Assembly: GCA_000002445.1 (NCBI GenBank)
Contig: CP000071.1
Coordinates: forward strand, 1,536,001 to 1,600,000
Source: Trypanosoma brucei
Lineage: Eukaryota
Direction of reading: 5' to 3'
Length of the DNA: 64,000 nucleotides
Shown here: positions 1-64,000 of the stretch, one piece after another
Layout: every line of letters starts with the position of its first letter
Numbering within the stretch: position 1 is the stretch's first letter
Position numbers and translations under genes: made by a program
Notes under the pieces: generated by a model
What the model saw: the letters and a program-made list of their open reading frames with translations, nothing else
Databases searched by the model: none
Told to the model about the DNA's origin: nothing

Positions 1-361
1 GTTTTTCTTTCAGAGATTTTACGTATACACTCGCGTCGCGTAGATCTCCATTTGGCTTCCATCCTTCCACTGCCCACGAGATTCTACACACACACAAACA
101 CGTGTGTGTGTCAAGAGAGAGAGAGAAGGAAAAAAAAAGGAATTTATCGTACCCCGGTCAAGTAAACCATATTCTGTTTATATACGGACGTTGAGCCGGT
201 GGGGTCCTGGTTCCATTCCACGCGGAATAACAGATTTAAGGGGACCTTAACTGAGCAATAAAACGTCTGTGACTACTGCTTCTTAACGCAAACCTGCTGA
301 CCAGCCTGTGGTAGGTTAACTGCCGTTACGTCCATATAACTTGAAGCTGAAATCGGAACTA

Positions 362-3300
362 ATGGGTGTGTGCCAGTCAAATCTTATTACATCGGAAGCC
401 GTAAAAGATGGGGGAAGGGAAAACTGCAAATGCCGCTGGTTACAACTGGACTCGAACAAGTTAAACATGGAGGGTAAAACCAGCTGTCCCGAAGCGGCAA
501 ATGAATTCACCGCCCGACTTGCCGAAAAGTCTGCACGACGGTTCCCGTCAAGTGGTTCGGCTGGGACCCAGACATGCAGCATCAGAACGTGTCCTACTCT
601 ACTGAATGCAGATTTTGATGTTTCTCACCAGTCGCTGCTTGGTCGTTGGTGGAACCTTCCTGTTGTATCATCGGGAGATAAATTTTCATTTGGCACCACT
701 CTGTCAATTCCGAGTGAGTCGTCAACTCCCTACACTGCGCTGTCGGTGCCTACCACCGAAGAGGCCGTTAAGAGCGGTTTGTCTCAAGAAAGTGGGCGTT
801 TCCGTCCCTCGCGTTGGATATCGCTCGTTTGCCCCATACCGGCATCGAGTTCGCTCTCAGGCTCTGGTACGGGATTACACGAGGGTTGTTGTCGTGGAGG
901 AGGATGTTATGGTGAATGCAACCGATATCTGTCGGCCAGAAGTAACTGTTCAGGTATTTCATCAGAGAATTCTACCCTCTTAGCCTGCTTCTTCGAAGCA
1001 AAAGGTGTCTTTGCATTTCGTATATCCAGTGAAGAGTCCACCGCAAAGGATGCAGCGTTCCTACGTAAACGCGGGTTGCACGCTTGTCGTGGCACCTACG
1101 TGCGACGCTGGGATCGAGTGGAGTGCTTTTCAGCGAGCAATCAGTCAAACGCGCTCACCATATTTCCCATGAAGCCATCTTCGTGTCCCTCCTCCCTCAG
1201 GGAGGGCAGTCCGGTGACTCCGTTCGGTCAGTTAAGCACAGATGACGCAAGAGCCCCGTCCACTGCCGATAGTGGACAAGAATCAAGCCGTTCCTCAGCT
1301 GACCGTAATTCCGTACACTCGTCGAGCGCGCATCCTTCGAGTCTATTGCCATCGTCAGAAACCTCAAATGGATCGGGTACGCCTATGTTTCCGAAGGAAT
1401 GTCTTCACTGCCACCACTTTGCAACCGTTAATGATCTCACCGAGTCTGTTTCATGCAACTGCATGAAGTCTCAAACACCGCTAGTTGACCAGGGCAGTTG
1501 GGCCCCAAATTTGGAAATGGCGTCGTATGACACCTGTGATTCCCCGTATGACCCTCTCGCCTCTTCACTGTTACCGAAACGAAGGGGAACTTGTGCTATG
1601 ATAGAGGAACCTTTAAATCCGAAGCCAAACAATGTGCACGAGCCAAAATCGCGTGGATCAGCAGTGCAGCCGGTACCTGCTGGCATCATCGTCAGCTGCT
1701 TTGACGTTTCGATTGACCCTTCAAAGTGGAAAGAGTGTGGATATCGACGCACAGCCCTTGATTGCCTTAATGAAGCCATATTGTCATCCGGTTGTAACTT
1801 TGGCGAGGGCGTCGTGACGAGCGTTATGTACGGTGGAATGTGTGTTGTGGAGTGCCCATCTGAGGCGGCCGTTGCTCGATTACAAGATTCCATGAGAGTA
1901 AACAAGTGGGATACCTCGGTGTCGAGCAAGTCACTTAAAGCAGCAGCCAAAAGAGCGGCGCGTAAAGGGCACAGCGGCAGTGCGGCGTCGGGTTCCGACT
2001 CTTTGCCACATGATTCGTATCGTGTTGTAATGTGTGTAGGTGGAAAATGGCCCTTTGATGAGTTGGACACCAGCAAGTGGAGAAAAGGCGACGTTAACAG
2101 TATTTCAGCAGACTGCCCCCATGCTGCTGCATCAATTACGCCGTGGATCGATGTTGACGCAGTGGCGCTGATTGTGCGTAACTGGGCTGTGCATCTACTT
2201 TCTCACATGGAGTATGCCAAGCCCCTTGCGGCTTACGTGCAGCGGTTTCGGGGCCTATTGCCGTTCCTGCGCCTCGCACCTGCAGAGGATATCCTTCATG
2301 ATTACGTGCATGTCAGCAGTGGCAGCAAATTCACTGAAAACGTGAAGGAAAACGAGGCCATTGCTTCATCTTGGGTGAACCACAGCTACCTTAGTACCGA
2401 AGGAGTGTGCGATACTACCGCTTGCTCCTCCGTTGATGGGGAGGGGCCCCCGACACGTGGAGAAAACGCTCCGGCACAACACGTGGATGCTGAGATTCCT
2501 CCCTTGGATCTGCGCTCGGTGAAGCGTCAAGGTGGGAGTAGAGGATTAAGATTCAGATCGAAAACGCTGTTTTGTAGTATGGTTCGTGGGAAGGAAGCTC
2601 TCAGCAGGGAGGAGGGTGGCAAGTCATGCACGACTGCATCACATACCAATTATGACCCTTTATCCGGCGGGGGCGGTTCATGTGTGGAGGGCAGGTCGGC
2701 TAAAAGCCCCTCCTCTTGGCCTTCAGTACTTCAGCCTCTTCCTTATGATGAGGAGCAGGTATTATGGGAGCGCGCCATGCTTGAGGTAAAGGCTGTGAAC
2801 ACCGAACTGAGGGAATTAATAGACGCCCGACATGCTACAGAGAAGGAGCTTGCGCAACTGAACTCCACCTTACAAATCATGAAGCGCTTGTTCTTACCTC
2901 ATTCGAGTATGGGCGAGGTGAATCCGCTGTGCATGTACCTCACTACAGCTCTGGAGGAGCCGACAGAACTTCCGGGGCGGCGTGCCTTCGTGGGTGGTCG
3001 TGACTGGTTTCCGTGTCTCGCCGCATTGTTGTCAAGCCCGAAAAACGCGCTCTGCAGTATTGAGATCGTTCAGCCCATGATCATATCATCTCTTCCCCAA
3101 CTTGGAATGGTTACTGGTTTACTTTATCATGATAGCGCCATGAAGAAGTTGCAGAGCCTTGTCATCCCATGCGATCAACTCTGTGGCTTCTCGACCCGTG
3201 CGAATGCACCCGCATCTGGAAGGAAAGGACACGGATTTCGAACGAAAACTACACTGCGAGGGGAAAGTAGTGGAAAAGCCAATTGCGGTCCGAGCGCGCA

Positions 3301-3991
3301 GCGCTTCCGCCGACTGAGAAATGGTGTTAGAAATTGCAAGTTCTTTCTGACACCTAAGCAGGTCAAGGATGTGTTTCTCGCCCTCACGACGTCAGTGTCA
3401 AACAACACTCGACATCCAAATTTCGTACTGTCGCTGAAGGGATTCCCTGTGGGTGGCACGAAGTCGGGCCAGTCGAAGATACGTCGATTCATTCACAGAT
3501 TTTTTCACGTGAAAAGTGGTTGGGAGAGCGCGACAACGCAGAAACCTCCTCGGGCTTCTAGTTTGTCGCCCGCGTTTGAGGAAACCTTGACGATCAATGG
3601 AAGAATGGACGAAATGGAGTTTATTTGTTGCGCTGAGGATGACGTATGCATCGCTTTGCGTGATGCGGAACGAAGACCCCATTGCATGCTGTTGCGCAGG
3701 CGTGAGAAACATCTATCGTTAGCCAATGATACACCCGGTTACTCACCCGTGTCAGGGGGGAAAGAAGGGGAAGGCGATGAGGAGTTGTCATCTACCGAGT
3801 CGTGTTGGGTGTATGGCCTACACTCCGAGAGGCTTTTAGCTGCAGTCATGGAGTGCGTTAACCTTCTTCTGCTTGATAGGGCACCGCAAATGTTCGAGAC
3901 ACTGAAAGTGGCGTGTGACCGACGGGGTTCCAAACGACTGGAAGGCACCGCCGCTACGAGGCACTGGGGCGGAGTTACGCTCACTTGCTGA
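362..3991 (+). CDS. Hypothetical protein of about 1209 aa. The track ORF begins at a TTG at 341; the first in-frame ATG is at 362. No recognisable domain.
   Basis: An uninterrupted 3.6 kb ORF in the same orientation as the neighbouring genes. Pyrimidine-rich, microsatellite spacers flank it (upstream of 340 and at 4.0–5.9 kb). Composition is S/P-rich, typical of kinetoplastid 'conserved hypothetical' proteins. Confidence 0.55.
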   Translation: MGVCQSNLITSEAVKDGGRENCKCRWLQLDSNKLNMEGKTSCPEAANEFTARLAEKSARRFPSSGSAGTQTCSIRTCPTLLNADFDVSHQSLLGRWWNLPVVSSGDKFSFGTTLSIPSESSTPYTALSVPTTEEAVKSGLSQESGRFRPSRWISLVCPIPASSSLSGSGTGLHEGCCRGGGCYGECNRYLSARSNCSGISSENSTLLACFFEAKGVFAFRISSEESTAKDAAFLRKRGLHACRGTYVRRWDRVECFSASNQSNALTIFPMKPSSCPSSLREGSPVTPFGQLSTDDARAPSTADSGQESSRSSADRNSVHSSSAHPSSLLPSSETSNGSGTPMFPKECLHCHHFATVNDLTESVSCNCMKSQTPLVDQGSWAPNLEMASYDTCDSPYDPLASSLLPKRRGTCAMIEEPLNPKPNNVHEPKSRGSAVQPVPAGIIVSCFDVSIDPSKWKECGYRRTALDCLNEAILSSGCNFGEGVVTSVMYGGMCVVECPSEAAVARLQDSMRVNKWDTSVSSKSLKAAAKRAARKGHSGSAASGSDSLPHDSYRVVMCVGGKWPFDELDTSKWRKGDVNSISADCPHAAASITPWIDVDAVALIVRNWAVHLLSHMEYAKPLAAYVQRFRGLLPFLRLAPAEDILHDYVHVSSGSKFTENVKENEAIASSWVNHSYLSTEGVCDTTACSSVDGEGPPTRGENAPAQHVDAEIPPLDLRSVKRQGGSRGLRFRSKTLFCSMVRGKEALSREEGGKSCTTASHTNYDPLSGGGGSCVEGRSAKSPSSWPSVLQPLPYDEEQVLWERAMLEVKAVNTELRELIDARHATEKELAQLNSTLQIMKRLFLPHSSMGEVNPLCMYLTTALEEPTELPGRRAFVGGRDWFPCLAALLSSPKNALCSIEIVQPMIISSLPQLGMVTGLLYHDSAMKKLQSLVIPCDQLCGFSTRANAPASGRKGHGFRTKTTLRGESSGKANCGPSAQRFRRLRNGVRNCKFFLTPKQVKDVFLALTTSVSNNTRHPNFVLSLKGFPVGGTKSGQSKIRRFIHRFFHVKSGWESATTQKPPRASSLSPAFEETLTINGRMDEMEFICCAEDDVCIALRDAERRPHCMLLRRREKHLSLANDTPGYSPVSGGKEGEGDEELSSTESCWVYGLHSERLLAAVMECVNLLLLDRAPQMFETLKVACDRRGSKRLEGTAATRHWGGVTLTC

Positions 3992-4556
3992 TGGCATTTT
4001 TTCCGTTGTTGTTGGGCGCGCGAGGCAAATCTGAAGGGATCTACTCTAAAGAGTGTAGGCGATGAGGTTGTCTGTGATGAGGGAAGTTAAGTATTTACTT
4101 TGATTCGGGGATGGGAGAGCGCCCTAGCGTAAGGCTAACCGATACAAGAAACCCGTAATGTTGTCCGTTGCGCACGGCGTTACGCAGAGGAAGATGGCTT
4201 TCACGAAGGGTTACGAGTGCTTCCGGTGTTGTTTATACGTAACAGATGTGAGAAGGGAAAAGAAAATCTTAAAGTGGATGCGCTTGTTCGCAGAGAGTAG
4301 GGGAGGTTTCAGGTGTATGACTTTTTATGTTTTGCACCGATATGCACTATTTGGTAGTGTTTCGTTTCATCACCTACCTTTCCGATACCGTTTCACCGGT
4401 TGCATTATTTTCTTCTCTTTATTTTTTGTTGTATTTTTGGCCCTCCTGCGTATGTTTGTTCCCTTACTCCAAGGCCCTTGTCGTGCGCCTCCTTCTTGAG
4501 CGGTTACCGTAGCGAAGGAAGGGAAATAAAGGGAGTGGAGGGTGCTTTTTTTTTCT

Positions 4557-4583
4557 CATATATATATATATATATATATATAT
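4557..4583. repeat. (TA)n microsatellite of about 13 units in the intergenic spacer.
   Basis: A direct run 'atatatatatatatatatatatatat' sits inside a T/C-rich inter-CDS spacer. Similar (TA)n, (CA)n and (TG)n tracts occur at 12566–12580, 35197–35214, 37542–37565, 45851–45872, 52959–52982 and 53511–53546. Confidence 0.9.
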
Positions 4584-5889
4584 GTCTTTTCTTCACTTCA
4601 ATAATGTTTTTTCTAATTCTCCTTTCTCAGACGAAAACATGTGCTTTCACGTTTCCTTTTTCTTTTTTCACTGTGAGAGAAGACGAGGCTCAGAACGACT
4701 GACAGCCCGACACTTTTCCACTGTTTCAATAATACAGACCCTAATGTGCGGTTCATACTCTTTTGCACTGCACCACTGGGACAGTTTTAATTTGTTCCTT
4801 CCCCCTTTCAAAGTTTTCCTACTCTGTTTTCGGTTATTATTTGATAATTCATATTATTACTATTATTCAACGCCAAGTTCGCAGCGTGTGCACGGACGTT
4901 GGCGGAGGCGTTCCCTTGTCACACGTTTGACTGCTTAATGTACTTAAGTTTTTTTTCTACTTTTAACTATCGAATCTCTCTCGAGTCAATTCCGTGGGCA
5001 CCGTTTCTCCTCATTGGGTGCGGAAAAGGTGTCGAGAGGAGAGAACGGGACACGAGCGTATGAGTGGACGGGAAAGAAGAAGTGGTAGAGAGGGTAATAA
5101 CAGAGAAATAAAAGAAGGGGGAATTATGGGGGAAATTTGGCGTTACGGCAGGTTTGTAGCCCTGCATAATTCCCATCTCAGGTTCCTTCTTTCATTGCTT
5201 CTGTAGCTCCTCCCTCTCTTTCCAAACACACACACACAAACACATTCCACGCATATGCGATCGCACTTGTGGTTGTGACAGGGTTTGTGCATGTGTATGT
5301 GTGCGCTGGGGCCAGCGAACAAAGTTCGTGTCCTCAACATGTTTTCAATGTACCATAGAATCATGTTTTTACTTTCCCCCCTTTTCGTCATATCAAAAGC
5401 GTGAAAGGAAGGCAGTTGAAGCTGTGGGTGAGAACGAATGATGCAGTTTACGAAGGAAGACGCTCGTTGCCTTTGTGGTTTATTATTTTTTTAATGTTTC
5501 ATTCCATTATTCTGTGGCTCCACGGGTCAGTACAGCAGTATTGTTACTACTGGCATCCATCCTCCCGTCTCCCCTCCCCATTACTTACTTGCTTGCACAT
5601 GACATTCCATTCTTCAGCAACGTGGCGCACATATTCCTTCGTTGTTTTTTCCTTCATAATTTACTCTCTACACCATCGTTGCATAGCCGATTACTTCTCC
5701 CTGAGCGCATTGCCGTTTGAGGGAGTGTTCCTTTCAAAGCTTGAAAGGAGCATTGTTGCAGGTAAAAGAAAGGAGAGCAAACGAGCCAATTCGTGGCGTG
5801 TGCTGGTGCACACCTTGTGTTGCTGAACTGGCCCGCACAGGTAGATATACACGTATACACATAAATAAAACTTAGATACTCAGCCGAAA

Positions 5890-8800
5890 ATGAAGGAAGC
5901 CGAACAACCACCAGTTGCTGGGCCGCTTCCAGGATTTGTATCGCACGCCCGGTCCACGATGTCTTCCATCGAAAGCCTTCATCGGACCAGTACTGTCAGT
6001 TCATCCGGCAACGTCCGCCTTCCTGCCATAAAACAGAGAAATCAAAGGGATGTCGCGAGCAACCAGAACCCTTATACAGCGAGCGAACAGAAGCGTCGGG
6101 AGACGAGAGTAATGATACAGCACAGGAAACGACTGCATATGTTCGGCAAGCCAATATTCGCGGAGAGCCACCAGCGGATGCTGGAGGCGAAGCGACTGTG
6201 TGCCGAGTGGGTGGCAGTTCACCAACGCGAGCGGGGGGAATCATTGGCCTTTGTGGATTACGCAAAGGAGCTGTTTTATAACGTGGTAGTTCGTAATCAC
6301 GTGCCTCTGGTGAGCAATGGAAATGATCAGTTGTGTATACTCGCTACACGGGCGGCCGTCAGTTGTTTTTTGTTAGAGGAAGCTGTGAAAGCACTACCGC
6401 GTCATGAAATCCTGGAGCGCTGCATAGGTATGCTGCTACGCCTTGTTTACGTGCCTAACACCGAGGAAATGCGCGAAGCACTCGGTGGTACTGTGCAGTA
6501 TCCCCTTCTCCTGCGACAACTACCGGACTATCAAGTTGACTCCCCCAATTGTATGCAACTGTCTCGCTTCGCACGCAAGCCTTACTTTGTTGCTCATCAC
6601 GAATTAACACAGCGCGTTATCATGTATGCGCACATGAATCTAACACGGCAGGAACGCTTCCGTCGTCTTCCCCGCATTTTCGACTTACTCAACGCTAACT
6701 GGATCAAGTCCTTCCTGCGGACTACTCTGAAGGCCTGGCAACGTGTTTGCTTGAGGAGACGGCAGGAGGAGCAAAAGCACCGGGCCCGGTGGGCACGGCG
6801 TTTTGCGGCGGAGCGCATTCGTTCCATTATACGGCAGTGGCGTGTCTACGCACAGGTTCGGGTTCACAGTGCCGTTGCAGCGGAGAGTATTATGGTACAA
6901 ATTAAAACATTGTCAATTAGCACGCGCAATCTCAGAGCTGAGATAGAGGCACTGACACAAGAAAGTGCTGAGCTTAGTGTGAGGTTGGAGGAAAAGGACA
7001 CGGAATATGGTGAGCTGGAAAAAAAAATAGCGGAGATAGAGGGGGAATACAAGAGGAAACTACAATTTGTGTGTGAAATCGATCGTGTTGGTAGCAAATT
7101 GCTGAGCTCGCTTGCACAGAAGGTGCCCTTTCCGGGTGGTACCGAAGCGATGTTGCCACTAGAGGTGTTGGTGCTGTGGGCGAATCAGACGCTCATTGAA
7201 GGATGGATGGGAAGTTTGTTTGTAGACACACCCGATGACCAGTTTGTTGAGCAGGCTGAGAGTTACGGTGCAGGTTTGGCAAGATCGGTGCGTCTGTCGG
7301 ATATCAGCTCGGCAGAGTTGCCCTTCACACCGCTGTTGAGAGAAACAACACTGGTGTTTTTACCGATGCACCGATTCCTAGCGCTCATCAGCGCCATGGA
7401 TCCAGCCACAGGACCGACTATGAAAGAAATCTCAGCTGTCTGCAAAATGGATGCCCAAGTGCGACCATTCCGAATGGAAATGGAGGACCGGGTAGAGGAA
7501 GATGCAGCGGCGGATGAAAAGAGGGATAACGTGATCAAGCTTGAGGACGAGGTCGGTCGTATTATTTTGGAAGCGTACACGAACCTCACCGGAGGTCCTT
7601 GTCTAATATCTGCTAAGCAGTTGATGACACGGAAGCGCGGCTTTCAGCTTGTGTTTCTTGCTGGTCTGCTGCGGTACTTCACCAACTGGGTTGACCGGAC
7701 GATGAAACCACGGCGGTCGCATGACGAGCGGCGGGAACGCAGTGACTCTATTCAAAACAGCGGTTCAGTGGAACGCGCGAGTCCTGTAGAGGTTATTGCA
7801 CCCTTGGTAGTTGCCGCCGCCGCCTCCGTGACGTCCTCAATTGGAAGTAACTCCACCATCGTTGCCGATGAGTACGCAGGGACGCGCCACAGGGAGTATC
7901 CGGAGTGGTTTCACCCGCCAGCGAGCCATTTGAACTGGATGCGAGTCGTGGAGAATCAGCAGCTGTGGATTGCAGCATCGTTCAATGCCCTACACAGCGC
8001 TCTGAACACTGCGACGGAGCAGCGACCCGTCTGTACTATGCAGGTGCAGGAGGAAACACCTGCATACATGGAAAATGTTACAATAAGGCGGTTATCGGAC
8101 CTTCTCTCACCGGAAGTGACTGCGGATAACTCATTTTTTTACAGTCTCGCGCGGTGTGTGGAAAATGCACTGCCTAAATTGCGTGATCTTTTCATGCAGT
8201 ACTCTTTGCTGGAAGGTGACCGAGACTACGACCGTCCGGGCACGAACAGTCTGATGATTTCTGACGAAAGCGATGTGAGTACAGGTGCTAATCTAACGGC
8301 CAGTTTTGGCAACACCCAAGCCTCCATACATGGTGCTGACGGGCAATACTTTGTCTCATCACTTGACTTTTGGAGGCTCCTGCGCGACTGCCGCGTTGTT
8401 GGCGGTCGCGGAAAGCTTCACCGCGCGGTGGTGCATAGAATTGTTGAAAAGGTTGCTCATGGTTCAGCCTCCAAGAGGAAAAGCGGTCGGGCAGGTGAGA
8501 AGAGCTCAAACATCCCTGGAACGAGGAAAACACGGTCGGGTAAAGAGCTGGCGGAAATAGACCTGAAAAACTCCTACTATAAGCTGCGTCTCTCGCCCCC
8601 CGAGTTTGTAGAAGCACTTCTCCGATGTGCACAAGTGTGGGACTATATGCAGAGCGTACAACATCGCGAGGAGCAGCAACTCTCCAGGAACATGACGGTG
8701 ACGAGCAGGACATCATCGGAGGAAGCAGAGAGTTCATTGAGCCAAAGCGCGTTGGTGTCTGAACGCCTTACGCCAAACCCCTCGCCACCAAGGAAACTTG

Positions 8801-9477
8801 GCCTCGCTGACAGGATGAACCGCAGAGATGCAAACCTGCAGGGGGCGGTGAGTTACCCTGCCCATGATCCGTCATGGCTGCTGCGTCCAGCAGCTGTGCA
8901 TCAGTTTCTTAACGAATACATCATTGTTCATGGGTTTCGTGGTCCTACACTAGACCCCTTCCAGCGCGCAAAACGCCATTTACTCTTGAGGCAGCAGTTT
9001 GCTGAACATGCAGAGGTTCTCTTTGCTATATTTTGCCACTACGCGAAACCACGAGAAGGCTACGGCATTCGTCCCCCCGATAATGAGACTTCGTCACGGG
9101 GCCAAAGTTCATCAAACGTTGCACCGTCAAGTCGTGATGGTGGTTCTCAGGCATGGAGAGGTGTAGGAGGGACCCCAAGGGACCGGGGAGAGGTGGGTAT
9201 TGTGCGCGTAATGACTCTTGGAAGTCTCCAGGCCATGACAGTAGGCTTCAGCTGGTACAGTATCCGTCGGGTTACGCCGGATATTATTGAGAGCTCCTTC
9301 CACGCTGTTGTCGCAGACCCTGAGAATGAGCCAGGTGTGCTGTTTTATCCGGAATGGCTTGACTTTCTTTGTGTACTAGCGTATTACTTCAAACCCAACC
9401 CCACCGAACCGTTACACGAGAAGATGGGCGAGTTTCTCCGAACTCACGTAATCAAACATCACAAAGATGTCTATTAA
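5890..9477 (+). CDS. Large hypothetical protein (1195 aa) with IQ-like basic-hydrophobic motifs and a coiled-coil segment.
   Basis: The ATG at 5890 was checked against the nucleotides. The segment 'RVCLRRRQEEQKHRARWARRFAAERIRSIIRQWRVYAQVR' resembles tandem IQ motifs. The segment 'RNLRAEIEALTQESAELSVRLEEKDTEYGELEKKIAEIEGEYKRK' shows heptad-like coiled-coil periodicity. The ORF is 3.6 kb long. Confidence 0.6.
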   Translation: MKEAEQPPVAGPLPGFVSHARSTMSSIESLHRTSTVSSSGNVRLPAIKQRNQRDVASNQNPYTASEQKRRETRVMIQHRKRLHMFGKPIFAESHQRMLEAKRLCAEWVAVHQRERGESLAFVDYAKELFYNVVVRNHVPLVSNGNDQLCILATRAAVSCFLLEEAVKALPRHEILERCIGMLLRLVYVPNTEEMREALGGTVQYPLLLRQLPDYQVDSPNCMQLSRFARKPYFVAHHELTQRVIMYAHMNLTRQERFRRLPRIFDLLNANWIKSFLRTTLKAWQRVCLRRRQEEQKHRARWARRFAAERIRSIIRQWRVYAQVRVHSAVAAESIMVQIKTLSISTRNLRAEIEALTQESAELSVRLEEKDTEYGELEKKIAEIEGEYKRKLQFVCEIDRVGSKLLSSLAQKVPFPGGTEAMLPLEVLVLWANQTLIEGWMGSLFVDTPDDQFVEQAESYGAGLARSVRLSDISSAELPFTPLLRETTLVFLPMHRFLALISAMDPATGPTMKEISAVCKMDAQVRPFRMEMEDRVEEDAAADEKRDNVIKLEDEVGRIILEAYTNLTGGPCLISAKQLMTRKRGFQLVFLAGLLRYFTNWVDRTMKPRRSHDERRERSDSIQNSGSVERASPVEVIAPLVVAAAASVTSSIGSNSTIVADEYAGTRHREYPEWFHPPASHLNWMRVVENQQLWIAASFNALHSALNTATEQRPVCTMQVQEETPAYMENVTIRRLSDLLSPEVTADNSFFYSLARCVENALPKLRDLFMQYSLLEGDRDYDRPGTNSLMISDESDVSTGANLTASFGNTQASIHGADGQYFVSSLDFWRLLRDCRVVGGRGKLHRAVVHRIVEKVAHGSASKRKSGRAGEKSSNIPGTRKTRSGKELAEIDLKNSYYKLRLSPPEFVEALLRCAQVWDYMQSVQHREEQQLSRNMTVTSRTSSEEAESSLSQSALVSERLTPNPSPPRKLGLADRMNRRDANLQGAVSYPAHDPSWLLRPAAVHQFLNEYIIVHGFRGPTLDPFQRAKRHLLLRQQFAEHAEVLFAIFCHYAKPREGYGIRPPDNETSSRGQSSSNVAPSSRDGGSQAWRGVGGTPRDRGEVGIVRVMTLGSLQAMTVGFSWYSIRRVTPDIIESSFHAVVADPENEPGVLFYPEWLDFLCVLAYYFKPNPTEPLHEKMGEFLRTHVIKHHKDVY

Positions 9478-10392
9478 GTTTGGTGACACGGCACGGTGTC
9501 TGGGAGGGTTCCGCTATTCCCATATGTAGGAGGTGTTTCCCTTTGCGGATGCCGTTACCTTTTCAGTGTACTTTACGCCCCTATTATAAGCAGAATGAAG
9601 AAGAATTACCTCCTTAGTTGCGTCGGAAGTACGCCACGGCGGGGCGGGGAGTGCAAGTGCGCTTTTAACGCACACCGCTTTGACGCATTCTGGTGCGTAT
9701 GGGTGTTTGGTGCTTTGAATGTATCAGCGCAGCTCTAGATTGCGCATGCGTGCTTATATTTGTACATTCCTTTGTCTCTTATCAGGCTCGTGCTTTCCTG
9801 GTTTGGAGAATGCGCACGCACCATCTGGGGCCCCCTTCTTGTGGATAAATAAACATATGTTTATTTGTCCATTTATGTATACTTACGTATAAACAGCACC
9901 GTTCTTTGACCACCACACTGAGGCAGGGGTGAGTTTGTAGGACTTTTGCGTGACTTTCACCTATTCATCAGTGATGAATATTCTCTTTGCCTTTGTTGCC
10001 CTCCCCACGCCCTGGAAAATGTACAGCTGCCATTGTGAATGTGAGGAGTAAAGGTCTGATTGGGCGTCGTTACGTGATTGTTCTTTTGTGATTGTGAAAG
10101 ACATAGTATTATTCCGTTGTAAGAGAGTTTCTGTCATGCTTATATTGTGCTGATTCTGCATGTCATATCGGTTTGTCCACCTTTTGTTTATTTTTCGACT
10201 ACTTTCTGAATGTTACGTAGAGGTAGCGAGGCAAAAGAAAAAGAAGATATAGTTTAAGGGCGAATAAGTTGGGTTTCGTACGAAAGGTAAACTCATACCG
10301 CTCGTTCGGTGGGGAGCAGATTCCTTGTTTCCCACTCGAAACATTGAAGGCATCCTCTTATCTCTTTCTTCCTTCCTTCTCAGATCCAACCG

Positions 10393-10770
10393 ATGGATGC
10401 GTTGACGACCAGCACCATACCTTCCGCGTTGGCGGCGGCGGGTTGCCTGCAGCATTCCATGGTGCGCGTGGGATTAACAAACGGCATGGTTTTGACGGGA
10501 CGCATTGTTGAGTTTGATGCTGTAACAATGAATATGAAACTTGATGCCATTACTGACATGGCGGTTTTACATCCTGCTGCGGGTGAGGGGTGTGGGGACT
10601 CCGCATATGAAACGAACCCGGCTGCGTTGCGGTGCTGCAATAGCGTTGTTGTGCGTGGTTGCCATCTGCGCTACATGGACTTTATTGATGAGGAGTCGGA
10701 CAATGGGCGAGGATTGCAGGAATTAATTACCGCAGTTCGTGTTGTAAAACCTTCCGTACCTCAGGATTGA
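10393..10770 (+). CDS. Sm-fold (Sm/LSm-like) protein of 125 aa with an insertion of about 29 aa between the Sm1 and Sm2 motifs.
   Basis: The ATG at 10393 was checked. Sm1-like: 'VRVGLTNGMVLTGRIVEFDAVTMNMKLDAITD' (consensus V.V.L..G....G.L..FD..MN.VL.D..E). Sm2-like: 'VVVRGCHLRYMDF' (consensus hhIRG..I.Y). A long variable loop lies between them. Confidence 0.6.
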   Translation: MDALTTSTIPSALAAAGCLQHSMVRVGLTNGMVLTGRIVEFDAVTMNMKLDAITDMAVLHPAAGEGCGDSAYETNPAALRCCNSVVVRGCHLRYMDFIDEESDNGRGLQELITAVRVVKPSVPQD

Positions 10771-11312
10771 AGTGGCTACAGGCGTGGGCCTTGTGTCTCT
10801 TCCCGGACTACTTTCCCCTCCTTATATTGTTAGTTTTGACGTACTTTTTGCCACGCATTGGGAGATGGTGTGTTGACTTGTGAGTGCCGTTTTCAAATGC
10901 TTCATCTCTGCGCATCGTGAGTAGCCTTTGGGCAACATGGGGATGGCCCCGCGGTGTTGTCATGATTTCTGGCGAAAACTCTTCACGTTTTGGCAGTGTG
11001 ATCAGGGAGTCGCCGCCGTCGCTGTATCGTGAGGACACTGGCTGTTCTGCACTTTTTTTTTTGTTCACTCCCTTCCCTCCTTCTTTCTCGACCTGCACAT
11101 GGAAAGTTGTGTATTTGTCTATTAAAGACTAACAACGCCACCTGCTCATCAAATAAAAAGCCTTTCAGCCACACTGTTGGATTTTACTTACCCTCTCCCC
11201 CAAGTAATAAATCACACATCAGTTATTGGTACCGCCTTCGTCTCAGAACCAAAGGAATATAACGCATCAAGAGAGACCATACAGTTATTTATACTTTTGA
11301 TAGATATTTATA

Positions 11313-12083
11313 ATGCCTGTCTGTGTTCTAGTGCCTCTCCACCAGGCCGATACTCCTGCCGTCACGGAGGAAATGCTTGGGAGCGCTGTGCGTGTCGCCT
11401 TCAATGAATTGCGTATGATTGGCCTGGGATGTATAACATGTTGTTCTGTGTCTTCCGCAAGGCTTCAGCAGGAGGTGCGGCGTCGTTACCCACTGGCTTA
11501 CGACCGTCATATCATGTGTGGGCAATGGGCCGGGAAGTGGCACCATTTTGTGGAGGGAGTGGCAGGGCTACGTTGCTTTTTGTATAGCACAACGGATTAC
11601 GCTGAGGCTGCTCATTTGGCGACACATATTGCCGTATCTGAGTTGCGTTGCTGTTTGCAGGAGGACATCTTTAGCCTCGTGAGGCTTTCAGATGAGGGAG
11701 TGGGTGCTCGACTTCTTTCCGATGTACTCGAACACACAACTCTGAACCACAACTGCTGGCAACTGGCTCTGGAAGCTGTCATCACTTCCCAATTGAATGG
11801 AAGACCCCGCTGGTTGTCCAAAGCAGTAGAGGCACCACACGTCGTGGAGCTCCTCCGACAAATTAATGAACCTCCCTTCCCGGGGCGGAGGCCGGGGAGT
11901 GAGCGACTGAGGCGCTGTGCTGCACACGAGTTGGTGAAACTTCTTTCCGCAAGGTACGAACTCGTACGCCATGTGAGCGGCTCGCAGCTCCGCCGACACG
12001 TAAGTCAATGCCTTTGTACGTGGGGCGCTATTCCTGCTACATTCAATAAGTGGGACGAGGAACGTATTGCGGTTAATGGCTAA
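11313..12083 (+). CDS. Hypothetical protein (256 aa).
   Basis: An ATG-initiated ORF in the same orientation as the rest of the unit, with a pyrimidine tract upstream (about 11030–11110). I recognise no domain. Confidence 0.45.
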   Translation: MPVCVLVPLHQADTPAVTEEMLGSAVRVAFNELRMIGLGCITCCSVSSARLQQEVRRRYPLAYDRHIMCGQWAGKWHHFVEGVAGLRCFLYSTTDYAEAAHLATHIAVSELRCCLQEDIFSLVRLSDEGVGARLLSDVLEHTTLNHNCWQLALEAVITSQLNGRPRWLSKAVEAPHVVELLRQINEPPFPGRRPGSERLRRCAAHELVKLLSARYELVRHVSGSQLRRHVSQCLCTWGAIPATFNKWDEERIAVNG

Positions 12084-12362
12084 TAATAATAATAATTAAA
12101 AGAGGAATAATGTAGCGGTCGTAGTGTCCTGATTACCATGTGACATTAGAGTTGGTACCATAAGATATTTTTTTTCCTTACTTGACGTTGCTGTTTTGTA
12201 GAAGATCGTTGCAAGGGGTATTGTGGTTCTTAAGTTCCTACTCGAGCTTGTGCCTTGAGCTTGGCTTGTTTTCATTGCCTGTTCATAGCTCGTCCATTCA
12301 TGCATGTTCTACATATAAATATGTATCGGTACGCATATTTAAACTGATGATGCCGCCTTTCA

Positions 12363-12377
12363 CCCCCCCCCCCCCCC
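12363..12377. repeat. C15 homopolymer in a 1.6 kb intergenic spacer.
   Basis: 'tttcaCCCCCCCCCCCCCCCata'. G-homopolymers also occur at 35121–35130 (G10) and 43816–43826 (G11). Confidence 0.9.
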
Positions 12378-13690
12378 ATATATCAGCAACGACTTCTCGC
12401 TTGCTCTTGGTTTACTTTTTTAAAGCAGTTCATTCCCTTTCCAACTTCTTTTTTTTAGTTAATATTGTCATTGCTTCTGCCCACGCCCCCACGGGGGCTG
12501 AGCCTTACTGTGTTTCATTTATTTACTTTTTTACAGCCCGTTGCTGACGGGTGCCACAATTTTTGTATATATATATATATTTTTTTTTGAAATTACTCCT
12601 CTTCACTTGTTATATCATCACATCACTTATTGAGCACCAAGCCTTCTGGTGGTAGTGCTTTGTTTCTTTTTGCCTTTAATAAAAAGAAGGGTTTGATTTA
12701 AAAAAAAACAACAACAAAAGAATTAGTTTGATTTAACACGCGTTTTTATTGTTCTCGGGTATTTGTTTATTGTTTATTTTAAACAGGCTCTAGAAACACC
12801 TTGCTGATTAATTTGTTCGTATCACCCGTCTGTCCTTTACAGCCGCGGCTGTTAGCACAACAGGGATGCGTGAACACATACCCAAAACTGCAATTTTTTT
12901 AATAAAATATATTCATTCGTATCGACCTCAATCACCACCATCGATGCAACCGTAGCAACACTTTATTTTGTGCTGTTTTAAACGTGTGTTAGATGTGTGT
13001 GTGTGTGTTTATTATTATTCACTTGGCTTGTTTCCTCACTTTGTTTTAATACCGGAGAGAAAATAGATCACTTTACTTCCTCCGCGGTCTCTCAGGATCA
13101 CTTTACCCCTTTTTATTATCTTCTTTATTTACTTTTTTTTTTTTTTAAAAAAATATATTTTGTATTTAATATATGCGGGATGTCGTAGATTCGTGAATGG
13201 ACATTGAGTACAGCTGCTGATAAGAGCATTTGTTGTTGGTGCTGCTGAATTTCGGCAACCTCATTTCAGTACAACCCTCATAACTATCACTATTTTTGCT
13301 ACCCGTAGGTGTTTTGTCACATGTTTACCCACCACACACTCTACAGTTTTCTTCTGTTTTCTTTCTTTTTCTTTTATCTGTTCTACACCTCTTCAACTGA
13401 AACTTCGCGTACACATCTTCACACGCATGTTTCCACCCAGCGGGTGCCTCCCGGCGAAAGAAAAAAAAGGAAGGAAAAAAGAAAAGCTGCATCAAAAACA
13501 ACTCTCGAGAGTTATCGTTGTTTTCGCTATCGTTCGTCACAAAAAAGTAAATAAACGAAACGGCCTTTCCGGAAGGTTTTCACCTCAGTAGCGAGTGAAA
13601 GGAGGAGAGGAGGATACAATTAAAGAGAGATTAAAAAAAAAAACAGGGAAGGGAGACGAATTGAAGGAAAAGGCTCAAACGAGGGGAGCA

Positions 13691-16600
13691 ATGATGCGCC
13701 GAGTGGCTTCGACTGGAAGCAATGGGGGACATTGTTACGTTGGTTCGTCCTTGTGGGCAGACAGTGTGTATATGGAGGTTTCCTCCATAACTTTACAGAA
13801 GCGTTTCTCCTTCAAGTATGCAACAAAGCTTCAGCACGACGAAATGCGGCAGCCGTATTACATCCATGAAAAACGCTACGGCATCTTTAGTAACGAAAGA
13901 AACATAGCCAAAGCGAGGCGCGGTCTTCCCTTCATCACTCCCCTCTACACGAAGCATATGAATCTTTGGGATACCGACACAGACGCTAGCAACAATCGTT
14001 TCTTCAGAGGCTATTATTATGGCCAGCGGGAGCTGCACCAGTTACTTGGGCGACCCCACAGTCTCGAAGCAACGAACGCTGATGGCAGCAACGACTTGTC
14101 CACGTACGAGGCCAACACAAGCCAATTATACAAGGGCATACCGCGACCTGCTATAACGAATCTACACTATGAGCCCGCGTGGCGCTATACATTATACCAA
14201 GCAGGTGCGCACGGAGCGCAGCTCTCCAACCCACGTAGTCCCTTCACCGCCAAAGTGCTTGGTGACGAATTGATGCAAGTGCGCGACATCAAGAGCGTAG
14301 AGCATTGCAAAGCTTGGTTTGATCGTTTGCAGTACCTCATCAACTTACACTATGAGGCGGTAGGTGACATTGGAGAGTTCAAGTCTCGTCACACCCGACA
14401 CGTGCACGAGTTCTTCGTTGCCTTTCACGATGCACTGAGCAGCCTTGACTTTCGTGATACGTACCTATTCGACCAGTTCAAGGCGGTCCGCCCTCCGGAG
14501 TTATCGGATCTATTTGGCATCTTCCTTGAGATGGAAGCCAACTACGTTCATGAAGACTATTGCCCCCGGTGCAGTCTACCGTACAGCACTACCCGTTACT
14601 GTGGTGAAGGGGATGTGGATACGCCGTTCAGAAAGCACCGTGGGCGATGGGCCCCTCATCAAAAATGGGGACGTGAGTGGTATGACGTTGTGGCACGTCG
14701 TGCAGAGGCCTTATGGTACCGTGCAACGGAGGACCCATACTTTGGGACACCGCAGCATACCCAGCGACAGGCGGAGGCACTGCTGAAGGTGTATGTACAG
14801 GCGAAGCAACGGGGAAAGGCAATTGATTTTATGAATAAGCTACGGGGAAGTGTAGAGTACCTGACAGGGGACATAACCATCACAACAGTCATGCAAGAGT
14901 CCTATGACGCGCTGCTCGACACAACACCTCATCCACACCTTTTAACAAACGGCTTCACACTGGAGAGTGATGCGGCGAAGTACACTGGAGAAGTGAACAA
15001 GGCGCCGCTTTCTCCGTTGCAATTTCGTATCGACATGGAAATGAACAAGTACCGCAGACAGCAAAAAGAAGAAGGTGTTGTTCGTGTTCCACCCGCCTTG
15101 TGGCGTCTGGATACATCTGCAATTGTACCATACAAGGTTGATTCCAAGACAAGACGCATCGTTAACTGGCGTGAGGTAAAGGAGGGCATCGAAAAATCAT
15201 TCCTCTCCGTGGGGCTGCCGAAGGAGGCGTATACTGGCAACGAGTGGCGCGAGATGTTGTACTTGCATGATGTTATTGCTAACCGAGAGGCCAAGGCGGC
15301 GGTGTTGGAGCAGCAGCAGAAGCTTGACCGCGAGAAATTGAAAGCCCGAGAAAGAGCTTCATTGAAGGGTGAGAAAAGCAGCAACAGTGCCAGCAATGGC
15401 ATTGGCATTATATTCCCCGATAAAGATGGCTATCAGGTTTTCTTCGTAGACGAGGCATCCCTTCGACCTTTTGGTATTGGGGCCTCCGGAACACTGTTCA
15501 AAGCCGTTGCCCGCGTGTACCCCTCGCCCGCGGCGGTGCCGTACGACGATCCAGTCCATGGAAAGCAGTTTCTGATTGACACAACAGATGAAACATGCCA
15601 CCTTTTTGGCGGCTTTGAACATGGTGATCGATTACTACTACGTGCTAAGAGTAGTGGAGGTGATGTTGATGGTGGTAACAATAGCAATTGTAGGAATACC
15701 GGTAGCTTTACCGACGAGGAAGAGGAGGTAATAGTGATGGGTGTTAGCACAGAAGGCAGCGATGCGGAACGAATGTTGTGCGCCATGCACGTGGATACTG
15801 GGAAGCAGCGGGAGCGTGGGATTGTTTTCCTTGGAACCGACTGCATTGACATACGCGAGCGATGGGAGTCGGTTCGCTATGCCGCATCTGCGTATGTGAA
15901 GGGGCGTGTGACGTTGTTGGAATCGCAGCGAACAGCGCGAGAAGAATTTATGGGACAGGTGGTTGGTATTCGCGACGGTGTGTTGTTTGTGCAGTGGCGG
16001 CTTCTGAAAGGTGGCGGGAGCGTTCTTGATCGCAGTGTTGCGGTACCTATTGGGGACTCAACTCAAGTGCGTGAACTGTTTGTTGAGACAAAGGTGCTTG
16101 GTGTTGAACCGTTGCAGTCGCCACCCTCGTGGCGAACACCATTTCGGAATGACTTTGCGGAAGAGCGTCTTAAGGAGTTGCAGCGGGCGCCCTTCAAGAG
16201 GGAAAAATATGTCTCTCTAATTCAGGGTAAGTACACACCGAAGGTTAAGAAGTTTGGCTACACTCAGCACACAACTGTGGATGACTTCGAAACGAAGGAG
16301 TATAAAGACCGACTGCTCTCGAAGCAGTTCTTCCAAAACCCACAGGCTTTTGAGGTAGTCCCTGACCGGAACGAGCGCAGTGTGCAGTTTGGTGGTAAAT
16401 GGGAATATCAACGAACGCATGGCCTTCCAACTGTCGATCGAAACGAACTGGAAAACGGGTGGAGCGAGGTAGAACCAATTAGCGACGGCGAGATGAAAGT
16501 GATTGAGCAAGCGCTACGCGACATCAGTGGTCCCCGTCCTGGAAACTTTGTTAAACCGCCTAGCAAAACAAAATCACTTCAGTTGAGCGAAAGTTGGTGG

Positions 16601-19057
16601 GAACCACTTGGGTACGGTTGGGAACAACACAATGAGGAACAGAAAGCGTTGTGCGATGTAACTGAGCAGCGGCTTATTGACGGTTCAAATCTACCATTCG
16701 GGGGGAAATTGCCACCGTTTGGGACTTCATACGGTATGGGTGAACGTATGCGCGCAATCATTGAGGATTACTCGAAGGGATTCGGACTAGGGCCGCACGG
16801 ACACTCGCCGACTCACGACACAATACATTACAACACATTAAATGCTGAAGGTGAGCGTGTGCGTGATTTGGGTTACACTGATGCACTTGGACGTCTTTTC
16901 AGCGAGAAACTTGGGGACAGGGACGTGCACCAGTGGGCTGTGGAATCATGTGCCGATGGCGAAGCGGATGTGAGGCAGCTCCTACTCTCGTTGCACGAAT
17001 GGCGCGAGCGTGGTAGGCCGCCGTCGCTGTTACTGGCTAATGTACTGTCAAAGTATCTTGAGGAAGAGATTGCTGCGTTTAACAAGGGCATTCCTGAAAA
17101 TGCACCCAAGCTTCAACTTGAGACATCGGATGGTACGTTAGCCCACAGCGGAAGCGGTGGGTCGCGAAGTGGAACGATGTGGGCGGATGTTGATCCAACA
17201 ACTTTTGCTTTGCATCAGGCCAGTCAAAGCATCCGCAGCACTAGATGTGATGAACCCTTTATCCTTCACCTTGTGAAGCGTGCGAAGTTGGGCGAATGCG
17301 TCACGAACTTCACAGATACTGCGTACATCGCCCACCTCGAAAGTTCTGTTATCAATGAATTCCACTTGGCCCTGACGAAGCTAGTTGGGAAGGGCATATC
17401 CCCGACCTTGCTTGCGCAGAAAACTGGGCAGTTACACCGTGGTTCGGTGCGAGTGGGTGGAAATGTAGTCCCGTTTGTGAAAAGCCGGGAGTTGTCAAGA
17501 CTCCTGGAGCGTATGGGGCTCACATCGGAGAGCATTGCTGTTATCACGCGCGGGCTTGCCAATTGCCCGGAGCAAGAGTCTGTTGGCGATGACTTCGCAG
17601 TGCCCGTATCGCTGATCCTTTCATGGGACGGTCCCGGGAGCAGCGGTGGCAGTGGCAGTGGTGACCGCCGTCTCAACACCACCGCCGTCCGCAACGAACA
17701 GCAACGTAAGGGTTCTGCGGCTCTTTCTAGTGCCATACGGCAGCTCAGCCAACATCAGAAGCAGCGTGGTAGTGCTTCAGGCAGAGGCTGGCAAAACGAG
17801 GACAAAATGGTTGTTCACGTTCTGGAGGAACTGTCGTTACGAAATGATGGCCTAGTGATGGACATCCAATATGCAATTCGTGAAAACAAGAAAAATCGTC
17901 GCCTACGGTGGGAGTTCGTTACCACACTTCTTCCTGTTTTTGGTGGTAACGAAGCTAAAGTGGAGCAGCTGTACAGTGATTACTGCGACGGGAAGTATGT
18001 GCCCAACATTACGGTAGCTGTAGAAGCTTTCATTGCCTTTCTGCACAACGCTACGCAGCACCCGGAGACGTATTCAGCTTCAGACTACTTCGACATTGAT
18101 GACGGTAAGAGTTCAACTGCTAGCGGCACCGGTGACCAACCCTCTGCTGGACAGTACACCACCCTGAAGCTACTCGATCCGTTGGAGGGTCCATTCGTTT
18201 TTGACAACGTAAAGGTGGAATATATCCAGACTGTGGAGCGATTTAGGCGCCATGGGATTCGGGCTGGCCCAGTTATGGCACCCGCAACCGGATTTATTGC
18301 GGCCAACTGCAAGTCGTTGAACTACTTTACTCGGCGGCAGGAGGAGGTGGTATACGTCACAAATGATTCCGATCAGGGATTGCGGCGGTCGCTAGAAAAC
18401 AGTGCGTATCACAAGACGATAGCGGCCAACCCCGCGTTGCAGTATTTGCTCAAAGCTCGGCGCGGAGCAGCCTTGGTTGAGACGTTTAACCGATTCTTCT
18501 ACCGGACAATGCCTATGCTTAACTTTTACCAGAACGTGCTTAAACACTACTCAGAAACAATTCAACCGCTCCGACAGGCAGCGAAGAGCAGTACACGCGG
18601 TTTGGCGCGGGCACTGGAAAGTGAGCGGTCCGCTGCAATGGAGGAGTTTCGTCGGAACAGCGAGCGATACTGGAGGAATATTATTGAGGGTCGTAGTGTG
18701 GAGCAGGTCGTGCTGGCAAACGGTGAGTCAAATAGGCGGACCGTCGGTGGTGGTGCCGGTGAGCAACTGCAGAAACCGCAGGGCAACCATGATGCCGTAA
18801 GAACGAACTTTACTGGCGAAGCGACAGATGGAAGCAGGAAGGGGCAGAGACAACATCAGCAACCACCGTTGTCGCAACAACAGCAGCATTCCCGTGGCGA
18901 GGGGGAGCGAAGTGCCGTTCATACTTCTCCCCGACAAGGTGGGTCCCGGGGTATGGCGGATTTGCTGTCCAGACTGAATACACCCAAAACGGGATCAGGT
19001 GTAAAGGGGAGCACTGCAAAAAATACCGGTAACAATAGACGTGGACCAAAATCCTGA
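13691..19057 (+). CDS. Very large hypothetical protein of about 1788 aa. The track ORF starts at a GTG at 13595; the first ATG is at 13691 ('MMRRVASTG...').
   Basis: A continuous 5.4 kb ORF. Positions 13595–13690 are purine-rich and read like a 5' UTR, not coding sequence. There are no recognisable catalytic motifs. Acidic and Ser/Gly-rich low-complexity stretches lie toward the C-terminus. Confidence 0.6.
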   Translation: MMRRVASTGSNGGHCYVGSSLWADSVYMEVSSITLQKRFSFKYATKLQHDEMRQPYYIHEKRYGIFSNERNIAKARRGLPFITPLYTKHMNLWDTDTDASNNRFFRGYYYGQRELHQLLGRPHSLEATNADGSNDLSTYEANTSQLYKGIPRPAITNLHYEPAWRYTLYQAGAHGAQLSNPRSPFTAKVLGDELMQVRDIKSVEHCKAWFDRLQYLINLHYEAVGDIGEFKSRHTRHVHEFFVAFHDALSSLDFRDTYLFDQFKAVRPPELSDLFGIFLEMEANYVHEDYCPRCSLPYSTTRYCGEGDVDTPFRKHRGRWAPHQKWGREWYDVVARRAEALWYRATEDPYFGTPQHTQRQAEALLKVYVQAKQRGKAIDFMNKLRGSVEYLTGDITITTVMQESYDALLDTTPHPHLLTNGFTLESDAAKYTGEVNKAPLSPLQFRIDMEMNKYRRQQKEEGVVRVPPALWRLDTSAIVPYKVDSKTRRIVNWREVKEGIEKSFLSVGLPKEAYTGNEWREMLYLHDVIANREAKAAVLEQQQKLDREKLKARERASLKGEKSSNSASNGIGIIFPDKDGYQVFFVDEASLRPFGIGASGTLFKAVARVYPSPAAVPYDDPVHGKQFLIDTTDETCHLFGGFEHGDRLLLRAKSSGGDVDGGNNSNCRNTGSFTDEEEEVIVMGVSTEGSDAERMLCAMHVDTGKQRERGIVFLGTDCIDIRERWESVRYAASAYVKGRVTLLESQRTAREEFMGQVVGIRDGVLFVQWRLLKGGGSVLDRSVAVPIGDSTQVRELFVETKVLGVEPLQSPPSWRTPFRNDFAEERLKELQRAPFKREKYVSLIQGKYTPKVKKFGYTQHTTVDDFETKEYKDRLLSKQFFQNPQAFEVVPDRNERSVQFGGKWEYQRTHGLPTVDRNELENGWSEVEPISDGEMKVIEQALRDISGPRPGNFVKPPSKTKSLQLSESWWEPLGYGWEQHNEEQKALCDVTEQRLIDGSNLPFGGKLPPFGTSYGMGERMRAIIEDYSKGFGLGPHGHSPTHDTIHYNTLNAEGERVRDLGYTDALGRLFSEKLGDRDVHQWAVESCADGEADVRQLLLSLHEWRERGRPPSLLLANVLSKYLEEEIAAFNKGIPENAPKLQLETSDGTLAHSGSGGSRSGTMWADVDPTTFALHQASQSIRSTRCDEPFILHLVKRAKLGECVTNFTDTAYIAHLESSVINEFHLALTKLVGKGISPTLLAQKTGQLHRGSVRVGGNVVPFVKSRELSRLLERMGLTSESIAVITRGLANCPEQESVGDDFAVPVSLILSWDGPGSSGGSGSGDRRLNTTAVRNEQQRKGSAALSSAIRQLSQHQKQRGSASGRGWQNEDKMVVHVLEELSLRNDGLVMDIQYAIRENKKNRRLRWEFVTTLLPVFGGNEAKVEQLYSDYCDGKYVPNITVAVEAFIAFLHNATQHPETYSASDYFDIDDGKSSTASGTGDQPSAGQYTTLKLLDPLEGPFVFDNVKVEYIQTVERFRRHGIRAGPVMAPATGFIAANCKSLNYFTRRQEEVVYVTNDSDQGLRRSLENSAYHKTIAANPALQYLLKARRGAALVETFNRFFYRTMPMLNFYQNVLKHYSETIQPLRQAAKSSTRGLARALESERSAAMEEFRRNSERYWRNIIEGRSVEQVVLANGESNRRTVGGGAGEQLQKPQGNHDAVRTNFTGEATDGSRKGQRQHQQPPLSQQQQHSRGEGERSAVHTSPRQGGSRGMADLLSRLNTPKTGSGVKGSTAKNTGNNRRGPKS

Positions 19058-19688
19058 GGCGAGTGAGGATCCAATGGAATTTGAGTGTGTGGGGACTGGA
19101 AAGGTTTTCGGGGAGTGGAGTTAACGAGGTTGTTTTTGACGTGGCGATGCAATGGTCGTGGAAAGGGGGAAACGGAAAGTTCGCATCGACGGGTTGCTCG
19201 TAGTGATCGGCACTCATCTTGGGTTGGCGTGGTATTTTCCCCTACTGTGCCGAAGGTGGAAGGGCAAAGAGTTGGCAGGCGATACGGAAAGATATGGCGC
19301 ATCCACGTCTTTGTTGTTTTAACTCCCTGTTCCGACCTGCTGCTGCCGGGGTGTGGCATGCGCCTCTTTGTTTTCTGTTGGATTTGCACTACCGAGACTT
19401 AGAGGAATTACAGCAACCACGACGCACTTAGTGAGTCCTTCCCTCACATTTTTTTCCTTTTCCTTCATTCAGTTGTTGGGAAATGAGATTAAGTACATCC
19501 ACTCATGGAACACACTTCATCTGTTCTGTCCATACTCCGAAACTTTCTTTTTCATTTCTACACTTTTTTATCGGCAGGCCGTTGTTACTTTATTTTCTCC
19601 ATGGAAAGTTAGTTTTGGCCAGATATTTATTATTTTGTTTTGAAGAAAGCCCGATCTCCTCCGTACAACCTGAAGGTTTCTGTGCTTG

Positions 19689-22600
19689 ATGCCCTTGTCT
19701 GGGGGCTCCAACCAATGCAGCAACTACACTGACAGAAATAATGGTAGTGATGGTGTTAGTGGTGAGGGTGTTGGTATTGACGGAGGATCAGATGTGGGAA
19801 TAGAAGTGGACGTTTCCGCGTGGCTGGTGAACATGCCGCAGTTGGGTGATTTGTGGCCTCGGGTCGAAGAATATCTCACTCAGTCGGCAGCGAAAATTCG
19901 GAATAGTGGTGCTTACACGAAGGACCCACTAAAAGGTATCAGACATCGTATGAGCTGGTATGCTGTCATATACTACGCTTGTGCTGGTCATCCGCAGAGG
20001 TTCTGTGAAATCTATCAGTACTTGGCTTTGTTTCTACTCAACGATTTGGAGACGAATGCCCTCCCACCCGTTTTATCAGCGGTTGCCACATATGCGGACA
20101 CTAATCCTGAATTTGACGTGGTCGCGAGAAGGGAAGGTTTTGAACCCCCATTGCGTCCGAATAGGAGTTTGTTGCAGGAGTTTGTTCATCAGTTTAGGTT
20201 GTTTATGTTATTCCGTCGTGTCGTCCTGTCATGCTTCGGATACCTTGACCAGTGGTACACGGAGAAGTTCCATCTCGATCCTGTTTCTGATCTCTGCGTG
20301 AAAATGTTTTATGTTGTTGTTTATGAAAGGGTCAGAGACGAGCTGGCGAGTGAGATTGTACATTCAGCCAATCAAGCAAGGGGATTAAGCGACGGGCCAA
20401 GCGATGACGACCCGTCAAACGCGTGTTTAGATGTTCAAGTAGCTCTTGCAGTTGTGTCCGAGATCGTATCGACTGTGAGGGCGTCTTCTACCAACACCGA
20501 GGCAGGTGTGGTGCACTGCGGACCACTTGGCAAGGAGGGTTCAAACCCCAGTATTGATGGGGGAAGGAGTGATGACGTTGAAGTTGAAGCTGGTACTTCA
20601 GCACCCTGCCAAACGGGAACATCGCCATGGGAACTCGTGCCGGACCGTATCCCGTTGCTGCGTGAGAAACTTGAAAGTGGTTCCCTTATGGAATTCCTGA
20701 AGAGCTTGTCGTCGTCAACAGGGGGTAACCAGTGTGGCGGCGCGAAGGTTGATGGTCCGTCTGCAGCGAGGCCATCAGGTGCAGCTTGCGGAGCACTACT
20801 TGGAGGCGCGCATCCGGCACGTTCTTTTATAGTAAGTCTTGTCCAACCACTACATACGCTTCTTCTCGATCAATTCGGCACACGCTATGTGCGTGCTGCC
20901 GAAGCGTACTACCGGAAGGAGCGCAGTGTGCATCTCGCCACCAGGGAGGGCAGAAGTGGTTATGTGACGTGGGTGCGCTCCTGCTACAGATTGGAGCAGT
21001 TATTAGTGAAAGATATGCGTGCACCGTTCTTTCACGACCTGCTACGTGCGCGTCTACACCGTGTATTGTTGCTGGAAGTGCACAGCGAAATTATCCTCGA
21101 CGACGAGTTTGGTTTTCGGGCGCTGTTGGATGCATGGAGCGCACAAACAAGTCCGCATTTCGGTGCTCTACGAAAAGACTTCCTGAAACCGGTGGTAGTA
21201 TCGTCCCCGTCATCGTCACTCGAAGAGACCGTCCACGAAATTATGGATAGGTGTGATTGTGCTTCTTCATTGCAACACATTGGAAAGGCCGCTGGGTCGA
21301 TGCAACCGATGCGTGAAGGGCTTGCATCCGCTTTGGGACTGCTTGTCACAACCTTTGCCGACACACAGAGTGAAATATGCATTGCACTGCTGCGCCATGA
21401 ACTCGCCAATAAGGTGGTGATGGATTCTGTGCCCCTTTTGGCCACATACTTTGTGATGGAGGAGAAACACCATTTAGGACACATCCACCCAAAGGGGCGA
21501 CAAACTAATGACGTGGAACCCGCGTTTTTGCGAGATATGGCGAAACTAGTCGTGGGCGGCCTTGTTGACATGGTGGCACAGTACGGTAGCCTTGTACAGG
21601 TGCAGTTCCATTCCCTTTCATCAATGCTCGTCGCTGTGCGTGATGCACTTCGTGAAGTCCTCAATCCACATCGGTGGGAGCGGCATACCGTCGACACACG
21701 GTCGGGGGTAAACGTCAACAGTGGTAAATTTAGTGACATGCTCCTCTTAGACGCGGAGCGACAACAGCCTCCTCAGATCCACGGTTACGAACCCACGAGG
21801 GGTGCACGTGCAGCCCTCCGCAAACTGGCCGCTATGCGGGATGGGCGTTCGATACCGATGTCGCGGCTGGTTGCGGTTTACTGTGACGTTTTGGTTTCAC
21901 AAAGCGGAACCCGCGGTGTTGCTGTTACCGCGGACAAAGAAACTGAAATTGGGGGGAAATGCGTGTCGCTGCCGGAAGGGAGTGATAGTACGAGTGATAT
22001 AGATAGTGTAACAGCCCTTGCCGCACTCCTTGATGACAAAGACGTGTTTCTTGAGGAATACAAACAACTATTAGCGCGCCGTTTGATAATCTTGTCGTCT
22101 TCATTGTCACTTTCTCCCTCAGCACTTCCCACAGAGCTGTGTACGAAACCTAATGCAGAGTACGAACACGCTATGATTCGTGAACTGCGAAGAACCTTTG
22201 GGCGGACTTCAACCCTAACCCTGAAGATGATGTTGCACGACTACACCCTAAGCTGCGCCATGGGGAGTGCATTTCGTCAAACCCCTTCTGCACAGCAACT
22301 GAAATCCGGGATAAATGTTCAAGTGATCACCGGTGCGCGGTGGCCAACATACAGCACCGTGCCTCTCTTACCTTGCACTTCACTCGCAGCAGCCATATCA
22401 ACATTCAGCACATACTACGCTGCGGCACATCCATTACGAACGCTCTCCTGGATACACTCGCAGGGCACCGCTAACCTTGAGGCCTTGTTTCCAAATGGTT
22501 CGAAGGAAATTGTAGCAGATACGATACAGTCGAATATCCTTATTCTGTTGAGTGATGCATACAATACCGTGCGACGCAACCGTGACAGTGAGAGTCGGAG

Positions 22601-23174
22601 AGGAGTGGGTGAAGGTAAGTCGACAAAACGCTATTTAACTGGGCAAGAAATTGCTTCTGCCATGGGGATGAGTTTTGAGAACCTTTACGCCTACCTTAAC
22701 CAGCTTGTACACCATACGAGTTACAAGCTAATTACCCGGGTGCCATCCCCTAACCCTGATCCCGCTGTTGATCCAAATGAGGCATCGGTGCGTCCAGAAT
22801 ATGGCTACACTATTAACGTGGATTTTAAGCACAGTTCAAACAGTTTTAGGCTTCCAGTCCCTCATCCACGCTGGAATCAGAAGGCATCTGGGGGCCATCG
22901 TGTGGTTGGTGCGGATGCCATGGCTGCTTCACAGACATTCGCTCTGGTGACTGAAAGTACGCGACGCCTACAGGTTGACGCTGCTATTGTGCGGACCATG
23001 AAACGGCACCGTTCACTCCCTTATCATGAATTGATGAGCACGACGGTGCAGGAGCTCTCGCGGTTCTTCGTCCCCAGCACCCAATTCGTGAAGGTGCAGG
23101 TAGAAGGTCTCATAGCACGAGAGTTTTTGAAGCGAAACGAAGCAAATTCACAATTACTCGAGTACGTTGTGTGA
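19689..23174 (+). CDS. Cullin-family protein of about 1161 aa, greatly expanded relative to the ~750 aa of canonical cullins. The track start at 19686 is a TTG; the adjacent ATG is at 19689.
   Basis: The C-terminus 'DAAIVRTMKRHRSLPYHELMSTTVQELSRFFVPSTQFVKVQVEGLIAREFLKRNEANSQLLEYVV' matches the cullin winged-helix neddylation region (consensus DAAIVRIMK.RK.L.H..L..EV..QL..RF.P....IKK.IE.LI.REYLER......Y.Y.A). The motif 'VITGARWP' matches the cullin 'VLTTGYWP' signature. Confidence 0.75.
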   Translation: MPLSGGSNQCSNYTDRNNGSDGVSGEGVGIDGGSDVGIEVDVSAWLVNMPQLGDLWPRVEEYLTQSAAKIRNSGAYTKDPLKGIRHRMSWYAVIYYACAGHPQRFCEIYQYLALFLLNDLETNALPPVLSAVATYADTNPEFDVVARREGFEPPLRPNRSLLQEFVHQFRLFMLFRRVVLSCFGYLDQWYTEKFHLDPVSDLCVKMFYVVVYERVRDELASEIVHSANQARGLSDGPSDDDPSNACLDVQVALAVVSEIVSTVRASSTNTEAGVVHCGPLGKEGSNPSIDGGRSDDVEVEAGTSAPCQTGTSPWELVPDRIPLLREKLESGSLMEFLKSLSSSTGGNQCGGAKVDGPSAARPSGAACGALLGGAHPARSFIVSLVQPLHTLLLDQFGTRYVRAAEAYYRKERSVHLATREGRSGYVTWVRSCYRLEQLLVKDMRAPFFHDLLRARLHRVLLLEVHSEIILDDEFGFRALLDAWSAQTSPHFGALRKDFLKPVVVSSPSSSLEETVHEIMDRCDCASSLQHIGKAAGSMQPMREGLASALGLLVTTFADTQSEICIALLRHELANKVVMDSVPLLATYFVMEEKHHLGHIHPKGRQTNDVEPAFLRDMAKLVVGGLVDMVAQYGSLVQVQFHSLSSMLVAVRDALREVLNPHRWERHTVDTRSGVNVNSGKFSDMLLLDAERQQPPQIHGYEPTRGARAALRKLAAMRDGRSIPMSRLVAVYCDVLVSQSGTRGVAVTADKETEIGGKCVSLPEGSDSTSDIDSVTALAALLDDKDVFLEEYKQLLARRLIILSSSLSLSPSALPTELCTKPNAEYEHAMIRELRRTFGRTSTLTLKMMLHDYTLSCAMGSAFRQTPSAQQLKSGINVQVITGARWPTYSTVPLLPCTSLAAAISTFSTYYAAAHPLRTLSWIHSQGTANLEALFPNGSKEIVADTIQSNILILLSDAYNTVRRNRDSESRRGVGEGKSTKRYLTGQEIASAMGMSFENLYAYLNQLVHHTSYKLITRVPSPNPDPAVDPNEASVRPEYGYTINVDFKHSSNSFRLPVPHPRWNQKASGGHRVVGADAMAASQTFALVTESTRRLQVDAAIVRTMKRHRSLPYHELMSTTVQELSRFFVPSTQFVKVQVEGLIAREFLKRNEANSQLLEYVV

Positions 23175-23610
23175 GGGTCGTAACATCAACATGGTGGTTT
23201 CGGTTGTAGGGCACTGGCTGCGCAGCAAAATTCGTGGTTTGTTGAGGCGGAGTATTTTGTTTCGTTTCGTCTTCCTATGGGCGACTGCTTTGTATGTTAT
23301 GTGTACTGGCACGGCAGTATTATTGTGCACACCTGTATTTTTAATTTTTTACTTCCTGCGGTTGCAGCACTCATGGAGTTTTTGGAAACTACTTTCTTTC
23401 CCATTTGTTTCAATTTACTTTGCACCAAACGATTTTCTCACATTGCAAAAATATCATATTTTTAAAGAAAAAGGTTGCGCCCCACCGACACTATTATTTG
23501 CGTATAGTTGCTCTTGTCGGCGGTGTTTGTGGGGACGACGGCACCTAACCATCGAAAGGTAACGGGCAACGGGAGGTGCGACAGGGTTTAGTTGACACGT
23601 TTAGGGAGCC

Positions 23611-26600
23611 ATGCTCAGAACTCGCTTGTCACTTGTCAGATTCAGTTTCCCACAGAGCACATTACGCCGGTGCTTCACACGGGGAAGCGAGGCGAGGAGG
23701 CCCACTTGCAACGGTGCACTGCCGAATACATGCCACTGGTCATTGTTGCGACACAATAGCAATGGTAGCGATGCAAGTAAAGGTTCGGCGGCGATGGAGG
23801 AGATAGCACCAGAGATGGTGACAATAGAAATTCTACCAGTGGAGGGGGATTATCCCCTCCAAACTGACGGAGACTGTGACCGCAGCGGTGGGAGTTCGCA
23901 CAATAGTCGCGGCAGCGATGGCATGACTGGCGGTGTGGACGTTGCATCCAAACGCATGCAGCAACAGCAATATTGGGATGTAACGAGCATCGATCACTTT
24001 TCTAAGAGCCGGGTGCTAAACTACGTCCGCCGGACCGGTAATCAATCCGCTAATGTTTTTGACATCAGTGAGGAGCAGATGTTTGGGAAAACGGTCTACC
24101 GCGCGCGGTGCAAACTGCCGCTGCCTGCTCCGCATCATTTATACCTAGCTGAAGGCGTAGGTGAGGATGAGCGAGATGCGGTATTACTTGCTGCAATGCA
24201 CGCGGAACGTGTGTGTGATGCGTTGGGTGTTCCGCTTTTCCGTCTACCACTCATGCAGAAAAAGCATGCGGATAATGCACGGCGGCAGGGGCGTTATGCA
24301 CCCATACCTGGGGATCCCATCAAACCGGAGAATACAATTACACCACCACCTCTGCGGATGGTCTCGGTCCCTAACTGTCAGGCGAAGTCAGAAGTAAAAC
24401 AGGTCTTTTCTTCGTCGATTGCCGAAGCGGAAATTATCAGTGATGACGGCCCACCTGGTGTCCGTTCTTCTTATGCAGCTGGAAGGAAACTAGAGTCTGT
24501 AAGAACAGCAGCACCTGCATCTGGCAGTACTCTCCCAACTGCTGTTGCCGATAATAAGAAAAAAGAAGAGGAGATTGAGGAAGATATGGATGGAGGGAGC
24601 AGCGAAACTTTATACCACACGACAGTGCACTACCCATGGCTCACCCCCAGTGGACGAGAGGGTATTGGAGATGGAGTAACGGGGACGGTAGCGGGATCGA
24701 TGAGTATTCCCCCGGCATCTGCCGCCTTTGACCCGACAGAGGGTGGGCTGTGGCAGATGGTTAACACAACTTCTACTCGGTGCTCCCCTTCCCCAGATGC
24801 GCTGTTGTTGCCGTGTGTATACGAGGCGGCAGCACACGGGCGAATGAAGGATCACTTTCTTCAACAAGGAATGTCCCTCAAGGATCGCGTAACTTTCACC
24901 CATGTGGCCGTCGCCAATCACTCGACACGGATGTACGTAGCGGAACTCTTCCTCCATGACACTGTAGTGGCGCGTGGCAAGGCACAGACAAAGGAGTGTG
25001 CGGAGCATCTTGCGGCTATGCATGGGGAATTGCTTCTGGATGCTCTCGCTCGACCTCTTTTCCCTCAGGACCCTGAGCGTCAAGCGCGGCACGCTGAAGC
25101 CGTCGCACGGTTTGGTCGTTGGGCCCCAAACCCCAAGACGGGTGACTTGCAACACCCGCGTCTGCACGACGTATTGCCCTTACCCCTGAAGCAACAAGTG
25201 GGTGGTGATGATGTGTGGATGGACCCAATGGTCTTGCGGCGCTGCGGTTACCAACGCAGCATGAGTGAGCGAATGATATCTTCACACATTGAAATCAATA
25301 ACTACTGTGGGGATTACATTGAGGCAAACCCCGACCCCGCTCTGTTAGAGGAGGCACGGCGGGCGCTGGAAGTGTGGCAACGTGATGTTGCCCGCAATCC
25401 GCATCCCGATTTGTTTGTAATCACCCGTATGGGTGATCAATTCCGTGCGAGTACTCTACTTCCTGTCCCCAAGGAATTTGGCATTCGTGGGGGAAATGGA
25501 GTGGGAAAAACGATGGAGCAAGCGATGGATTTATGCGCCCTACATGCTGTGGATACACTCTGCGCACTTGGTGTTCCCCTCTTTACAAACCGCAAGAAAC
25601 AGGAGGCATTTGTTGAAGCAAGACGGAAAAGGGGGCTCGTAACCGCGGACGTCATGGGAGGTTTGAAGAAAAAAAACGGACTGGTCGCCATTATTGCCCC
25701 GTCACTACGATCAGAGGGTGATACAGCATCAGCGAACGCTTCGGTGGGGTGCGCTGTCGGCGCGGGTGGCAGCGATCGGGTGAAGAAGGAGAGACCCCCT
25801 TATTTGCCTGGTTACATGGTTGAGGGCAACCAGCCACGACCGCTGCCGCACATCTGCGATACGCTTCGTATATTACAGCTGCGCATCCCGGAAGACTTCA
25901 CGGTGTATGGGGAAGGGCTTACCGATGAGTCCATTATAGAGGTAGGCAATGAGGCGAAGGTATGCGTTCAGAATTACCTGAGACAGCATTTACCAAAGAA
26001 TGCCAATGTGAATGCGTCTGTTTACATAACGGGCTATGGCAGGCAGGTTAGCGTTCACAATATTGCCTACCTTCCACTTGTTTTGCCGCGACGGAGAGAA
26101 GGTGCAGTAGGAAGGGGCAAAGTTGTTGGTGAGGACACAAGCACCAAAAATTCCACGCCATCAGTAGCAAAAACAGCGGATGGTGAGTTAAAAGAAAGAA
26201 ATGAATCAAAGGGTGCGGAAGGCGCCGCTACAACGTCGCTTTGTGTGGCAGGCAAGACAGGAAGTGAAGAAGTTGAGTCGTCTCAGGTCCACAGCGGGGG
26301 GACGCAAGATGGGGTGGAGAACCCTAAAGAGCGTGGGGAACCAACAGAGCGTCTTCTGGCGATTGGAATTTCGCTTAAGAAGAAGGACGCGGAGAGAGTG
26401 TGTTATCTTCATGCTGTTGACATTCTCCGAAGGAATGGTGTGGATGTGCTCTCAACCTACCGTGCGGGGCTTCCACGCCGCAAGGGATTGCAATCACCAA
26501 CACAATCTCCCTCAACAGCGGGAGAGGAAACGAGGGGCGGTGGTGGTGGTGCGGTGGCAGACGTAGCGACTTCAACCAAGCCCATGGTGAAGTGCAACGA

Positions 26601-26757
26601 AGAGTGTAAGAAGCCTCAAACTGGCGGAGAGTCGGGGCAGCCACCAGCACTTCCCAAGCCGTACATGCATAAACTCATGAAAAACTTCATGGAAAGCGGA
26701 AAGCATTATACACCACCAAAGCGACGATCATCTCCCAGTCCTCACTCACCCTTTTGA
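23611..26757 (+). CDS. Probable mitochondrial protein (1048 aa) carrying four dsRBD-like repeats.
   Basis: The ATG was checked. The N-terminus 'MLRTRLSLVRFSFPQSTLRRCFTRG' is Arg/Ser-rich and amphipathic, like a mitochondrial presequence. Four repeats end in the dsRBD C-terminal-helix signature G.G.(S/T)K..A...A...A...L...GVPLF. They are '...GVGEDERDAVLLAAMHAERVCDALGVPLF', '...RGKAQTKECAEHLAAMHGELLLDALARPLF', '...GVGKTMEQAMDLCALHAVDTLCALGVPLF' and '...SLKKKDAERVCYLHAVDILRRNGVDV'. Each is preceded by beta-strand-like segments; for example 'SRVLNYVRRTGNQSANVFDISEEQMFGKTVYRARCKL' resembles dsRBD helix-1 through beta1–3. Confidence 0.6.
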   Translation: MLRTRLSLVRFSFPQSTLRRCFTRGSEARRPTCNGALPNTCHWSLLRHNSNGSDASKGSAAMEEIAPEMVTIEILPVEGDYPLQTDGDCDRSGGSSHNSRGSDGMTGGVDVASKRMQQQQYWDVTSIDHFSKSRVLNYVRRTGNQSANVFDISEEQMFGKTVYRARCKLPLPAPHHLYLAEGVGEDERDAVLLAAMHAERVCDALGVPLFRLPLMQKKHADNARRQGRYAPIPGDPIKPENTITPPPLRMVSVPNCQAKSEVKQVFSSSIAEAEIISDDGPPGVRSSYAAGRKLESVRTAAPASGSTLPTAVADNKKKEEEIEEDMDGGSSETLYHTTVHYPWLTPSGREGIGDGVTGTVAGSMSIPPASAAFDPTEGGLWQMVNTTSTRCSPSPDALLLPCVYEAAAHGRMKDHFLQQGMSLKDRVTFTHVAVANHSTRMYVAELFLHDTVVARGKAQTKECAEHLAAMHGELLLDALARPLFPQDPERQARHAEAVARFGRWAPNPKTGDLQHPRLHDVLPLPLKQQVGGDDVWMDPMVLRRCGYQRSMSERMISSHIEINNYCGDYIEANPDPALLEEARRALEVWQRDVARNPHPDLFVITRMGDQFRASTLLPVPKEFGIRGGNGVGKTMEQAMDLCALHAVDTLCALGVPLFTNRKKQEAFVEARRKRGLVTADVMGGLKKKNGLVAIIAPSLRSEGDTASANASVGCAVGAGGSDRVKKERPPYLPGYMVEGNQPRPLPHICDTLRILQLRIPEDFTVYGEGLTDESIIEVGNEAKVCVQNYLRQHLPKNANVNASVYITGYGRQVSVHNIAYLPLVLPRRREGAVGRGKVVGEDTSTKNSTPSVAKTADGELKERNESKGAEGAATTSLCVAGKTGSEEVESSQVHSGGTQDGVENPKERGEPTERLLAIGISLKKKDAERVCYLHAVDILRRNGVDVLSTYRAGLPRRKGLQSPTQSPSTAGEETRGGGGGAVADVATSTKPMVKCNEECKKPQTGGESGQPPALPKPYMHKLMKNFMESGKHYTPPKRRSSPSPHSPF

Positions 26758-27399
26758 GGGGTGTGTTCACTCAGTGGGAGAGGAGGGTTTTGGTATTTAC
26801 ATGAGTTGTGGCAGGAGGAAGTGGTGAACATTATCGACGCCACAATCCAACGAGTTGTTGTTGACGGTGACGTGCGCATCTTCTCCTCTTTTCAATCACA
26901 TTATGATATATCATGAATGAGGATCAAAGCGACTCACAGACACGCACTTTTTTTTTCACAGAAAATTATGACGTGGGAATAGTGACGGCGAAATGTATGA
27001 AAAGGGACTAATGGTGAAGGAGAGGAGCCATTGGACGCGAGAAGGAATGTCCTCTTTGGTTTCCTCCAAGATACCCGTTACAGAAGTGGTGCAGGAGTTA
27101 AGGTCTGAAAATGCTCTTGCTGTTGGCGCGCATGCCCCAGCCACTTAAATTGGCTACCGTCTATGTGTCCTCATCGTTCCAACTAACGGTGTCTCGCCGC
27201 TGGCTGTTTTTGCTTTCCCGGTTTTTTTGCAATACATGTTTGGGTGTGAGTTCGTGATTGAACATATATATATATATTTATTTATTTATTTATTTTCTGT
27301 GCGTCCTTCTCTTTATTTCCTACGAGGGAAACAAATAGAAAGGTATTGAGTGTTCTCAGCGAGGGGGCCGAGTAGCACCAAAGCGCCCAGTGACCAATA

Positions 27400-28248
27400 A
27401 TGTCCTTGTCATCCACCACAATCAACTGTCTTGGTTGCACAACCACACAAGGTTCAACCGCCTCCGGTACGCAGTATGTTAGCCACAGACACCGACTGCA
27501 GCGGACCTCCTGCTGGATGGAGCTCGCATGTTTTAACGGTTTCCCAGAAACCCCATCCCTCTCCGGGTCTTTAGTTCAGCAACGTCATAATTTGCTGGAC
27601 TCTGTCAAATCCGCGGGGCCTCCGGGGCCTGTCTTTCGCGTGGAATTTGAACTTTTTGATGATGAATCGCCCAAGACTTGTGCGAACTTCAGGAATTTGT
27701 GCGCAGGGCGCACAACCAGCCGGAAGGGTGAGACATACTGGTTCCAGGGTGTCGTGCCTTCCTACCGCGGGACATACTTTCACAAGATTATTCCACAATT
27801 CTGCGCTCAAGGCGGGGACCTCACCATGCGGGTAGACAATGGCGCGAATCATTTGAGTAGCTTCGGTCGCGGTTGGTTCGCGGATGAGTATAAGCGACGG
27901 CGGATGAACGAAGTCGGGCTCTTGGCGATGGCCAACAACGGACCCAACAGCAACGGCTCGCAATTTTTCATAACCACGTCTGACTCAAATGAGAAGGCGC
28001 TCAACGGTCGTCACGTTTGCTTTGGCCGAGTGGTGCAGGGCCTGAAGGAGTTCATGCATGAGGTTGCTCCCTTTGGCGACAGTGCTGGCTATCCATCACG
28101 TTTTATTGTCGTTACGGACTGCGGGGAAGGGCCACTACCAGCTACGCTCGGCTCCACATTGCCGGATAAAACACCTGCAGCTGATATTAGCGAAGAAGGA
28201 GCTCGGGAATGCGGGAGGGTGTCGGTGAAGTCCCCTTCCGGCGGGTAG
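27400..28248 (+). CDS. Cyclophilin-type peptidyl-prolyl cis-trans isomerase (282 aa) with an N-terminal extension of about 75 aa.
   Basis: The ATG was checked. Cyclophilin signatures are present: 'FHKIIPQFCAQGGD' (human CypA 'FHRIIPGFMCQGGD') and 'MANNGPNSNGSQFFITT' (CypA 'MANAGPNTNGSQFFICT'). Confidence 0.85.
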   Translation: MSLSSTTINCLGCTTTQGSTASGTQYVSHRHRLQRTSCWMELACFNGFPETPSLSGSLVQQRHNLLDSVKSAGPPGPVFRVEFELFDDESPKTCANFRNLCAGRTTSRKGETYWFQGVVPSYRGTYFHKIIPQFCAQGGDLTMRVDNGANHLSSFGRGWFADEYKRRRMNEVGLLAMANNGPNSNGSQFFITTSDSNEKALNGRHVCFGRVVQGLKEFMHEVAPFGDSAGYPSRFIVVTDCGEGPLPATLGSTLPDKTPAADISEEGARECGRVSVKSPSGG

Positions 28249-28713
28249 TTCGGTTGAAAGGGATGCTCTGATTTTTCCATAATTGCAGGATATCACTTCC
28301 GTGTCTCCCTTCGTCCTGACTGTGACACTGTGGCGCGTTGGCTTCACCGCTCAGGGTGCGGGGAAAATAGAATGTAACAAGCGGAAACATTGTGTATGTA
28401 CTGTCGGTGTTTATCCACCATGGCTTGATTTCTAATGTACAGAGGCCCCTGTGGGTGGGTTGCAAAAGCAATTAACTATAGGCAAAGCTTGAAAAAAAAA
28501 AATAATATTAATCAGGAGTAGCAGCCCGCCTTCGTTCTTACCCCCTTTATTCTCACGACCACGTGCATCTTCCATTCCTCTTTTTCGCTTTTTTTTTTTT
28601 GGTACAGCACAAGTAGGGCCTCGGTAGGAGGACAGATCGTAGCCAGGCGGTGTGCGGTCAAGCGAAACGCAGGCACCTACCAGATTTCAAAATACCCGTG
28701 AGGGTGTCTCGGC

Positions 28714-31700
28714 ATGGATCCGCACCCAACGCCACTGAATCCCGATGCCACATGGGATGACAATGGCTTACTATTTACGCTCCTGATGGGTGCTTTTGCA
28801 TTTATAGGACTCGGTGCCGTTAGTGCTTTCACAGTGTATGCACCATCGATGTGGTTGCGCCGTGTCTTTCGGTTAAATCATACTGCTGTTGTTCTTGTTG
28901 AGGAAGAGCCCCTTGGTGGTGATGTGGAGACACTCCAGGCTCCCGATGACAAGGAACCGCGATATCGGAGAGTTGGATGTGCTCTTCCTTATCCATGCTC
29001 ACTGTTCGTTTTACCCAGTTGGAAGTGCTGGCTGAGTGTAGAGGAAGAGGTGGAGGGTCTGGAAAATGTTTTTAAACCTTTAGTCGATTCAGAAAGTGGT
29101 AACCCCGCGGGTATCGGCGACAACGCAGACGACAGGGGAAGCGCAGTGGGTGATGATGATGAGACGGCTCCACTTACTCGGGACCACATTTCCAGTGAGT
29201 ACCCGGCCACAGTTGAGGTTGACATAGAGGGTGTTTCCTCTGGAAGTCCAGTAGGCAACGTGCCGTCCCGGACGAATGGCGCACCAAAAACACCATTGGA
29301 CCCGCATGTTGCAGTCTACCTGTACTTCCTGAAGTTGTTCTCGACCGTGTTTATCCTAGGTTCTTGCATCAATTTGTGGATCTGTGTCCTGGCGGGAACA
29401 GACGATTATCGGGAGAAGAGTATGGTAAGCATGGATGAGAAGCATTGTGGTGCGCAAGGGAGTAACAGAACTGGGTGCATGGAACTCATGCCGTACTGCC
29501 ACTACACGGATGCAGACACCTGCGTTCCTGTGCCCCTTCACGGTATTTATGATCTGACAGTGAGGAACATTACACCGAACAGCTGGCGTTTGTGGTTTGT
29601 AGCTCTCCTTGATATGGCGTTTTGTTTGTTTTTTATTGCGGCCATCGTCTATTACCTCCGGAAGGTGGATAAATATGTTGAAACAGTGATGCGACACCAG
29701 ATGGAGTGCGCAGTTGGCCATCGAGTAGCGATTGTTGGCGGGTTAAAAGGGAGGGTATTAACGGAGGCGGCGTTTCGGCGACGTTATCTTCAGGAGGACT
29801 CGTACTTTGGCCCAAACAGGCGTGGCGTGAATACCTTTCGCTATCCAGTCGCTGTCGCAAATGCGCTCATGGGTGGAACACTGAGCGTTGATGACGGTGA
29901 TACGTATCATCAGTATGATTGTGGCGGATTGAGTTGTATCTTTTCGTCTTGTTTTTTCACTCGGTACAAAACAACACGGTCAAACGCCGTTTTCCTGCAA
30001 GATGGGAGCGTTCGGCGCATGCTATTCCCACGTGACCCACCACCCGGTATGTACACCTATATGGACAAAACTGAGGAAGCGATGGAGGGCCTGCAGGAGG
30101 CCGTCGCCGATTACAAGGTTTTTCACAAGTTAGCGAATCACGTGAGTTACAAGAAGCGGCAGGAGTTGCACAAAAAACTGCTTCTCGTGCGTGCTTCTTT
30201 CCCGTTCTGTTTCAGCATGATATCCAAAGTTGACTACTGGAAAAAGGCCTTCATTGAGCGGGCAACAAAGCTGAATCGTTTTGTAGATGAGGTACCTGCT
30301 AGGAAACCTAAGGGGATTGCTTATGTTGTGTTTGACAATTCACTCGCAGCCTACGAGTTTGTAAACCTTTTTTACGCCCAGCACAGAGGAGCTTCAGGCA
30401 CATGGGCGGCCATTGCAGGCCCCTCTAATGGCATAATCGAAATGAACATCACAACGAACCGACAAGTGGGCTGGGTGCGGCGTATTGTGGTCGCTGTGAT
30501 ATATATTTTAATGTTGCTGTTTTGGTCTGTCCCTGTCGGTTTTCTGAGTTCCATTGACAATATTTCCAAAATCCCCGGAATGGGATGGCTCTCTCGAGAT
30601 TCTTCCAAGTTGCCTGAAAATGTCCGAAGTGCTATCGCAGCTCTTCTACCGGTTGGTGTGCTCGCGTTGTTTAACATAGCACTCCCTTATATTGTCCGCA
30701 TTCTTGCCATTGCCATGGGGGTAATAAACATGTACGAGCGTGAGGAGTGTGCATTACACCTACAGTACCTTTTCATGGTCCTTACTGGTGTCATATTTCA
30801 GGCTCCGCTTCAAAACGGCATGGAAGAGTTGAACCGCTTGATTACAGAAATATCGCGCGATAGCATTGCAAAGCTTTTCGTAACTTTTGTAACTCCGGAG
30901 GGAGGTTATTGGTACACGAAGGTTGTTATGGGCTTGTGTGTATCCACATGGGTTGCATTTCTCAACCCTGGGACGCTGACTCTGGTTGTGCTGCAGCACA
31001 AGCTGGCGAATGTGCAGCGTGTGTACAACGAACTCTTTGGTCCTTGTCTGTTCGAGTGGCCGCACCTGTACAGCTTCGATCTTTCCCTATTAGCCATGGG
31101 GCTTCTCTTCCACATGACTGTTCCGTTGCTTTCGTTTTTTGTTGGCATCTACTTCGTTGTGCGCTACTTTACGCAGCGTGGCATGCTGTACGACCGTTAC
31201 CGCCCTGAAAATCATCCGCGTCAGGACTGTACCCCATTCGGTGCGGCAGGAATGGTTATTCGTGCAGCTTGTTGGTTGTATTGCTTAGGCGCAGTTGGCG
31301 GGGTGTTGTTCATGAACGAATTGGATCATTTGGGTGGACTACTCATTTGTTCTGTTTCGTTTACCCTGAGTGTGATCCTGTTGGCCTACACACACATCAC
31401 AACTCGTCGATGGATCGCTACCTTACCTAATGCACGGAGACTCCTCAGGAACAGAGTACCTCGCTCAGTCCAAACGCAGTATGGCACCTCCCGCAGCGCC
31501 GACAATGTGGTGGCCCCTAAGTTACCTAACCCCAAACCACCAGCACGTGCAGAAGAAGAACGCAGGGAGGCTGATAGCGCCGTCACTTTCCAGGGAGCAA
31601 CATTGCCTGTTGTGCCAAGAAAACAGTATTCCATGGAAACGTTGGACTTGGGCTTCGACGGCGTCGCGGGTCCGACACATTGCGCGCCAACGACGTCACT

Positions 31701-32028
31701 CCTCTGGCAAAGCCGAGGGATGCAAAGCTCCCCGGTAGGTTCAGTTTGTAACCTCCAAGACCCTGACGGTACCGAAATGGAAGGTGTGGTTGAGTGGGAT
31801 GCCGCACCTGATGCGGAAGACGATATGCTTTATCACAGAATGTCCCTATTGCCACACAATCCTAATGTGGATTCCCGCTACAATCCCAGACACCAGCAGC
31901 TTCAGCGCATAAACATCACACGTGAGATTGAGCGGTTAGAGGAAACCATATTCCATGTGGAACGTTACTGGGACGCTCCGTACTCAGAAGTCAACCCGGA
32001 AGAATGTGGCATCATAGAACAGCGGTAG
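28714..32028 (+). CDS. Multi-pass membrane protein of the DUF221 / CSC1 / OSCA / TMEM63 family (calcium-permeable, stress- or mechano-gated cation channel fold), 1104 aa.
   Basis: The ATG was checked. 'GIAYVVFDNSLAAYEFVNLF...TWAAIAGPSNGIIEMNITTNRQVGWVRRIVVAVIYILMLLFWSVPVGFLSSI' aligns to the OSCA1/CSC1 'AFVSFK..W.AAVCAQ...W....AP.P.DV.W.NL.....R....V.....FF...P..FV.SL' cytosolic RRM-like domain and the following TM. 'LAMGLLFHMTVPLLSFFVGIYFVVRYFTQRGMLYDRY' aligns to OSCA 'FLLGLVYAPVTPMLLPFILVFFALAYIVYRHQIINVYNQEY'. Multiple predicted TM helices are present. Confidence 0.7.
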   Translation: MDPHPTPLNPDATWDDNGLLFTLLMGAFAFIGLGAVSAFTVYAPSMWLRRVFRLNHTAVVLVEEEPLGGDVETLQAPDDKEPRYRRVGCALPYPCSLFVLPSWKCWLSVEEEVEGLENVFKPLVDSESGNPAGIGDNADDRGSAVGDDDETAPLTRDHISSEYPATVEVDIEGVSSGSPVGNVPSRTNGAPKTPLDPHVAVYLYFLKLFSTVFILGSCINLWICVLAGTDDYREKSMVSMDEKHCGAQGSNRTGCMELMPYCHYTDADTCVPVPLHGIYDLTVRNITPNSWRLWFVALLDMAFCLFFIAAIVYYLRKVDKYVETVMRHQMECAVGHRVAIVGGLKGRVLTEAAFRRRYLQEDSYFGPNRRGVNTFRYPVAVANALMGGTLSVDDGDTYHQYDCGGLSCIFSSCFFTRYKTTRSNAVFLQDGSVRRMLFPRDPPPGMYTYMDKTEEAMEGLQEAVADYKVFHKLANHVSYKKRQELHKKLLLVRASFPFCFSMISKVDYWKKAFIERATKLNRFVDEVPARKPKGIAYVVFDNSLAAYEFVNLFYAQHRGASGTWAAIAGPSNGIIEMNITTNRQVGWVRRIVVAVIYILMLLFWSVPVGFLSSIDNISKIPGMGWLSRDSSKLPENVRSAIAALLPVGVLALFNIALPYIVRILAIAMGVINMYEREECALHLQYLFMVLTGVIFQAPLQNGMEELNRLITEISRDSIAKLFVTFVTPEGGYWYTKVVMGLCVSTWVAFLNPGTLTLVVLQHKLANVQRVYNELFGPCLFEWPHLYSFDLSLLAMGLLFHMTVPLLSFFVGIYFVVRYFTQRGMLYDRYRPENHPRQDCTPFGAAGMVIRAACWLYCLGAVGGVLFMNELDHLGGLLICSVSFTLSVILLAYTHITTRRWIATLPNARRLLRNRVPRSVQTQYGTSRSADNVVAPKLPNPKPPARAEEERREADSAVTFQGATLPVVPRKQYSMETLDLGFDGVAGPTHCAPTTSLLWQSRGMQSSPVGSVCNLQDPDGTEMEGVVEWDAAPDAEDDMLYHRMSLLPHNPNVDSRYNPRHQQLQRINITREIERLEETIFHVERYWDAPYSEVNPEECGIIEQR

Positions 32029-33225
32029 CAGGAGCTAAGTAGTGTTGCGCATGTGTGACACTTGCAAAGGTGATAGTAAAGGTCGCTGTTGGTGCTTTAA
32101 AAGAAGTTAAAGGGTAAAAAGTGCTCCGTAGCGCACGTACGGATACGATGGTGTTTACGGATTAAATGTAATGTGTGTAGATCTGGGTGTGTGTTTGGTT
32201 TGCCAACTGTAATGTGTTCCAAATTGACGGCGAATTAGTCGGCTACCTGCTTTTGCTACGAATGTGTTCGCATTGCTCTTCTCTTCATTTTTCTAGTGGA
32301 ATGCTTTCGTTCCTTTACGTTTTTGATTTTTACTTTTTTTCTTTTCTTGGACACGCACACGTCCTCCCGTTTCTCTCTCTTTGGTTTAGTTTCCTCTGTT
32401 TATATGCTTTACTTCAGCCTTCACCGGTGTTTACTGATGTTTCATTTCGACCTCTTCGAGGCGAGGGGTTAGAATGGCTGGGGGAATATGTGACGTTCGT
32501 TTGTTCATATAAATAAAAACATGCGTCCGTATGCGTGTTTATGTCGTTGAATACTATTGTGGGTGGCGGTAAAGGTTTCGCATAAAGGGAGATGGGCAGG
32601 TGAGGGGTGGATGTTTAATGTGAGTGTTGTCGGCTGATGGGAAGACTGAAAAGTGAAGAAAAATAGAATGAATGAACTAAACCAAAGACGCAATCTTTTC
32701 TGCCTTCACATTTGTGAAGAGTGTAGTGGTTGGCTGTGTACAGTCATGTGGCCGGTGTTGAATTTGCACCAACCAATGGAACGAAAGGGGAAAAAAGGCA
32801 TTACCATCGGCCGCCGCCCCCGGTTCGTAATCCGTTGCAGTAATGAAGGAGGGGGATAAGAGAGGCCGCTATTGTTGCTTTTTGATGTTGCTGTTAACTC
32901 AATTAGCTCTTCGCTCAAGCGTTACTTGTTTGTCTGCTTGCTCCTTTCTTGTTTTGTCCATCACTGATGTTTGGTGTACAAACATTTGGTTTAGTTAAGC
33001 TTAGGGGAGGCAACCACTGGGCAGGTAGCTCAAAGGAATAAATAAGTGGGACAAGGGTGAATAAGGTCCACGTAACGAGGGAAACAAGGAAGGAGTGGTA
33101 AGGTTTAAACTCGAATTGAACGGGTATCCATACAAAAAAAATACGGAAAAGGGGAAAATTTGACGCACTAACCGTAGCTTTAGTGGGGAAGAAGAGGGAG
33201 GAAAGGCGAGAGAAGAAAAAGAAAA

Positions 33226-34821
33226 ATGACCGTTATTGTTGCTGGGATAGTCAACAAACAGGGGGGCATTGTCCTCTCGCGGCACTTCAACGACATCACT
33301 CGCGTTCGTGTTGAGGGCCTTCTTTCCGCCTTCCCTCGGTTGATGGAGGCATCGACTAACAAGCAAGTGACGTACGTCGACGCGGGTGCAGTCCGTTACG
33401 TCTACCAGCCACTGGATGATTTATTTCTTGTGCTTATAACCACGCGCAGCAGCAACATTGTGGAGGACCTCGACACGCTGCATCTCATGGGTCGCCTTAT
33501 TACGGAGCACGTCGGAACAGTGAGCGAGGTGTTTTTGCAGGAGAAGGCTTTCAAGGTGTTCTTTGCTTTGGACGAAGTGATCGTTGGAGGCCGGCGTGAA
33601 AACACAACCACGGAGCAGATACAAACCTACCTGGAGATGCAGTCACACGAAGAAATGATGGTCCGAGAAGAGAAGCGGTTGCAAATGGAACGTGCGAAGA
33701 AGGACGCATCGCGTAAAGCGCACGAACTACGCGACAAACGTCAACGCGGACTGAACCCGTACACCGGTATCGGCTCAGACAGCGTAGGTTATGGCAGTGG
33801 GGGAGCAGCAGTGAGTGTAAGCCGACCCGCGGCTGAGGCAAGCAGTCGGATAGATACTATGGATGAATTGGGTCCCACTCGAATAGCTGGGATGGCGAGC
33901 GGAAGTGCTGACTCTTTGTCCGGCCGAAAGGTTGGCCGCGGCGGTGGTTTGGCGCTTGGAGTTGCGAGAAAAGCCGATATCACTTCACGTGTGCTGCAAG
34001 AAGCCGGATTACCGGTGGGTGCGGTTGCAACCAAGCTGCCGGTAGGGGATGCAGGGGCTGCAGCAAAGGCACCGGAGTTTGATGGCCCAATCGAGGGTAT
34101 TCACGTTGTCGTGGAGGAGAAAATTAGTGCTACCCTCGATCGTGATGGCGCAAGCGGTCCCGTCGATGTGCGCGGCGAGCTTTCCGTACTTGTCAACGAC
34201 CCGCACCTGGCAAACGTGAAGTTGATGCTTTCTCCAACAAGCGACGAGTTCTCATTCCGTGCTCACGCTAAGGTGCACAAGGAAATATTCGCAGAAGACC
34301 GTGTCTTAGCGATGCGGGAAAACAAACCGTTCCCTGTCCACCAGCCCGTCACAATCTTACGCTGGCGACTCAACAACTCTTCCGGTGTTCAGCCCCCTCT
34401 TACGTTTTCTTGCTGGCCCAACGCTGGGAGCATTACAGTTGAGTATGAAATATCCAATGCGGATTTGGTTGAACAGGGATTATGCGACGTGCGCGTGACG
34501 CTTCCTCTACGTGGTGCGGTCGCTGCTACGGTGGAGTCGACGACTGGTTCGTGTAGCACTCAGGAGGACTGTGTGGTGTGGCAGATCCCCCAAGTGAGCA
34601 ACCATGTGAATGCAAGCGGAAACTGTGAGGTGGTACTCGCCGATCCCGATTGCGCTGCATCCGGCGCCGACGAAGTGTTTTTTCCGGTTGATGTTACCTT
34701 CAAAACGCGAGCAACCGCTGCACACGTGCGTGTGCTGGAGGTCGTGCAGACGGAGAACGGAGTACCGGTGAAATTCACTCAAGAGACGCAACTCACTGCG
34801 GAAGGATACAACGTACAGTAA
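33226..34821 (+). CDS. Coatomer (COPI) delta subunit, 531 aa.
   Basis: The ATG was checked. The N-terminal longin-like domain 'MTVIVAGIVNKQGGIVLSRHFNDITRVRVEGLLSAFPRLM' matches human ARCN1 '[40 protein letters not shown]'. 'FLQEKAFKVFFALDEVIVGGRRENTTTEQIQTYLEMQSHEE' is the conserved delta-COP linker. The C-terminal ~250 aa are beta-rich, consistent with a mu-homology domain. Confidence 0.85.
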   Translation: MTVIVAGIVNKQGGIVLSRHFNDITRVRVEGLLSAFPRLMEASTNKQVTYVDAGAVRYVYQPLDDLFLVLITTRSSNIVEDLDTLHLMGRLITEHVGTVSEVFLQEKAFKVFFALDEVIVGGRRENTTTEQIQTYLEMQSHEEMMVREEKRLQMERAKKDASRKAHELRDKRQRGLNPYTGIGSDSVGYGSGGAAVSVSRPAAEASSRIDTMDELGPTRIAGMASGSADSLSGRKVGRGGGLALGVARKADITSRVLQEAGLPVGAVATKLPVGDAGAAAKAPEFDGPIEGIHVVVEEKISATLDRDGASGPVDVRGELSVLVNDPHLANVKLMLSPTSDEFSFRAHAKVHKEIFAEDRVLAMRENKPFPVHQPVTILRWRLNNSSGVQPPLTFSCWPNAGSITVEYEISNADLVEQGLCDVRVTLPLRGAVAATVESTTGSCSTQEDCVVWQIPQVSNHVNASGNCEVVLADPDCAASGADEVFFPVDVTFKTRATAAHVRVLEVVQTENGVPVKFTQETQLTAEGYNVQ

Positions 34822-35430
34822 CGCATTGCACGTCACTATGGATGCGCCTGTGCTGTGCATTTTAGAGAGTAGGAGTCATGGGCTGCAAGGATGGTGGGAG
34901 CGACAGGGGAGACACTGCGAATGGAAGTGTATAATGCTGATGCTTTCCTTGCAGATAGGAAAGAGAGGAAAAATATATACATATATATACTTGTAAGGAA
35001 ACCCGAGGGGTTTGAGGTTCTGTCTCGAGTGAGTGAGACCTGCGGGAAGCGTTGTTTTTAGAATATTGTAAGCGGGAAGGAGACAACTTTTCTCTCCTTA
35101 CTTTCCCTCTTTTTTTTCTCGGGGGGGGGGCTCTTCAGCTTTGTCAACTCTTCCCCATACTTGCTTTCTTTCACCACCTGGAGTAAAACCCTTATTTGTG
35201 TGTGTGTGTGTGTCCTGCTACCTCTATCATTCCTATGCATGGGTGAAAGGTTTCAACGCAGAGGTACTCTCTATTTTTATTGAAGTAAGCGGCGGTTTTG
35301 TTTCGTTGTTGTCACTCTAGTGAATACCTTGGGGTACCTTTCTCTTCTCCCGTGCTGTCCCAGTTATGTGCACCCTTGACGAAACTGCGTTTAAATATGC
35401 AACTTCCACACTACCGGTATTCCAAATATT

Positions 35431-35500
35431 CGTGTTATATATTTTATTTCTATTCCCTTCATCTTTTTTTTTCGTCTCTTTTCTCTACCCTTTTCATTTG
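35431..35500 (+). promoter_or_regulatory. Polypyrimidine tract followed by an AG dinucleotide: a probable trans-splicing (SL-addition) and upstream polyadenylation signal for the L39 gene.
   Basis: 'attttatttctattcccttcatcttttttttttcgtctcttttctctacccttttcatttg' lies about 170 nt upstream of the RPL39 ATG. Equivalent T/C-rich tracts precede most CDSs here, for example 47521–47650, 5440–5700 and 13320–13400. Confidence 0.4.
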
Positions 35501-35667
35501 CAACAATGTGTTGACGCTTATTGGTTCACGTGTCCATACTGTGTGGGAAAGAAGGGTTAAGTGCTCGACTACAGGTCCACATATTGACGTTTGTACGCCA
35601 GTATTCAAAGCCATCAAGCACAGCTTACGCGAAACACAGACACAAGAACCAACCAACAGCAAACAAA

Positions 35668-35823
35668 ATGGGACGTTTCAAGCCACTCGCTATTAAGAAG
35701 AAGTACGCCAAGAAGCTGAAGCAGAACAGGCCAGTGCCGTATTGGATCCGTCTGCGTACCGGCAACCGCATCAAGTGGAATGAGAAGCGCCGCCACTGGC
35801 GCCGCACGAAGCTCCATTATTAA
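35668..35823 (+). CDS. RPL39: 60S ribosomal protein L39 (51 aa).
   Basis: '[51 protein letters not shown]' is near-identical in pattern to eukaryotic L39e (...[34 protein letters not shown]). The ATG at 35668 was checked. The track ORF 35521–35823 starts at an upstream non-native M. Confidence 0.9.
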
Positions 35824-36271
35824 GTTGGGGTAATGTTAAGCTGTGGGCCAATCCATGAGGTGCGATTCGCGAAGTTTCCAGAGTGCGGAGGAACAGATAA
35901 GATCCAAAAGAAAGTACTCGACGAACTTGTGCGTTCATATACATGGAAAAGTCTCATGCACGCGTTGGACTACCCTTCATGTGTTTTTTCTCTTTTTTAA
36001 TTATTTAATTTTTTATTGTCAGAAGATCGATTGTATGACCGTTGCCTCCATCATTAATTAATCTGACAAAAAGTAAAAATATATATATAAGCCATAAAAA
36101 AAATGCAGTGGAGAGAGGCGCCGACCGCAGCGCGTAACCTCTCTACTTTTCTCTGTCTTGTTTGCGGTCTCGTGAAGGTTTACTCACTGTTGCCGATGAC
36201 ATTTTTCTTTCATGTTGGACATCCTTCCCACTGGAAGGAAAGGACAAGATAAGTGATTACAGAAAATTAAT

Positions 36272-37111
36272 ATGGACGCCACCAATTCGTGCAGGGCGCC
36301 AGTCCCCCCTTCACACGGACTGCAGCACCGCCTTGAGCAGATGCTTCAGAAGCAGGTCGCCACAGAGGAGCGCATTGCACGACAGGGTGAGTTGATACAG
36401 CGCATAACGTACGGTTTCACCGTGTTGCGTGAGTATGCCACGCGCGCGATCACCCACATGAATCTTTCGCTGCATGATTTATTGCTTGTGGAGACATATA
36501 TTGAAATAGAACCGGAAGAGCAACAAACAAAGGCAGTAGTCACAGATGCAAGCAGTGCCGATGGGTCGATGTGCTTCATCTCATGCGAATCCTCTACCCA
36601 ATCACTGGTTGAAGAGGCGAAAGAAGTATACGCTGCGTTTGTACGTAAGCGCGTGTTGGATGAGACCTGCCCCGAGCCGGACGCGGCCACGCAGTTCCAT
36701 TCGCTCACTGCAGCATCCTTTTATCTTCTTTTCCCTCATCTTACCGTTATGCTGGAGGAATTTGTCGGCGCCTTCGCCAGCGCCACTTCCCCGAAAAGCT
36801 CCACCGCAAGTGGGACTGCAATGACGCCGGATTGGTGGGCTTCGCTGGGCCGCGTGATCCGTTTCATTGAGCTTGGCGTAAAGCACTTTCCCGAGGTGTT
36901 TGCGGGGAATGAACTTTTATCCCGCCTGCAGGTTTCCATCTCCGCGGTTGTGGAAAAAAATATTGGGCACGGTGAACAGAGCGGCATTGGTGCCGCTTTG
37001 TGCCTTTCTCAACGGGTTACCGCACTACATGAGAAGATGCAGCACTTGAACGTGAGTGACACCGGAAGCGACCACAGCGACGGCTGTTGTAGTTTTTCAC
37101 ATGATTTATGA
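36272..37111 (+). CDS. Hypothetical protein (279 aa).
   Basis: An ATG-initiated ORF (checked) in the same orientation as the unit, flanked by pyrimidine-rich spacers. No recognised domain. Confidence 0.45.
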   Translation: MDATNSCRAPVPPSHGLQHRLEQMLQKQVATEERIARQGELIQRITYGFTVLREYATRAITHMNLSLHDLLLVETYIEIEPEEQQTKAVVTDASSADGSMCFISCESSTQSLVEEAKEVYAAFVRKRVLDETCPEPDAATQFHSLTAASFYLLFPHLTVMLEEFVGAFASATSPKSSTASGTAMTPDWWASLGRVIRFIELGVKHFPEVFAGNELLSRLQVSISAVVEKNIGHGEQSGIGAALCLSQRVTALHEKMQHLNVSDTGSDHSDGCCSFSHDL

Positions 37112-37770
37112 ACGGTGCTTAAACGCGTGCAAATCCCTCCTCCCTTCTGCATACCCACACACAAATGTCCTTTTTATTATTTTTACTGGCATGCTTATTT
37201 ATGTGATAGTCATCACTATTTTTTTTTTATTGCTGCAGTGGTTTCGTTGATTGCAGATCAAGCAAATAGTTCTTTGCTCCTATTGGTGACCGGTCGAATG
37301 CGTGTCTCCATTGTGAAGGAAAAAAGGAGAGAGGGTAGCTAGTCAAAATCAGAGTCTGCCAGAGAAGTTTAGTTTAATATATTACACCTTATAATATACC
37401 ATTGCTTTTTCTTTCATCTTTCGGCGGTTAGTCGTCTGGACTTCTCGTCGATGCCGTGTTTTTCCCCCCTTCTTCCTTGCTGGTCGCTCGCATCAAGTAA
37501 TACTAACAGATCTCAACGAATTGTTTTGTTGATTGGCTTGAATATATATATATATATATATATATTATCCGCTTTGTTTTTGTTTTTCGGTATTTCCTTC
37601 TGTTGTTGAGGATGTGACATGCGGTGTGAGCGGTTGCGATTACGGTGAACGAATTGCTTCATCTTTTCTTCTGCCTCTCTTGTTTCTTTTCTTTTTTTCT
37701 TTACATTTTTGGTATCAACGCATTTGAGTGGAGTGTGTTCACTGCCACGCCTTCAGTTGCGGTGGGAAAG

Positions 37771-38544
37771 ATGTTACGGTGCGCACGCGTGGCGCTGCGA
37801 GCTGACCCACTGAATGGCGGCAGTTCCATGACGTTGGGCTCGAAAGGAAGTAAACTATCGCCTGAACCCCATAGGAGACGTATGCCATGGACTGCAGCGA
37901 AGGAATACGTACCGGGTGTTGTTCTCAATGCACGGGATAAGATGGTGCTTGATGGCGTACAACTCCTTGATATTGAAAGTATTGACCGAGCCTCGCAATT
38001 AGATCCGCTGGAAGTGCTTCGCGCCGTCGTAGCCACACGTGAGTACAACATCTCCACGGGGAAGAATATTTTCCAACTAGCTTCGCAGGCGACTTACAAT
38101 GGGCGCGGCCAGCGGTTTTATCGAAAGGAGTGGCAGGAAGGCACATACGACAAGTACGTAACTCTTTCAGCCATAGACTTTGACCGTGACGGGAATAAAG
38201 GGACAGCATATGGTTACATAACGTTCCATGGTGAAACAACAACGCGACCGGTACAAGTTGATTTCGCGGATGTACCCGGGTGGTACATGGATTTCGTGGA
38301 AGAGCGGGCAGTTCCCTTCACTGGCATTGTCCCGCCACCACCGAGTATTGGAACGGATGTGCCCGTTGATCCACATAGTTATCGTCTCAAGGCGTATCCT
38401 TACTATGACGCACCGAACCCGCCCGAATTCGTGGAGCGACTGCTGAAGGATCGTGGTGTATTGCCCGACACCCCAACTGAAACGGCTGATGTTGATAAAG
38501 ATCCCACCACTAGCGATGGGTCGGTGCATTATGATGGAAAGTAG
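37771..38544 (+). CDS. Hypothetical protein of about 257 aa with a presequence-like N-terminus (probable organellar protein).
   Basis: The track ORF starts at 37645, but that upstream part translates a hydrophobic, low-complexity T-rich tract. The internal ATG at 37771 gives 'MLRCARVALRADPLNGG...', a typical mitochondrial-import-like start. The downstream sequence is of ordinary complexity. Confidence 0.5.
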   Translation: MLRCARVALRADPLNGGSSMTLGSKGSKLSPEPHRRRMPWTAAKEYVPGVVLNARDKMVLDGVQLLDIESIDRASQLDPLEVLRAVVATREYNISTGKNIFQLASQATYNGRGQRFYRKEWQEGTYDKYVTLSAIDFDRDGNKGTAYGYITFHGETTTRPVQVDFADVPGWYMDFVEERAVPFTGIVPPPPSIGTDVPVDPHSYRLKAYPYYDAPNPPEFVERLLKDRGVLPDTPTETADVDKDPTTSDGSVHYDGK

Positions 38545-39346
38545 TTATTCGGATCTAAGTGTGCTCCCCTTCTTCCCAGCATTTCCTCATCGGCTTTTCA
38601 CACTTCACTGCTATCATCATTTACTCATTGGATGGGTTTACTCACGTAATGGTGGATACCTCTCGATGTTTTTTTTTTCCTGGTTATGAAGTGTACGCTG
38701 CTGCGAGTGGTATCCTCGGTGTCCGCTTTGTGTCTTCTGCGGACCCTCCTTTTGTTTGTTTGCATGCAGAATATAGTGTGGGCGGCAACCGTTTCGTTTA
38801 GTCGAAAGGAAGCGGAGTGCTGGGGCAGAAGCGGTCGTGTACTGTGGTATATGATGAAACATGTTTACTTAACGAGTTTTCTTGACTGTAAGTTAACCAA
38901 CAGGAGACGCAACTCGTGGGGAAAAGAGAGAAGGAAATCCTTAAAAGATGGCGCCGTCGACGGGGAGGTAAGTTGGCGGAGGGTCTAACCGTGGAAGCAG
39001 AGTTTGCTTTGGGGTAAACGGTGAAGGAATGTTAACAAAGTCGGGTGGGCGTTTGCTTCAGGCGTTTGATCGATGAGGTCCTTTTGTTTGCTTTCTGTTG
39101 ACTGATCTTTGTTGCGTTACCTGTATTTCTGTTGTGTAGGCGTGACACTATATTTCACTATTAGAGCGTTTTCCAGAAAGCACGGCAAAATCTTTCTGGT
39201 CCATAACTGTCCGATATATTTGGCTGGTTATTCCTTTATGCTATCCTTCTCCCTTCCCTCCTTAAATTAGGTTAGTTATAGTGCGACTTGTTCAGGTCGG
39301 TTTTGCTTGACTGTATTGCCACTGGAAGTGGCAAAAAGAAAAAATT

Positions 39347-41200
39347 ATGTTCCTTTATCTTATCATCGATGGAGACTACCTTCTCTCCGGAATGGAGCCC
39401 ACGTCGGAGGCCGCCGTGTACGAGGTTGTGGAAAAGATAAACGATGTCATCCGCACTCGCTTTTTGCTCGACGCCGATTCCTGTGGGATGTCGTCAACTG
39501 AAAAACGTGTGATTTTCTTCTCTTCAACCATCATGAAGGTGCTGCAGCGGAGACAGCAGCGTGACTTGCTCATAGGTACACTTCGTCGGCTCCGCTTTCA
39601 AACACTTGTACTGGATTGCATCGCCAGTCGTACTGGTTCACCGGTCGACGCCGCGATGTGCACGAAAACAATGGCATTTTTTTCGAATATTGCAGGAACC
39701 ACTAGTTTGGGTTCCGCATTGTCTGCATCCTCAGCAAATACAACATATGTGTACATGACAGCCAATGCGCACATTGCACCAGCGCTGGAGTGGGTTCACA
39801 ATGCAGGTTGTGGCGTCTGCTTCATTGTATATGAGGGTGACTCTGTGGCTGACGAACTAATGGCCTATGCAGGCCCAATTCACGGTAACAGTGGTGGCAT
39901 AGGAAAGGTTGTAAAGGGAAATGGTGTTCACTTTGTCACCAGCACCGAAGCGGCACGCGCTGCACTGGCGCTCTTAGAACAGGAGGCAAAGGAGCTTCCC
40001 CTTGTAGTGCAGTTGCAACTTCGCAAACTGCAAAAGCAGATGGCGGGGGAGGATGACGGCGACATCGGTGAGCAAGGTAGCGCCCACTGCGGGAAAAGCT
40101 GCTTCACCGAAGCACGTGAAAACAGCAGTAGCACCCCTGCTCATATAATGCCACCTCCAATCGAGGGTATTGAGAGCCCGTTTGTGGGGGCCGAAAAGGG
40201 TGGAAGCAGAAGGGAGAGTGGTGGCGAAAGCGAAAAAACTTCTCGTGTGGAAGCCTCTTGTCAGGTAGCAACCAAGGAGCGCGCTGAAATGAAGGCATCT
40301 TTCCCTGCCAGCGAGGTGGAAAACTCACCCAGCACCTCTACGCTCGTACGAGAAACTTCGGTGCCCGCGGTGCCGTCCCAAGCTGCTGCTCCAACTGAGG
40401 TGGATACCCTCGAATTTCCTGAACCTGCCGTATCTACACGCCTTCCGGCCGGTTGGGCACTGATGTATGACCGGCAGCGCCGGCGGCATTATTTTGTTCA
40501 AACGCAGAGTAATGGTAAGGTCACGACAACGTGGACGCACCCGGGAGGTATCGCCGAGCAGATGGACTTGGAACGGCAGGTGGATGAGTGGTACGCGAAG
40601 CAGCAGTTGCGTAAGCTTCAGGGCAGAGATATCCCCCTGCCCGTGACGGACGTTCCCACCTCCAGCATTAGTGCTGTTGCCACCGGTAATATGGGTATGC
40701 CCATGCCCGTTTCCCCGGCGCCGCCAGCAGTTTCTGTTCTGCCACCACCATGGGAAGAACATGTGGATCCCAAGAGCAGGCGTGTGTTTTACGTCAACCA
40801 TCAAACACGCGAAACAACATGGGTGCGCCCTCAATGCGTCATGTCCCAACAGCACCAACCCCTGGTACCTTCTCCAGTCACTGTGACTCCGGTTGTTCAA
40901 CCACAGGCGCCAGCAGCAGCAGCGTTGCCGCCATTCTGGGAGGAGCGTGTTGACACGAAGAGCGGACGTGTGTTCTATGTTAATCATCAAACACGCGAAA
41001 CAACTTGGTCGCGTCCACAGGTGGGTCTGCCTCAGCAGGGTCAGCCGATACCTGCTAGTCAAACTAACGTGCCAGTAGTTGCCCCTCCACTTGCAACATC
41101 GGCTCTACCACCCTTCTGGGAAGAACATGTGGATCCCAAGAGCGGGCGTGTGTTTTACGTCAATCATCAAACACGTGAGACAACTTGGACACGTCCTTGA
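39347..41200 (+). CDS. Protein with an N-terminal NYN/PIN-like (LabA-type) nuclease-fold domain, an acidic and Ser-rich linker, and four WW domains (617 aa).
   Basis: The ATG was checked. The N-terminus 'MFLYLIIDGDYLL...' and 'GSPVDAAMC...VCFIVYEGDSVADELMAYAG' resemble the NYN/LabA pattern (vfiDgeNl ... gKnaaDial ... vLvSgDsDf). Four WW domains with the W...W...P pattern follow: 'LPAGWALMYDRQRRRHYFVQTQSNGKVTTTWTHP', 'LPPPWEEHVDPKSRRVFYVNHQTRETTWVRP', 'LPPFWEERVDTKSGRVFYVNHQTRETTWSRP' and 'LPPFWEEHVDPKSGRVFYVNHQTRETTWTRP'. Confidence 0.7.
   Translation: MFLYLIIDGDYLLSGMEPTSEAAVYEVVEKINDVIRTRFLLDADSCGMSSTEKRVIFFSSTIMKVLQRRQQRDLLIGTLRRLRFQTLVLDCIASRTGSPVDAAMCTKTMAFFSNIAGTTSLGSALSASSANTTYVYMTANAHIAPALEWVHNAGCGVCFIVYEGDSVADELMAYAGPIHGNSGGIGKVVKGNGVHFVTSTEAARAALALLEQEAKELPLVVQLQLRKLQKQMAGEDDGDIGEQGSAHCGKSCFTEARENSSSTPAHIMPPPIEGIESPFVGAEKGGSRRESGGESEKTSRVEASCQVATKERAEMKASFPASEVENSPSTSTLVRETSVPAVPSQAAAPTEVDTLEFPEPAVSTRLPAGWALMYDRQRRRHYFVQTQSNGKVTTTWTHPGGIAEQMDLERQVDEWYAKQQLRKLQGRDIPLPVTDVPTSSISAVATGNMGMPMPVSPAPPAVSVLPPPWEEHVDPKSRRVFYVNHQTRETTWVRPQCVMSQQHQPLVPSPVTVTPVVQPQAPAAAALPPFWEERVDTKSGRVFYVNHQTRETTWSRPQVGLPQQGQPIPASQTNVPVVAPPLATSALPPFWEEHVDPKSGRVFYVNHQTRETTWTRP
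40739..41197 (+). repeat. In-frame tandem repeat with a period of about 180–186 nt (2.5 copies) encoding WW domains 2–4. Copies 2 and 4 are near-identical at the nucleotide level.
   Basis: 40739–40831, 40925–41017 and 41105–41197 share 'tgggaagaacatgtggatcccaagagc[a/g]ggcgtgtgttttacgtcaa[c/t]catcaaacacg[c/t]ga[a/g]acaac[a/t]tgg'. Confidence 0.85.
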
Positions 41201-41950
41201 AGAATTCGCGACAGAGTGACATATATCTGTAAAAGATGCCTGTACGATGTGAGAGCAAAATGCGTAGGAGTGGCGGCTGCGTGGCGCGCCACCACGCGCA
41301 GAGTTCGTCGTATGTCAAAACTGATTTTCTCAAACCTCGCGTGCGTTCGTTCTTTTCCGCATATGCCGATGTGAGCAAAAAGGTGGGCCTGCGGCCCCTA
41401 CAGAATTTCTTTTCAGCAGTTACTCATCTGCTGGCTTCCCTTTACTTCACGCTTCTCTCCTTCTCTTTGTTGCTACCGCTGGGGTTTTGGTTTGGCACCA
41501 AAGGTTGTGGTCGGCGGCGCTTTGGTTCGGTTTGAAGACAGGTGAATTGAGTAATAGTAACCACTCCTCCTATGATGCGGAGGGAAATGGTTGAGTGTTG
41601 CGTCACTGTTCCAGTTTCATGAACACGACCGCAGTAAGTGCAATTTTTTTTCTCCACTCTGCCCTCTTTCGCTCTATATTTTCAGCACAACATCTTGTAA
41701 TTTGAAAAGGCAAAGGCACACAATTTGTTAAGTTGATAATAAGGACGCCAGGAAACCAACGAAAAGGAGGCGACCAAAAGGGTAAAAAGGGTTTTTTTTT
41801 AAAAAAAAAGAAAACAACAAAACAGAGGGAATATACGCGCAGTGTGTAGCTTGAAACAGAGAAGGTGGTTGAAAACTCTGAATATATTTGTGTGTGTGAG
41901 GTTTCACAACGTTTTCTTTTTGAGTATCCGCTTCAGTATCTCACACCTTC

Positions 41951-43639
41951 ATGACCGCTGTTGGGGGCCACGAGGCCGAAGTACTGAGGCTTGAGCCCGC
42001 AGCTGATGCTGAAAATGCCGCGGCGGAGGTTGCTTGTAGCGCAGCAGCGAGATGTACCTCTACACCTGAGACGGAAAGCAAACATCTCACACCCGAGACC
42101 TTAGACAGTGCACCGAGCACCGCTTACGGAAGTGTTGGTTTCAAGGGGAATATGAAAATGGCCTTGACGCTACCCGGAGGTCCCCCCGTATCGAGAGGTC
42201 GCCGCGGTTCGGCTCTTTCATGCCGTGGCAGGAGGTCCCAGTCGTCGAAGTCACCCCGCTCCACGACGGGAAGCCAAGCGGCTTCTGTCAAAGGTGGAAA
42301 CTGGCTACTGGGAACGCAACCACGTGTGGTAGGTTTGGGCACAACGGGGCTCTTTGAAAACGAAAAGAAGGAAGCGGATGTGCCAGAGGGTGCGAGTGCG
42401 ATGATTAACGGGCAGTTGATTGTGGCACCGCCATGTTGTATCCGGCGGCTTCGGGACCTCGCTATGTGGCGTGACCGGCATCGGGACTTTATTGCCGCCT
42501 TCCGCGCGCAGGACCCTCTCGAGCGTGTTAGTACCCACCGCCGGCAGCAGCGGCTGTTTGAAGAAAGGCACCGCCAGCAGGAAAAGGAGTACGCCGATGA
42601 GGTTGGCCGCATAAGACAGCGCGGAAAGTGGTTAAACAAGATGTCACAACCGGCCGATGCGGAAAGGCAGCAGTGGCTCAAATCCCGGCGTGAGGCGTTG
42701 CAGGCGGGTCGTGAAGAAGTAGTGCTGAACAACATGAAGAAGGGCGCGGAAATCCGAGAGAATATTGCAAAGCAGCTGGTGGTGGTTAAGCAGGTGAAGC
42801 AACGACGAGAACTAACGGCGCGGAGTGCCGCGCGCCAGGAGCGTGACCTTCAAGGTGCCAGGAAGGAGGAGATCCTCTCTAGCATTTTGGAGCGAACGAA
42901 GGTTGCGCGCAACGACCGAGATACGTGGCGTGAGTTTATCCAAGAGTTTAAGAATGAAGAAGATAAAATTAGACGGCAGTACCTAGACCAGTTGCGTTGC
43001 CGTGTCTTAACGAAAAGCCCCAGCGACTACCGTGACAACGATGGGGGCTTTACACCGATGATCAGACCCCCTAGCGCCCCAACAGGCGACAGCGACAAAC
43101 AGCAGTTTGACGGCACCCAGCGCTCTATTGCAACTGCACGCCAGAGTACCAATGACGGGGTGTTTCGTCGTCAGTTTCTCGCGGAATTGCAGCAACAACG
43201 ACTTGAGGGAGCCCGTGCAGCTGCGGACGTGGTTCGCGGTGAGCGCAGCAAAGCTAGACGCGATGAGGCGCTTCGCGGCAATTGCGACCGTGCGGAGAAC
43301 CTTCGAGGGGAAAAGGGTATGCTACAGGAACGGAAGCAGCAATTGGATAAAGAGAGGTGGCAGGCCTATACCTTGTTGAGGGAGGAGCATGCACTTGAGA
43401 AGAAGCAAAAGGAAGAGGCGGTTCAGCGGATGTTGGACGAGAAGCGAGAAAGCGCCGCGGCTATTAGAATGGCCAGTCAGTGGAAGGAAGCAGAGCATCG
43501 ATTACACGAGCAGGAATTGCGGCAGAAATTGAGGGAGCGTGCCGCGTATGCACGAAGTTGCTCCTCCCGCGGGCAGACGCCGTCTTCAGTGAAGAGAACT
43601 CAGCAACATAATTGGCAGGTGCCGGCAATAGTGTCCTAA
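41951..43639 (+). CDS. Hypothetical charged coiled-coil protein (562 aa), rich in R/E/Q.
   Basis: The ATG was checked. Long stretches such as 'RRQQRLFEERHRQQEKEYADEVGRIRQRGKWLNK...' and 'QERKQQLDKERWQAYTLLREEHALEKKQKEEAVQRMLDEKRE' have the composition of a predicted alpha-helical coiled coil. Confidence 0.55.
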   Translation: MTAVGGHEAEVLRLEPAADAENAAAEVACSAAARCTSTPETESKHLTPETLDSAPSTAYGSVGFKGNMKMALTLPGGPPVSRGRRGSALSCRGRRSQSSKSPRSTTGSQAASVKGGNWLLGTQPRVVGLGTTGLFENEKKEADVPEGASAMINGQLIVAPPCCIRRLRDLAMWRDRHRDFIAAFRAQDPLERVSTHRRQQRLFEERHRQQEKEYADEVGRIRQRGKWLNKMSQPADAERQQWLKSRREALQAGREEVVLNNMKKGAEIRENIAKQLVVVKQVKQRRELTARSAARQERDLQGARKEEILSSILERTKVARNDRDTWREFIQEFKNEEDKIRRQYLDQLRCRVLTKSPSDYRDNDGGFTPMIRPPSAPTGDSDKQQFDGTQRSIATARQSTNDGVFRRQFLAELQQQRLEGARAAADVVRGERSKARRDEALRGNCDRAENLRGEKGMLQERKQQLDKERWQAYTLLREEHALEKKQKEEAVQRMLDEKRESAAAIRMASQWKEAEHRLHEQELRQKLRERAAYARSCSSRGQTPSSVKRTQQHNWQVPAIVS

Positions 43640-45889
43640 GGTAAGTGCACCTATTAGTGAAAGATGATAGGGAGTGCAGTTGGAAAACTGAATGTTCGCT
43701 CATCCCTCCGTGGCATGCTTCCCCTTTTCTTCTGCACATGCGCGTATGGGTGTTGATGATGTATTTATATATTTAGGAATGATATAACGCATTTTTGCAA
43801 CCCTATCAGAATGTAGGGGGGGGGGGATGTAGTGTTTCATTTGAAACAATACGTGGAGCAACTAGGGAGGGTAGTGCAGAAGCAGGAGAGGGGAGTGATT
43901 GGCTCGCGTGTGTTGTACTTCTGCGGGTTGGTGTTGGAGTGGGCTTTGAGTGGGTCGCCCTCCAGTGCAATTAGCGCATTTGTGGATGCACAGGGCAGTC
44001 GCGTGCATGTGTGCATTGGCATAGTAGATCTTGCGATTGTGGTGTTAAATGCAAGCACAATCTTATATGTAACCCCTTAAAACACCACGCTGTAGATAAC
44101 AATCAAAAGGTTTACTTCATCCAATGTCATCATTTATTATTTATGATCCTTGTTTTTTTTTCCCCGTCTGTGTGCGTGTGATTGTGTCTTCTGGCCCCCT
44201 CAACTCGGATTTGTCACGTAATGAGCTCTTTTTCTTTTTGATTAAACAGAGCCGTTCGGAACCCCCTCCCCTGCGTATGCTGCTGGCCGGCTGATCCTTG
44301 ATCACATATACAAGCTGAGGGGTGAGGGCACACAGTCATAATCACGGAGGGAAATATGATAAAAAGCATAATAAGATAGTTTATGTTGTGGGCGAACCTG
44401 CTGGTACCCCAACAGTCGTTGAACATAATTATGCTTCGCGATGTGGACCTCAAAACTCTCCTATTCTTCTTTTTGTAGTCTTTTTTTTAGTTTTTCGTCC
44501 TGTCTTCCTTCTTGAACTGTTAGGTTGTATCGGGAAATGTATATTTAAATGGCACAAGTGCAGCAGGAAATGGAATGGAACGGTAGGGGCGAGGGAAGGG
44601 AAGGGAAACGAAGGAAAAGAGAGCGGAATATTATGTGGCGAAGGGTGTTGGGACCAAATATTCCTCCTCGTGGGGGCATATGTCAAGAGAAGGTGGGAAA
44701 AGAGTGAGAGAAAAAAGAAGAGGAAAAGCAATATTAGTGAATGATTGGTTCTTGTCACCTGCCTGCCTTACGCGCATATAGGTGCCTACTAAACATTTCC
44801 TATTTGCCTAACTTTTACACGTGTTGTCCCACCTGATGAATGTGGACGAAGAATGAAAGAAGTTGGTGAATAAATTTTCTTCTTTTTTTTTTTGAAAAAA
44901 AAAGTGATGGGCAAAGGAAATTTTGACCCTTTTAACTCACTGTTTGGCATTCGCTTCTCCATCTTTTGTTATCTTTTTTCCTCTATCATTTTCCGCACCT
45001 TTTCTTTAAACGTGCGTATGAGAGTGAAATATTTTCCCTTGTTTCACCCCCTCCCTTCCTCTACAGCCACCACTGTTTCCGTCTTGTGGCGCAGTCACTT
45101 CGCGGGGTTTCTCTCCCTTTTTTGTTTTTTTCTTAATATCCCATGTAAAGTTTGCCGTAACACTTCTGGTTGTTTCTCTTGTTTTGCAATTGTATCTTTG
45201 TTCCTGAGGGAGATTAGCCTTGTTGTTTCGTTACCTTACTGTATGTGACCTTTTGGTGCTACTCTTACCACGGCTTTCGGTGCCGGTGTGTTTTTTTTGT
45301 TTTCGTCACCCAGGTGCATGAGTTGTGGAAGCGGGGGAGCGGCTGCTGCTCTGCAATACAAAAGCAGTGTTGCAATGCTGAACACATAATTGTAATACCA
45401 TGTGAAATCCCACTTATCCTGTTGCAGGTCACACCTTTGGTTTTTGCGTTGGGCTACGAAGTTATTGTTTCTTCTTGTTTTTATTTTCCCCTTCCGCCTT
45501 TCGTTTGCGCTGCTCACAAACACGCATGCATGTAATTTTAAAGTGGTGCGCACCAATACCGGCACTCGTTGGACAGAAGGGGAAGTGGAGGAAGGCGTCA
45601 GATTACTTCCTCTTTTCCCTTTTTGCCACATACACGCACACACAGAGTGCTCGGTCCTGCGGAAACGTGGTGCATCTGTCTTTGTAGAAGGACGGGGGAA
45701 AGGTTGCGGAAAGAAGATAAGGAGGTAAGAAAGTATCGTATAACACCGACACCAGGGACTGGAAGAAACAAAAGAAAAAGAGGGCGTTGAGGAGGCGGTA
45801 TACGCGTGCGAATACACGCAAGATAACAATCGTACACGCGCGCGCACACACACACACATATATATATATATCTGCACTGGTGTGGAGCT

Positions 45890-46936
45890 ATGCGATTTGT
45901 TTCTCGACGACTGTCGTTTCTTTCGCCTCCAATAATACCGCTTCCTAAACCTGCACCGACAGCGGACGCGAAACCTTTCTTTGCACCCTCCAGCAATGAG
46001 AAGGGCAGCGCCGCTTTTGCGTCACCCTCCACGAAACATCAAACATATGTGAAGAAGAATGCGACATCATCAAGCGGTGCTGCTACGTTGGAGTCAGCGA
46101 CAGCTAAGGCTACACGTAGCGCCCAGGCCACGGGAGAGCCATGCACTAAATTTAACGGCAGTAGCACAAACGGTACGAGGAGAAGCGGTGACAACTGTGC
46201 TGCGGAGAAGGTGCATCATTTGCCAAGGTTCCTTTCACCCGACAACATAATTAAGCGTGTAGCCACACCGGCACTGTTTGCCGCCTCTATTGTCGCCGAT
46301 ACCTTGAACGCACCGGCTGCGTTGAGCGGTGGTTCTTCAGCAGTAAATGAGGAAGGTGGTCTCCAGAAATACGTAGAGCACTGTATGTTAGGCTGGTCTC
46401 CCAGTGAACTTTACAATGTTGTGGCTGATGTGTCGCAGTATAGCGTTTTCTTGCCGTGGTGTTTAGATTCCACCGTGCATCAAGTGGGCCCACTGGGCAC
46501 TACAGAAACAGCGTCTGAGACGGCTAATGGCAACGCTAATGTCAGTGGCAATGACAATGGCAATGGTGTAGCACCTGCTACGTTGGAAATGTTGGCGACG
46601 TTAACTGTAGGGTTTTCTTTTTTCAGGGAGAAATACACCTCGCGGGTGCTGCTCGATCCGCACAAGCGAGTAGAGGCGATGCTCACGGAGGATGAACACA
46701 AGAAGCGCCCCGCAGCCCTCAGGAATCTGAAATGTGTATGGGAGTTTCACGAGGTTCCAGATTCCCCTCGTAAAGTGGAGGTGCGCTTCCTCGTGAGCTT
46801 CGCTTTCAAGAACCCCATGTACTCCAAACTTATTATGTCACATGTGGTGTCCATTATGACGACGAGCTTCGAAAAACACTGTGAAGTGTTGTATGGACCA
46901 CCCAGCTGTGTGCGAGTGCATCTGCCGCACAACTAA
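45890..46936 (+). CDS. COQ10-like START/SRPBCC (polyketide-cyclase fold) protein, 348 aa. It has a presequence-like N-terminus and an N/G-rich low-complexity insertion.
   Basis: The ATG was checked. 'YVEHCMLGWSPSELYNVVADVSQYSVFLPWCLDSTV' resembles the Coq10/START N-terminal beta-alpha motif (..Y.e.f.y.peqly.vV.dV..Y.eFlPwC..s.v). The C-terminal 'KCVWEFHEVPDSPRKVEVRFLVSFAFKNPMYSKLIMSHVVSIMTTSFEKH' fits the START C-terminal helix. The insertion is 'TASETANGNANVSGNDNGNGVAPA'. Confidence 0.65.
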   Translation: MRFVSRRLSFLSPPIIPLPKPAPTADAKPFFAPSSNEKGSAAFASPSTKHQTYVKKNATSSSGAATLESATAKATRSAQATGEPCTKFNGSSTNGTRRSGDNCAAEKVHHLPRFLSPDNIIKRVATPALFAASIVADTLNAPAALSGGSSAVNEEGGLQKYVEHCMLGWSPSELYNVVADVSQYSVFLPWCLDSTVHQVGPLGTTETASETANGNANVSGNDNGNGVAPATLEMLATLTVGFSFFREKYTSRVLLDPHKRVEAMLTEDEHKKRPAALRNLKCVWEFHEVPDSPRKVEVRFLVSFAFKNPMYSKLIMSHVVSIMTTSFEKHCEVLYGPPSCVRVHLPHN

Positions 46937-47660
46937 TGCATCTTCCTGTAGGGGACATACACATTAAATGCATACGTAAGACATATAGCGGTGCGACTGG
47001 AATATTCCCCTGCCCTTGTATGTGTATTTACAAGGTTCGACTAAAAGAGAGATGTAGCAGCGGTGTCATTGGGACGAGGTGGAGCCAATAAATGAACCAG
47101 TGAACATGCTTTCGGAACAGTTCATGTGGCTCAGCGAGCGAACGTTGCGCGTGGTTGCGGAAAGAAGAGGCACCCCTTGTGGTTTTCTCATTCCCATGAT
47201 TATTCTCTGCAGTGTATGGACGGGACTGCTCTGCTGTGTCAGAAAGAAAGAGTAGAGAAGAAAAAAAAGGGGAGTGCACCATCCGATGTGTCGCTTGTGC
47301 CTCAGTCGCTCCTCACACTGGGCCAACGTTGGAACCGCAGTCGCTCTGGCGTAGTCAAATGTCCAAAAGCGGGTGCAGACCTTCCGTAGGGTCGAGGGAT
47401 GATGACAACGTTTGTTCCTTAAGGTAATAATTGATAGTAGTAACCGATCGCAGACATACTCTTTTGTGCGCCTTTTTTGCGGGCTCCCGACTCTTTTAGA
47501 GCAAACCTTGTCCATTTTTTACCCTTATCACTACGTTATTGTCTAAAAATTTTTTCCTTCCTCCTCTCCATTTTCTTCTTCTCCCCATCTTTATTTTAAT
47601 CATATATTTTCATTTTTTATTTTTATATATTTCTGAATTTTCTCCCTCTTAATTGAGAAG

Positions 47661-48062
47661 ATGCCGTTGGGCACTGATGGCACCCCTCAGCGGCAACAAC
47701 AACAACGCAAATCAACTGTGGATTCCGCAGTGGCGCTGATTGAGTCCGATAGCGAGTTGATGGCACTTTTCTTCCGCCACATTTCCGCATGTCCACCTCA
47801 TGGACCCTTCAAACACTACAGCGCTCTCACCTTTACGGAGCGCGTGAGGCATTGGTTTCCAACGCATGCACCGGCAAGAGCAGCAGAGATGGGCGACGCC
47901 ATCACGCCCGCAGTTGTACTGCAGTTAATGGAAAAATATTATGACACAAAACATCTTCGGAGCTGGCCGCTGTTGTACGTTCCGGCGCAAATACACCTGA
48001 AAGACGTGGATGCACTTATTGAGAAACAAGAGTCTCTGAAACCTGAACGGGCCACTGACTGA
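47661..48062 (+). CDS. Small hypothetical protein (133 aa).
   Basis: The ATG was checked. A strong pyrimidine tract lies immediately upstream (47521–47650). The sequence is of ordinary complexity, but I recognise no homology. Confidence 0.4.
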   Translation: MPLGTDGTPQRQQQQRKSTVDSAVALIESDSELMALFFRHISACPPHGPFKHYSALTFTERVRHWFPTHAPARAAEMGDAITPAVVLQLMEKYYDTKHLRSWPLLYVPAQIHLKDVDALIEKQESLKPERATD

Positions 48063-48469
48063 GTGGGTGAGGACGCTGCTTATGTGCGCCCTCCCTTCCA
48101 GCATACGGATAGGACGAAAAGAAAAAAGACGCCACCTTGAGGAGGACCCTTTCTCCCTTTTATTGCGGTTCATATTACCAAAAAGTTTGCTCTTTATCCG
48201 CTTCCCCAGCGTCCGCTCCAGCCTGCATCACAGGGCATATGACTGATGCACGTTTCTCAAACTTCGCAATCCTCCTTCTCTTTTTATTCTGTCACCTTCA
48301 CCCTCTTTTCCCGGCATCACTGCACGCCACCTCTCTTGAAAAATTGGTGTGACAGCTTGAGCTTCGCCCCAACAACCGCGCGCGGCGCCTCTCTGGGATA
48401 GTTATTGCAGCAGAATTTTGAAGTAGGGGCGGTAGTCGTCTTATTGTTTTTTTTGTTATTATTAACTGA

Positions 48470-49141
48470 ATGGAAGGTCCTTTCCTCAGCCGCTCCATTC
48501 AATACGTGGAGCGGTGGCTCGCTGAGATTGTGGCAACCAAAGGCACACGAGCAGCGGCAACAGGAAGCAGCGAGAAAGCCGTGGCGCAAAAGCGAGGGAA
48601 GGCGACTGCCACTGCGGCTGCTGAAACGGGTGCCACTAGTATGTCAAAGTGTCGTTTTGTTGTCGGCAGGGTGAATAGCGTCCGCCCGCATCCCGAGAGT
48701 CAAAAACTTTACATTGAGGAGATCGACTTGGGAGAGGAGGGGGGAAAATGCCGCACCATCCTCAGCGGTTTGCAGGAATACGTCAAGCAAGAAGATTTTC
48801 TCAACCGCCTTGTGCTCGTCATCGCCAACCTTGAGCCACGGAAGATTGGTGGTATACCATCGGAGGGAATGGTCCTCTGCGCCTCATGCAATGATGAGGG
48901 CTCGCGGTCAGTTGTGTTGCTGGACGTACCTGAGGGGACGCCGGTTGGTGAGCGCATTTTGTTTGAAGGTCATGAGGGGCCATACGAGCCCGTACTGAAA
49001 AAGAAACTCGCCAAACACTTCGAGGAGGTGGCAGCAGAACTGCGCACAAACGATAAGGGTGAAGTGGTATGGCGTGACATGCCATTTCGGACGAGTTGTG
49101 GGATCATCACGGCAAGCATCCCCAACGGTAGCGTTTCATAG
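48470..49141 (+). CDS. Protein with an EMAP-II / Myf / Arc1p-C-type OB-fold tRNA-binding domain (223 aa).
   Basis: The ATG was checked. 'FVVGRVNSVRPHPESQKLYIEEIDLGEEGGKCRTILSGLQEYVKQEDFLNRLVLVIANLEPRKIGGIPSEGMVLCAS' matches the Myf-domain pattern (vVGkV.ev.kHPdAdkLyv..vDvGee.pr.IvSGl..y...e.l.gr.V.vv.NLkp.k..Gv.SeGMlLca). Confidence 0.75.
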   Translation: MEGPFLSRSIQYVERWLAEIVATKGTRAAATGSSEKAVAQKRGKATATAAAETGATSMSKCRFVVGRVNSVRPHPESQKLYIEEIDLGEEGGKCRTILSGLQEYVKQEDFLNRLVLVIANLEPRKIGGIPSEGMVLCASCNDEGSRSVVLLDVPEGTPVGERILFEGHEGPYEPVLKKKLAKHFEEVAAELRTNDKGEVVWRDMPFRTSCGIITASIPNGSVS

Positions 49142-51204
49142 ACTCGGCATGTATTTGGCTTATCTCTGTGATTGTCATTAATAACAGCCAATGAAGCAAG
49201 ACGATCTGATGGGGCGGAGGCACTAGAAGGGTAGGAAAGTAAGAAATGTGTGAAGTGACGGAGGGACTCCTTCCACGCTATTTGTTTGATAAACCTAATA
49301 GTTTCTGCTCAACCACGTAAATTTGAATGGCGAGGACGCCCCAACTGTCCGTACGTGCATACACAGGCAGTGGGAACCGTTTGTGGGCAGAAGGAAGCAA
49401 AGCGGCCACACCCCATTCGCAATCGCGCACATTCCACCAAATGTGGCCCACGCCGCCGTCATTCCCTTTTAGGTCTCACTCACTCACTGACGCAACGTTA
49501 CCGGCGTTTCTGGTACTCTTCTTGCATTCTACTCTTTTCTTTTCGTCTCATCTCGGTAAATTTGCCGATAGAAAAGGAAAAGCCATGACGCATCAAAAAG
49601 AAAAAAGGGGAGGTACCGATCATACGTGTGAAAGCGGTTTGGACACAATTGGGATCGCAGTATGTGCCATCCTTTTTGGAGAGAAGGGAACGAAGGGTGA
49701 CTGCCCTAAAGGGTTTCCAATGGCCATACGCCGTTTGTTTTCTGCTCCGTGAATGAATCCGCGGGCTCAACACACTGACATTGTGACGGATGGAAGCCCG
49801 CTAACCCTCATGGATAGGGGGTTATGGAGCTGGTAAATATCTGTTAGTAAGCGGCAAACACGCAAGGGATGTAAGCAAAAGTGTATATATATACATATGC
49901 ATATATATGTATTAAAAAGTGGCCAATGTGTTTCGAGATCCGGAGTCAAGGGAAGTGCAATCGCCAAGTCAACGTCGCCCGAATCTTCCCCTCCCTAAAA
50001 AAAAAAAAGCAACAACAACATAAGTGCTTGTAGGCGCTCCCTTTGGTTTCTGCGCCGCGCTGGTACTGCTGTGGGGTTCCTCGCTCATTTCCCTTTCTTG
50101 GGTCATTTCCTGTCATGCTTTCGTTCTCGGAACTCTTCTTCTCTATTTTTGGTGTGTCGCTCTCAAAGTTTCCCCCCACCAAACGCACACACATGTACCC
50201 TCGTAAACGCAAAAGCGCATCGCCACCTTTAGTTTCCTTCGCCCATTTCCCTTTTCTGGATACATCTCTAAAACAAGCGGGCAGACGGCAGTTCCATAAC
50301 GGCTGCGCGCACGCAAAATAAATGCGACTCCACCCGGTGCCTCGTTAAGTAGTAGTCCACTCCAAACCATAATGCCTGTTTGCTGTTAAGGGTGTCAGCG
50401 TGTTTAGGATGTGGAAAAGTGTTAAATGTCACGTGGGGCGACTGAATGGGGGATCAGAAGAATTGCAATAGAGGGAGGGGAGGGAATATGGTAGTGATTC
50501 AATGTCCTTTGTCCAGGGGAGGGGAAGTTGATGTTGTTAAATTATCTTAACTTGATCGAAGTGCGGGCCTCCTCGGCGGAGGAATCGTTACTGGTTGTTG
50601 TTTCGGGTAGTGATGCATTTCCTCAACGATTTTTTTTTGTCAAAGTCCCTGAAGTGTGACGACCCTTCGTCGCTCCCCGTCCTCTGCAAGATTCCTCTTC
50701 CTTATTTCTGCTTGTCCTGCGTCTGCCAGCCGCACTTCGGTTGCCTTACAGCCCCGCAAACCACACACTCATTTCTTTTGTTTCGTCCCCGGGCATCCTT
50801 CAATTGGCGCCTTCACTGATAAGGTGCATCGCACGTGGAGGGTTATTGTTTTTGTCTAGTTGAGCGTTCCCTTTCCCATGCAGATACCAAAACCCGGCGC
50901 AAAACTGCTGTTTGTTGCCGTTGGGCTGCCGTTGCAACAGCCCTTTCCACGACACCGAGGTTCGCGAAGCGGGCCCCGTGCCGGGGCAAATTTCCCCATG
51001 CCCAAATCAGCAAAAAACATGTTCCTGTTGTGTCCGTTGTTTCCAGGCGCGGTGCACAATTTTGTGTGGTATTTCACTCTGTTGTTACCCATGTTAGTCT
51101 CTCTCTCCGTCACCGACTTTGGCTCCGAAAGGACATTTGTGCTAGCGCGCGGAACCTTTTCCGCTGGGGTCGTGCTTTTTTTAGTCGCCAGCAACCCGCA
51201 GCGC

Positions 51205-51410
51205 TATTTCCAAAATGAGGAAAAGGCTCCTGAATTTCCGCCCCTCCACTTGCGGCAACTGTGCCGACAGGTGAAGATGTCACACTTTCCCCCCAGGGCC
51301 CACGGCGCATCCGTAGCCGTGCCCCTCACTGGTCGCAGTAACTTTGACCCCTCGAGATCAAATGTTGAGCGCATTGCTCTTTCCCTGGGCCGCCGAAAAG
51401 AATCGGCTCG
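51205..51410 (-). ncRNA. Candidate Pol III-transcribed small RNA gene, identity unresolved. It sits divergently oriented about 95 bp upstream of the tRNA-Arg.
   Basis: Trypanosome U-snRNA and 7SL genes use the A and B boxes of a divergent upstream tRNA gene about 95–97 bp away. The minus strand starting near 51408 reads 'AGCCGAUUCUUUUCGGCGGCCCAGGGAAAGAGCAAUGCGCUC...GGAGCCUUUUCCUCAUUUUGGAAAUAGCGCUGCGGG'. It opens with a 5' hairpin (GCCGA/UCGGC). It contains an Sm-site-like 'AUUUUGG' flanked by T-runs. The overlapping + strand ORF 50860–51465 does not look protein-like. The boundaries are guesses. Confidence 0.25.
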
Positions 51411-51503
51411 TTGGAGGATTGGCCAAACGAAGCGGACGAGCGGTCGCATGCTTTTCGGCTACTAAAGTTCATTTAGAAATATATAACGGCACGCGGCTCT
51501 CAC

Positions 51504-51575
51504 GTCCGTGTGGCTCAATGGAAGAGCATCTGACTACGGATCAGAGGGTTGCAGGTTCGAATCCTGTCACGGATG
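51504..51575 (+). tRNA. tRNA-Arg, anticodon ACG.
   Basis: Hand-folded cloverleaf. Acceptor stem GTCCGTG/CACGGAT with G:T at position 1:72. D arm GCTC-AATGGAA-GAGC. Anticodon arm TCTGA-CTACGGA-TCAGA, with T33 and anticodon ACG. T arm GCAGG-TTCGAAT-CCTGT. Discriminator G. The anticodon arm 'TCTGACTACGGATCAGA' matches eukaryotic tRNA-Arg(ACG). Confidence 0.9.
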
Positions 51576-51576
51576 C

Positions 51577-51580
51577 TTTT
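51577..51580 (+). terminator. Pol III T-run (TTTT) immediately 3' of the tRNA-Arg.
   Basis: '...CACGGATGcTTTTcc' begins 2 nt after the discriminator base. Confidence 0.5.
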
Positions 51581-54500
51581 CCCTCTTCAGGCGTCGCAAC
51601 CTCAAACACGCGCGAGCCTCCGTCTACTTTCCAGTAAATTTAACTTTTGCGAGCTCTTGGGTCCAATGGAAACACCGGTGCCCTTTTGATTTGAACCTTG
51701 GTTTTAATGAAACGTGTTTACAGCTTCTGGTACAAAAAGACGTGCGGGTCATGCCTTTCCCTCAGCCTCATCATTTTCGCGATGCTTTAAGGAGGAGCAA
51801 AAGAGGGAGACGGACGCCATTAAGGAGCGGTGTCCCCGGTGCCTGGTGACTCGTGGTGGGAAGTGAAGAAGGGACTAATTAAACCTTCTTCTGGAAAATG
51901 GTGACTGCCGCATCGGCTGTTTATTAACCCCTGTTTCGCATCCTCACATACGCCCCTCGGCTTCGAGGATGCGAAGCGGAGTTGCAGCCAGATCATTATG
52001 GCGCTTATTATCCTCCACACTCTACGGGGAGTCGACCCTCAGGAGAGGTTCCTTCACAAAATTCAATGAAAAAGCTGTACAAAAAAGGGAAGGAGGCGCT
52101 CCCGGGCGCGCCTTCAGAGTGATGAGGAAGAGCAAAGGGTTACCCAAACCCTGTTAATGTTTGCATTCTTACCATACGATGCGAACTGTTATTCTTTGTA
52201 ACTAAATAACCCTAAAAGTTTTATTGGTAGCGAGCGGCAAACGTCCTTTTTAAAATATGATGCTTGATTTACGCTGCTTGACTGTGTTTCGCCGGCCCTT
52301 TAGGATTGTGGTTTCGAAGAGGCACGAGTCCCCAATGCCGCCACTGAGCCGTTTACAAAAATATTTGAGGGATTGGAGAAATATATCCAAAAAGGAAAAG
52401 GCGTCACCAACGCTGTGCCTTTGAAACGGGCCGAGGCGCGGATACTTTTCCGTGTCCCCGACTCTCTTGGGTTTGTCTCAGTATCAGCAGCTGAACGCCG
52501 AAAGTTTGGGATTTATCCCTCAGGACTGGAAGCTGCCCACAGCAATAAAGGCGTGGTGGTAGACAGGCGTTACGTGCAAACGGGTTGGAGCACACTCAAT
52601 TCAGCGAGACATGCAGTGCGGTTTCCTATTCCATTCGGAAGAAAAAAATATACTTACACGCATGCAGCGGAACCCGTCATCAACTCTTACCTGGCGCACT
52701 TTCTGTCGTTCCGGAGCCGCGGTTTTTCCATCACTAACATTCCCATCACATAATCCCAACCTTTCAATTGGGATGAAATATTGCTGTCATTTTCAATAAT
52801 AAATAAGTTATCTTCCATTGACGCTCGACTAATGTTGCTAATGACCTTCCCTACAAGCAGTACGAAAACAAGCGATGTGACACATTTGTAACAGGGAATT
52901 ACGACAGGACCATCGCGTTTGCACTTGGATGAACGTTCAACTCCCCTATTCCATCCTCACCACACACACACACACACACACCACGGCAGCAGTGGTATTT
53001 GGAAAAAAAAACATGCAAAGTGGTACCTCCGCAAAAAAAAAATAATAATAAGAAAAACAAGTGAGGAAGGAGCGGAGGGAAAAGAGAGCAAGGGAAAGAT
53101 ATAAGTTAATCCAACCACATTCTCTTCACACACCCTATTTTTTTCCTTCGTTAAGTCGACCTCATCTTTACTTCAATTTCTAAGGCAAGGGAACAAATAA
53201 CTTAATTGGAGGCGTCTGCACCTCCCGTCATGTGTACCGGTACCACAGCGGTTTAACAAAAACAACAAAATTAAGTAAAGTCTCCACGGGTGAATGGCGA
53301 TCTGAGTCTTTCACCTTATACATGGCGGAGGCTAACCTGGCGCCCGCCCGTCAATATAAAAAAGGGATGCGTACGCACATATACACCACATACATACATA
53401 TACATAAATATACATAAAGTAAGCACGTAAGTGTAGAAATTTACATATATTTTAATTATATATGATGCCCAACAGACGACGATAAAGGCGGCTACACCGA
53501 CCGCCATAACACACACGCACACGCACACGCACACACACACACACAATAATAACAATAAAGACGGATAAAAACATGGAATGAAGCGCAGTAAAACAGTCGC
53601 ACCTCGCGCGTACAATACGGGCGAACAAATATAAACAGCGGGAACATTCCTGAAGATGCTTAGGGGTTGAATTGGTGCAACGAGTTTTTCATCAAGCAGC
53701 GATAAGAAAGTTTTTTTTTTGCTTGAATGCAATGAAAAAAATTTATGGACGTGTGCTTAAACAACATAGGAGAATAATTGGCACAAATCTCAGGAGGTTA
53801 CGGTGTGTGTGTGGAATTTGTATTCGACTATGAATCTTAAAAAAAGGGGGGACTATGAAGTGGTTAAACGATTAAAAAAAAAAATTCGAATGCCGGGGCT
53901 CATTTGCAACATGGTACCAGAATTAACTGTTGCTAACTCATCGGTGCCGTGCAGGCTTTTACAAATTCGATATTTCCCATTACTTTTGTTTTTTTTATTT
54001 CTTCAATTTCCCTGTTTCACCCTTTGTTTGATCCAACCACCAGATTATCATTTGTTTTGTTAAGTACGATGAAGCACAACGCTAATAGTAGAAAGAAGGA
54101 AAAAAAAAAGAACGATACAATAAATAAAGGTAGATGCGAATAAACACATGCGGAGTGCATGCTTTTTAAAAAAAAGGAAAAGAGGGAAGGATATGTGGTA
54201 ACGGAGGTTCTGATGTAAAAGAAGCGGATGTCACCACCATCAGGTCTCACACGCCTCACCCCAAGCGGTTGCTGCTCTCGCAATATTCCCTTGAAGGAAC
54301 ACAACCGGTAGATGTAATATAAATCGCCATGGACTGCTGCGCGCATGTGGCTATGATCCTTTTTAGTGACGGCTTTCAATTCCCCGTAGCGGCTGTATTG
54401 AAGGAGGAATAATATCGCCGGTATGCCACGTCTGGCTCGCCGTTGGGTAAACCGCGGCTGCTTAAAGTCGGTTATTGCAATTCCCGCCGCGTTGGGTAAC

Positions 54501-57472
54501 TGACAGCGTCCAGTACAAGTGGTGAGGTTCCATCTTAATGTCAGCCCCCGTGCGCATACCAGCGGTGTTGCTTACATAAAATAGATGTCACGTGACTCTT
54601 GGAGTTTAGCGGAGGCAGTGACGGTTCTTCGGTTTTACAACTCTCACTCTCATTTCGTGATTCGTCAATGGCCGCTATGGGTAACGAGTGCAGGAACTTT
54701 GGGAAGAAAATTTCTGTTACCGTTGTCGTTGTAATAATAGTGGTGGTGCATTTTTTTCTCCTACGGGGTTTCTGTGCGTTCTCAGGGTAAGCAGTGGAAA
54801 TACTGCACTGATTGAGCGACCCCCGAGACGCCTTATTAAGTTCAGTGGAGCTTAATTTACATCCCACGCGGCGGTCCCGCGCTTCAGATGTGTGCGGAAA
54901 GTTAACAAAGAACTCAGGTATTTCCACATCGACCGCGTTGGTATGTGGAACCCCAGGTTTGTGGCGCCGCTGCTCTGAATCTTGGCAGTGAGACGGAAGC
55001 GCCGATGGCAGTGACGGGCACACCATGCCACCGTTATCCAGTGGCTTTTCCATTATCACCTTGCTTTTTCTCAAGTCCCCGCTGCCACTTTCCCCTCAGC
55101 TTCAGCCACCGAACCTCACCTTAAGGTGCTTTCCAATTGTTTGCTTTGTGAAAGTGATGCGTTCGGCACCTTCCTAGAAACAGTGTTACCACCACTATTT
55201 TTTTTTTCCCGCCCGATATGTTGCTTCAATACCCCACTTGGAACCACGCTGATCCCTACCTGATGCGCTCCTGTTACCCAAAGAACGTACCCAACTTACA
55301 ATTGAAGGGATGGAGAATGATAGTGACAATAATAACAGTGATATCGCTTTAACATAACATTTCCGAAAGTTCCACACACTTTAAAGGAGGTGAGAGCGCT
55401 TCATGGCACTGGTGCAATATATATTTGCAGGAAGGAAAGCGTTTGACGGTGAAAAAGGGACAAAAACGCACTGTTTACTAACGAACGCCCGGAAAAAAAA
55501 TGGTGAAGTGAATACCCCAGAAGAAAAATACGATATAGTCGCCTAAAGATATAGTGGCCTCAAGCCGTTAGGATGTATCGTCACCGTGTGACTGAAGGTT
55601 AAGCAAAACCCCACACTTGTGCTCGGTCACATACAGAAACAAGCATACCACCGTGCGGTTACCCGATCCAGCCGCACCTGGAGTAAAATCAATGGCACGG
55701 AGGGTAAAAAAAAAAAATGGCGACATAAACAAGAAACGCACAAATGCGAAGCAAAACGACAGCAACAACAACAACACCGTCAAAAATACCAAAAGGGAAC
55801 GGAGTTGATGGAAGGATAAAGAAGCAGAAGGTGAGGGGCTTCGAGATTGGACAATTTTTGTCCATCACTAGGGCCCCTACAGCACTGACCACTATATGAA
55901 ACTAATTCTGGTCAGTAGCAGAGGTTATAGTGGCAAGAGGACTTAACACCAGCAGATGGCACTATGTATCCGAGTTTATACACGTGTGTGTCAAATCGGT
56001 GTCGTTATCAAATTACTTCTCTAGACTTTACCACACTTGCAGGCAGCATAGCGTCATGATCGGTGCCTGCTGGCCGATTGCACCCCCCTTCTTCACTGTG
56101 TGCGGTCAAGAGGGAAGGTACTAGGAACAAATTGATGACTAAACTTTCACCTCTACCGTCATCGCCATTGTGTTGGTTGGAACTTTTTTAACCTTTCCAT
56201 CACTACCGGCACGCCGGCGCCCTCTACTTCTCTTTGGGTTCTCATCTATCCGAATGTGTGGCTGCCGCCGGAAAGTAAAGCGGCAGCACATCAGAGCTGT
56301 TGAGGATCACGGGCATTAAATCCCCACGACAGAACGCAAAAGGCACCTAAACGTCCCTTGCGCCGATGAAATGACTTACGCAACACACCCAAAAAGATCG
56401 CGAACGCGCGTGAGTCCAGTACATTGGGTACTGAAAATGTGCGACGCCCACAACTATATCACGGAGATGCCCCTACGACAGCATCCCAACTCCCTTGCAG
56501 AGAACGAGCAATGACATTCACCATAAATTTGAACTCAAAAAAATCAATTGGACTCTCCAATGTCTCGCAGTTAAAGTCCGCCAGAGCACTCATATGGACG
56601 CGAGAGACCCTCCCTTCTCACTGTGGTTGCTCATGCCTTGGGGAAGGTGTGAGATCCCCTGGCGGCGGCGAGGGGGAAATTGTAGTTGTTGTTGTGGGAG
56701 ACATCCATGTGGCCGTCTTCTTAGAGGCTAATAAACGAGAGCAACTTTCTCTCCTTGGTGGTGGAACGTCCATGAGTTCTTCGCACGCGGGGACAGGGCT
56801 GAATGGTGTGTGTGGAGTTAATTCCGTTGGGGTATAAGACGGTAAGCACACGGAAGGCATGTCCAAGTCAACGGCTTCAACACGCGGCTGACGCCTTATC
56901 ACGCGAGAGGGAGCAACTGCACAGGGGCTCGGCACTGCCTCCTGCGCTGATGTCATGTGGCTGTGCTCCAGAACTTTGTCGTCTTGCATTGTACTTGAAG
57001 GCAGTGACGTGGTGACGCCCACGACCACAACCATCCTGCGTGCAGAGCGAGGCATTGCGTGAGCAAGGAAAGGAAGAAAAGTAAACGCAAGTAAGTGCCG
57101 AGGCATGACTCACAAAATTTTGTTGAGGAAACAAATTTCCCACATCCCATCTGGCGTATATCCAAAAGCGACCAAGCACGAAAGTAGTTTTGCCCTTTCA
57201 GGCACTCTAGTGCTCAAGAAAAGGCGAATAACCGAATATTTCCCATTAGTTGCCGTCCTTAGTTGTGGTCGCAACCAAAGCCGAGGTACAAGTGGTTGCG
57301 CCACTTCCCGTCGTGTGATTGGACCATACGGAACATAAAACCCTTATATTGTAATACAAAACGGATTACGCGAGTACACTTACATTCATACAATGGCTTC
57401 TGTTGTGTGTCTCCCTCCCCCCACCTTTTCACACAACGGAAGTCTCTACCGTACAAACAAAATCGCCACAAC

Positions 57473-58849
57473 TCAGGCACTCGGCGCCAACAGGTAATCG
57501 AACACCTCTTTTGGTCCAAGCATGACGCTACGAAGGAAACCACGTGAAACAAACGGGGTGTCATTCCTATCATAGTTTCCACCTTGTCCGCGATATCCTT
57601 TGCCACGTCGCTGTGATGTGGCGCCGTTACCGCTACCTGCTTGAGGTAGGAAACGCTGCGCATAGGAACACACGATGTACGTGGCGGTTCCGAACATAAC
57701 AACACGAACAACTAACCGACCAATTGCATGGTACTGCAACTGCAGTTGATGGTTAATGCGCTTCTTTATAGCGCTTGGTCTCCAGTCCCATATGCTCGGT
57801 GGAACGTAGGCGTCAGAGTGTGCATTTGCTCGACTATCTTTCGACTCCTCCTCTTCCTCTCGTCGTCGGCGGATTTCCTCGCCCTCAACCTCAACTGCCC
57901 GCATTCCATCACCAAGAATAACTCCAAGCGAGCGAAATTGATCTCTACTTAGTGCACAGTAGTTTATATCAAGACTATCATAAACACCGACGTACTCCAA
58001 AATTTGACGCTGCAATAGTTCCACACCAAAAAGAAATTGTGCCTCCGTGATGGGAATTAACTCCCCAGGTTCTTTTCCCACGTGGACTGCAAAACACTGC
58101 TCCACGTATTTTTTCCCCCAGAACCCATCCTTTTTCGCTATGTCTGCGTACCGCTGAACGGCCCACAAGCTATAGTCCCGGTATCGCACAAGATAATACT
58201 CCTCCTCGTTAATGGAGCATAACCCCATACGCAACTGCTCCTTGAAAGTTTTGGAGGGTACGTTACCCTTGAACCCTGTTGGTCCCCGTGGCATTCTAAC
58301 ATTACTTTTGAAGCTATCCGCATCCGCACCGGTTCCGGCCTTGGGAGCATCTCCGTGCAAATACGCACTACCGCCGTCAAATAGGTTGCGTTCCATCTGC
58401 AAAAGCGCCGCCGACGCTTTGGAAAGTCTGAATACATCATGCGAGATGTCAATGTTGTCACCCGTGCAGGTGGAAAAGTTACACTGCAGTTCGGCCAGTG
58501 GCCGACTGTGCACGAGAACGTACGTACGGTTGGCCGCGGTTCGTTTCTGTATCGCTTCCAGAAGACCAACCTCATTCCGAGTGGCGTCAGGAACCCAAAA
58601 CGTCTCGGAAATGTCTTGTGGGCGGACCAGCGAAGTGAGCGCGAATACGCTTCCCCCACCCTCTGCCGCAATGGATGACGTCGATGCTGTTGGGGTTGCT
58701 GTGAAAACGCGTGGATCCCTCTGTCGGACGATAATGGGGCGTCCAATGGAAGACGGCGTGAAAGAGTGCGGCTGTGACTGTTGCACAATTGCTTGCCCCT
58801 CTGAGTGCACCACAACGGAGTGTTGCGACCACTGTGGTGAGAGGGACAT
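57473..58849 (-). CDS. Hypothetical protein (458 aa) with a hydrophobic C-terminal segment (possible tail anchor or TM).
   Basis: The ATG was checked (cat at 58847–58849). This is the first gene of the minus-strand unit after the strand-switch region. The hydrophobic segment is 'HAIGRLVVRVVMFGTATYIVCSYAQRFL', followed by a basic, G-rich tail. No family is recognised. Confidence 0.55.
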   Translation of the reverse strand: MSLSPQWSQHSVVVHSEGQAIVQQSQPHSFTPSSIGRPIIVRQRDPRVFTATPTASTSSIAAEGGGSVFALTSLVRPQDISETFWVPDATRNEVGLLEAIQKRTAANRTYVLVHSRPLAELQCNFSTCTGDNIDISHDVFRLSKASAALLQMERNLFDGGSAYLHGDAPKAGTGADADSFKSNVRMPRGPTGFKGNVPSKTFKEQLRMGLCSINEEEYYLVRYRDYSLWAVQRYADIAKKDGFWGKKYVEQCFAVHVGKEPGELIPITEAQFLFGVELLQRQILEYVGVYDSLDINYCALSRDQFRSLGVILGDGMRAVEVEGEEIRRRREEEEESKDSRANAHSDAYVPPSIWDWRPSAIKKRINHQLQLQYHAIGRLVVRVVMFGTATYIVCSYAQRFLPQAGSGNGATSQRRGKGYRGQGGNYDRNDTPFVSRGFLRSVMLGPKEVFDYLLAPSA

Positions 58850-59367
58850 GTCAGCGTTGCGGTAAGCAAACAGCGAAGACGGGGGAAATACTAAGTTGCC
58901 GAAGGTGCGGCTGCTGCTATAGGAAGCACAAGAGCCGTTGATCTACTTTTTCCTACCCTTGCTTGTCACTATGGATCCTTTGGGTAGCACGAAGCAATCA
59001 GTATTTTTGCCTTCCCCACCTTCCTTTCCAGGATGAATATTTGGAGAGGGCACGGCAGAAATCGGAAGGGGTGATAGAACAGAGAAGAGATGAGTGGCAG
59101 CAGCGAAGGGGGAAGTATGCAAATGGGGGAGGTCCGCTCGATCGAGATAAGAAAAACGGACAAAAGCTTTTCCACCTCGCATCAACTGCTTTACGCAGCA
59201 AAAGGAACAAGCGTACACCCACACGCACGAACACGAAAGGCCAAAGGGGTTGCCCCCTCCCCACGATAAGCAGTGGAAATACGCTGGACGCACCGGGAGC
59301 ATACGTGCCTGTTTGGCCGGCTCCTTTCCTTCATAGCATTTATTTTGTATCTTGATTATGCATTGGC

Positions 59368-59661
59368 TTAAACCCTGCCCACACGGTCGCGTGGAATTAG
59401 GCGTATCTCCTGGCCATATTTCATGAAGACATTTCCCGCTGTCTGTGCAGGGTTGATGCCCGTACCGTCCTTCGTTGTGGCTGCCATGGAATCCACTGAC
59501 GCAATGCCGAACTCCTCGGCAGCAAACCGTAGTGCTGCTGTCAGAGGTGCCTCTTCCGCAATGCTTATGACGCGGAAGGGTTGGCTCCGCTCCGAAGTGA
59601 GGATAATACGGAAGGTCACTTTACCGCCAGAGCGCGCAGGGGCTTCTTCATTTTGAGACAT
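59368..59661 (-). CDS. UFM1: Ubiquitin-fold modifier 1 (UFM1) precursor, 97 aa.
   Basis: '[84 protein letters not shown]' matches human UFM1 '[81 protein letters not shown]'. The conserved C-terminal Gly is followed by a 2-aa extension (RV). The ATG was checked (cat at 59659–59661). Confidence 0.85.
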
Positions 59662-60785
59662 TATTAGCTAACAACCTCCCCTTCACTAAATCACCCGCCT
59701 CCAGAAGTTATTCTGTTCCCTTGTGTGCTTGCCGTGCTGCTGATTTCCTTCTCGCTTTTGTCCAAACTACTGCTTTCGTGTACAGGCCTAGCTAACTTAT
59801 GACCAACAAAACAGGAGTAGAGGGGCGAAGGAAGCACTTCACGAAAATCTGCATATGCAACCATCACAAAAAGGGGGAAATACCGGCATGAGTTAATATG
59901 GGACAGTTGCATTGTCCAAACTGTTGGGGTGGGAGGCTCTCCTGACTCACTGAGGAATAAACAAGGCGGGAAACAGTCACCGCAACAAACGCCTTGTTTC
60001 CCCAGGTCAGTAGAGCAGTGCAGCAACCAATCACTTGAAATGCTCGCCCACACTCCCGTTCGACGCACCGTACGAATTTCCCCACATTTCCAGGTCATAG
60101 TTGCCGTTTGTAGCGGTGGAAACAAACTCTACACACCTGCTCACGATGTTCCCACGCCTCGCAAGCGAAGATAGGAAGAAAATAAATAAACTGAATACTG
60201 AAAGTTGTTGGGATTAATTTTTTTTTTATAAAAAAAAATAAGTAATAGTGTCTTCGTTTGTGCACACACAGAAACACATGATACGCTAAGCTCCCAACTT
60301 CAAGCAACGGAACTAGCTGTAATGACTTATCACAGCGCTTTACTTCCTCCTTGTTGTTGTTCACTACTAATGAAGGAGATTACGGTACCAACATCCAACG
60401 GCAGGGGTACGTAACTCCAATTGATGCGAAAGAAACTGTCATGGAGGAAAACGCTAATAAAAACAGTAGTGAGAAGATTCAAAAACAACAGAGGGGGGGA
60501 CTACGATATTTGATTGGTGACGTTCTGTCTGCTTTGGAAATATAGAAGGGAGTAAAGAAAGCTTATGCACTTGAAAGAAGGAAAGTAGCAAGATAGAGAA
60601 CGCTAAATGCGATGAATGCTGCCGGGACCACCGCTGTGGATCATCCGTAATTATACTATGTTGAAGACATCCCTGTAAGTGTAACAACTACATTGTAAGA
60701 ACTGCCTATTTTCCAATAATGAGGAAGCCACACCCCTGCACTTCCAAAACAAATAATCGTAGATATATATATATATATATATATA

Positions 60786-62180
60786 TTACGGATATACACT
60801 GTGTTCTCGAAGTGATTGGCGTAACATGGAAGCCATGACATCAAGCGGCCGCTGCATTAGTGCCACTGTGTTACTGACAAAAGGATGGGACAGCGCCTCC
60901 TGAACCGACATCCTCTGTGACGGCTCATAACGGATCAGCCTCCGTAGAAAATCAGTACCTTCAACACCCACGCGTCCCTGGAAGCCGGATGCTTTCACAT
61001 ACTCATCGAATGCGGATGGAAAACACAACTCCGGCGGGAAATGATACAGCTCGTCCCTGGGGTCCGCAACACAACCACTCTCTCCATCAATACCTACACG
61101 CATTACGGCGGAGAGGTGTGAGGTGCCTGTTGCAGTTTTTTGCACATTAGGGAGATTCCTCTCGTGCTGTTTATGGACACCCCGTGAATTCTTTGTTTTT
61201 TTTCCATTTTCTGCAGGTTCCCCCCTGGCCAATTCGGCTGCAGCCTTGAGAAGTTGTACGGCCTTGGGGCAATTTTTCATAGATGGCCACGTCTCAGGTG
61301 TGGGCGTGCCAAGCAGCTTGAACGTCTTGAGCAACTGATCCACATCGGTATTTCCGCGTATTAATGGGGCGCCCGTAACCATTTCTGCGAAGATACAGCC
61401 AACCGACCACAGGTCAACGGCGAAACCGTACATTGCAGATCCCAGCAGCGCATCAGGGCTACGATACCAGAGGGATGCCACGTCGTGAGAGTACTTTTTT
61501 ACTGGGATACTCTCTATACGGGCCATCCCATAATCACCCAACTTAATTACCAACTGTGAAGTCGGAGTGGTTGAGCCAGAGGGGACAGTACCATCGGCTC
61601 CATGGTCCTCCGAAGCGATCCTGGCGTTAGGGTTTTCGGTGGGGTTCGCATTCTTGGGGCAGTTGGCTGCCTCATCAATGTCGTCCCAGTGCCCTCGCGT
61701 ATTAACTACTTCCGTTTCCCTACTAGAGACTGACATTTCACTGCCCTCAGACCCTGATATTCCGTCAACCCTAACAAAAATGTTGTCTGGTTTCAAATCT
61801 CGATGCACGACACTCCGCTGATGCATGTACCGAAGGCCCAGGAGGACTTGTTTGAGAATTTCCTTAACCTGTGTGCGCACTCTGGAGTCGTGTTTGTGCA
61901 TGAATCTCCTAAGATCATATTCGCAGTACTCAAAAATAAGAGTAAGTTTTGGCGGCTCGAAAAGCACGTCATAGAGTCGCACGATATTATTATGCCTTAG
62001 AACCTTAAGAAGCGCAATCTCCCGTATGGCGGTCGATGGTGCACCATCATCCTCACTGCCGACGATAATGCGTTTATACGCAACAATCTGACCGGTGGCC
62101 AACTCCCTCGCCTTGTACACCACTCCATAGGTTCCTTCGCCAAGCTTTCCAATGCATTGCAGTCTGTTGACAGTTGACAT
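60786..62180 (-). CDS. cdc2-related protein kinase (CDK-like CRK, CMGC group), 464 aa. It has a PSTAIRE helix, an insertion of about 75 aa before the DFG position, and DFG replaced by DYG.
   Basis: Gly loop 'GEGTYGVVYKA'. Catalytic Lys in 'VAYKRI'. 'PSTAIREIALLK' (PSTAIRE). 'HRDLKPDNIFV'. 'KLGDYGMAR' (DFG to DYG). 'WYRSPDALLG' (the CDK 'WYRAPE'). 'DLWSVGCIFAEM'. An insertion '...RVDGISGSEGSEMSVSSRETEVVNTRGHWDDIDEAANCPKNANPTENPNARIASEDHGADGTVPSGSTTPTSQ...' lies between subdomains VIb and VII. The ATG was checked. T. brucei CRK4 is reported to carry kinase-domain inserts, which may be relevant (inference). Confidence 0.85.
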   Translation of the reverse strand: MSTVNRLQCIGKLGEGTYGVVYKARELATGQIVAYKRIIVGSEDDGAPSTAIREIALLKVLRHNNIVRLYDVLFEPPKLTLIFEYCEYDLRRFMHKHDSRVRTQVKEILKQVLLGLRYMHQRSVVHRDLKPDNIFVRVDGISGSEGSEMSVSSRETEVVNTRGHWDDIDEAANCPKNANPTENPNARIASEDHGADGTVPSGSTTPTSQLVIKLGDYGMARIESIPVKKYSHDVASLWYRSPDALLGSAMYGFAVDLWSVGCIFAEMVTGAPLIRGNTDVDQLLKTFKLLGTPTPETWPSMKNCPKAVQLLKAAAELARGEPAENGKKTKNSRGVHKQHERNLPNVQKTATGTSHLSAVMRVGIDGESGCVADPRDELYHFPPELCFPSAFDEYVKASGFQGRVGVEGTDFLRRLIRYEPSQRMSVQEALSHPFVSNTVALMQRPLDVMASMLRQSLREHSVYP

Positions 62181-63149
62181 TTACGAGGTTTGATTATATC
62201 CCCCACTCGTTGTATTTGTCCAGGTTATCGTATCCCCTTCGATCTCTAAGTTCGACACAGACGTTTTCTTTCCCTACGAACACGCACGTGTTTGTTTCTA
62301 TACTCTCTGATCGTTTTTCTACACTTTAAGTCCTTGGTATTTTGGTTCACAATTGATACAACTGTAGTTGAGTAACATACGAAGAGGGTCAGGAGGGTGT
62401 AAAAAGGGAGGGCGGGTGATTCAATAAGTTTGTCAGCAAAAGACTTACAGTATGAACACGTAGTTTCTGCCGAATGTTGCAGCAACAACGGGAATATCGC
62501 CTGGTCCAAAAACAATGAGAACAGTAAGGGGGATGCAACACCCTCGGTTCATTCCTCTCCTTCACTGCTCTAACTCTTTTCCAACCTTCCTTCCGGGCAC
62601 TTTTCTCCAAAGAAATCCGAAACTTCGTCGTCTTTGGCGACGGTTCTCGGAATTGAGGGAACATGATGCCTTGCAGGAACACTACCACTGGATAAAGTCG
62701 TAAAAGTACAAGATCACACTAAGTAAAAGAGTAATTAAAAAAGCATGAGCAACGAGTCCCTCAGAACACAATAAACACGAGCGTGGCTGTCGATTCCTTA
62801 CCCCCAAATGACCCCAAACGGCGGTGAGATCTCGACACGTCCCCTGTTTAACCGCCAACTAACCCAGTTCACTTCGCCAACGTTCTATGTTTTCGTCTAT
62901 GCACGTTCAATTCGGAACGATCAAACCGAAGTGAACACTATTTTCACTGCATGAACGTGAAACCGTTCGATTCTATTACTCTTTACGTTCGCAATCCCCG
63001 TGTGGATGTAAGCACCGAACATAATGGTTGTGCGTACAACCATAATATGAGCACCATGTAGCATTCCCCCATGGTGTAGTAAATACCGAGTCAAAGTAAT
63101 TTTCTATATAGTTGTGGCAACACCAATGCCAGGGTTTGTGATAATGTGG

Positions 63150-64000
63150 TTACGTCGCTGATACCCCTAATCTTGCTTCGTACGCACGAAGCCGGGCGGT
63201 TAGTTGTCCAATTGCTGCATCTTTCCTCCCAATAAGTGTGTGTGTATCGTGCAACTTCGAACTTAAATCTGTCAACTCTTCTTGCATCCTTCGATTGTCG
63301 TCCTCGTATGTTGCAAGTCTCGAGGAAAGCAACCTCACTGTACCCTGCAATTCGCTATTCAACTGTTCGCGATGCCTACCCTCTTCTTGCAAACGCTCCT
63401 TCGCCGCTTCTGTTTGGCCCAACATTTCCTGTAGCTGAAGACGCTGCCGTTCCGCGTCCCGCTGAGTTTGCGCCATATCCTTTAGACATTGCGCTTTAGC
63501 CTTCTGCGCACGGCTAAGATCTGCACGGAGTGTGTTTAGCACGTCGTCAAGTCGATGTAAATCGTCCTCGCGGAGCAACTTCTCTTCTGCAAGTTGATCT
63601 CGCAGTGAACCCATAGATGTGTCAGCTTCCCGACGCAGCTGATTAACTTCCTCACGCAGTCGATGCAGTTCAGAGTCCTTGAGAGCAGCTGCCTCGTGCA
63701 CCTTTGTTGCATCATTATGTAGTTTCTCTGCTTCACGACGAAGTGCCAGGGCCTCTTCTTCATGTTGTTGTTTCTGCGTGTGTAGCTGTCTCTCATGTTC
63801 CTTGGCCATTTCTGCAGCTTCCTTTGCATGTTGTCGAGCGTCGGCTTCGGAGGCTTCCAGAGCCTCCTCAAGTTCAGTGATTCGCTCACCTACCGCGGCG
63901 AGTTCGGAGTTCTTACGCTGCAACTCCTCTTCAAGTTCCTGTCGCCGCGTCTGTGTACGACGATGTGCCACTTTGGACTCTTCAGCAGCATCTCGTGATT
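63150..64000 (-). CDS. Charged coiled-coil protein, partial. It continues past the window end; the N-terminus is not in the window.
   Basis: The track ORF 63150–63971 begins at a GTG, not an ATG. The frame stays open to position 64000. 'ELEEELQRKNSELAAVGERITELEEALEASEADARQHAKEAAEMAKEHERQLHTQKQQHEEEALALRREAEKLH...' is a long heptad-type coiled coil. Confidence 0.5.
   Translation of the reverse strand, partial: SRDAAEESKVAHRRTQTRRQELEEELQRKNSELAAVGERITELEEALEASEADARQHAKEAAEMAKEHERQLHTQKQQHEEEALALRREAEKLHNDATKVHEAAALKDSELHRLREEVNQLRREADTSMGSLRDQLAEEKLLREDDLHRLDDVLNTLRADLSRAQKAKAQCLKDMAQTQRDAERQRLQLQEMLGQTEAAKERLQEEGRHREQLNSELQGTVRLLSSRLATYEDDNRRMQEELTDLSSKLHDTHTLIGRKDAAIGQLTARLRAYEARLGVSAT

What the first reader, a model, noticed from the sequence alone, without database searches (positions are those of the whole stretch)
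19689..23174. Giant, highly divergent cullin with insertions totalling about 400 aa
The C-terminal neddylation winged-helix ('IVRTMKRHRSL...VEGLIAREFLKRNE...YVV') and the 'VITGARWP' motif identify a cullin. At about 1161 aa it is roughly 50% longer than canonical CUL1–5. Extra acidic and low-complexity segments lie in the N-terminal cullin-repeat region, for example 'GLSDGPSDDDPSNA...' and 'SNPSIDGGRSDDVEVEAGTS'. Both the adaptor-binding N-terminus and the spacing to the RBX-binding region are therefore atypical. The Lys in 'TMK' is at the expected NEDD8 acceptor position.
Basis: partly seen in the sequence, partly recalled or inferred. Interest (0 to 1): 0.5.

Follow-up and report, generated by a model that had tools for sequence, protein, structure and literature searches.

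The report
Known oversized trypanosome cullin, TbCul-C
This is the already annotated and published Trypanosoma brucei cullin Tb927.8.5210 (TbCUL3/TbCul-C): a complete ubiquitin-ligase scaffold made about 50% longer than usual by floppy loop insertions, so the reading is correct but the gene is not new.

Summary
Window 19689..23174 (+) is one uninterrupted 1161-aa ORF.

The protein is identical to XP_847351.1/Q57UJ3, "cullin, putative", of T. b. brucei TREU927. From its neighbours it is Tb927.8.5210, published as TbCUL3 (2017) and TbCul-C (2025). That work found it low in abundance, with no interaction partners.

Against a profile of 70 canonical cullins it is collinear from end to end. The net ~390 extra residues sit at about ten loop sites spread along the whole protein, not only in the N-terminal region. 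Most coincide with low-confidence, Gly/Ser/Pro-rich, poorly conserved segments of an AlphaFold model. The folded core of that model overlays full-length CUL1, CUL2 and CUL5 (TM up to 0.77).

The adaptor-binding helices, the RBX-binding domain and the NEDD8 lysine are conserved in all 13 trypanosomatid orthologs. Those orthologs are all oversized, reaching 2202 aa in Leishmania major and 2306 aa in Leptomonas through low-complexity expansion at the same sites. The "CUL3" label is not supported.

Verdict: a real and correctly read feature, but an already known gene. The one modest addition is that the whole orthogroup shows this loop expansion.

The parts
19689..23174 (+). Complete CDS of Tb927.8.5210 (TbCUL3 / TbCul-C), 1161 aa plus TGA stop
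   Evidence: uninterrupted ORF; identical to XP_847351.1/Q57UJ3; locus identity from the neighbours and by elimination of Tb927.8.5970.
19689..19847 (+). N-terminal extension (aa 1-53), Gly/Ser/Asp-rich, poorly conserved and predicted disordered
   Evidence: 53 residues lie before the first profile match; pLDDT below 50 for aa 1-43; identity across orthologs 0.12-0.26.
19851..20384 (+). Cullin repeat 1 (aa 55-232), including the conserved adaptor-binding helices H2 (about aa 85-100, RHRMSWYAVIY) and H5 (about aa 172-213, FRRVVLSCFGYLDQ...KMFYVVVYE)
   Evidence: matches canonical profile positions 17-165 (52 bits); many invariant residues across 13 orthologs (M88, W90, Y91, C98, G100, V178, V179, C182, F183, L186, D187, Y212).
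20082..20156 (+). Insertion site A (aa 132-156), a loop inside cullin repeat 1
   Evidence: 25 aa inserted after profile position 89; the same site spans about 560 aa in L. major and about 680 aa in Leptomonas.
20451..20843 (+).
   Evidence: 131 aa inserted after profile position 185; pLDDT below 50 for aa 268-319 and 336-389. L324 and L328 nearly invariant.
20850..21908 (+). Cullin repeats 2-3 (aa 388-740), with insertions at aa 500-546, 562-610 and 663-719
   Evidence: the model is confident and helical apart from aa 502-508, 600-608 and 667-696, so part of the 'inserted' sequence here is extra or longer helix rather than disorder.
21987..22868 (+). Cullin-homology C-terminal domain (four-helix bundle, alpha/beta RBX-binding domain, WH-A; aa 767-1060), with small insertions at aa 808-822, 957-979 and 1022-1031
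   Evidence: this is the best-matching region to human CUL1, CUL3 and CUL4. DKDVF...LARRL and VQVxTxxxWPTY are conserved in all orthologs.
22323..22346 (+). VITGARWP motif (aa 879-886), aligned to the canonical VLTtgfWP at the start of the alpha/beta domain
   Evidence: W885 and P886 are invariant.
22962..23144 (+). WH-B / Cullin_Nedd8 domain (aa 1092-1152)
   Evidence: PF10557, E 5.2e-18; pLDDT 85-94.
23001..23003 (+). Codon of K1105, the predicted NEDD8-acceptor lysine in IVRTMK
   Evidence: aligned with the IVRIMK lysine of canonical cullins; invariant in all 13 orthologs; the codon translates to K.

Best explanation
The ORF is Tb927.8.5210 (TbCUL3/TbCul-C), a genuine cullin scaffold of a cullin-RING ubiquitin ligase. 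It has the full canonical architecture: three N-terminal five-helix cullin repeats, a four-helix bundle, the alpha/beta domain that captures the RBX1 N-terminal strand, WH-A, and a WH-B domain carrying the NEDD8-acceptor lysine K1105. The ~390 extra residues are lineage-specific insertions at about ten inter-helix or inter-domain loops. Most are Gly/Ser/Pro-rich, poorly conserved and predicted disordered. They should protrude from the scaffold without changing the distance between the adaptor end and the RING end. Inferred mechanism: an adaptor not yet identified docks on the conserved H2/H5 surface of repeat 1, TbRbx1 binds the C-terminal domain, and neddylation of K1105 activates ubiquitin transfer. 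The same loops are oversized in every trypanosomatid ortholog and have grown to hundreds of Ala/Ser-rich residues in Leishmaniinae. That pattern fits tolerated low-complexity expansion at permissive sites better than gain of a new domain. Shown here: identity, domain content, collinearity, positions and nature of the insertions, conservation. Inferred: RBX1 and adaptor binding, ligase activity, and that the inserts have no effect on geometry.
For: Pfam Cullin and Cullin_Nedd8 hit above threshold. Human CUL1/2/3/4/5 are matched in the PDB. Collinear alignment to a 70-cullin profile scores 376 bits in total. The AlphaFold model (pTM 0.63) overlays full-length CUL1, CUL2 and CUL5 over about 1120 alignment columns, with TM 0.72-0.77 normalised to the target. 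Low-pLDDT segments coincide with the profile insertions, are enriched in Gly (14% against 4%) and Ser, and are half as conserved as the core (0.21 against 0.46 identity to T. congolense). K1105, the WP motif, DKDVF/LARRL and repeat-1 H2/H5 are invariant or nearly so in 13 orthologs from Trypanosoma to Leptomonas. The exact sequence is annotated as cullin. Literature: a review of Liao et al. 2017 states that all six T. brucei cullins were validated as TbNedd8 substrates (PMC7600729); the protein was expressed as a tagged product (PMC12816148). The orthologs carry no Pfam domain other than the two cullin ones, and the L. major inserts are 50-84% Ala/Ser/Gly/Pro/Thr.
Against: [quoted passage not shown] The structural model rests on a shallow alignment of 13 sequences, and AlphaFold may default to the canonical cullin shape. 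Some 'inserted' stretches (aa 510-557, 562-597, 701-717) are predicted as confident helices, so not all the extra length is disorder. I could not read the primary neddylation paper, so inclusion of this particular cullin among the 'six' is inferred from that laboratory's TbCUL1-6 naming (PMC5241021).
Confidence: 0.85

Rival explanations
1. It is a degenerate or repurposed cullin-like protein that no longer forms a cullin-RING ligase. On this view it keeps the fold but has lost its RBX1 and adaptor partners, which would explain the empty immunoprecipitation and the low abundance.
For: No partners were recovered with tagged TbCul-C, whereas four other T. brucei cullins pulled down TbRbx1 in the same study. 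The sequence evolves fast even in the core (46% identity to T. congolense, 32% to L. major).
Against: The residues that matter only for ligase function are the best conserved: K1105 and its IVRxMK context, the WP strand of the alpha/beta domain, DKDVF/LARRL, and repeat-1 H2/H5 are invariant or nearly so across 13 orthologs. None of the 24-25 substitutions among T. brucei subspecies falls after residue 977. Low abundance and a C-terminal 3xHA tag next to WH-B are plausible technical reasons for an empty pull-down. This cullin is reported as neddylated (second-hand).
Confidence: 0.1
2. It is the trypanosome ortholog of CUL3 and uses BTB-domain adaptors, as implied by the names 'TbCUL3', 'similar to CULLIN3' and the T. 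cruzi annotation 'putative cullin 3'.
For: With the single sequence, human CUL3 is the top PDB hit (64.9 bits against 61.1 for CUL1).
Against: The margin is under 4 bits and reverses with the orthogroup profile: CUL1 182.9, CUL4B 177.2, CUL4A 175.5, CUL3 164.9, CUL2 156.4 bits. Foldseek ranks CUL1, CUL2 and CUL5 ahead of CUL3. The published phylogeny places it in a kinetoplastid-specific clade outside the CUL3 clade and found no BTB partner.
Confidence: 0.04
3. The long ORF is an artefact: two genes fused by a frameshift or assembly error, or a mis-called start.
For: The N-terminal 43-53 residues are unconserved, and a second Met lies at residue 50 just before the conserved region, so the true start could be M50.
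Against: The ORF is collinear with a single cullin profile, with no duplicated or foreign block. Identical-length copies occur in four other T. brucei-group assemblies, and there are 12 single-protein orthologs. Using M50 would shorten the protein by only 49 aa and leave it at 1112 aa.
Confidence: 0.01

Closest known systems
TbCul-C / TbCUL3 (Tb927.8.5210) of Trypanosoma brucei, in the published cullin inventories (PMC12816148; PMC5241021; PMC5507466)
   Same: It is the same gene. The protein is identical to XP_847351.1/Q57UJ3 on the 2.48-Mb chromosome 8 record. It is not Tb927.8.5970, whose NEDD8 lysine is K686. It lies three genes upstream of the multi-pass membrane protein Tb927.8.5240.
   Different: Nothing differs in the sequence. 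The papers I could search do not mention its length, the insertion map or the even longer Leishmaniinae orthologs ('insertion' and 'longer' have 0 occurrences in PMC12816148).
Canonical cullins CUL1-CUL5 (e.g. human CUL1, PDB 1LDJ/1U6G)
   Same: Same domain order and fold: three cullin repeats, four-helix bundle, alpha/beta domain, WH-A, and WH-B with the IVRxMK lysine.
   Different: About 390 net extra residues at about ten loop sites, only 13-15% structure-based identity, no specific affinity to any one of CUL1-5, and no known partners.
Giant metazoan cullins CUL7 and CUL9/PARC
   Same: They are much longer than CUL1-5 while retaining a C-terminal cullin-homology and neddylation region (from general knowledge).
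   Different: CUL7 and CUL9 owe their size to added folded domains (DOC/APC10, CPH, and in CUL9 an RBR module; general knowledge). Here no Pfam family other than Cullin and Cullin_Nedd8 is detected in the T. brucei protein or in orthologs of up to 2306 aa, and the extra sequence is low-complexity.
APC2, the cullin-like subunit of the anaphase-promoting complex
   Same: It shares the cullin-homology region (30.8 bits with the single sequence; 71 bits with the orthogroup profile).
   Different: It scores far below the true cullins (71 against 156-183 bits), and only the cullin-homology region aligns, not the WH-B region with the acceptor lysine that this protein has.

Membership tests
Cullin family (scaffold of cullin-RING ligases) | Cullin-homology domain (Pfam PF00888) | tested here: met
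   164 bits against a 33.2 cut-off, covering profile positions 169-618 of 620 in the best stretch; 376 bits against a 70-cullin profile.
Cullin family (scaffold of cullin-RING ligases) | C-terminal WH-B neddylation domain (PF10557) with the acceptor Lys in the IVRxMK motif | tested here: met
   65.3 bits against a 36.9 cut-off. K1105 aligns with the canonical lysine; invariant in 13 orthologs.
Cullin family (scaffold of cullin-RING ligases) | Elongated N-terminal stalk of three five-helix cullin repeats | tested here: met
   repeat 1 matches profile positions 17-165; the all-helical N-terminal model aligns over the full length to CUL1, CUL2 and CUL5 (TM 0.72-0.77 normalised to the target). This rests on a predicted structure, not an experimental one.
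Cullin family (scaffold of cullin-RING ligases) | Binds an RBX/ROC RING protein through the alpha/beta domain | not testable with these tools
   The strand motif VQVxTxxxWPTY is conserved, but the published immunoisolation did not recover TbRbx1 for this cullin.
Cullin family (scaffold of cullin-RING ligases) | Recruits substrate-receptor adaptors through repeat-1 helices H2 and H5 | not testable with these tools
   The H2/H5 sequences are among the most conserved blocks. No adaptor has been identified experimentally.
Cullin family (scaffold of cullin-RING ligases) | Is actually modified by NEDD8 | not testable with these tools
   Second-hand only: the review PMC7600729 reports that Liao et al. 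2017 validated all six T. brucei cullins as TbNedd8 substrates. The primary paper is not held.
CUL3 subfamily (BTB-adaptor cullins) | Specific sequence affinity to CUL3 over other cullins | tested here: not met
   the orthogroup profile scores CUL1 182.9, CUL4B 177.2, CUL3 164.9 bits. Foldseek ranks CUL1, CUL2 and CUL5 first; the published tree places it in a kinetoplastid-specific clade.
CUL3 subfamily (BTB-adaptor cullins) | Binds BTB-domain adaptors | not testable with these tools
   No partners are known.
CUL7/CUL9-type giant cullins | Extra folded domains (DOC/APC10, CPH, RBR) account for the added length | tested here: not met
   only Cullin and Cullin_Nedd8 are detected, even in the 1435-2306 aa orthologs; the extra sequence is low-complexity.

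The most novel reading that the evidence does not exclude
The loop hypertrophy may not be neutral. The same insertion sites are kept open in every trypanosomatid ortholog, reaching about 560-680 aa at a single loop in Leishmaniinae, and this is the one successfully tagged T. brucei cullin for which no interaction partner of any kind was recovered. The orthogroup could therefore be a self-sufficient cullin whose disordered inserts themselves dock substrates or regulators, or gate access of CAND1/CSN-like factors, in place of a conventional adaptor module.
Probability: 0.08. Interest if true: 0.55.

Novelty: already known. Interest (0 to 1): 0.2.

Why it matters
It matters little as a discovery. 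The gene is annotated, named twice in the literature, tagged and immunoprecipitated. The useful outcomes are mostly tidying. First, the window gene is tied to a published identity. Second, the "CUL3" label still attached to it and to its T. cruzi ortholog has no sequence support. Third, there is now a residue-level map of which parts are canonical cullin and which are dispensable-looking loops, which would help design constructs such as a loop-deleted or N-terminally tagged TbCul-C to find the missing partners. Fourth, the L. major ortholog (2202 aa, still annotated 'conserved hypothetical protein') and its relatives can be recognised as the same cullin. TbCul-C remains the one successfully tagged T. 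brucei cullin with no recovered partner, so it is a reasonable target for follow-up, but nothing here overturns expectations.

Tried and rejected
1. The look-up of encoding contigs with the exact protein returned nothing; the listing of cluster members gave the identity instead.

2. The word-indexed homolog search was weak for this low-complexity-rich query. The full-length query gave only 6 Trypanosoma hits. The C-terminal half gave only fragmentary fungal cullins and missed the orthologs. The exhaustive phmmer search was what revealed the orthogroup.

3. The supplements of PMC12816148 contain neither 'Tb927.8.5210' nor 'Q57UJ3' in the stored text, so I have no published mass or length for the protein.

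4. The primary neddylation paper (Liao et al. 2017) could not be read by DOI or PMC id.

5. The first Pfam call on six orthologs exceeded the residue limit and was repeated with five.

6. hmmalign in glocal mode pushed the N-terminal blocks of the longest orthologs into the flank (bottom rows), so for those species I rely on the per-domain hmmsearch coordinates.

7. My regular expressions for the neddylation motif missed several orthologs; inspecting the alignment directly showed the lysine in all of them.

8. I considered and rejected fusion or frameshift, CUL3 orthology, CUL7/9-type domain accretion and APC2 identity; see the rival explanations and the membership test.

9. I did not compare lengths with the other six T. 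brucei cullins, because their sequences were not retrieved. Only TbCul-A's K686 is known.
Full report
**1. The observation**

Window 19689..23174 (+) is one open reading frame of 1161 codons ending in TGA, with no internal stop. The mechanical ORF list starts it one codon earlier at a TTG. The first ATG is at 19689, and an in-frame stop lies six codons upstream.

- VITGARWP at aa 879-886
- IVRTMK at aa 1100-1105, which puts the lysine at K1105
- GLSDGPSDDDPSNA at aa 232-245
- SNPSIDGGRSDDVEVEAGTS at aa 285-304
- VEGLIAREFLKRNE at aa 1138-1151

Pfam gives Cullin (PF00888, 164 bits, cut-off 33.2) and Cullin_Nedd8 (PF10557, 65.3 bits, cut-off 36.9). A sequence search of the PDB returns human CUL3, CUL1, CUL4A/B, CUL2 and CUL5, with APC2 further down. 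K1105 aligns with the IVRIMK lysine.

**2. Which gene it is**

The protein is identical, residue for residue, to XP_847351.1 / UniProt Q57UJ3, "cullin, putative", of T. b. brucei TREU927, on a 2,481,190-bp record. I take that record to be chromosome 8.

The published inventory lists seven T. brucei cullins, two of them on chromosome 8: Tb927.8.5970 (TbCul-A/CUL1) and Tb927.8.5210 (TbCul-C) (PMC12816148). Tb927.8.5970 has its NEDD8 lysine at K686 (PMC5507466), so it cannot be this 1161-aa protein.

The neighbours give independent support. The third ORF downstream (28714..32028, 1104 aa, RSN1_7TM) matches Tb927.8.5240, published as a multi-pass "putative channel" that influences sensitivity to human serum (PMC4022737). 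The numbering 5210, 5220, 5230, 5240 fits the gene order cullin, dsRBD protein, cyclophilin, channel.

The gene is therefore Tb927.8.5210. It was named TbCUL3 by Hu et al. 2017 (PMC5241021), called "similar to CULLIN3" by Rojas et al. 2017, and named TbCul-C by Canavate del Pino et al. 2025.

What is published about it:
- It was HA-tagged at the C-terminus and is expressed at markedly low abundance.
- Its transcript is reported as up-regulated in procyclic forms.
- Immunoisolation gave no RBX, Skp1 or adaptor. [quoted passage not shown]
- Immunoprecipitation of TbCUL3 did not bring down WDR1.
- A review reports that Liao et al. 2017 validated all six T. brucei cullins as TbNedd8 substrates (PMC7600729). 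I could not read the primary paper.

**3. Anatomy**

I built a profile from 70 cullins of canonical length (730-830 aa) taken from the exhaustive search, and aligned the protein to it. The match is collinear from profile position 17 to 738 of 774. Repeat 1 (aa 55-232) matches positions 17-165, and aa 388-1160 match positions 188-738.

Insertions of 5 residues or more:

| Residues | Length (aa) | Location |
|---|---|---|
| 1-53 | 53 | N-terminal extension |
| 132-156 | 25 | loop inside repeat 1 |
| 255-385 | 131 | repeat 1/2 junction |
| 500-546 | 47 | repeats 2-3 |
| 562-610 | 49 | repeats 2-3 |
| 613-618 | 6 | repeats 2-3 |
| 663-719 | 57 | repeat 3 |
| 743-747 and 750-763 | 19 | junction with the four-helix bundle |
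| 808-822 | 15 | four-helix bundle |
| 957-979 | 23 | after the alpha/beta domain |
| 1022-1031 | 10 | C-terminal domain |
| 1067-1080 | 14 | before WH-B |

The extra sequence is, however, spread over the whole protein rather than confined to the N-terminal repeats.

An AlphaFold2 model built from a 13-sequence alignment has mean pLDDT 69.5 and pTM 0.63. Its segments with pLDDT below 50 are aa 1-43, 141-156, 268-319, 336-389, 502-508, 600-608, 667-696, 743-765, 804-819 and 1061-1079. These coincide with the insertions. In all, 301 residues are below pLDDT 50.

Those segments are enriched in Gly (14% against 4% in the core) and in Ser and Pro, and carry a net charge of -12. Their identity to T. 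congolense is 0.21, against 0.46 for the core.

Some "inserted" stretches (aa 510-557, 562-597, 701-717) are confidently helical. Roughly a quarter of the excess is therefore extra or longer helix within repeats 2-3, or reflects imprecise profile alignment there.

Foldseek against the PDB aligns the model over about 1120 columns to full-length CUL1, CUL2 and CUL5. TM-scores are 0.72-0.77 when normalised to the target, at 13-15% identity. The folded core is thus predicted to be a complete, canonical cullin arc.

**4. Relatives**

An exhaustive phmmer search of 1.84 billion representatives found a sharply separated orthogroup at E ≤ 2e-85, while the best canonical cullin scored 5e-45. Named members come:

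| Organism | Length (aa) |
|---|---|
| T. congolense | 1127 |
| T. brucei (this ORF) | 1161 |
| T. grayi | 1184 |
| T. vivax | 1212 |
| T. rangeli | 1214 |
| T. cruzi | 1234 |
| T. theileri | 1396 |
| Three unnamed assemblies | 1116, 1435, 1539 |
| Porcisia hertigi | 1898 |
| Leishmania major ("conserved hypothetical protein") | 2202 |
| Leptomonas pyrrhocoris | 2306 |

The T. brucei protein is therefore at the short end of an orthogroup that is oversized throughout.

Mapping every member onto the canonical profile shows that the same loops carry the extra length. The loop after profile position ~89 is 25 aa in T. brucei, about 560 aa in L. major and about 680 aa in Leptomonas. The repeat 1/2 junction and the repeat 2/3 region each grow to about 250-320 aa in those two species.

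The long orthologs have no Pfam domain other than Cullin and Cullin_Nedd8. The L. major inserts are 50-84% Ala/Ser/Gly/Pro/Thr with 10-20% hydrophobic residues, which marks them as low-complexity sequence rather than hidden domains.

The functional elements, by contrast, are conserved across all 13 sequences:
- K1105 is invariant, within (I/V)(R/K/S/Q)x(M/F/L)K.
- W885, P886 and Y888 of the alpha/beta strand motif are invariant.
- K784, F787, L795, A796, R798 and L799 of DKDVF...LARRL are invariant.
- Repeat-1 helices H2 (RHRMxWYxxIY..C.G) and H5 (FRRVVLSCFxYLDQ.Y...KxFYVVVYE) are among the most conserved blocks of the protein.

Among T. brucei-group copies there are 6-25 substitutions, no indels, and no change after residue 977.

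**5. Mechanism**

The best-supported reading is an ordinary cullin scaffold. An adaptor, still unknown, docks on H2/H5 of repeat 1. TbRbx1 is captured by the alpha/beta domain, and NEDD8 on K1105 activates the ligase. The insertions are tolerated disordered loops at permissive sites.

- Shown here: the fold class, the domain order, the position and nature of the inserts, and the conservation pattern.
- Inferred: partner binding, ligase activity, and that the inserts have no effect on geometry.

The main counter-evidence is the empty published pull-down. Low abundance and a C-terminal tag next to WH-B are plausible technical causes. The alternative that the protein has lost ligase function cannot be excluded, and I give it about 0.1. 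Selective conservation of exactly the ligase-relevant residues argues against it.

**6. Comparison with known families**

The protein meets the sequence and fold criteria of the cullin family. Biochemical criteria (RBX binding, adaptor binding, neddylation) could not be tested here.

The CUL3 label is not supported. The single-sequence preference for CUL3 is under 4 bits and reverses with the orthogroup profile, where CUL1 scores 183, CUL4B/4A 177 and 175, CUL3 165 and CUL2 156 bits. This agrees with the 2025 paper's placement in a kinetoplastid-specific clade.

It is not a CUL7/CUL9-type giant cullin, because no extra domains are present. It is not APC2, which scores only 71 bits, matches only the cullin-homology region, and does not align to the WH-B region that carries K1105.

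**7. Novelty and verdict**

In the papers I could search I did not find a description of three things: the residue-level insertion map, the oversizing of the entire orthogroup at shared loop sites (up to about three times canonical length in Leishmaniinae), and the identification of the L. major "conserved hypothetical protein" as this cullin. "Insertion" and "longer" do not occur in PMC12816148.

These are incremental points. Low-complexity expansion of Leishmania proteins relative to Trypanosoma orthologs is, to my knowledge, common. Interest is 0.2.

The most novel reading not excluded is that the inserts functionally replace or gate the adaptor module of this partner-less cullin. I give that a probability of about 0.08.

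Noticed in passing
window 49200-57400, tRNA at 51504-51576 (+): All large ORFs up to 49141 are on the + strand and all from 57473 onward are on the - strand. The gene-poor gap between them holds a single tRNA-Arg(ACG), and the GC skew changes sign there. This looks like a convergent strand-switch (transcription termination) region of the kind known in trypanosomes.
   Followed up: partly
window 28714-32028 (+): A 1104-aa RSN1_7TM (calcium-dependent channel family) protein. It matches the published Tb927.8.5240, a multi-pass membrane protein whose knockdown lowers sensitivity to human serum and whose localisation and role are unknown.
   Followed up: partly
window 13595-19057 (+), 5890-9477 (+), 341-3991 (+): Three very long ORFs (1820, 1195 and 1216 aa) upstream of the cullin have no Pfam match at E ≤ 0.001.
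   Followed up: no
window 23611-26757 (+): The 1048-aa ORF immediately downstream of the cullin has only a weak double-stranded-RNA-binding motif hit (dsrm, 29 bits, aa 423-471) and is otherwise unassigned.
   Followed up: no
window 39347-41200 (+): A 617-aa protein with three WW domains (E 5e-42) and no other confident domain.
   Followed up: no
P0026 (L. major XP_001682203, 2202 aa), P0027 (Leptomonas pyrrhocoris, 2306 aa), P0025 (Porcisia hertigi, 1898 aa): The Leishmaniinae orthologs of this cullin are two to three times canonical cullin length and are still annotated 'conserved hypothetical' or 'hypothetical protein'. The extra length is Ala/Ser-rich low-complexity sequence at the same loop sites as in T. 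brucei.
   Followed up: partly
window 19689-23174, compared with P0001, P0008, P0009, P0010: The TREU927 copy differs from the T. b. gambiense and T. b. equiperdum copies by 24-25 amino-acid substitutions (about 2%) with no indels. None falls after residue 977, so the WH-A/WH-B end is invariant within the species group.
   Followed up: partly
window 19836 (Met50 of the cullin): A second in-frame ATG lies just before the first conserved block, and the 43-53 residues upstream of that block are unconserved and predicted disordered. The T. congolense ortholog has only about 19 residues before the block. The annotated start may be right, but this was not checked against a splice-acceptor site.
   Followed up: no

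What the first reader, a model, noticed from the sequence alone, without database searches (positions are those of the whole stretch)
23611..26757. Large mitochondrial-presequence protein with four degenerate dsRBD repeats
The N-terminus 'MLRTRLSLVRFSFPQSTLRR' looks like a matrix-targeting presequence. Four segments carry the diagnostic dsRBD C-terminal helix G.G.(S/T)K..A...A..HA...L..LGVPLF, each preceded by beta-strand-like segments. Each repeat ends in 'PLF' or 'PLFR', which suggests a lineage-specific variant of the fold. A multi-dsRBD protein in the kinetoplastid mitochondrion is a candidate for binding gRNA/mRNA duplexes in U-insertion/deletion editing, or for rRNA contacts in the protein-rich mitoribosome.
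Basis: partly seen in the sequence, partly recalled or inferred. Interest (0 to 1): 0.65.

Follow-up and report, generated by a model that had tools for sequence, protein, structure and literature searches.

The report
Mitochondrial four-dsRBD relative of KREH2
This gene (Trypanosoma brucei Tb927.8.5220) encodes an uncharacterised protein that is imported into mitochondria, is built from four divergent double-stranded-RNA-binding domains, and turns out to be a helicase-less relative of the front half of the RNA-editing helicase KREH2, which makes it a testable candidate RNA-handling factor.

Summary

New here: the repeats belong to the kinetoplastid-restricted extended dsRBD type DSRM_REH2 (PF26536). 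An exhaustive HMM search finds it in only 152 of 1.84 billion representative proteins. These fall mainly into KREH2 helicases (about six copies) and this four-copy, helicase-less family. Repeats 1-3 match KREH2 modules 1-3 in order, and repeat 4 matches module 5.

The canonical KKxAK RNA-contact motif is degenerate in every repeat. The protein is absent from solved mitoribosome, RESC and RECC structures and from older mitoribosome, editing and MRB1 lists.

Best reading: a mitochondrial duplex-RNA-binding or adaptor protein acting in RNA editing or processing. Architecture and localisation are well supported; the function is inferred. No held open-access paper names the gene in its main text.

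The parts
23611..26757 (+). Complete ORF, 1048 aa plus stop; T. brucei Tb927.8.5220 / Q57UJ4
23611..23688 (+). N-terminal Arg-rich segment (aa 1-26), a predicted matrix-targeting presequence. The whole of aa 1-118 is predicted disordered and is poorly conserved.
   Evidence: Sequence read directly; TargetP and MitoFates positive and ATOM40-dependent import in PMC5436138 supplements; pLDDT below 50 for aa 1-118; 11-24% identity to orthologues
23968..24366 (+). Module D1 (aa 120-252): a dsRBD core plus an extension (PLF, helix 3 'QKKHADNARR', 'GRYAP', 'PPPLRM'). Its best partner in KREH2 is module R1.
   Evidence: 42% identity over aa 182-261 to the R5 module of Strigomonas REH2
24799..25194 (+). 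Module D2 (aa 397-528): a dsRBD core, the only repeat above the Pfam dsrm threshold (aa 423-471), plus an extension ('RQARHAEAVARFGRWAP', 'LPLPLK'). Its best partner in KREH2 is module R2.
25327..25680 (+). Module D3 (aa 573-690): a dsRBD core with 'LPVPKEFGIRGGNGVGKT...ALHAVDTLCALGVPLF' and a basic helix 3. Its best partner in KREH2 is module R3.
25792..25914 (+). Conserved pre-D4 segment (aa 728-768, 'PPYLPGYMVEGNQPRPLPH...LRIPEDF'); specific to this family and absent from KREH2.
   Evidence: 93% identity to T. cruzi, 51% to L. major
25915..26481 (+). Module D4 (aa 769-957): a dsRBD split by an 83-aa disordered acidic insert (aa 830-912) in the beta2-beta3 loop. It retains 'KKKDAER' at the start of helix 2. 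Its best partner in KREH2 is module R5.
26641..26754 (+). Conserved C-terminal motif (aa 1011-1048, 'PKPYMHKLMKNFMESGKHYTPPKRR...SPF'), with a predicted strand and helix at pLDDT about 83-85.

Best explanation
Tb927.8.5220 is a nuclear-encoded protein imported into the mitochondrion. It has four divergent, extended dsRBD modules of the kinetoplastid-specific DSRM_REH2 type, separated by disordered linkers, and no catalytic domain.

It is a helicase-less paralogue of the N-terminal dsRBD array of the RNA-editing helicase KREH2. D1, D2 and D3 correspond in order to KREH2 modules R1, R2 and R3, and D4 corresponds to R5.

Proposed mechanism, which is inferred and not shown: like other multi-dsRBD proteins (Staufen, TRBP/Loqs, DGCR8), it uses several weak, shape-reading dsRBD contacts, helped by the basic helix-3/GR[YW]AP extensions, to bind duplex or highly structured mitochondrial RNA. 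Candidate ligands are gRNA-mRNA duplexes, sense/antisense transcript duplexes and structured pre-mRNAs. It would act as an adaptor that recruits or regulates RNA-processing or editing machinery, possibly on the same ligands as KREH2.

Shown: the ORF, four dsRBD folds, repeat homology, homology to KREH2 modules, restriction of the module to kinetoplastid-type proteins, and (from the literature) mitochondrial import.

Inferred: RNA binding, the nature of the RNA, and any link to editing.
For: **Fold.**
- AlphaFold2 gives four alpha-beta-beta-beta-alpha units with pLDDT 80-95. D4 modelled alone agrees.
- Pfam dsrm scores 29 bits against a cut-off of 23 on aa 423-471.

**Repeat homology.** hhalign E-values run from 4.6e-18 to 3.4e-6.

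**KREH2 link.**
- The precomputed Pfam family PF26536 DSRM_REH2 hits every orthologue.
- BLASTP gives 42-44% identity between D1/D2 and a REH2 module, including the PLF-helix-GRxAP-PLR extension.
- An exhaustive HMM search finds 152 of 1.84e9 proteins. They fall mainly into 2100-2450-aa proteins with 5-7 copies and 1000-1300-aa proteins with 4 copies.
- The long class carries DEAD, Helicase_C, HA2 and OB_NTP_bind domains. It aligns to fragments named REH2.
- Best-partner scores are collinear: D1-R1 262, D2-R2 200, D3-R3 133, D4-R5 87.

**Mitochondrial location.** ATOM40-RNAi ratio 0.178, mitochondrial proteome reference set, TargetP and MitoFates positive (PMC5436138 supplements).

**Constraint.** Modules and extensions are 48-67% identical between T. 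brucei and L. major, against 0-13% in the linkers. Helix 2 of D1 (LAAMHAERVCDALGV.LFRL) is nearly invariant across 18 orthologues.

**Possible RNA contacts.**
- Conserved basic residues sit in helix 1 of D1 (R134, N137, R140, R141).
- His175 is invariant in the beta1-beta2 loop of D1.
- K923, K924 and K925 are conserved in D4.
- The extensions are basic, net +2 to +7.
- A mutation in the KREH2 dsRBD of the same lineage (K1078A/A1086D) reduces association with gRNA and mRNA (bioRxiv 10.1101/524702).
Against: - No direct functional data. No held open-access paper names Tb927.8.5220 in its main text.
- It is not flagged in the RNA-editing or MRB1 lists used by Peikert et al..
- It is absent from the held supplements of the T. 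brucei complex map, LOPIT and TrypTag papers. Those files may be truncated.
- The canonical region-3 motif KKxAK is degenerate in all four repeats: E-R-D-A-V, K-E-C-A-E, M-E-Q-A-M and K-K-D-A-E. The domain cores have net charge of about 0. This is typical of 'type B' dsRBDs that mediate protein-protein contacts.
- Fold hits include such protein-binding dsRBDs: Staufen dsRBD5, PACT D3 and TRBP dsRBD3.
- Pfam dsrm does not recognise D1, D3 or D4. A profile of the D1/D2 modules finds no dsRBD chain in the PDB by sequence.
Confidence: 0.5

Rival explanations
1. Protein-protein scaffold. The four modules are 'type B' dsRBDs that no longer bind RNA. They serve as interaction platforms, for example by dimerising or docking onto a conserved mitochondrial partner through the near-invariant helix 2 / PLF / helix 3 / GR[YW]AP surface.
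For: - KKxAK is degenerate in all repeats and the cores are neutral.
- Helix 2 and the extension are extremely conserved, including positions expected to be solvent-exposed.
- Structural neighbours include protein-binding dsRBDs: Staufen dsRBD5-Miranda, PACT D3 homodimer, the TRBP-Dicer interface and the DRB7.2:DRB4 and DCL4-DRB4 complexes.
Against: - D4 keeps K-K-K-D-A with invariant K923 and near-invariant K925.
- D1 keeps basic helix-1 residues and a loop His.
- The top structural matches are the RNA-bound MLE dsRBDs.
- In the related KREH2, a dsRBD mutation lowers RNA association.
- The two readings are not exclusive.
Confidence: 0.25
2. Mitoribosome component or assembly factor. The dsRBDs contact 9S or 12S rRNA in the protein-rich kinetoplastid mitoribosome or in its assembly intermediates.
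For: - dsRBD-containing proteins such as mL44 exist in mitoribosomes and appear among the fold hits.
- Two genes upstream lies the gene for mitoribosomal protein mS48. Gene neighbourhood carries little weight in trypanosome polycistrons.
Against: - phmmer of the protein against all PDB chains finds nothing beyond noise (best hit Rab33B, E=0.012).
- The same search with the ORF two genes upstream (13595..19057) finds mS48 in 6HIV, 7PUB, 7AOR and 7ANE at E=0. Kinetoplastid mitoribosome entries are therefore searchable.
- It is not flagged in the Zikova 2008 mitoribosome list, whereas Tb927.8.5200 and Tb927.8.5280 are.
Confidence: 0.08
3. kDNA-associated factor that binds RNA-DNA hybrids or structured DNA during minicircle or maxicircle replication or transcription.
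For: dsRBD-like folds can bind A-form RNA-DNA hybrids (general knowledge). The protein is mitochondrial.
Against: - It is not found in the held hit tables of a genome-wide RNAi screen for kDNA loss. The authors themselves report many false negatives.
- Its closest relatives are modules of an RNA helicase, not of DNA-replication proteins.
Confidence: 0.05

Closest known systems
KREH2 / REH2 (Tb927.4.1500), the DEAH/RHA helicase of the REH2C RNA-editing complex: its N-terminal ~1100 aa
   Same: - It has the same extended dsRBD module type (Pfam PF26536 DSRM_REH2), with the (M/L)HA signature, PLF, helix 3 and the GR[YW]AP / PLR extension.
- The correspondence is collinear: D1-R1, D2-R2, D3-R3, and D4 with R5.
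- Both are mitochondrial and restricted to kinetoplastids.
   Different: - This protein has no DEAD, Helicase_C, HA2 or OB domains.
- It has four modules rather than six and lacks equivalents of R4 and of the canonical R6, the 'dsRBD2' of the literature.
- It has its own conserved segments: FDPTE, PYLPGY..EGN, GNEAKVCVQNY and the C-terminal MH..MK.F motif.
- No known association with KH2F1 or RESC.
MLE / DHX9 (RNA helicase A) tandem dsRBD1-dsRBD2
   Different: - In MLE and DHX9 the dsRBDs are attached to a helicase, and there are two rather than four.
- Their basic RNA-contact motifs are better preserved. This point rests on general knowledge and was not tested here.
- A sequence profile of the D1/D2 modules does not find them in the PDB.
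Stand-alone multi-dsRBD cofactors (Staufen, TRBP/PACT/Loquacious/R2D2, DGCR8, plant DRB/HYL1)
   Same: - The architecture is the same: several dsRBDs, no enzyme domain and long disordered linkers.
- They mix RNA-binding and protein-binding dsRBDs.
- They act as adaptors for RNase III enzymes or helicases.
- All appear among the fold hits.
   Different: - Those proteins are cytosolic or nuclear, whereas this one is mitochondrial.
- There is no detectable sequence relationship beyond the generic dsrm hit of D2.
- No partner enzyme is known for this protein.
mL44 and other mitoribosomal dsRBD proteins
   Same: They are mitochondrial proteins with a dsRBD fold and give weak fold hits.
   Different: mL44 combines an RNase III-like domain with one dsRBD. 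This protein matches no chain of any solved mitoribosome.

Membership tests
dsRBD fold / Pfam dsrm (PF00035) | alpha1-beta1-beta2-beta3-alpha2 topology of about 65-90 aa | tested here: met
   All four repeats show it in the AlphaFold2/DSSP model. D4 does so again when modelled alone; it carries an 83-aa insert in the beta2-beta3 loop.
dsRBD fold / Pfam dsrm (PF00035) | Structural similarity to experimentally solved dsRBDs | tested here: met
dsRBD fold / Pfam dsrm (PF00035) | Score above the Pfam gathering threshold | tested here: inconclusive
   Met for D2 only (29 bits against 23, aa 423-471). Seven of the 14 members of A2 (D1, D2 and one REH2 module) match dsrm; the D1 sequence of this window does not. 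D3 gives one weak hit among 13 orthologues (E=0.12) and D4 gives none. D1, D3 and D4 are connected by profile-profile homology.
dsRBD fold / Pfam dsrm (PF00035) | Canonical RNA-contact motifs (KKxAK at the start of helix 2; GPxH in the beta1-beta2 loop) | tested here: not met
   The KKxAK positions read E-R-D-A-V (D1), K-E-C-A-E (D2), M-E-Q-A-M (D3) and K-K-D-A-E (D4). The third Lys is never kept. D1 keeps an invariant P-H in loop 2.
dsRBD fold / Pfam dsrm (PF00035) | Binding to double-stranded RNA | not testable with these tools
   Needs EMSA or CLIP.
DSRM_REH2 (Pfam PF26536), the kinetoplastid extended dsRBD | Match to the family model | tested here: met
   The precomputed PF26536 hit is reported for the identical protein cluster and for all orthologues; the family name is shown. 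The local Pfam copy did not report this model.
DSRM_REH2 (Pfam PF26536), the kinetoplastid extended dsRBD | Homology to the N-terminal modules of KREH2, including the C-terminal extension | tested here: met
   BLASTP gives 42-44% identity. hhalign gives 97-100% probability for D1-D4 against their best KREH2 partners. The extension (PLF, helix 3, GR[YW]AP) is full in D1 and D2, partial in D3 and absent in D4.
KREH2 / REH2C helicase complex | DEAH/RHA helicase core with HA2 and OB fold | tested here: not met
   No helicase domains in the 1048-aa protein, whereas KREH2 orthologues have them. It is a paralogue of the N-terminal array only, not a KREH2 orthologue.
KREH2 / REH2C helicase complex | Physical association with KH2F1, KH2F2 or RESC | not testable with these tools
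   No held proteomic table lists it. It is not flagged as MRB1 or RNA-editing in the PMC5436138 reference table.
Mitochondrial presequence-targeted proteins | N-terminal basic presequence and import dependent on the outer-membrane translocase | tested here: met
   Six Arg and no acidic residue in aa 1-26 (sequence). TargetP and MitoFates are positive. Abundance falls to 0.178 on ATOM40 RNAi (p=0.004). It is listed in the mitochondrial proteome reference set (supplements of PMC5436138). The import evidence is literature data, not recomputed here.
Kinetoplastid mitoribosome or its assembly factors | Presence as a modelled chain in solved structures or in the purified-ribosome inventory | tested here: not met
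   No PDB match. Positive control: the nearby upstream ORF equals mS48 in 6HIV and 7PUB. It is not flagged in the Zikova 2008 column.

The most novel reading that the evidence does not exclude
Tb927.8.5220 is a free-standing counterpart of the KREH2 dsRBD array and recognises the same RNA duplexes as the helicase. It would act as a missing duplex-handling factor of kinetoplastid mitochondria. One possibility is that it holds or hands over gRNA-mRNA anchor duplexes, or the sense/antisense gRNA precursor duplexes left by 3' processing. Another is that it competes with KREH2 and so tunes editing fidelity or stage-specific editing.
Probability: 0.15. Interest if true: 0.7.

Novelty: new member of a known kind. 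Interest (0 to 1): 0.5.

Why it matters
U-insertion/deletion editing depends on the formation and remodelling of short gRNA-mRNA duplexes. How duplexes are recognised, protected and handed between RESC, RECC and REH2C is still open. KREH2 is the only editing helicase with dsRBDs, and the role of its long N-terminal region is poorly understood.

A conserved, mitochondrially imported protein that consists almost entirely of the same module type, in the same order, gives a simple handle on what these modules do. It can be depleted, tagged, cross-linked and expressed without the helicase.

If it binds editing duplexes or competes with KREH2, it would be a new regulator of editing. If it is a pure protein scaffold, it would show that this lineage-specific dsRBD variant has become an interaction module.

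The module is restricted to kinetoplastids, so it has no close host counterpart.

Tried and rejected
- **Self-BLASTP.** Run on the protein to detect the repeats, it found only the identity hit. Profile-profile comparison was needed.
- **D1/D2 profile against PDB sequences.** No dsRBD chain was found; the best hit was noise at E=0.04. The fold assignment therefore rests on structure prediction, the Pfam hit of D2 and transitive profile homology.
- **The search for homologous proteins with the module alignment.** It returned only three short fragments because of the word-index preselection. The exhaustive representative search replaced it.
- **Literature, main text.** No main-text mention of Tb927.8.5220, Tb08.5H5.450, Q57UJ4, XP_847352, PF26536 or 'REH2 DRSM'.
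- **Literature, supplements.**
  - No occurrence in the held supplements of TrypTag, Madina 2015, the T. brucei complex map or LOPIT.
  - No occurrence in the held tables of the 2026 kDNA-loss screen.
  - Stored files may be cut, so these absences are weak evidence.
- **Papers not held.** Aphasizheva 2014 and 2020, Kumar 2016, Suematsu 2016, Alsford 2011 and Pyrih 2023.
- **Tool limits.** The afdb50 fold library was unavailable.
- **Mitoribosome reading.** Rejected as the main explanation after the PDB positive control.
- **Distribution across Kinetoplastea.**
  - I considered that Perkinsela, Papus and Trypanoplasma hits show the four-dsRBD family throughout the group.
  - By summed BLAST bits they look more like KREH2, and they lack the family-specific motifs.
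  - Secure orthologues are limited to Trypanosoma, Leishmania and related trypanosomatid genera. A few longer (1500-1800 aa) proteins of unnamed origin also carry the motifs.
- **Correction of an earlier assumption.** The N-terminal module of the Strigomonas 'REH2' entry P0032 is module R5 of full-length KREH2, not R1, because that gene model is N-terminally truncated.


Full report
**1. The observation**

The window is a piece of Trypanosoma brucei TREU927 chromosome 8. ORF 23611..26757 (+) starts with ATG and encodes 1048 aa. An exact-sequence look-up identifies it as XP_847352.1 / UniProt Q57UJ4, "hypothetical protein, conserved", on a 2.48-Mb contig. UniRef labels it "REH2 DRSM domain-containing protein".

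The supplements of Peikert et al. 2017 (PMC5436138) equate Q57UJ4 with Tb927.8.5220 (old id Tb08.5H5.450), 114.05 kDa. The gene order agrees:
- Upstream is a cullin (Pfam Cullin and Cullin_Nedd8), which is TbCul-C Tb927.8.5210 (PMC12816148).
- Downstream is a cyclophilin, Tb927.8.5230.
- Next is the 11-TM RSN1_7TM protein Tb927.8.5240.

The region upstream of the ATG carries pyrimidine-rich tracts typical of a trans-splice acceptor region.

**2. The repeats are real and homologous**

An alignment of 18 trypanosomatid orthologues shows four strongly conserved blocks separated by unconserved, predicted-disordered linkers. T. brucei against L. major identity is 48-67% in most modules and their extensions. 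Two module segments fall lower: the N-terminal half of D4 (38%) and the D3 extension (12%). It is 0-13% in the linkers.

AlphaFold2 with this alignment gives pLDDT 80-95 in four alpha-beta-beta-beta-alpha units. These are D1 (aa 131-205), D2 (406-478), D3 (576-653) and D4 (772-941, with an 83-aa disordered insert between beta2 and beta3). The N-terminal 118 residues and the linkers score below 50.

Profile-profile comparison of the four blocks:

| Pair | Probability | E-value |
|---|---|---|
| D1-D2 | 99% | 4.6e-18 |
| D1-D3 | 96.6% | 5.9e-10 |
| D2-D3 | 94% | 1.4e-7 |
| D3-D4 | 87.7% | 3.4e-6 |
| D1-D4 | 75% | 2.5e-5 |

This is far beyond chance. 'PLF' ends D1, D2 and D3, but D4 ends 'DVL'.

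**3. The fold is dsRBD**

- Pfam dsrm hits aa 423-471 (D2) at 29 bits, against a cut-off of 23.
- Scanned domain by domain across orthologues:
  - dsrm matches 7 of the 14 members of the A2 set (D1, D2 and one REH2 module), but not the D1 sequence of this window.
  - It gives one weak hit among 13 D3 sequences.
  - It gives no hit for D4.
- Foldseek of the full model against the PDB puts the tandem dsRBDs of Drosophila MLE on top (E about 2e-4, probability 1.0). Loqs-PB, ADAR2, DHX9 and Staufen dsRBD5 follow.

The four-dsRBD reading is therefore confirmed.

**4. Mitochondrial location**

The N-terminus has six Arg and no acidic residue in its first 26 positions.

In the ImportOmics data set the protein drops to 0.178 of control (log2 -2.49, p=0.004) when the outer-membrane import pore ATOM40 is depleted, and it is part of the defined importome. 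The reference table lists it in the mitochondrial proteome set (Panigrahi 2009 / Mach 2013 column) and as positive in TargetP and MitoFates. It is not flagged in the columns for mitochondrial ribosomes, RNA-editing proteins or the MRB1 complex.

**5. What kind of dsRBD: the link to KREH2**

All orthologues carry the precomputed Pfam family PF26536, named DSRM_REH2.

BLASTP against a Strigomonas protein named "RNA editing associated helicase 2" shows 42% identity over aa 182-261 (D1 helix 2 plus what follows) and 44% over aa 451-526 (D2). The similarity extends beyond the dsRBD into a shared extension. The pattern is...(M/L)HAE...D.LG.PLF, then a third helix 'Q..HA..V', then 'GR(Y/W/A)AP', then 'PLR'.

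A profile of this extended module was run with HMMER against 1.84 billion representative proteins. It found only 152 proteins at E<=0.001. Most fall into two classes:
- Proteins of about 2100-2450 aa with 5-7 matched stretches.
- Proteins of about 1000-1300 aa with four matched stretches, which is the present family.

The long proteins have DEAD, Helicase_C, HA2 and OB_NTP_bind domains in their C-terminal halves. They align end to end with the named REH2 fragments from Strigomonas and T. cruzi, so they are KREH2 orthologues.

Their N-terminal ~1100 aa hold six modules, R1 to R6. R6 is the canonical Pfam dsrm and corresponds to the 'dsRBD2' mutated in the literature (K1078A/A1086D). A 2026 review refers to 'dsRBD6' in KREH2 (PMC12936278). 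That fits a six-dsRBD count but was not checked further.

Best hhalign partners of the four repeats among R1-R6:

| Repeat | Best KREH2 module | Score |
|---|---|---|
| D1 | R1 | 262 |
| D2 | R2 | 200 |
| D3 | R3 | 133 |
| D4 | R5 | 87 (98% probability) |

Motif detail agrees (sequences printed, residues):
- D3 and R3 share 'LP.P..FG.RGG.G'.
- D4 and R5 share 'K(K/R)DAE'.

The protein is thus a helicase-less paralogue of the KREH2 N-terminal array. It also has family-specific segments of its own (FDPTE, PYLPGY..EGN, GNEAKVCVQNY and a C-terminal MH..MK.F motif) that KREH2 lacks.

Named strong hits are all kinetoplastid: Trypanosoma, Leishmania, Leptomonas, Novymonas, Porcisia, Strigomonas, Trypanoplasma borreli, Perkinsela and Papus. 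The non-trypanosomatid ones resemble KREH2 more than this family and lack its motifs. I therefore claim secure orthologues only in Trypanosoma, Leishmania and related trypanosomatid genera.

**6. Does it bind RNA?**

This cannot be decided here.

Against binding:
- The KKxAK motif at the start of helix 2 is degenerate in every repeat: E-R-D-A-V, K-E-C-A-E, M-E-Q-A-M and K-K-D-A-E. The third Lys is never kept.
- The domain cores have net charge of about 0.
- Protein-binding dsRBDs are among the structural neighbours.

For binding:
- D4 keeps an invariant K923 and conserved K924/K925.
- D1 keeps conserved R134, N137, R140 and R141 on helix 1 and an invariant Pro-His in the beta1-beta2 loop.
- The extensions are basic, +2 to +7.
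- The closest solved structures are the RNA-bound MLE dsRBDs.
- A dsRBD mutation in KREH2 lowers its association with gRNA and mRNA.

Near-invariance of helix 2 and the extension across about 18 species argues for a conserved ligand surface, whether RNA or protein.

**7. Alternatives**

*Mitoribosome.* phmmer of the protein against all PDB chains finds nothing (best hit Rab33B, E=0.012). The same search with the ORF two genes upstream (13595..19057) returns mS48 of the T. brucei, T. cruzi and Leishmania mitoribosomes at E=0. The negative result is therefore meaningful for modelled chains. That applies to the mitoribosome entries. For RESC and RECC I ran no positive control and assume those entries are in the PDB copy.

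*kDNA maintenance.* The gene is not in the held hit tables of a genome-wide kDNA-loss screen. The authors report that the screen has many false negatives.

*Pure protein scaffold.* This remains a serious rival and is not exclusive of RNA binding.

**8. Comparison with the known, and novelty**

The fold (dsRBD), the variant (PF26536 DSRM_REH2) and the mitochondrial location are all already recorded in databases and proteomic tables. The finding is therefore not a new kind of thing.

What appears not to be described is twofold:
- The protein itself. No held open-access paper names it in its main text.
- Its collinear relationship to KREH2 modules R1-R3 and R5.

I file it as a new, uncharacterised member of the multi-dsRBD adaptor class and a paralogue of the KREH2 N-terminal array. 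It is not a KREH2 orthologue, because the defining helicase core is absent.

**9. Verdict**

| Claim | Status |
|---|---|
| Observation | Confirmed, except 'PLF' in 3 of 4 repeats |
| Architecture and localisation | Supported |
| Editing-related function | Plausible, strengthened by the KREH2 link, unproven |
| Mitoribosome function | Disfavoured |

Confidence is high (about 0.9) for the architecture, the homology and the mitochondrial location. It is about 0.5 for a duplex or structured-RNA-binding adaptor in mitochondrial RNA processing or editing. Interest is moderate: an accessible, lineage-specific candidate factor rather than a surprise.

Noticed in passing
window 13595..19057 (+): This 1820-aa ORF has no Pfam hit. 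It is the kinetoplastid-specific mitoribosomal small-subunit protein mS48 (Tb927.8.5200, Q57UJ2), matching PDB 6HIV and 7PUB at E=0. It lies two genes upstream of the finding, so two mitochondrial RNA-related genes sit close together in this polycistron.
   Followed up: yes
window 51504..51576 (+): A single tRNA-Arg(ACG) gene (ARAGORN; Rfam 66 bits) lies at the end of the plus-strand gene run. Long ORFs switch to the minus strand from about 57.4 kb, so the tRNA sits at a convergent strand-switch, a likely transcription-termination region.
   Followed up: partly
KREH2 orthologues P0046-P0048 (not in the window): The N-terminal ~1100 aa of KREH2 consists of six tandem DSRM_REH2 modules. Older literature counted two dsRBDs. 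In pairwise scores R1, R2, R4 and R5 are the strong modules, R3 is weaker and R6 is the weakest.
   Followed up: partly
locus L001 3001..6618 (protein P0050), and protein P0049: These are helicase-less proteins with five to seven DSRM_REH2 modules (1205 and 1740 aa), from unnamed ENA and Logan assemblies. By BLAST they are closer to Tb927.8.5220 than to KREH2, but they lack its family-specific motifs. They could be orthologues from other kinetoplastid lineages that kept an R4-like module, or a third family.
   Followed up: partly
window 27400..28248 (+): The cyclophilin ORF (Tb927.8.5230) reads 282 aa from its first ATG, as annotated in T. b. gambiense and T. equiperdum. The TREU927 record annotates a 243-aa product. 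This is a start-codon annotation discrepancy.
   Followed up: no
window 28714..32028 (+): This 1104-aa RSN1_7TM (TMEM63/OSCA-like) multi-pass membrane protein is Tb927.8.5240. It was the one novel high-confidence RNAi hit for reduced sensitivity to human serum in Alsford et al. 2014. That paper called it a putative channel without naming the domain family.
   Followed up: partly
window 39347..41200 (+): A 617-aa protein with at least three WW domains (Pfam E=5e-42). Not examined further.
   Followed up: no
window 12001..14000, 44001..46000 and 52001..54000: These stretches have lower GC content (0.40-0.44, against about 0.50 elsewhere). They probably correspond to intergenic or strand-switch regions.
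   Followed up: no

What the first reader, a model, noticed from the sequence alone, without database searches (positions are those of the whole stretch)
39347..41200. NYN/PIN-like nuclease domain fused to four WW domains, the last three encoded by a recently homogenised tandem DNA repeat
The N-terminal ~180 aa ('YLIIDGDYLL...GSPVDAAMC...FIVYEGDSVADELMAYAG') resemble the NYN/LabA-type PIN-like RNase fold, with Asp residues at the expected metal-binding positions. The C-terminal half carries four WW domains. WW domains 2–4 are encoded by 180–186-nt repeats with near-identity between copies 2 and 4. That suggests recent duplication or gene conversion, and it is also a likely site of assembly collapse. 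An RNase-like fold coupled to proline-motif (PPxY/PPLP) readers would be an unusual way to recruit a nuclease to a protein partner, for example RNA-processing or decay machinery in an organism with almost purely post-transcriptional control.
Basis: partly seen in the sequence, partly recalled or inferred. Interest (0 to 1): 0.65.

Follow-up and report, generated by a model that had tools for sequence, protein, structure and literature searches.

The report
Trypanosome WW-repeat protein, doubtful nuclease domain
This is an uncharacterised Trypanosoma brucei protein with three clear proline-motif-binding WW domains, a fourth divergent one, and a conserved front domain that only weakly resembles an NYN RNA-cutting enzyme and lacks half of that enzyme's essential catalytic residues.

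Summary
The ORF at 39347-41200 (+) is real. It is 100% identical to T. brucei TREU927 XP_847359.1 / Q57UK1, annotated only as "WW domain-containing protein".

**WW domains.** Three are canonical NEDD4-like domains (53-59 bits each). A fourth is divergent and falls below Pfam's threshold on its own.

**DNA repeat.** The period is 186/180 nt, but whole units are only 64-68% identical and the linkers are unrelated. Only a 59-nt patch shared by WW2 and WW4 is nearly identical (2 differences), which suggests a short gene-conversion tract. WW3 is saturated at synonymous sites. The T. b. gambiense protein has the same length, which argues against assembly collapse.

**N-terminal domain (aa 1-~190).**
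- HMMER finds no NYN or PIN similarity in Pfam, NCBIfam, the PDB or 1.84 billion proteins.
- A targeted profile-profile test against real PF01936 sequences gives a weak, collinear match (score 28.5, P about 0.001; shuffles reach at most 23.6). A HAD control scores 14.
- In the best register, D8 and D101 sit at NYN catalytic positions. The other two essential Asp positions are Ser59/60 and Asn140.

**Verdict.** This is most likely a kinetoplastid-specific WW adaptor carrying a remodelled, probably non-canonical NYN-like domain. Interest is moderate.

The parts
39347..41200 (+). Complete ORF, 617 aa plus stop. Equals T. brucei TREU927 XP_847359.1 / UniProt Q57UK1, 'WW domain-containing protein'.
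   Evidence: 100% identity, exact look-up.
39347..39916 (+). N-terminal conserved alpha/beta domain, aa 1-190. Predicted elements: b1 2-8, a 21-43, b2 53-59, a 60-81, b3 84-89, a3 99-117, disordered loop 118-131, b4 132-137, a4 140-152, b5 156-162, a5 166-179, b6 184-188. Candidate divergent NYN/LabA-like fold.
   Evidence: Two AF2 models give the same element order, pLDDT about 60. hhalign vs PF01936 sequences: score 28.5, P=0.0011. Invariant residues.
39365..39379 (+). IDGDY (aa 7-11), at the end of b1. D8 is invariant and aligns with the NYN motif I Asp (MARF1 D178 position).
39515..39526 (+). FFSS (aa 57-60), at the end of b2. S59/S60 are invariant. MARF1-type NYN has an essential Asp at the end of b2 (D215); none is present here.
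   Evidence: This part of the register is low-confidence.
39635..39655 (+). GSPVDAA (aa 97-103). D101 is invariant, lies at the N-terminus of helix a3, and aligns with the NYN motif II Asp (MARF1 D246 position).
39755..39775 (+). MTANAHI (aa 137-143; family consensus T-P-N-A-Y-I). Aligns with the NYN motif L-V-S-G-D-G-D-F, so both Asp are replaced (N140, H/Y142).
   Evidence: this is the highest-confidence stretch of the hhalign alignment. Conservation.
39830..39859 (+). YEGDSVADEL (aa 162-171), end of b5 and start of a5. G164 and D165 are invariant; E170 is invariant among the 13 sequences and in at least 90% of the 16 sequences. It is not the canonical NYN D-x-D motif. On the page it resembles HAD motif IV (GDxxxD), but that is not supported by profile comparison.
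39941..40042 (+). Two conserved helices (aa 199-232, TEAA..ALALL..E.K.LPL..L.QLK.LQ) that follow the alpha/beta core.
40052..40420 (+). Poorly conserved S/E/A/P/G-rich linker (aa 236-358). Contains one conserved linear motif, PPPIEGIESPF (aa 269-279, nt 40151-40183; consensus PPP[IL]xGxP[ND]PF in other kinetoplastids).
   Evidence: No Pfam hit.
40442..40543 (+). WW1 (aa 366-399). Divergent WW with a longer b2-b3 loop. W370, W396 and P399 are invariant.
   Evidence: 16.5 bits alone.
40544..40621 (+). Conserved extension after WW1 (aa 400-425, GG..EQ.DLERQV..W), probably helical. It overlaps HP398-399 of WW1 at its start.
   Evidence: Q405, L408, V412 and W415 invariant. The helical character is an inference; this region was not modelled.
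40736..40831 (+). WW2 (aa 464-495), canonical NEDD4-like.
   Evidence: 59.4 bits.
40922..41017 (+). WW3 (aa 526-557), canonical NEDD4-like.
   Evidence: 53.4 bits.
41102..41197 (+). WW4 (aa 586-617), canonical NEDD4-like. The protein ends at the last residue of the domain.
   Evidence: 58.8 bits.
40751..40809 (+). 59-nt tract in WW2 that differs at only 2 positions from 41117-41175 in WW4. Candidate short gene-conversion tract.
41117..41175 (+). Partner tract in WW4 of the candidate conversion event.

Best explanation
The gene encodes a kinetoplastid-restricted, functionally uncharacterised modular protein.

**C-terminal half (shown).** It carries one divergent WW module with a conserved extension, followed by three canonical NEDD4/YAP-type WW domains. 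Their Tyr-pocket and XP-groove residues (F-Y-V-N-H-x-x-R-x-T-T-W) predict binding of PPxY-type ligands on other proteins. No orthologue contains a conserved internal PPxY, so binding is in trans. The specificity is inferred.

**N-terminal ~190 aa (inferred, about 55% likely).** It is a strongly conserved six-stranded alpha/beta domain. It is most likely a very divergent relative of the NYN/LabA ("LK-nuclease", PF01936) branch of PIN-like nucleases. Its invariant residues fall at the C-terminal strand ends, where NYN enzymes bind metal. The chemistry is remodelled: Asp8 and Asp101 are kept, the Asp at the end of beta2 is Ser59/Ser60, and the SGD Asp at the end of beta4 is Asn140. An extra invariant Asp165 sits at the end of beta5.

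**Likely function (inferred).** Each of the four Asp is individually essential in MARF1, so this domain is probably not a canonical Mg2+-dependent NYN RNase. More likely it works as an RNA- or ligand-binding pseudo-nuclease, or as an enzyme with an altered site, that the WW array tethers to PPxY-bearing partners.

**Repeat evolution.** The WW array evolves under strong purifying selection with occasional short gene conversion. Examples are the WW2/WW4 patch in T. brucei, WW3=WW4 in T. cruzi and WW2~WW3 in T. congolense.
For: **ORF and identity**
-.

**Taxonomic restriction**
- An exhaustive profile search of 1.84 billion representatives finds 9 full-length relatives. All have the same architecture and none is a NYN protein.

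**WW domains**
- Pfam E=5e-42 overall; 53-59 bits each for WW2-4.
- The best PDB matches are NEDD4L, ITCH, YAP1 and WWP1.
- No conserved internal PPxY.

**N-terminal domain**
- Both AF2 models give the same b-a-b order with six strands.
- The hhalign score against real, Pfam-verified PF01936 sequences rises as the NYN profile is broadened: P=0.3, then 0.006, then 0.0011, reaching score 28.5.
- Null controls: 400 shuffles have mean 13.2 and maximum 23.6; the reversed query scores 17.3. 87 decoy segments from the same window reach at most 21.7. A HAD_2 profile scores 14.2.
- The true superfamily pair NYN vs Regnase-1 scores only 20.9 in the same set-up.
- With relaxed settings the alignment extends over the whole domain, pairing LIIDGDY with vfIDgsNly.

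**Literature**
- Catalytic-residue requirements of NYN: PMC6217404.
- Precedent for LK-nuclease+WW fusions in plants: PMC2848206.
- Predicted inactive members exist in NYN clusters: PMC5499597.

**Repeat evolution**
-.
Against: - No HMMER-level similarity to NYN or PIN in Pfam, NCBIfam or the PDB.
- The hhalign probability is only 20%. A P of 0.001 would not survive a whole-library search.
- Two presumably unrelated alpha/beta families (NYN vs HAD_2) reached 23.0 over 28 columns. Real-family nulls therefore have heavier tails than shuffles.
- Single family members score only 12-19.
- The metagenome-only NYN sub-profile gives only 17.8.
- Both AF2 models are low-confidence (pLDDT 60.7 and 59.6).
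- I could not inspect model coordinates, so clustering of D8, D101, N140 and D165 in space is inferred from topology only.
- WW ligand class, RNA binding and lack of nuclease activity are all untested.
Confidence: 0.5

Rival explanations
1. The N-terminal domain is a catalytically active NYN/PIN-type endoribonuclease. The WW array recruits it to PPxY- or PPLP-bearing RNA-binding or decay factors, which would give trypanosomes a targeted endonucleolytic mRNA-decay route.
For: - The same fold-level evidence as the best explanation.
- Three invariant acidic residues (D8, D101, D165), plus conserved E170 (invariant, at least 90%), lie at C-terminal strand ends or helix starts.
- From my own knowledge, other PIN-like families (VapC, Regnase-1, PRORP) place an acidic residue after the fifth strand, so a D8/D101/D165 triad could still bind one metal.
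- NYN+WW fusions exist in plants.
- WW-PY contacts already link trypanosome RNA-binding proteins ZFP1, ZFP2 and ZFP3 (abstract of bioRxiv 10.1101/002170).
Against: - In the best register, the Asp at the end of beta4 (SGD) and the Asp at the end of beta2 are Asn140 and Ser59/60 across the family.
- Each corresponding single Asp-to-Ala change abolishes MARF1 activity, and D272A phenocopies the null in mice.
- Fold assignment itself is uncertain.
Confidence: 0.15
2. The N-terminal domain is a lineage-specific Rossmann-like domain that is not homologous to NYN/PIN. The specific alternative is a HAD-superfamily (DxD) phosphatase-like domain, which would make the protein a WW-targeted phosphatase or pseudophosphatase.
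For: - Read directly from the sequence, the family invariants look like HAD motifs.
  - hhhhD8-G-D10 at the end of b1 (motif I, DxD).
  - FFS59S60 at the end of b2 (motif II, S/T).
  - G164-D165-S-V-A-D169 (motif IV, GDxxxD), followed by ..A..AG.
- All HMMER searches fail to find NYN.
- Structure searches return generic three-layer sandwiches.
Against: - hhalign against 37 real viral HAD_2 sequences gives null-level scores: 14.2, and 10-14 with the cap columns removed. Motif I is never paired with motif I.
- HAD cores have no extra beta-alpha unit between the motif III region and motif IV, whereas this protein has b4-a4 there.
- D10 is Gly in T. vivax.
- No HAD family appears in Pfam at E<=10.
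- For a P-loop NTPase reading, there is no GxxxxGK[ST] motif after b1 in any orthologue.
Confidence: 0.25
3. The protein is a NEDD4/WWP1-like E3 ubiquitin ligase, as some database records for T. rangeli and T. conorhini orthologues name it.
For: - Source names are "putative NEDD4-like E3 ubiquitin-protein ligase WWP1".
- The best PDB matches of the WW region are NEDD4L, ITCH and WWP1.
Against: - The similarity is confined to the WW domains.
- No HECT (PF00632) or C2 domain is found, and the protein ends at the last residue of WW4.
- True NEDD4-family hits in the same search carry PF00632 and PF00168 and match only 15-36% of the query.
Confidence: 0.02

Closest known systems
LK-nuclease / NYN (PF01936; LabA-like, Vibrio VPA0982 = PDB 2qip) fused to WW domains in plants (Anantharaman, Zhang & Aravind 2010, PMC2848206)
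   Same: - Candidate same fold at the N-terminus.
- Same idea of a PIN-like module joined to WW protein-interaction modules.
- Collinear profile match to PF01936 sequences.
   Different: - The kinetoplastid domain does not reach any HMMER threshold for PF01936.
- It lacks the SGDxDF motif and the Asp at the end of beta2.
- It has an extra disordered loop and two C-terminal helices.
- It carries 3+1 WW domains.
- I could not retrieve the plant proteins to compare them directly.
MARF1 / limkain-b1 NYN domain (PDB 5yaa, 6fdl)
   Same: - Six parallel strands in an alpha/beta/alpha sandwich.
- Asp at the end of b1 and at the N-terminus of a3.
   Different: - MARF1 has four essential Asp and a proven ssRNase activity. 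It is coupled to RRM and LOTUS RNA-binding domains.
- Here two of those Asp positions are Ser and Asn, and the partner domains are WW.
NEDD4-family and YAP WW arrays (class I, PPxY-binding)
   Same: - WW2-4 match at E=1e-18 to 1e-24 for the array.
- They share the Y/F-Y-V-N-H...R.T.W ligand-pocket residues.
   Different: - No C2 or HECT domain, and no TEAD-binding region.
- The WW array is C-terminal and ends the protein.
N4BP1 / KHNYN / Regnase-1 (Zc3h12a-type PIN-like RNases)
   Same: - PIN-like RNase modules used in mRNA decay.
- From my own knowledge, N4BP1 was found as a partner of the WW-containing ligases NEDD4 and ITCH. A nuclease-WW link therefore exists there in trans.
   Different: - This is a different PIN-like family (PF11977).
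- hhalign of the trypanosome domain against Regnase-1 is at noise level (16.1, in the wrong region).
Trypanosome ZFP2/ZFP3 (CCCH zinc finger + WW) and their PY-motif partner ZFP1
   Same: They show that WW-proline-motif contacts are used among post-transcriptional regulators in the same organisms.
   Different: - Those are small proteins with a single WW domain and a CCCH finger.
- There is no sequence relation outside the WW domain.

Membership tests
WW domain (PF00397) | Profile match above Pfam's gathering score | tested here: met
   The whole protein scores 141.9 bits against a 26.9-bit cut-off. WW2, WW3 and WW4 alone score 59.4, 53.4 and 58.8 bits. WW1 alone scores 16.5 bits, which is below the cut-off.
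WW domain (PF00397) | Two Trp about 20-23 residues apart followed by x-x-Pro, with central aromatic residues | tested here: met
   W469...W492..P495, W531...W554..P557 and W591...W614..P617 are present. WW1 has W370...W396..P399 with a longer loop. All are invariant across orthologues.
Class I (PPxY-binding) WW | Tyr pocket (aliphatic-x-His ... Lys/Arg/Gln) and actual PPxY binding | not testable with these tools
   The residues V-N-H...R are present in WW2-4 by inspection, and the best PDB matches are class I domains. Binding itself was not tested.
NYN / LabA-like / LK-nuclease (PF01936) | Profile-HMM match above the gathering score (24.2 bits) | tested here: not met
   No PF01936 hit at E<=10 for the T. 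brucei protein or for any of 13 orthologue N-termini. My control NYN sequences score 85-139 bits.
NYN / LabA-like / LK-nuclease (PF01936) | Remote homology by profile-profile comparison | tested here: inconclusive
   hhalign gives score 28.5, P=0.0011, probability 20%, over 87-147 collinear columns. This is above 400 shuffles (maximum 23.6), 87 decoys (maximum 21.7) and a HAD profile (14.2). It is below any library-wide significance level.
NYN / LabA-like / LK-nuclease (PF01936) | Alpha/beta/alpha sandwich with a six-stranded parallel sheet | tested here: inconclusive
   [not shown]
NYN / LabA-like / LK-nuclease (PF01936) | Four conserved Asp, at the ends of b1, b2 and b4 and at the N-terminus of a3, each essential in MARF1 | tested here: not met
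   D8 and D101 are present. The end of b2 is S59/S60 and the end of b4 is N140 (SGDxDF becomes T-A/P-N-A-H/Y-I).
NYN / LabA-like / LK-nuclease (PF01936) | Metal-dependent ribonuclease activity | not testable with these tools
   This needs a biochemical assay.
NEDD4-family HECT E3 ligase | C-terminal HECT domain (PF00632), usually with an N-terminal C2 domain | tested here: not met
   No such Pfam hit, and the ORF ends with WW4.
HAD-superfamily phosphatase | Profile similarity to HAD families, and the four motifs in the canonical S1-S2-S3-S4 order | tested here: not met
   hhalign against 37 real HAD_2 sequences scores 10-14 (P 0.24-0.69). An extra b-a unit lies before the putative motif IV, and there is no Pfam HAD hit. 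The motif-like strings DxD, SS and GDxxxD are present by eye only.
P-loop NTPase | Walker A motif GxxxxGK[ST] after strand 1 | tested here: not met
   [not shown]

The most novel reading that the evidence does not exclude
The N-terminal domain could be a remodelled but still active PIN/NYN-type endonuclease that uses a D8/D101/D165 acidic triad. The WW array would deliver it to PPxY-bearing RNA-binding proteins. That would be a previously unrecognised, adaptor-guided endonucleolytic mRNA-decay pathway specific to kinetoplastids.
Probability: 0.12. Interest if true: 0.75.

Novelty: new variant of a known kind. Interest (0 to 1): 0.4.

Why it matters
Trypanosomatids control gene expression almost entirely after transcription, yet few endonucleases or adaptors that choose mRNAs for decay are known. 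This protein is conserved across kinetoplastids. It joins three PPxY-type readers to a conserved domain whose invariant residues sit where PIN/NYN nucleases bind metal.

If the domain is active, it is a new targeted RNase. If it is inactive, it is an example of a pseudo-nuclease reused as a binding module.

In both cases the N-terminal domain is unannotated in public records and unrecognisable to HMMER. The motif map given here (D8, S59/S60, D101, N140, D165) provides concrete mutants to test.

The finding also corrects misleading "NEDD4-like E3 ligase WWP1" names on some orthologues.

Tried and rejected
**Homologue searches that returned nothing**
- The search for homologous proteins with the N-terminal alignment found nothing.
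- The same search with the N-terminal domain alone also found nothing, not even the protein itself. I read this as a word-index artefact.

**Structure prediction and fold search**
- A second AF2 run with 16 sequences was no better than the first (pLDDT 59.6 vs 60.7).
- The afdb50 fold library was unavailable.
- Foldseek against the PDB gave only generic Rossmann-like hits with E>0.003.

**NYN profiles**
- A narrow NYN profile (80 gamma-proteobacterial 2qip relatives) gave P about 0.3. It could not detect MARF1 either, so it had no power.

**HAD-phosphatase idea**
- I raised it myself from motif resemblance and tested it. Profile comparison rejected it.

**Other comparisons rejected**
- Regnase-1-type PIN: noise-level score.
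- P-loop NTPase: rejected for lack of a Walker A motif.
- E3 ligase annotation: rejected for lack of a HECT domain.
- Tandem Repeats Finder found no array.

**Literature**
- Searches by accession, by "WW domain" plus Tb927 identifiers, and by Leishmania identifiers found no functional study.
- The only mentions are in differential-expression tables, for what are probably the Leishmania orthologues LmxM.16.1140 and LINF_160017100.
Full report
**What is there**

The window carries a 617-codon ORF at exactly 39347-41200 on the + strand. An exact look-up identifies it as Trypanosoma brucei TREU927 XP_847359.1 / AAZ13293.1 / UniProt Q57UK1. The T. equiperdum protein is identical. Sources name it "hypothetical protein, conserved" or "WW domain-containing protein".

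The T. b. gambiense protein is also 617 aa, with nine substitutions and no indel. Orthologues with the same architecture occur across Trypanosoma, Leishmania, Porcisia, Novymonas and some unnamed, more divergent sequences.

The neighbourhood is a typical trypanosome polycistron of unrelated genes on the + strand.

**The WW half**

Pfam finds four WW stretches, E=5e-42 overall. Taken one at a time, WW2 (aa 464-495), WW3 (526-557) and WW4 (586-617) score 53-59 bits. WW1 (366-399) scores 16.5 bits, below the 26.9-bit gathering score.

WW1 is nevertheless conserved in every orthologue. W370, W396 and P399 are invariant. It has a conserved EPxVSTxLP lead-in and a conserved extension (Q405, L408, V412, W415).

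The closest solved structures to WW2-4 are NEDD4L, ITCH, YAP1 and WWP1. By inspection, WW2-4 carry the class I ligand-pocket residues (F-Y-V-N-H-x-x-R-x-T-T-W). PPxY binding is therefore a reasonable inference, but it is untested.

No orthologue has a conserved internal PPxY, so ligands should be on other proteins. There is no HECT or C2 domain, and the protein stops at the last residue of WW4. The "NEDD4-like E3 ligase WWP1" name on some orthologues is therefore a WW-only transfer.

**The DNA repeat**

Beyond that, the evidence for a repeat array is thin:
- Tandem Repeats Finder reports nothing.
- The 96-nt cores are 74%, 84% and 78% identical.
- Whole units are 64-68% identical, and the linkers are essentially unrelated.
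- The longest exact match is 27 nt.

Synonymous divergence is saturated for both pairs that involve WW3 (pS about 0.8). It is 0.57 for WW2/WW4 over the whole core, with dN 0.04-0.12. The amino-acid similarity is therefore mostly held by purifying selection.

The WW2/WW4 differences are strikingly clustered. A 59-nt tract (40751-40809 vs 41117-41175) has 2 differences, against 13 of 37 positions outside it. The same tract has 11-13 differences in pairs with WW3. Random placement gives such a window about 5 times in 10,000; the window length was chosen after the fact. I read this as a short gene-conversion tract.

Comparative protein data show the same process elsewhere:
- WW3 and WW4 are identical in T. 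cruzi.
- WW2 and WW3 differ by one residue in T. congolense.
- WW2 of T. brucei and T. congolense is of the WW3/4 type, whereas T. vivax and the stercorarian species keep a distinct WW2 type.

Assembly collapse is unlikely, given the divergence between copies and the identical length in T. b. gambiense.

**The N-terminal domain: sequence searches**

The first ~235 residues are the best-conserved part of the family. Invariant residues include D8, G9, Y11, S59, S60, R80, R81, G97, P99, D101, A141, G164 and D165. N140 and Y142 are near-invariant. E170 is invariant in the 13-sequence alignment and nearly invariant in the 16-sequence one.

HMMER-level searches find no similarity to NYN or PIN:
- No Pfam family other than noise at E<=10 for the T. 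brucei protein or 12 orthologues.
- Nothing relevant in NCBIfam.
- No PDB chain with a family profile.
- An exhaustive profile search of 1.84 billion representatives finds only nine full-length family members and one fragment.

**The N-terminal domain: structure**

Two AlphaFold2 runs (13 and 16 sequences) gave poor models, with pLDDT 60.7 and 59.6. Both show the same order of elements: six strands alternating with helices, a disordered loop at 118-131 and two extra C-terminal helices.

The structural evidence is compatible with NYN but does not discriminate. A P-loop NTPase reading is excluded by the absence of a Walker A motif.

**The N-terminal domain: targeted profile-profile test**

No tool here runs HHpred against Pfam, so I built NYN profiles from real sequences:
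- the 2qip chain, recovered with a consensus hook;
- 80 bacterial relatives;
- 22 viral relatives;
- 27 metagenomic relatives.

Representatives were verified as PF01936 at 85-139 bits.

The hhalign score of the trypanosome family profile rose as the NYN profile broadened. It went from P about 0.3 to P=0.006 to score 28.5, P=0.0011, probability 20%, over 87 columns. With relaxed settings the alignment extended to 147 columns spanning the whole domain.

Controls:

| Comparison | Score |
|---|---|
| Trypanosome family vs broad NYN profile | 28.5 |
| 200 column shuffles and 200 block shuffles | mean 13.2, maximum 23.6 |
| Reversed query | 17.3 |
| 87 domain-sized segments of other proteins in this window | at most 21.7 |
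| 37-sequence real HAD_2 profile | 14.2 |
| NYN vs Regnase-1 (a genuine superfamily pair) | 20.9 |

Cautions:
- NYN vs HAD reached 23.0 over 28 columns.
- Single family members score only 12-19.
- The metagenome-only sub-profile gives 17.8.
- A P of 0.001 is meaningful only because NYN was a pre-stated hypothesis.

I put the probability that this is a divergent NYN/LabA-like domain at roughly 55%.

**What the register implies**

The most confident part of the alignment pairs the following:

| Trypanosome segment | NYN counterpart |
|---|---|
| LRRLRFQT (b3) | LRxxGFEV |
| GSPVD101AA | K..vDv.l |
| V-Y-M-T-A-N140-A-H142-I (family consensus L-V-T-P-N-A-Y-I) | L-V-S-G-D-G-D-F |
| VCFIVYEGD165 | the b5 strand (kVevy) |

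The extended alignment also pairs LIID8GDY with vfIDgsNly.

The MARF1 structure paper locates four Asp: at the ends of b1, b2 and b4, and at the N-terminus of a3. It shows that each Asp-to-Ala change abolishes RNase activity, and that D272A (end of b4) phenocopies the null in mice (PMC6217404).

Here the b1 Asp (D8) and the a3 Asp (D101) are kept. The end of b2 is the invariant pair S59/S60, and the end of b4 is N140.

From my own knowledge, some other PIN-like families place an acidic residue near there, so a D8/D101/D165 site cannot be excluded.

The invariant residues still line the canonical active-site edge of the sheet. This follows from topology, since I could not read the coordinates. 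It argues for a conserved functional pocket with changed chemistry.

The PIN-like catalogue lists predicted inactive members within NYN clusters and does not mention kinetoplastids (PMC5499597).

**A rival I raised and tested**

The invariants also read like HAD-phosphatase motifs: DxD at the end of b1, S/T at the end of b2, and GDxxxD followed by A..AG. This would give an attractive "WW-targeted phosphatase".

Profile comparison with real HAD_2 sequences is at noise level, with or without the cap columns. Motif I is never paired with motif I. The fold has an extra b-a unit before the putative motif IV, and D10 is Gly in T. vivax. I keep this only as part of a "not NYN" rival, which I put at about 25% in total.

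**Comparison with what is known**

The architecture is not unprecedented. Anantharaman, Zhang and Aravind (2010) defined the 2qip-type "LK-nuclease" and noted its fusion to WW domains in plants. They also noted WW fusions of its usual partner OST-HTH in several protist lineages (PMC2848206).

The kinetoplastid protein would be an extreme, HMMER-invisible variant of that theme with a half-degenerate catalytic set.

I found no functional study of the gene. Probable Leishmania orthologues (LmxM.16.1140, LINF_160017100; orthology inferred from name and chromosome) appear only in differential-expression tables.

**Verdict**

- The WW observation is confirmed, with qualifications.
- The repeat is only locally homogenised.
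- The NYN idea is plausible but unproven.
- The "intact acidic site" reading is not supported.

The most likely picture is a kinetoplastid-specific WW adaptor carrying a remodelled NYN-like module that is probably not a canonical RNase.

It is a modestly interesting, testable lead rather than a striking discovery. Interest is 0.4, and the novelty class is "new variant of a known kind".

Noticed in passing
window 51504-51576 (+): A tRNA-Arg(ACG) gene lies in the gap between the + strand gene array (last long ORF ends about 46.9 kb) and the - strand genes that begin about 57.4 kb. That gap is a convergent strand-switch region, the kind of place where trypanosome Pol II units end and tRNA genes often lie.
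   Followed up: partly
window 40151-40183 (+), aa 269-279 of the ORF: A short linear motif in the otherwise unconserved linker: PPPIEGIESPF in T. brucei, PPP[IL]xGxP[ND]PF in most other kinetoplastids. The NPF/DPF core resembles EH-domain or adaptor-ear ligands. It is degenerate in T. brucei (SPF) and in Leishmania ([DE]LF). It hints at a trafficking link, which I did not pursue.
   Followed up: partly
orthologues P0011, P0019, P0010, P0026 (Leishmania, Novymonas and unnamed relatives): The number of canonical WW domains varies between lineages. Trypanosoma has three. Leishmania, Novymonas and some basal relatives have four, including an extra 'DWVPxVDPATGRTFYVNxKTRQTSW' type. In L. major and Novymonas, two of the four canonical WW domains that are not adjacent in the array are the most alike.
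   Followed up: partly
window 40325-41062 (-): A 245-aa antisense ORF runs through the WW-repeat region. It has no support as a gene and is most likely a by-product of the codon composition of the sense strand.
   Followed up: no
window 23611-26757, 27400-28248, 28714-32028, 33226-34821, 45890-46936 (+); 60786-62180 (-): Pfam hits for the neighbouring ORFs, in order: a large protein with a dsRBD, a cyclophilin, a CSC1/RSN1-type 7TM channel, an adaptor-complex mu subunit, a START/polyketide-cyclase-like protein and a protein kinase. They are functionally unrelated, as expected for a trypanosome polycistron.
   Followed up: partly
window 37645-38544 (+): The ORF immediately upstream has a weak, sub-threshold match to mitochondrial ribosomal protein S34 (21.8 bits against a 24.5-bit cut-off). 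Its listed GTG start is probably not the real start.
   Followed up: no
tool behaviour: the search for homologous proteins returned no hits, not even the query protein itself, when given the N-terminal domain alone or its alignment. The full-length query had found 20 family members. Negative results from that tool on this domain should not be read as absence of relatives.
   Followed up: no

Follow-up and report, generated by a model that had tools for sequence, protein, structure and literature searches.

The closest described systems to the locus that we report here are the RNAPIII-associated cTTRs of Trypanosoma brucei (Siegel 2009; Mueller 2018 annotation; Staneva 2021), in which two transcription units converge on a tRNA gene, as they do here. 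Convergent strand-switch regions hold 34.6 % of T. brucei tRNA loci (PMC2695483), in keeping with the expectation of a sequence-only reading of this DNA that such regions often harbour tRNA genes, and the mean distance between a CDS and a Pol III gene in T. brucei is 2473 bp (PMC2695483). Pol III genes are overlapped by 20 of 154 TTRs, with RPC1 enriched there, and a dedicated factor set is enriched specifically at these Pol III-containing termination regions; 133 of the 154 annotated termination regions are without Pol III genes (PMC8559703). On Leishmania major chromosome 3, a lone tRNA gene likewise lies between convergent units, and both units were reported to terminate in the region of that tRNA (Martinez-Calvillo et al. 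2004, as cited in PMC2695483), but the species, the tRNA and the chromosome are different. In Leishmania, moreover, read-through at convergent regions follows the loss of base J, which is not seen in T. brucei when J or H3.V is lost. The siRNA-producing convergent units of T. brucei are loci of the same type; every one of the 49 convergent units surveyed accumulates DCL2-dependent small RNAs, which have been attributed to overlapping transcription (Tschudi 2012, PMC3447711; Reynolds 2016, PMC4721609). Little overlap would be expected here if a Pol III roadblock stood right at the junction.

Extent of the strand switch

The window that we analyzed is a stretch of 64,000 nucleotides from T. brucei (contig CP000071.1, positions 1,536,001 to 1,600,000). 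In its ORF map, the long ORFs as far as 49141 all read on the + strand and the minus strand carries the CDSs from 57473 onward, as the sequence-only reading had said. The long minus-strand ORFs before 49141 are either nested within larger + strand ORFs or have junk-level codon-usage scores, an example being the ORF at 45236-45877 with -0.064 bits/codon. The flanking genes are conserved and syntenic, and the + to - switch in coding strand between two long unidirectional arrays is confirmed. The features around the switch are listed here by their positions in the window.

48470-49141, + strand: tRNA-binding-domain protein (PF01588), 223 aa, last CDS of the + polycistronic unit
49142-51503, + strand: non-coding tail of the + unit (3′ UTR and spacer), T-over-A skewed
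51504-51576, + strand: tRNA-Arg(ACG), Pol III-transcribed (ARAGORN; Rfam 66.3 bits), with A box 51511-51521, anticodon 51536-51538 and B box 51554-51564
51577-51580, + strand: T4 run directly after the tRNA, Pol III terminator, read from the sequence
51581-51788, no strand: compositional switch point, with the minima of cumulative A-T skew and purine excess at 51788
51789-54540, minus strand: non-coding DNA past the last gene of the minus unit, with an excess of A over T on the + strand and with both microsatellites
52961-52981: (CA)10.5 microsatellite (tandem-repeat search)
53509-53545: AC-rich array (tandem-repeat search)
54541-55074, minus strand: conserved hypothetical XP_847365.1, last gene of the minus unit (annotation, orthologs, codon positions)
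56261-56287, no strand: 8-bp hairpin, in intergenic/UTR space between two minus-strand CDSs
56618-57106, minus strand: conserved hypothetical XP_847366.1, 162 aa as annotated (annotation, orthologs, codon positions)
57473-58849, minus strand: conserved hypothetical CDS, 458 aa, with orthologs across trypanosomatids

The product of the last + strand gene matches a T. brucei-group protein at 100 % identity and has orthologs across trypanosomatids; judging from its chromosome and domain, the gene is very probably MCP2 (Tb927.8.5330, a gene ID taken from PMC12021450). On the other side, the 458-aa CDS had been read as the first minus-strand gene bordering the gap, a position that we reject for it because two small CDSs lie between it and the gap. 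The sequence-only reading saw 8.3 kb without protein-like ORFs and was to fall if a bona fide CDS were found inside; there are two, both on the minus strand (54541-55074 and 56618-57106) and both annotated in TREU927 as "hypothetical protein, conserved" (RefSeq). Therefore, the gap between CDSs is 49142-54540, or 5399 bp instead of the claimed 8331 bp, and it is this interval that is free of protein-coding genes, while 49142-57472 is not. Since both CDSs are on the minus strand, the DNA from 54.5 to 57.5 kb is part of the minus-strand transcription unit, which leaves a zone of 5.4 kb, of ordinary size. The description of the zone as unusually large also fails on the distances from the tRNA to the neighbouring CDSs, which at 2362 and 2964 bp (2.4 and 3.0 kb) are near the published average of 2473 bp. 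The size of the strand switch was overestimated because small, fast-evolving, low-complexity trypanosome genes resemble junk ORFs, and the chief value of our analysis is this correction of a reading that placed the switch rightly. Its interpretation as a convergent strand-switch and termination zone with a tRNA broadly stands, but not its extent or, as described below, the extra RNAs, the structured segment and the hairpin.

Within the gap, the ORFs of 201, 141 and 127 aa in the + tail have junk-like codon scores, with no homologs at the orthologous loci and no Pfam match, and no conserved ORFs were found in 51789-54540. The tRNA-Arg that had been noticed in the region is an intact Pol III gene. 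It fits the cloverleaf, carries the ACG anticodon and internal A and B boxes, and is followed by a T4 run; the T runs that end Tritryp tRNA genes average 4.9 nt with a minimum of 4 (PMC2695483). Across four T. brucei-group genomes we observe no variable column in the tRNA but up to about 5 % variation in its flanks, and the most variable stretch among these genomes is 50500-51499, with 47 substitution and 38 indel columns. Identity to the tRNA copies of T. vivax and T. theileri is 96-97 %.

Of the three tRNA-Arg(ACG) genes in T. brucei, one is on Chr5 and another in a ten-tRNA Chr8 cluster, so by elimination the tRNA in our window is Tb427v9_001293300 in cTTR_36 (Lister 427) and locus chr08-IV of Padilla-Mejia. 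Table S8 of Staneva et al. 2021 places the solitary Chr8 tRNA-Arg(ACG) inside the annotated cTTR_36 and has it bound by BDF7, ELP3b, PHD2, PHD4, TFIIS2-2, DOT1A, TRF and TBP (PMC8559703), and it is from publications that we take both the cTTR label and the factor binding. The earlier proposal of a Pol II termination zone with a tRNA agrees with the published cTTR_36. When the locus is compared with other RNAPIII-associated cTTRs, its size and spacing are typical and nothing substantive differs, the tRNA being matched by elimination and not by coordinate mapping. We are highly confident that the locus is an ordinary, already catalogued convergent termination region of T. brucei chromosome 8. 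The feature is already known, as part of a well-described class that is present in published tables, and nothing new is hidden in the gap.

The tRNA gene and the switch in composition

The skew minimum at 51788 is 212 bp from the 3′ end of the tRNA. We observe the same proximity in T. vivax (98 bp, in a gap of 8.8 kb) and T. theileri (276 bp, in a gap of 6.3 kb), despite the fact that the relative position of the tRNA in the gap differs among the three species and that the tRNA is inverted in T. vivax. By a rough estimate, the joint probability that skew and tRNA coincide by chance across the three species is about 3e-4. The AT skew is -0.073 in the + side tail (49142-51503) compared with -0.145 for + unit intergenic DNA, and it is +0.088 across 51577-54540, but intergenic skew is a mere proxy for the transcribed strand because it reflects polypyrimidine and UTR composition. 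The coincidence of the same tRNA with the switch point in three Trypanosoma species is cheap sequence-level support for Pol III genes marking the ends of Pol II units.

From the composition and the published table, we infer that Pol II terminates at the tRNA. The + unit would extend from its last gene (stop at 49141) into a non-coding tail of about 2.4 kb, and the minus unit would run past 57473, through 56618-57106 and 54541-55074, and into a tail of about 3 kb, with the tails of both units abutting tRNA-Arg(ACG). The tRNA would be occupied by Pol III machinery (TBP, RPC1 and other published TTR factors) in termination-type chromatin, with H3.V, H4.V and base J presumably marking this particular site, and it may act as, or mark, a barrier that would stop Pol II from either side. 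The tRNA is not a requirement for termination, because 133 of 154 T. brucei termination regions are without Pol III genes.

Those 133 regions are also what would be expected if the tRNA is only a passenger, with chromatin (H3.V, H4.V, base J, PJW/PP1-type machinery) setting termination and tRNA genes gathering at the unit boundaries, the sole location in which Pol III genes avoid collisions with Pol II. We consider this somewhat unlikely here. In its favor, the orthologous T. cruzi junction is without a tRNA and has just an H/ACA snoRNA, and the Leishmania junction after the same gene holds tRNA-Gln instead, which suggests turnover and not a fixed element. In T. brucei, losing H3.V or J also changes internal termination and the output of siRNAs. 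Among the H3.V/J-responsive genes in supplements in text form, we found no IDs near Tb927.8.5330, a weak null because the gene IDs of the locus are themselves deduced. A passenger could sit anywhere in a gap of 5-9 kb, so it is less expected that in each of three species the skew minimum should come to within 100-280 bp of this gene, whatever the position and orientation of the tRNA, and the enrichment of dedicated factors specifically at Pol III-containing termination regions also argues for a role of the tRNA itself.

A stronger form of the barrier proposal is that tRNA-Arg(ACG) has been kept as the meeting point of the two units since before the salivarian/T. theileri split, regardless of its orientation or distance, and that the T. 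cruzi copy is a relic with A and B boxes only that was co-amplified with its neighbours. We regard this stronger form as unlikely. If it were true, selection for a boundary would have acted on occupancy by TFIIIC/TFIIIB and not on tRNA production, and the gene would resemble the tDNA or "extra TFIIIC" insulators of yeast.

Two small genes on the minus strand

The gene at 54541-55074 is annotated as 170 aa with a start at 55053, the longest ORF being 177 aa (ORF177), and its product XP_847365.1 carries the motif RRRKKxTTTxxTTTTxTxIxxP. XP_847366.1, the product of the 162-aa ORF (ORF162), is a distant tandem paralog of XP_847365.1. ORF177 has syntenic orthologs in T. cruzi (Tc381, E = 5e-10), T. 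vivax (Tv203) and T. theileri (Tt364), and ORF162 has them in T. vivax, T. theileri, T. cruzi and T. conorhini, where its ortholog is always the first gene downstream of the ortholog of the 458-aa gene. The order of 458-aa gene, small gene 1 and small gene 2 is kept in T. theileri and T. cruzi and is partly confirmed in T. vivax and T. conorhini. The ortholog alignments contain common motifs, and in about five species codon positions 1 and 2 of both ORFs are far better conserved than position 3, which is near saturation; for ORF177 the cross-species identities are 0.43-0.63 at positions 1/2 and 0.26-0.31 at position 3. Most identical residues use different codons (for example, 39 of 56 in the T. 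brucei-T. cruzi comparison). By their syntenic orthologs and this purifying selection, the two small minus-strand ORFs are judged to be real protein genes, and their expression in T. brucei is predicted.

Against expression as T. brucei proteins are the codon scores, which within T. brucei are uninformative or junk-like, and an excess of nonsynonymous over synonymous changes. The scores are 0.022 and -0.020 bits/codon, as in junk ORFs, compared with 0.037-0.183 for 17 solid genes, and the nonsynonymous to synonymous counts between T. brucei-group genomes are 6:2 and 5:2 for ORF177 and 2:0 and 3:0 for ORF162. Both ORFs could thus be decaying or non-expressed relics in T. brucei, with the non-coding termination zone reaching 57.4 kb, a reading that we find improbable. 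It would fit with the lack of a Pfam domain in either ORF and with an ORF177 that does not reach half the length of the orthologs in T. cruzi and T. theileri, but the T. vivax counterparts are likewise short (203 and 107 aa), and a search of 51789-54540 for out-of-frame remnants of the C-termini of the longer orthologs found none. A mutation of the annotated ORF162 start codon in two of the genomes also favors the relic reading, but translation probably begins at an internal Met near 56956. Relics would also hardly be expected to keep their motifs and codon positions 1/2, or to remain intact, free of stops and indels, in four T. brucei-group genomes whose adjacent non-coding DNA is indel-rich. 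Even if the ORFs were untranslated, the switch point would be unmoved, since the composition is of minus-strand sense down to about 51.8 kb.

Folds and repeats in the region

Room for unannotated non-coding RNAs had been suggested, and Rfam, folding, and cross-species and within-species conservation give this no support. Trypanosomatid tRNA genes can have a divergent Pol III companion (U3, U6, 7SL, U2, vault RNA), a known rule (PMC3273796, PMC4950102), and the tRNA here resembles those in having intact A/B boxes and being a possible promoter; the known U3/7SL/U1 genes are in another Chr8 cluster (PMC2695483). A hidden Pol III small RNA that diverges from the tRNA and lies about 95-105 bp upstream of it, or a structured RNA at 52430-52620, is highly improbable: the Rfam covariance scan of 49000-58000 (E <= 10) matched the tRNA alone, and 52430-52620, previously called structured, has a weaker MFE than the shuffled mean on both strands (z = +1.02 and +0.63). 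Upstream, the GC-rich minus-strand sequence with T runs at about 51412-51212 folds at z = -0.94, with 34 of 200 shuffles folding as well, and its T4 run at 51399-51396 is only about 10 nt past the canonical start position. With 16 variable columns in 292 bp (5.5 %), 51212-51503 varies more than any other part of the region, and the upstream regions of T. vivax and T. theileri do not align with it. Short motifs are common to T. theileri at a similar distance, but the 9-mer among them is expected by chance (about 0.6 occurrences). Thus, unlike at the tRNA-dependent genes, we find here no conserved, structured companion on the opposite strand with a T-run end, and the upstream DNA is hypervariable.

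The perfect 8-bp-stem hairpin is where it had been placed, with GCTGCCGC at 56261-56268 pairing with GCGGCAGC at 56280-56287 around an 11-nt loop, but it has no special status and is at chance level. It is one of nine hairpins in the region that have a perfect 8-bp stem and a loop of 3-20 nt, compared with about 3 in mononucleotide shuffles (maximum 7), an excess that is largely due to TA-repeat palindromes, and longer inverted repeats are also present. The (CA)n and (ACACGC)n microsatellites that had been noted are both found, at 52961-52981 and 53509-53545.

Convergent junction and its tRNA gene

In an ORF map of the window, long ORFs occupy the + strand as far as 49141 and the minus strand from 57473 onward, as the sequence-only reading had described. 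That reading took the interval as a convergent Pol II termination zone hosting a tRNA gene, which is broadly right, whereas its extent, its lack of ORFs, its size and its extra RNAs proved wrong or unsupported. The actual gap, from one flanking CDS to the next, is 49142-54540 and measures 5399 bp, rather than an unusually large 8.3 kb. From the tRNA it is 2362 bp to the CDS on the left and 2964 bp to the one on the right; the published T. brucei mean distance from a flanking CDS to a Pol III gene is 2473 bp (PMC2695483), so the size of the gap is ordinary. The features at the left edge and at the tRNA are as follows.

Last + strand gene and tRNA gene
48470-49141, + strand: last + strand protein, tRNA-binding domain PF01588, 223 aa, 100 % identical to a T. 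brucei-group protein
51511-51521, + strand: A box of the tRNA, normal
51554-51564, + strand: B box of the tRNA, normal
51577-80, + strand: T4 run, directly after the tRNA

The 223-aa protein has orthologs throughout the trypanosomatids and occurs as well on chromosome 8 of T. b. gambiense (FN554971) and in other T. brucei-group assemblies, from which we fetched three loci (L001-L003). Judged by its chromosome and domain, it is very probably MCP2, Tb927.8.5330 (PMC12021450). The gene that follows it in T. theileri and T. cruzi, of 254/255 aa (L007:13099-13863; L008:12719-13486), has its T. brucei ortholog at 11313-12083(+), 37 kb upstream and still in the + unit (40-43 % identity, E about 1e-50), and the GT64 glycosyltransferase gene that neighbours it in T. 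theileri is missing from the window; both reflect rearrangement of the end of the + unit in particular lineages.

The tRNA-Arg(ACG) at 51504-51576, + strand, was called by ARAGORN and by Rfam (66.3 bits), and has no variable column among four T. brucei-group genomes; in T. b. gambiense its locus is at about 1.375 Mb of FN554971. Chromosome 8 has one single-tRNA locus, chr08-IV, and convergent strand-switch regions host 34.6 % of T. brucei tRNA loci (Padilla-Mejia et al. 2009, PMC2695483). Of the 154 Pol II termination regions annotated in Lister 427, 20 overlap tRNA or snRNA genes, and these 20 carry RPC1 and eight specific factors; Table S8 of the same study gives a solitary 73-nt tRNA-Arg(ACG) at Chr8_core 1474462-1474534, in cTTR_36, with 'yes' for all factors (Staneva et al. 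2021, PMC8559703). There are three tRNA-Arg(ACG) genes in T. brucei (PMC2695483), and the other two lie on Chr5 and in a ten-tRNA cluster on Chr8 (PMC8559703); thus, by elimination, the window tRNA is the cTTR_36 one, and the locus is an already known and already annotated feature.

Base composition switches across the gap, and the cumulative A-T and purine skews both reach their minima at 51788, 212 bp beyond the tRNA.

Intergenic AT skew by segment
1-48469, + unit intergenic DNA: -0.145
49142-51503: -0.073
51577-54540: +0.088
55075-56617: +0.153

The kilobase just upstream of the tRNA, 50500-51499, is a local divergence hotspot among the four T. brucei-group genomes. Counts per kb are 47 substitution and 38 indel columns here; substitutions otherwise number about 10-20, and 3-6 in CDSs. 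The haplotypes of this kilobase form two groups, the window with L003 and L001 with L002, and it may be unconstrained spacer past the last poly(A) site. Against T. vivax, T. theileri and T. cruzi, the tRNA is the sole blastn match in non-coding DNA. Neither a self-blast against the window nor Pfam gave any dispersed repeats or relics of retroelements in the gap, and tblastn gave no pseudogene remnants there of GT64, the 254/255-aa gene, the T. theileri 536-aa protein or a T. vivax 439-aa ORF.

The microsatellites and the 8-bp hairpin are at their reported positions. Further non-coding RNAs had also been proposed, and a covariance scan of 49000-58000 (Rfam, E <= 10) returned only the tRNA and low-complexity noise, while on either strand of 52430-52620, described as structured, shuffled sequence folds better than the real one. 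Trypanosomatid Pol III small-RNA genes are placed divergently from a tRNA, about 95-105 bp upstream of it (PMC3273796, PMC4950102). A companion of the U3, 7SL or vault-RNA type upstream of this tRNA was rejected, with no Rfam match and no conservation across species: the candidate, 51412-51212 on the minus strand, folds unremarkably (z = -0.94), meets a T4 run about 10 nt past its expected start and does not align with either T. vivax or T. theileri, and it falls within the region's most variable kilobase (16 variable columns in 292 bp). The vault RNA TBsRNA-10 is excluded at the tRNA only indirectly, by this hypervariability. The region's longest perfect inverted repeat, at 51935-51975 (11 bp, TTCGCATCCTC / GAGGATGCGAA, 19-nt loop), is about 150-190 bp from the skew minimum; by our estimate, chance alone would give about 0.08 repeats of this kind in the region, and blastn found none of it conserved in other species.

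Small minus-strand genes inside the claimed gap

The interval was said to contain no protein-like ORFs, and here synteny, codon positions and RefSeq annotation contradict the claim, since they identify two conserved CDSs.

54541-55074, minus strand: ORF177, XP_847365.1 (170 aa as annotated)
56618-57106, minus strand: ORF162, XP_847366.1

Both are RefSeq 'hypothetical protein, conserved' in TREU927, with sequences identical to TREU927 and T. equiperdum entries. The first clue was a called T. vivax gene that matches the 177-aa ORF. Comparison loci were fetched by anchoring on orthologs of the 458-aa gene (57473-58849, minus strand), and in T. theileri and T. cruzi this gene is followed on its own strand by a 157-172-aa gene and then by a 364-381-aa gene, an order confirmed in part by T. 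vivax and T. conorhini. ORF162 matches the first downstream gene (107 aa in T. vivax, 172 aa in T. theileri, 160 aa in T. conorhini, 157 aa in T. cruzi), and ORF177 matches the N-terminal 130-150 residues of the second (381 aa in T. cruzi, E = 5e-10; 203 aa in T. vivax; 364 aa in T. theileri), with shared motifs in the alignments such as RRRKKxTTTxxTTTTxTxIxxP.

First and second small gene in the comparison loci
T. theileri: L012:12304-12822 and 14129-15223
T. cruzi: L013:11965-12438 and 14189-15334

Identity at codon positions 1 and 2 is 0.43-0.73 across all ortholog pairs; at position 3 it is 0.25-0.36, except in the two closest pairs (0.42 and 0.60). Identical residues are mostly encoded by different codons, and this pattern shows selection acting on the protein and not on the DNA. 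Codon-usage scores of both genes in T. brucei are junk-like, and since codon usage fails to separate these two real small genes from junk ORFs, we did not use it as coding evidence. Neither gene has a Pfam domain, and between strains the non-synonymous changes outnumber the synonymous ones; both genes are conserved across Trypanosoma yet fast-evolving in T. brucei.

Both small genes carry a RRxPRV(D/E)xx(E/D)L(D/E)xPS motif, then a basic stretch and then a threonine run (TTTTxT), and this common architecture probably marks the two families as tandem paralogs of ancient origin. In T. theileri and T. cruzi the second gene encodes 364-381 aa, versus 170-203 aa in T. brucei and T. vivax. A frameshifted C-terminus of ORF177 was rejected: no C-terminal remnant of the longer orthologs turned up in other frames. 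Short forms occur in T. vivax as well. For ORF162, two T. brucei-group genomes have lost the annotated ATG by mutation (57106 T to C) and carry a 175-aa annotation instead, and a minus-strand polypyrimidine tract, 57081-57065, lies within the annotated N-terminus. The annotated start is probably too far upstream: orthologs start only 15-26 residues ahead of the conserved VIRRQPRV motif, which suggests an internal Met near 56956 as the real start.

The + strand ORFs of the gap (201, 141, about 126 aa and others) have no counterparts in the compared loci and no Pfam match. T. b. gambiense has three hypothetical + strand genes called in its gap, of 101, 101 and 195 aa (L001:10858-11163, 11446-11751 and 12400-12986), corresponding to window positions of about 49327-51455, with no homologs and no Pfam match; the coordinates of the last give no clean translation. 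The T. vivax call of 439 aa (L005:12516-13835, + strand) likewise lacks homologs and Pfam matches, and composition there indicates minus-strand sense. These + strand calls are probably annotation artefacts.

Probable termination at the tRNA gene

Two further species have the same tRNA-Arg(ACG) linked to this junction: in T. vivax the tRNA is inverted and near the left gene, and in T. theileri it lies near the right one. The skew minimum is 98 bp from the tRNA in T. vivax (8.8-kb gap) and 276 bp in T. theileri (6.3-kb gap), and under uniform placement the joint probability of the coincidence is, as a rough estimate, about 3e-4.

The most likely reading is the textbook termination picture, with both units stopping at or next to the tRNA. 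Pol II from each unit would continue beyond its last poly(A) site, through a tail of 2.4-3 kb, and would then be stopped at or beside the tRNA gene, which would be occupied there by Pol III machinery and set in termination-type chromatin. Gene geometry, tRNA integrity and the compositional switch are established here, and factor binding at the window tRNA is taken from publication; that Pol II actually stops at this site, and that histone variants and base J are present there, is inferred. As the main alternative, chromatin would do the terminating and the tRNA would be a tolerated passenger, and the three-species coincidence of tRNA and skew minimum argues mildly against it. The biology of H3.V and base J at convergent regions, and the siRNAs made there, have been described (Reynolds 2016, PMC4721609; Tschudi 2012, PMC3447711). 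IDs near Tb927.8.5330 are absent from the H3.V/J-responsive gene lists in text form, a weak null because the IDs were inferred.

The junction in T. cruzi and Leishmania

The orthologous T. cruzi junction (L013:15335-17524) has no tRNA and instead has an H/ACA snoRNA at L013:16465-16536(+) (Rfam TB10Cs1H1, 82 bits). T. cruzi also has tRNA-Arg-derived relics (L010:12502-12573 and 17878-17949; L008:12504-12575 and 17488-17570) that match the T. brucei tRNA at 79 % identity; their A and B boxes are intact and the anticodon arm is disrupted. They were rejected as tRNAs, being uncalled by ARAGORN and, even at E <= 1, by Rfam. The relics sit beside amplified genes: each is followed, about 215 bp on, by a copy of a 255-aa gene, in a repeat unit of roughly 5 kb that also holds a surface-protein-like signal-peptide gene.

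Leishmania martiniquensis likewise has the tRNA-binding-domain gene as the final gene before a convergent junction, here of only 835 bp (L015:10727-11560) and with a different tRNA, tRNA-Gln(CTG), at 11079-11152(-). The partner unit is rearranged, with a WW-domain gene on the opposite strand that in T. brucei lies upstream on the same strand.
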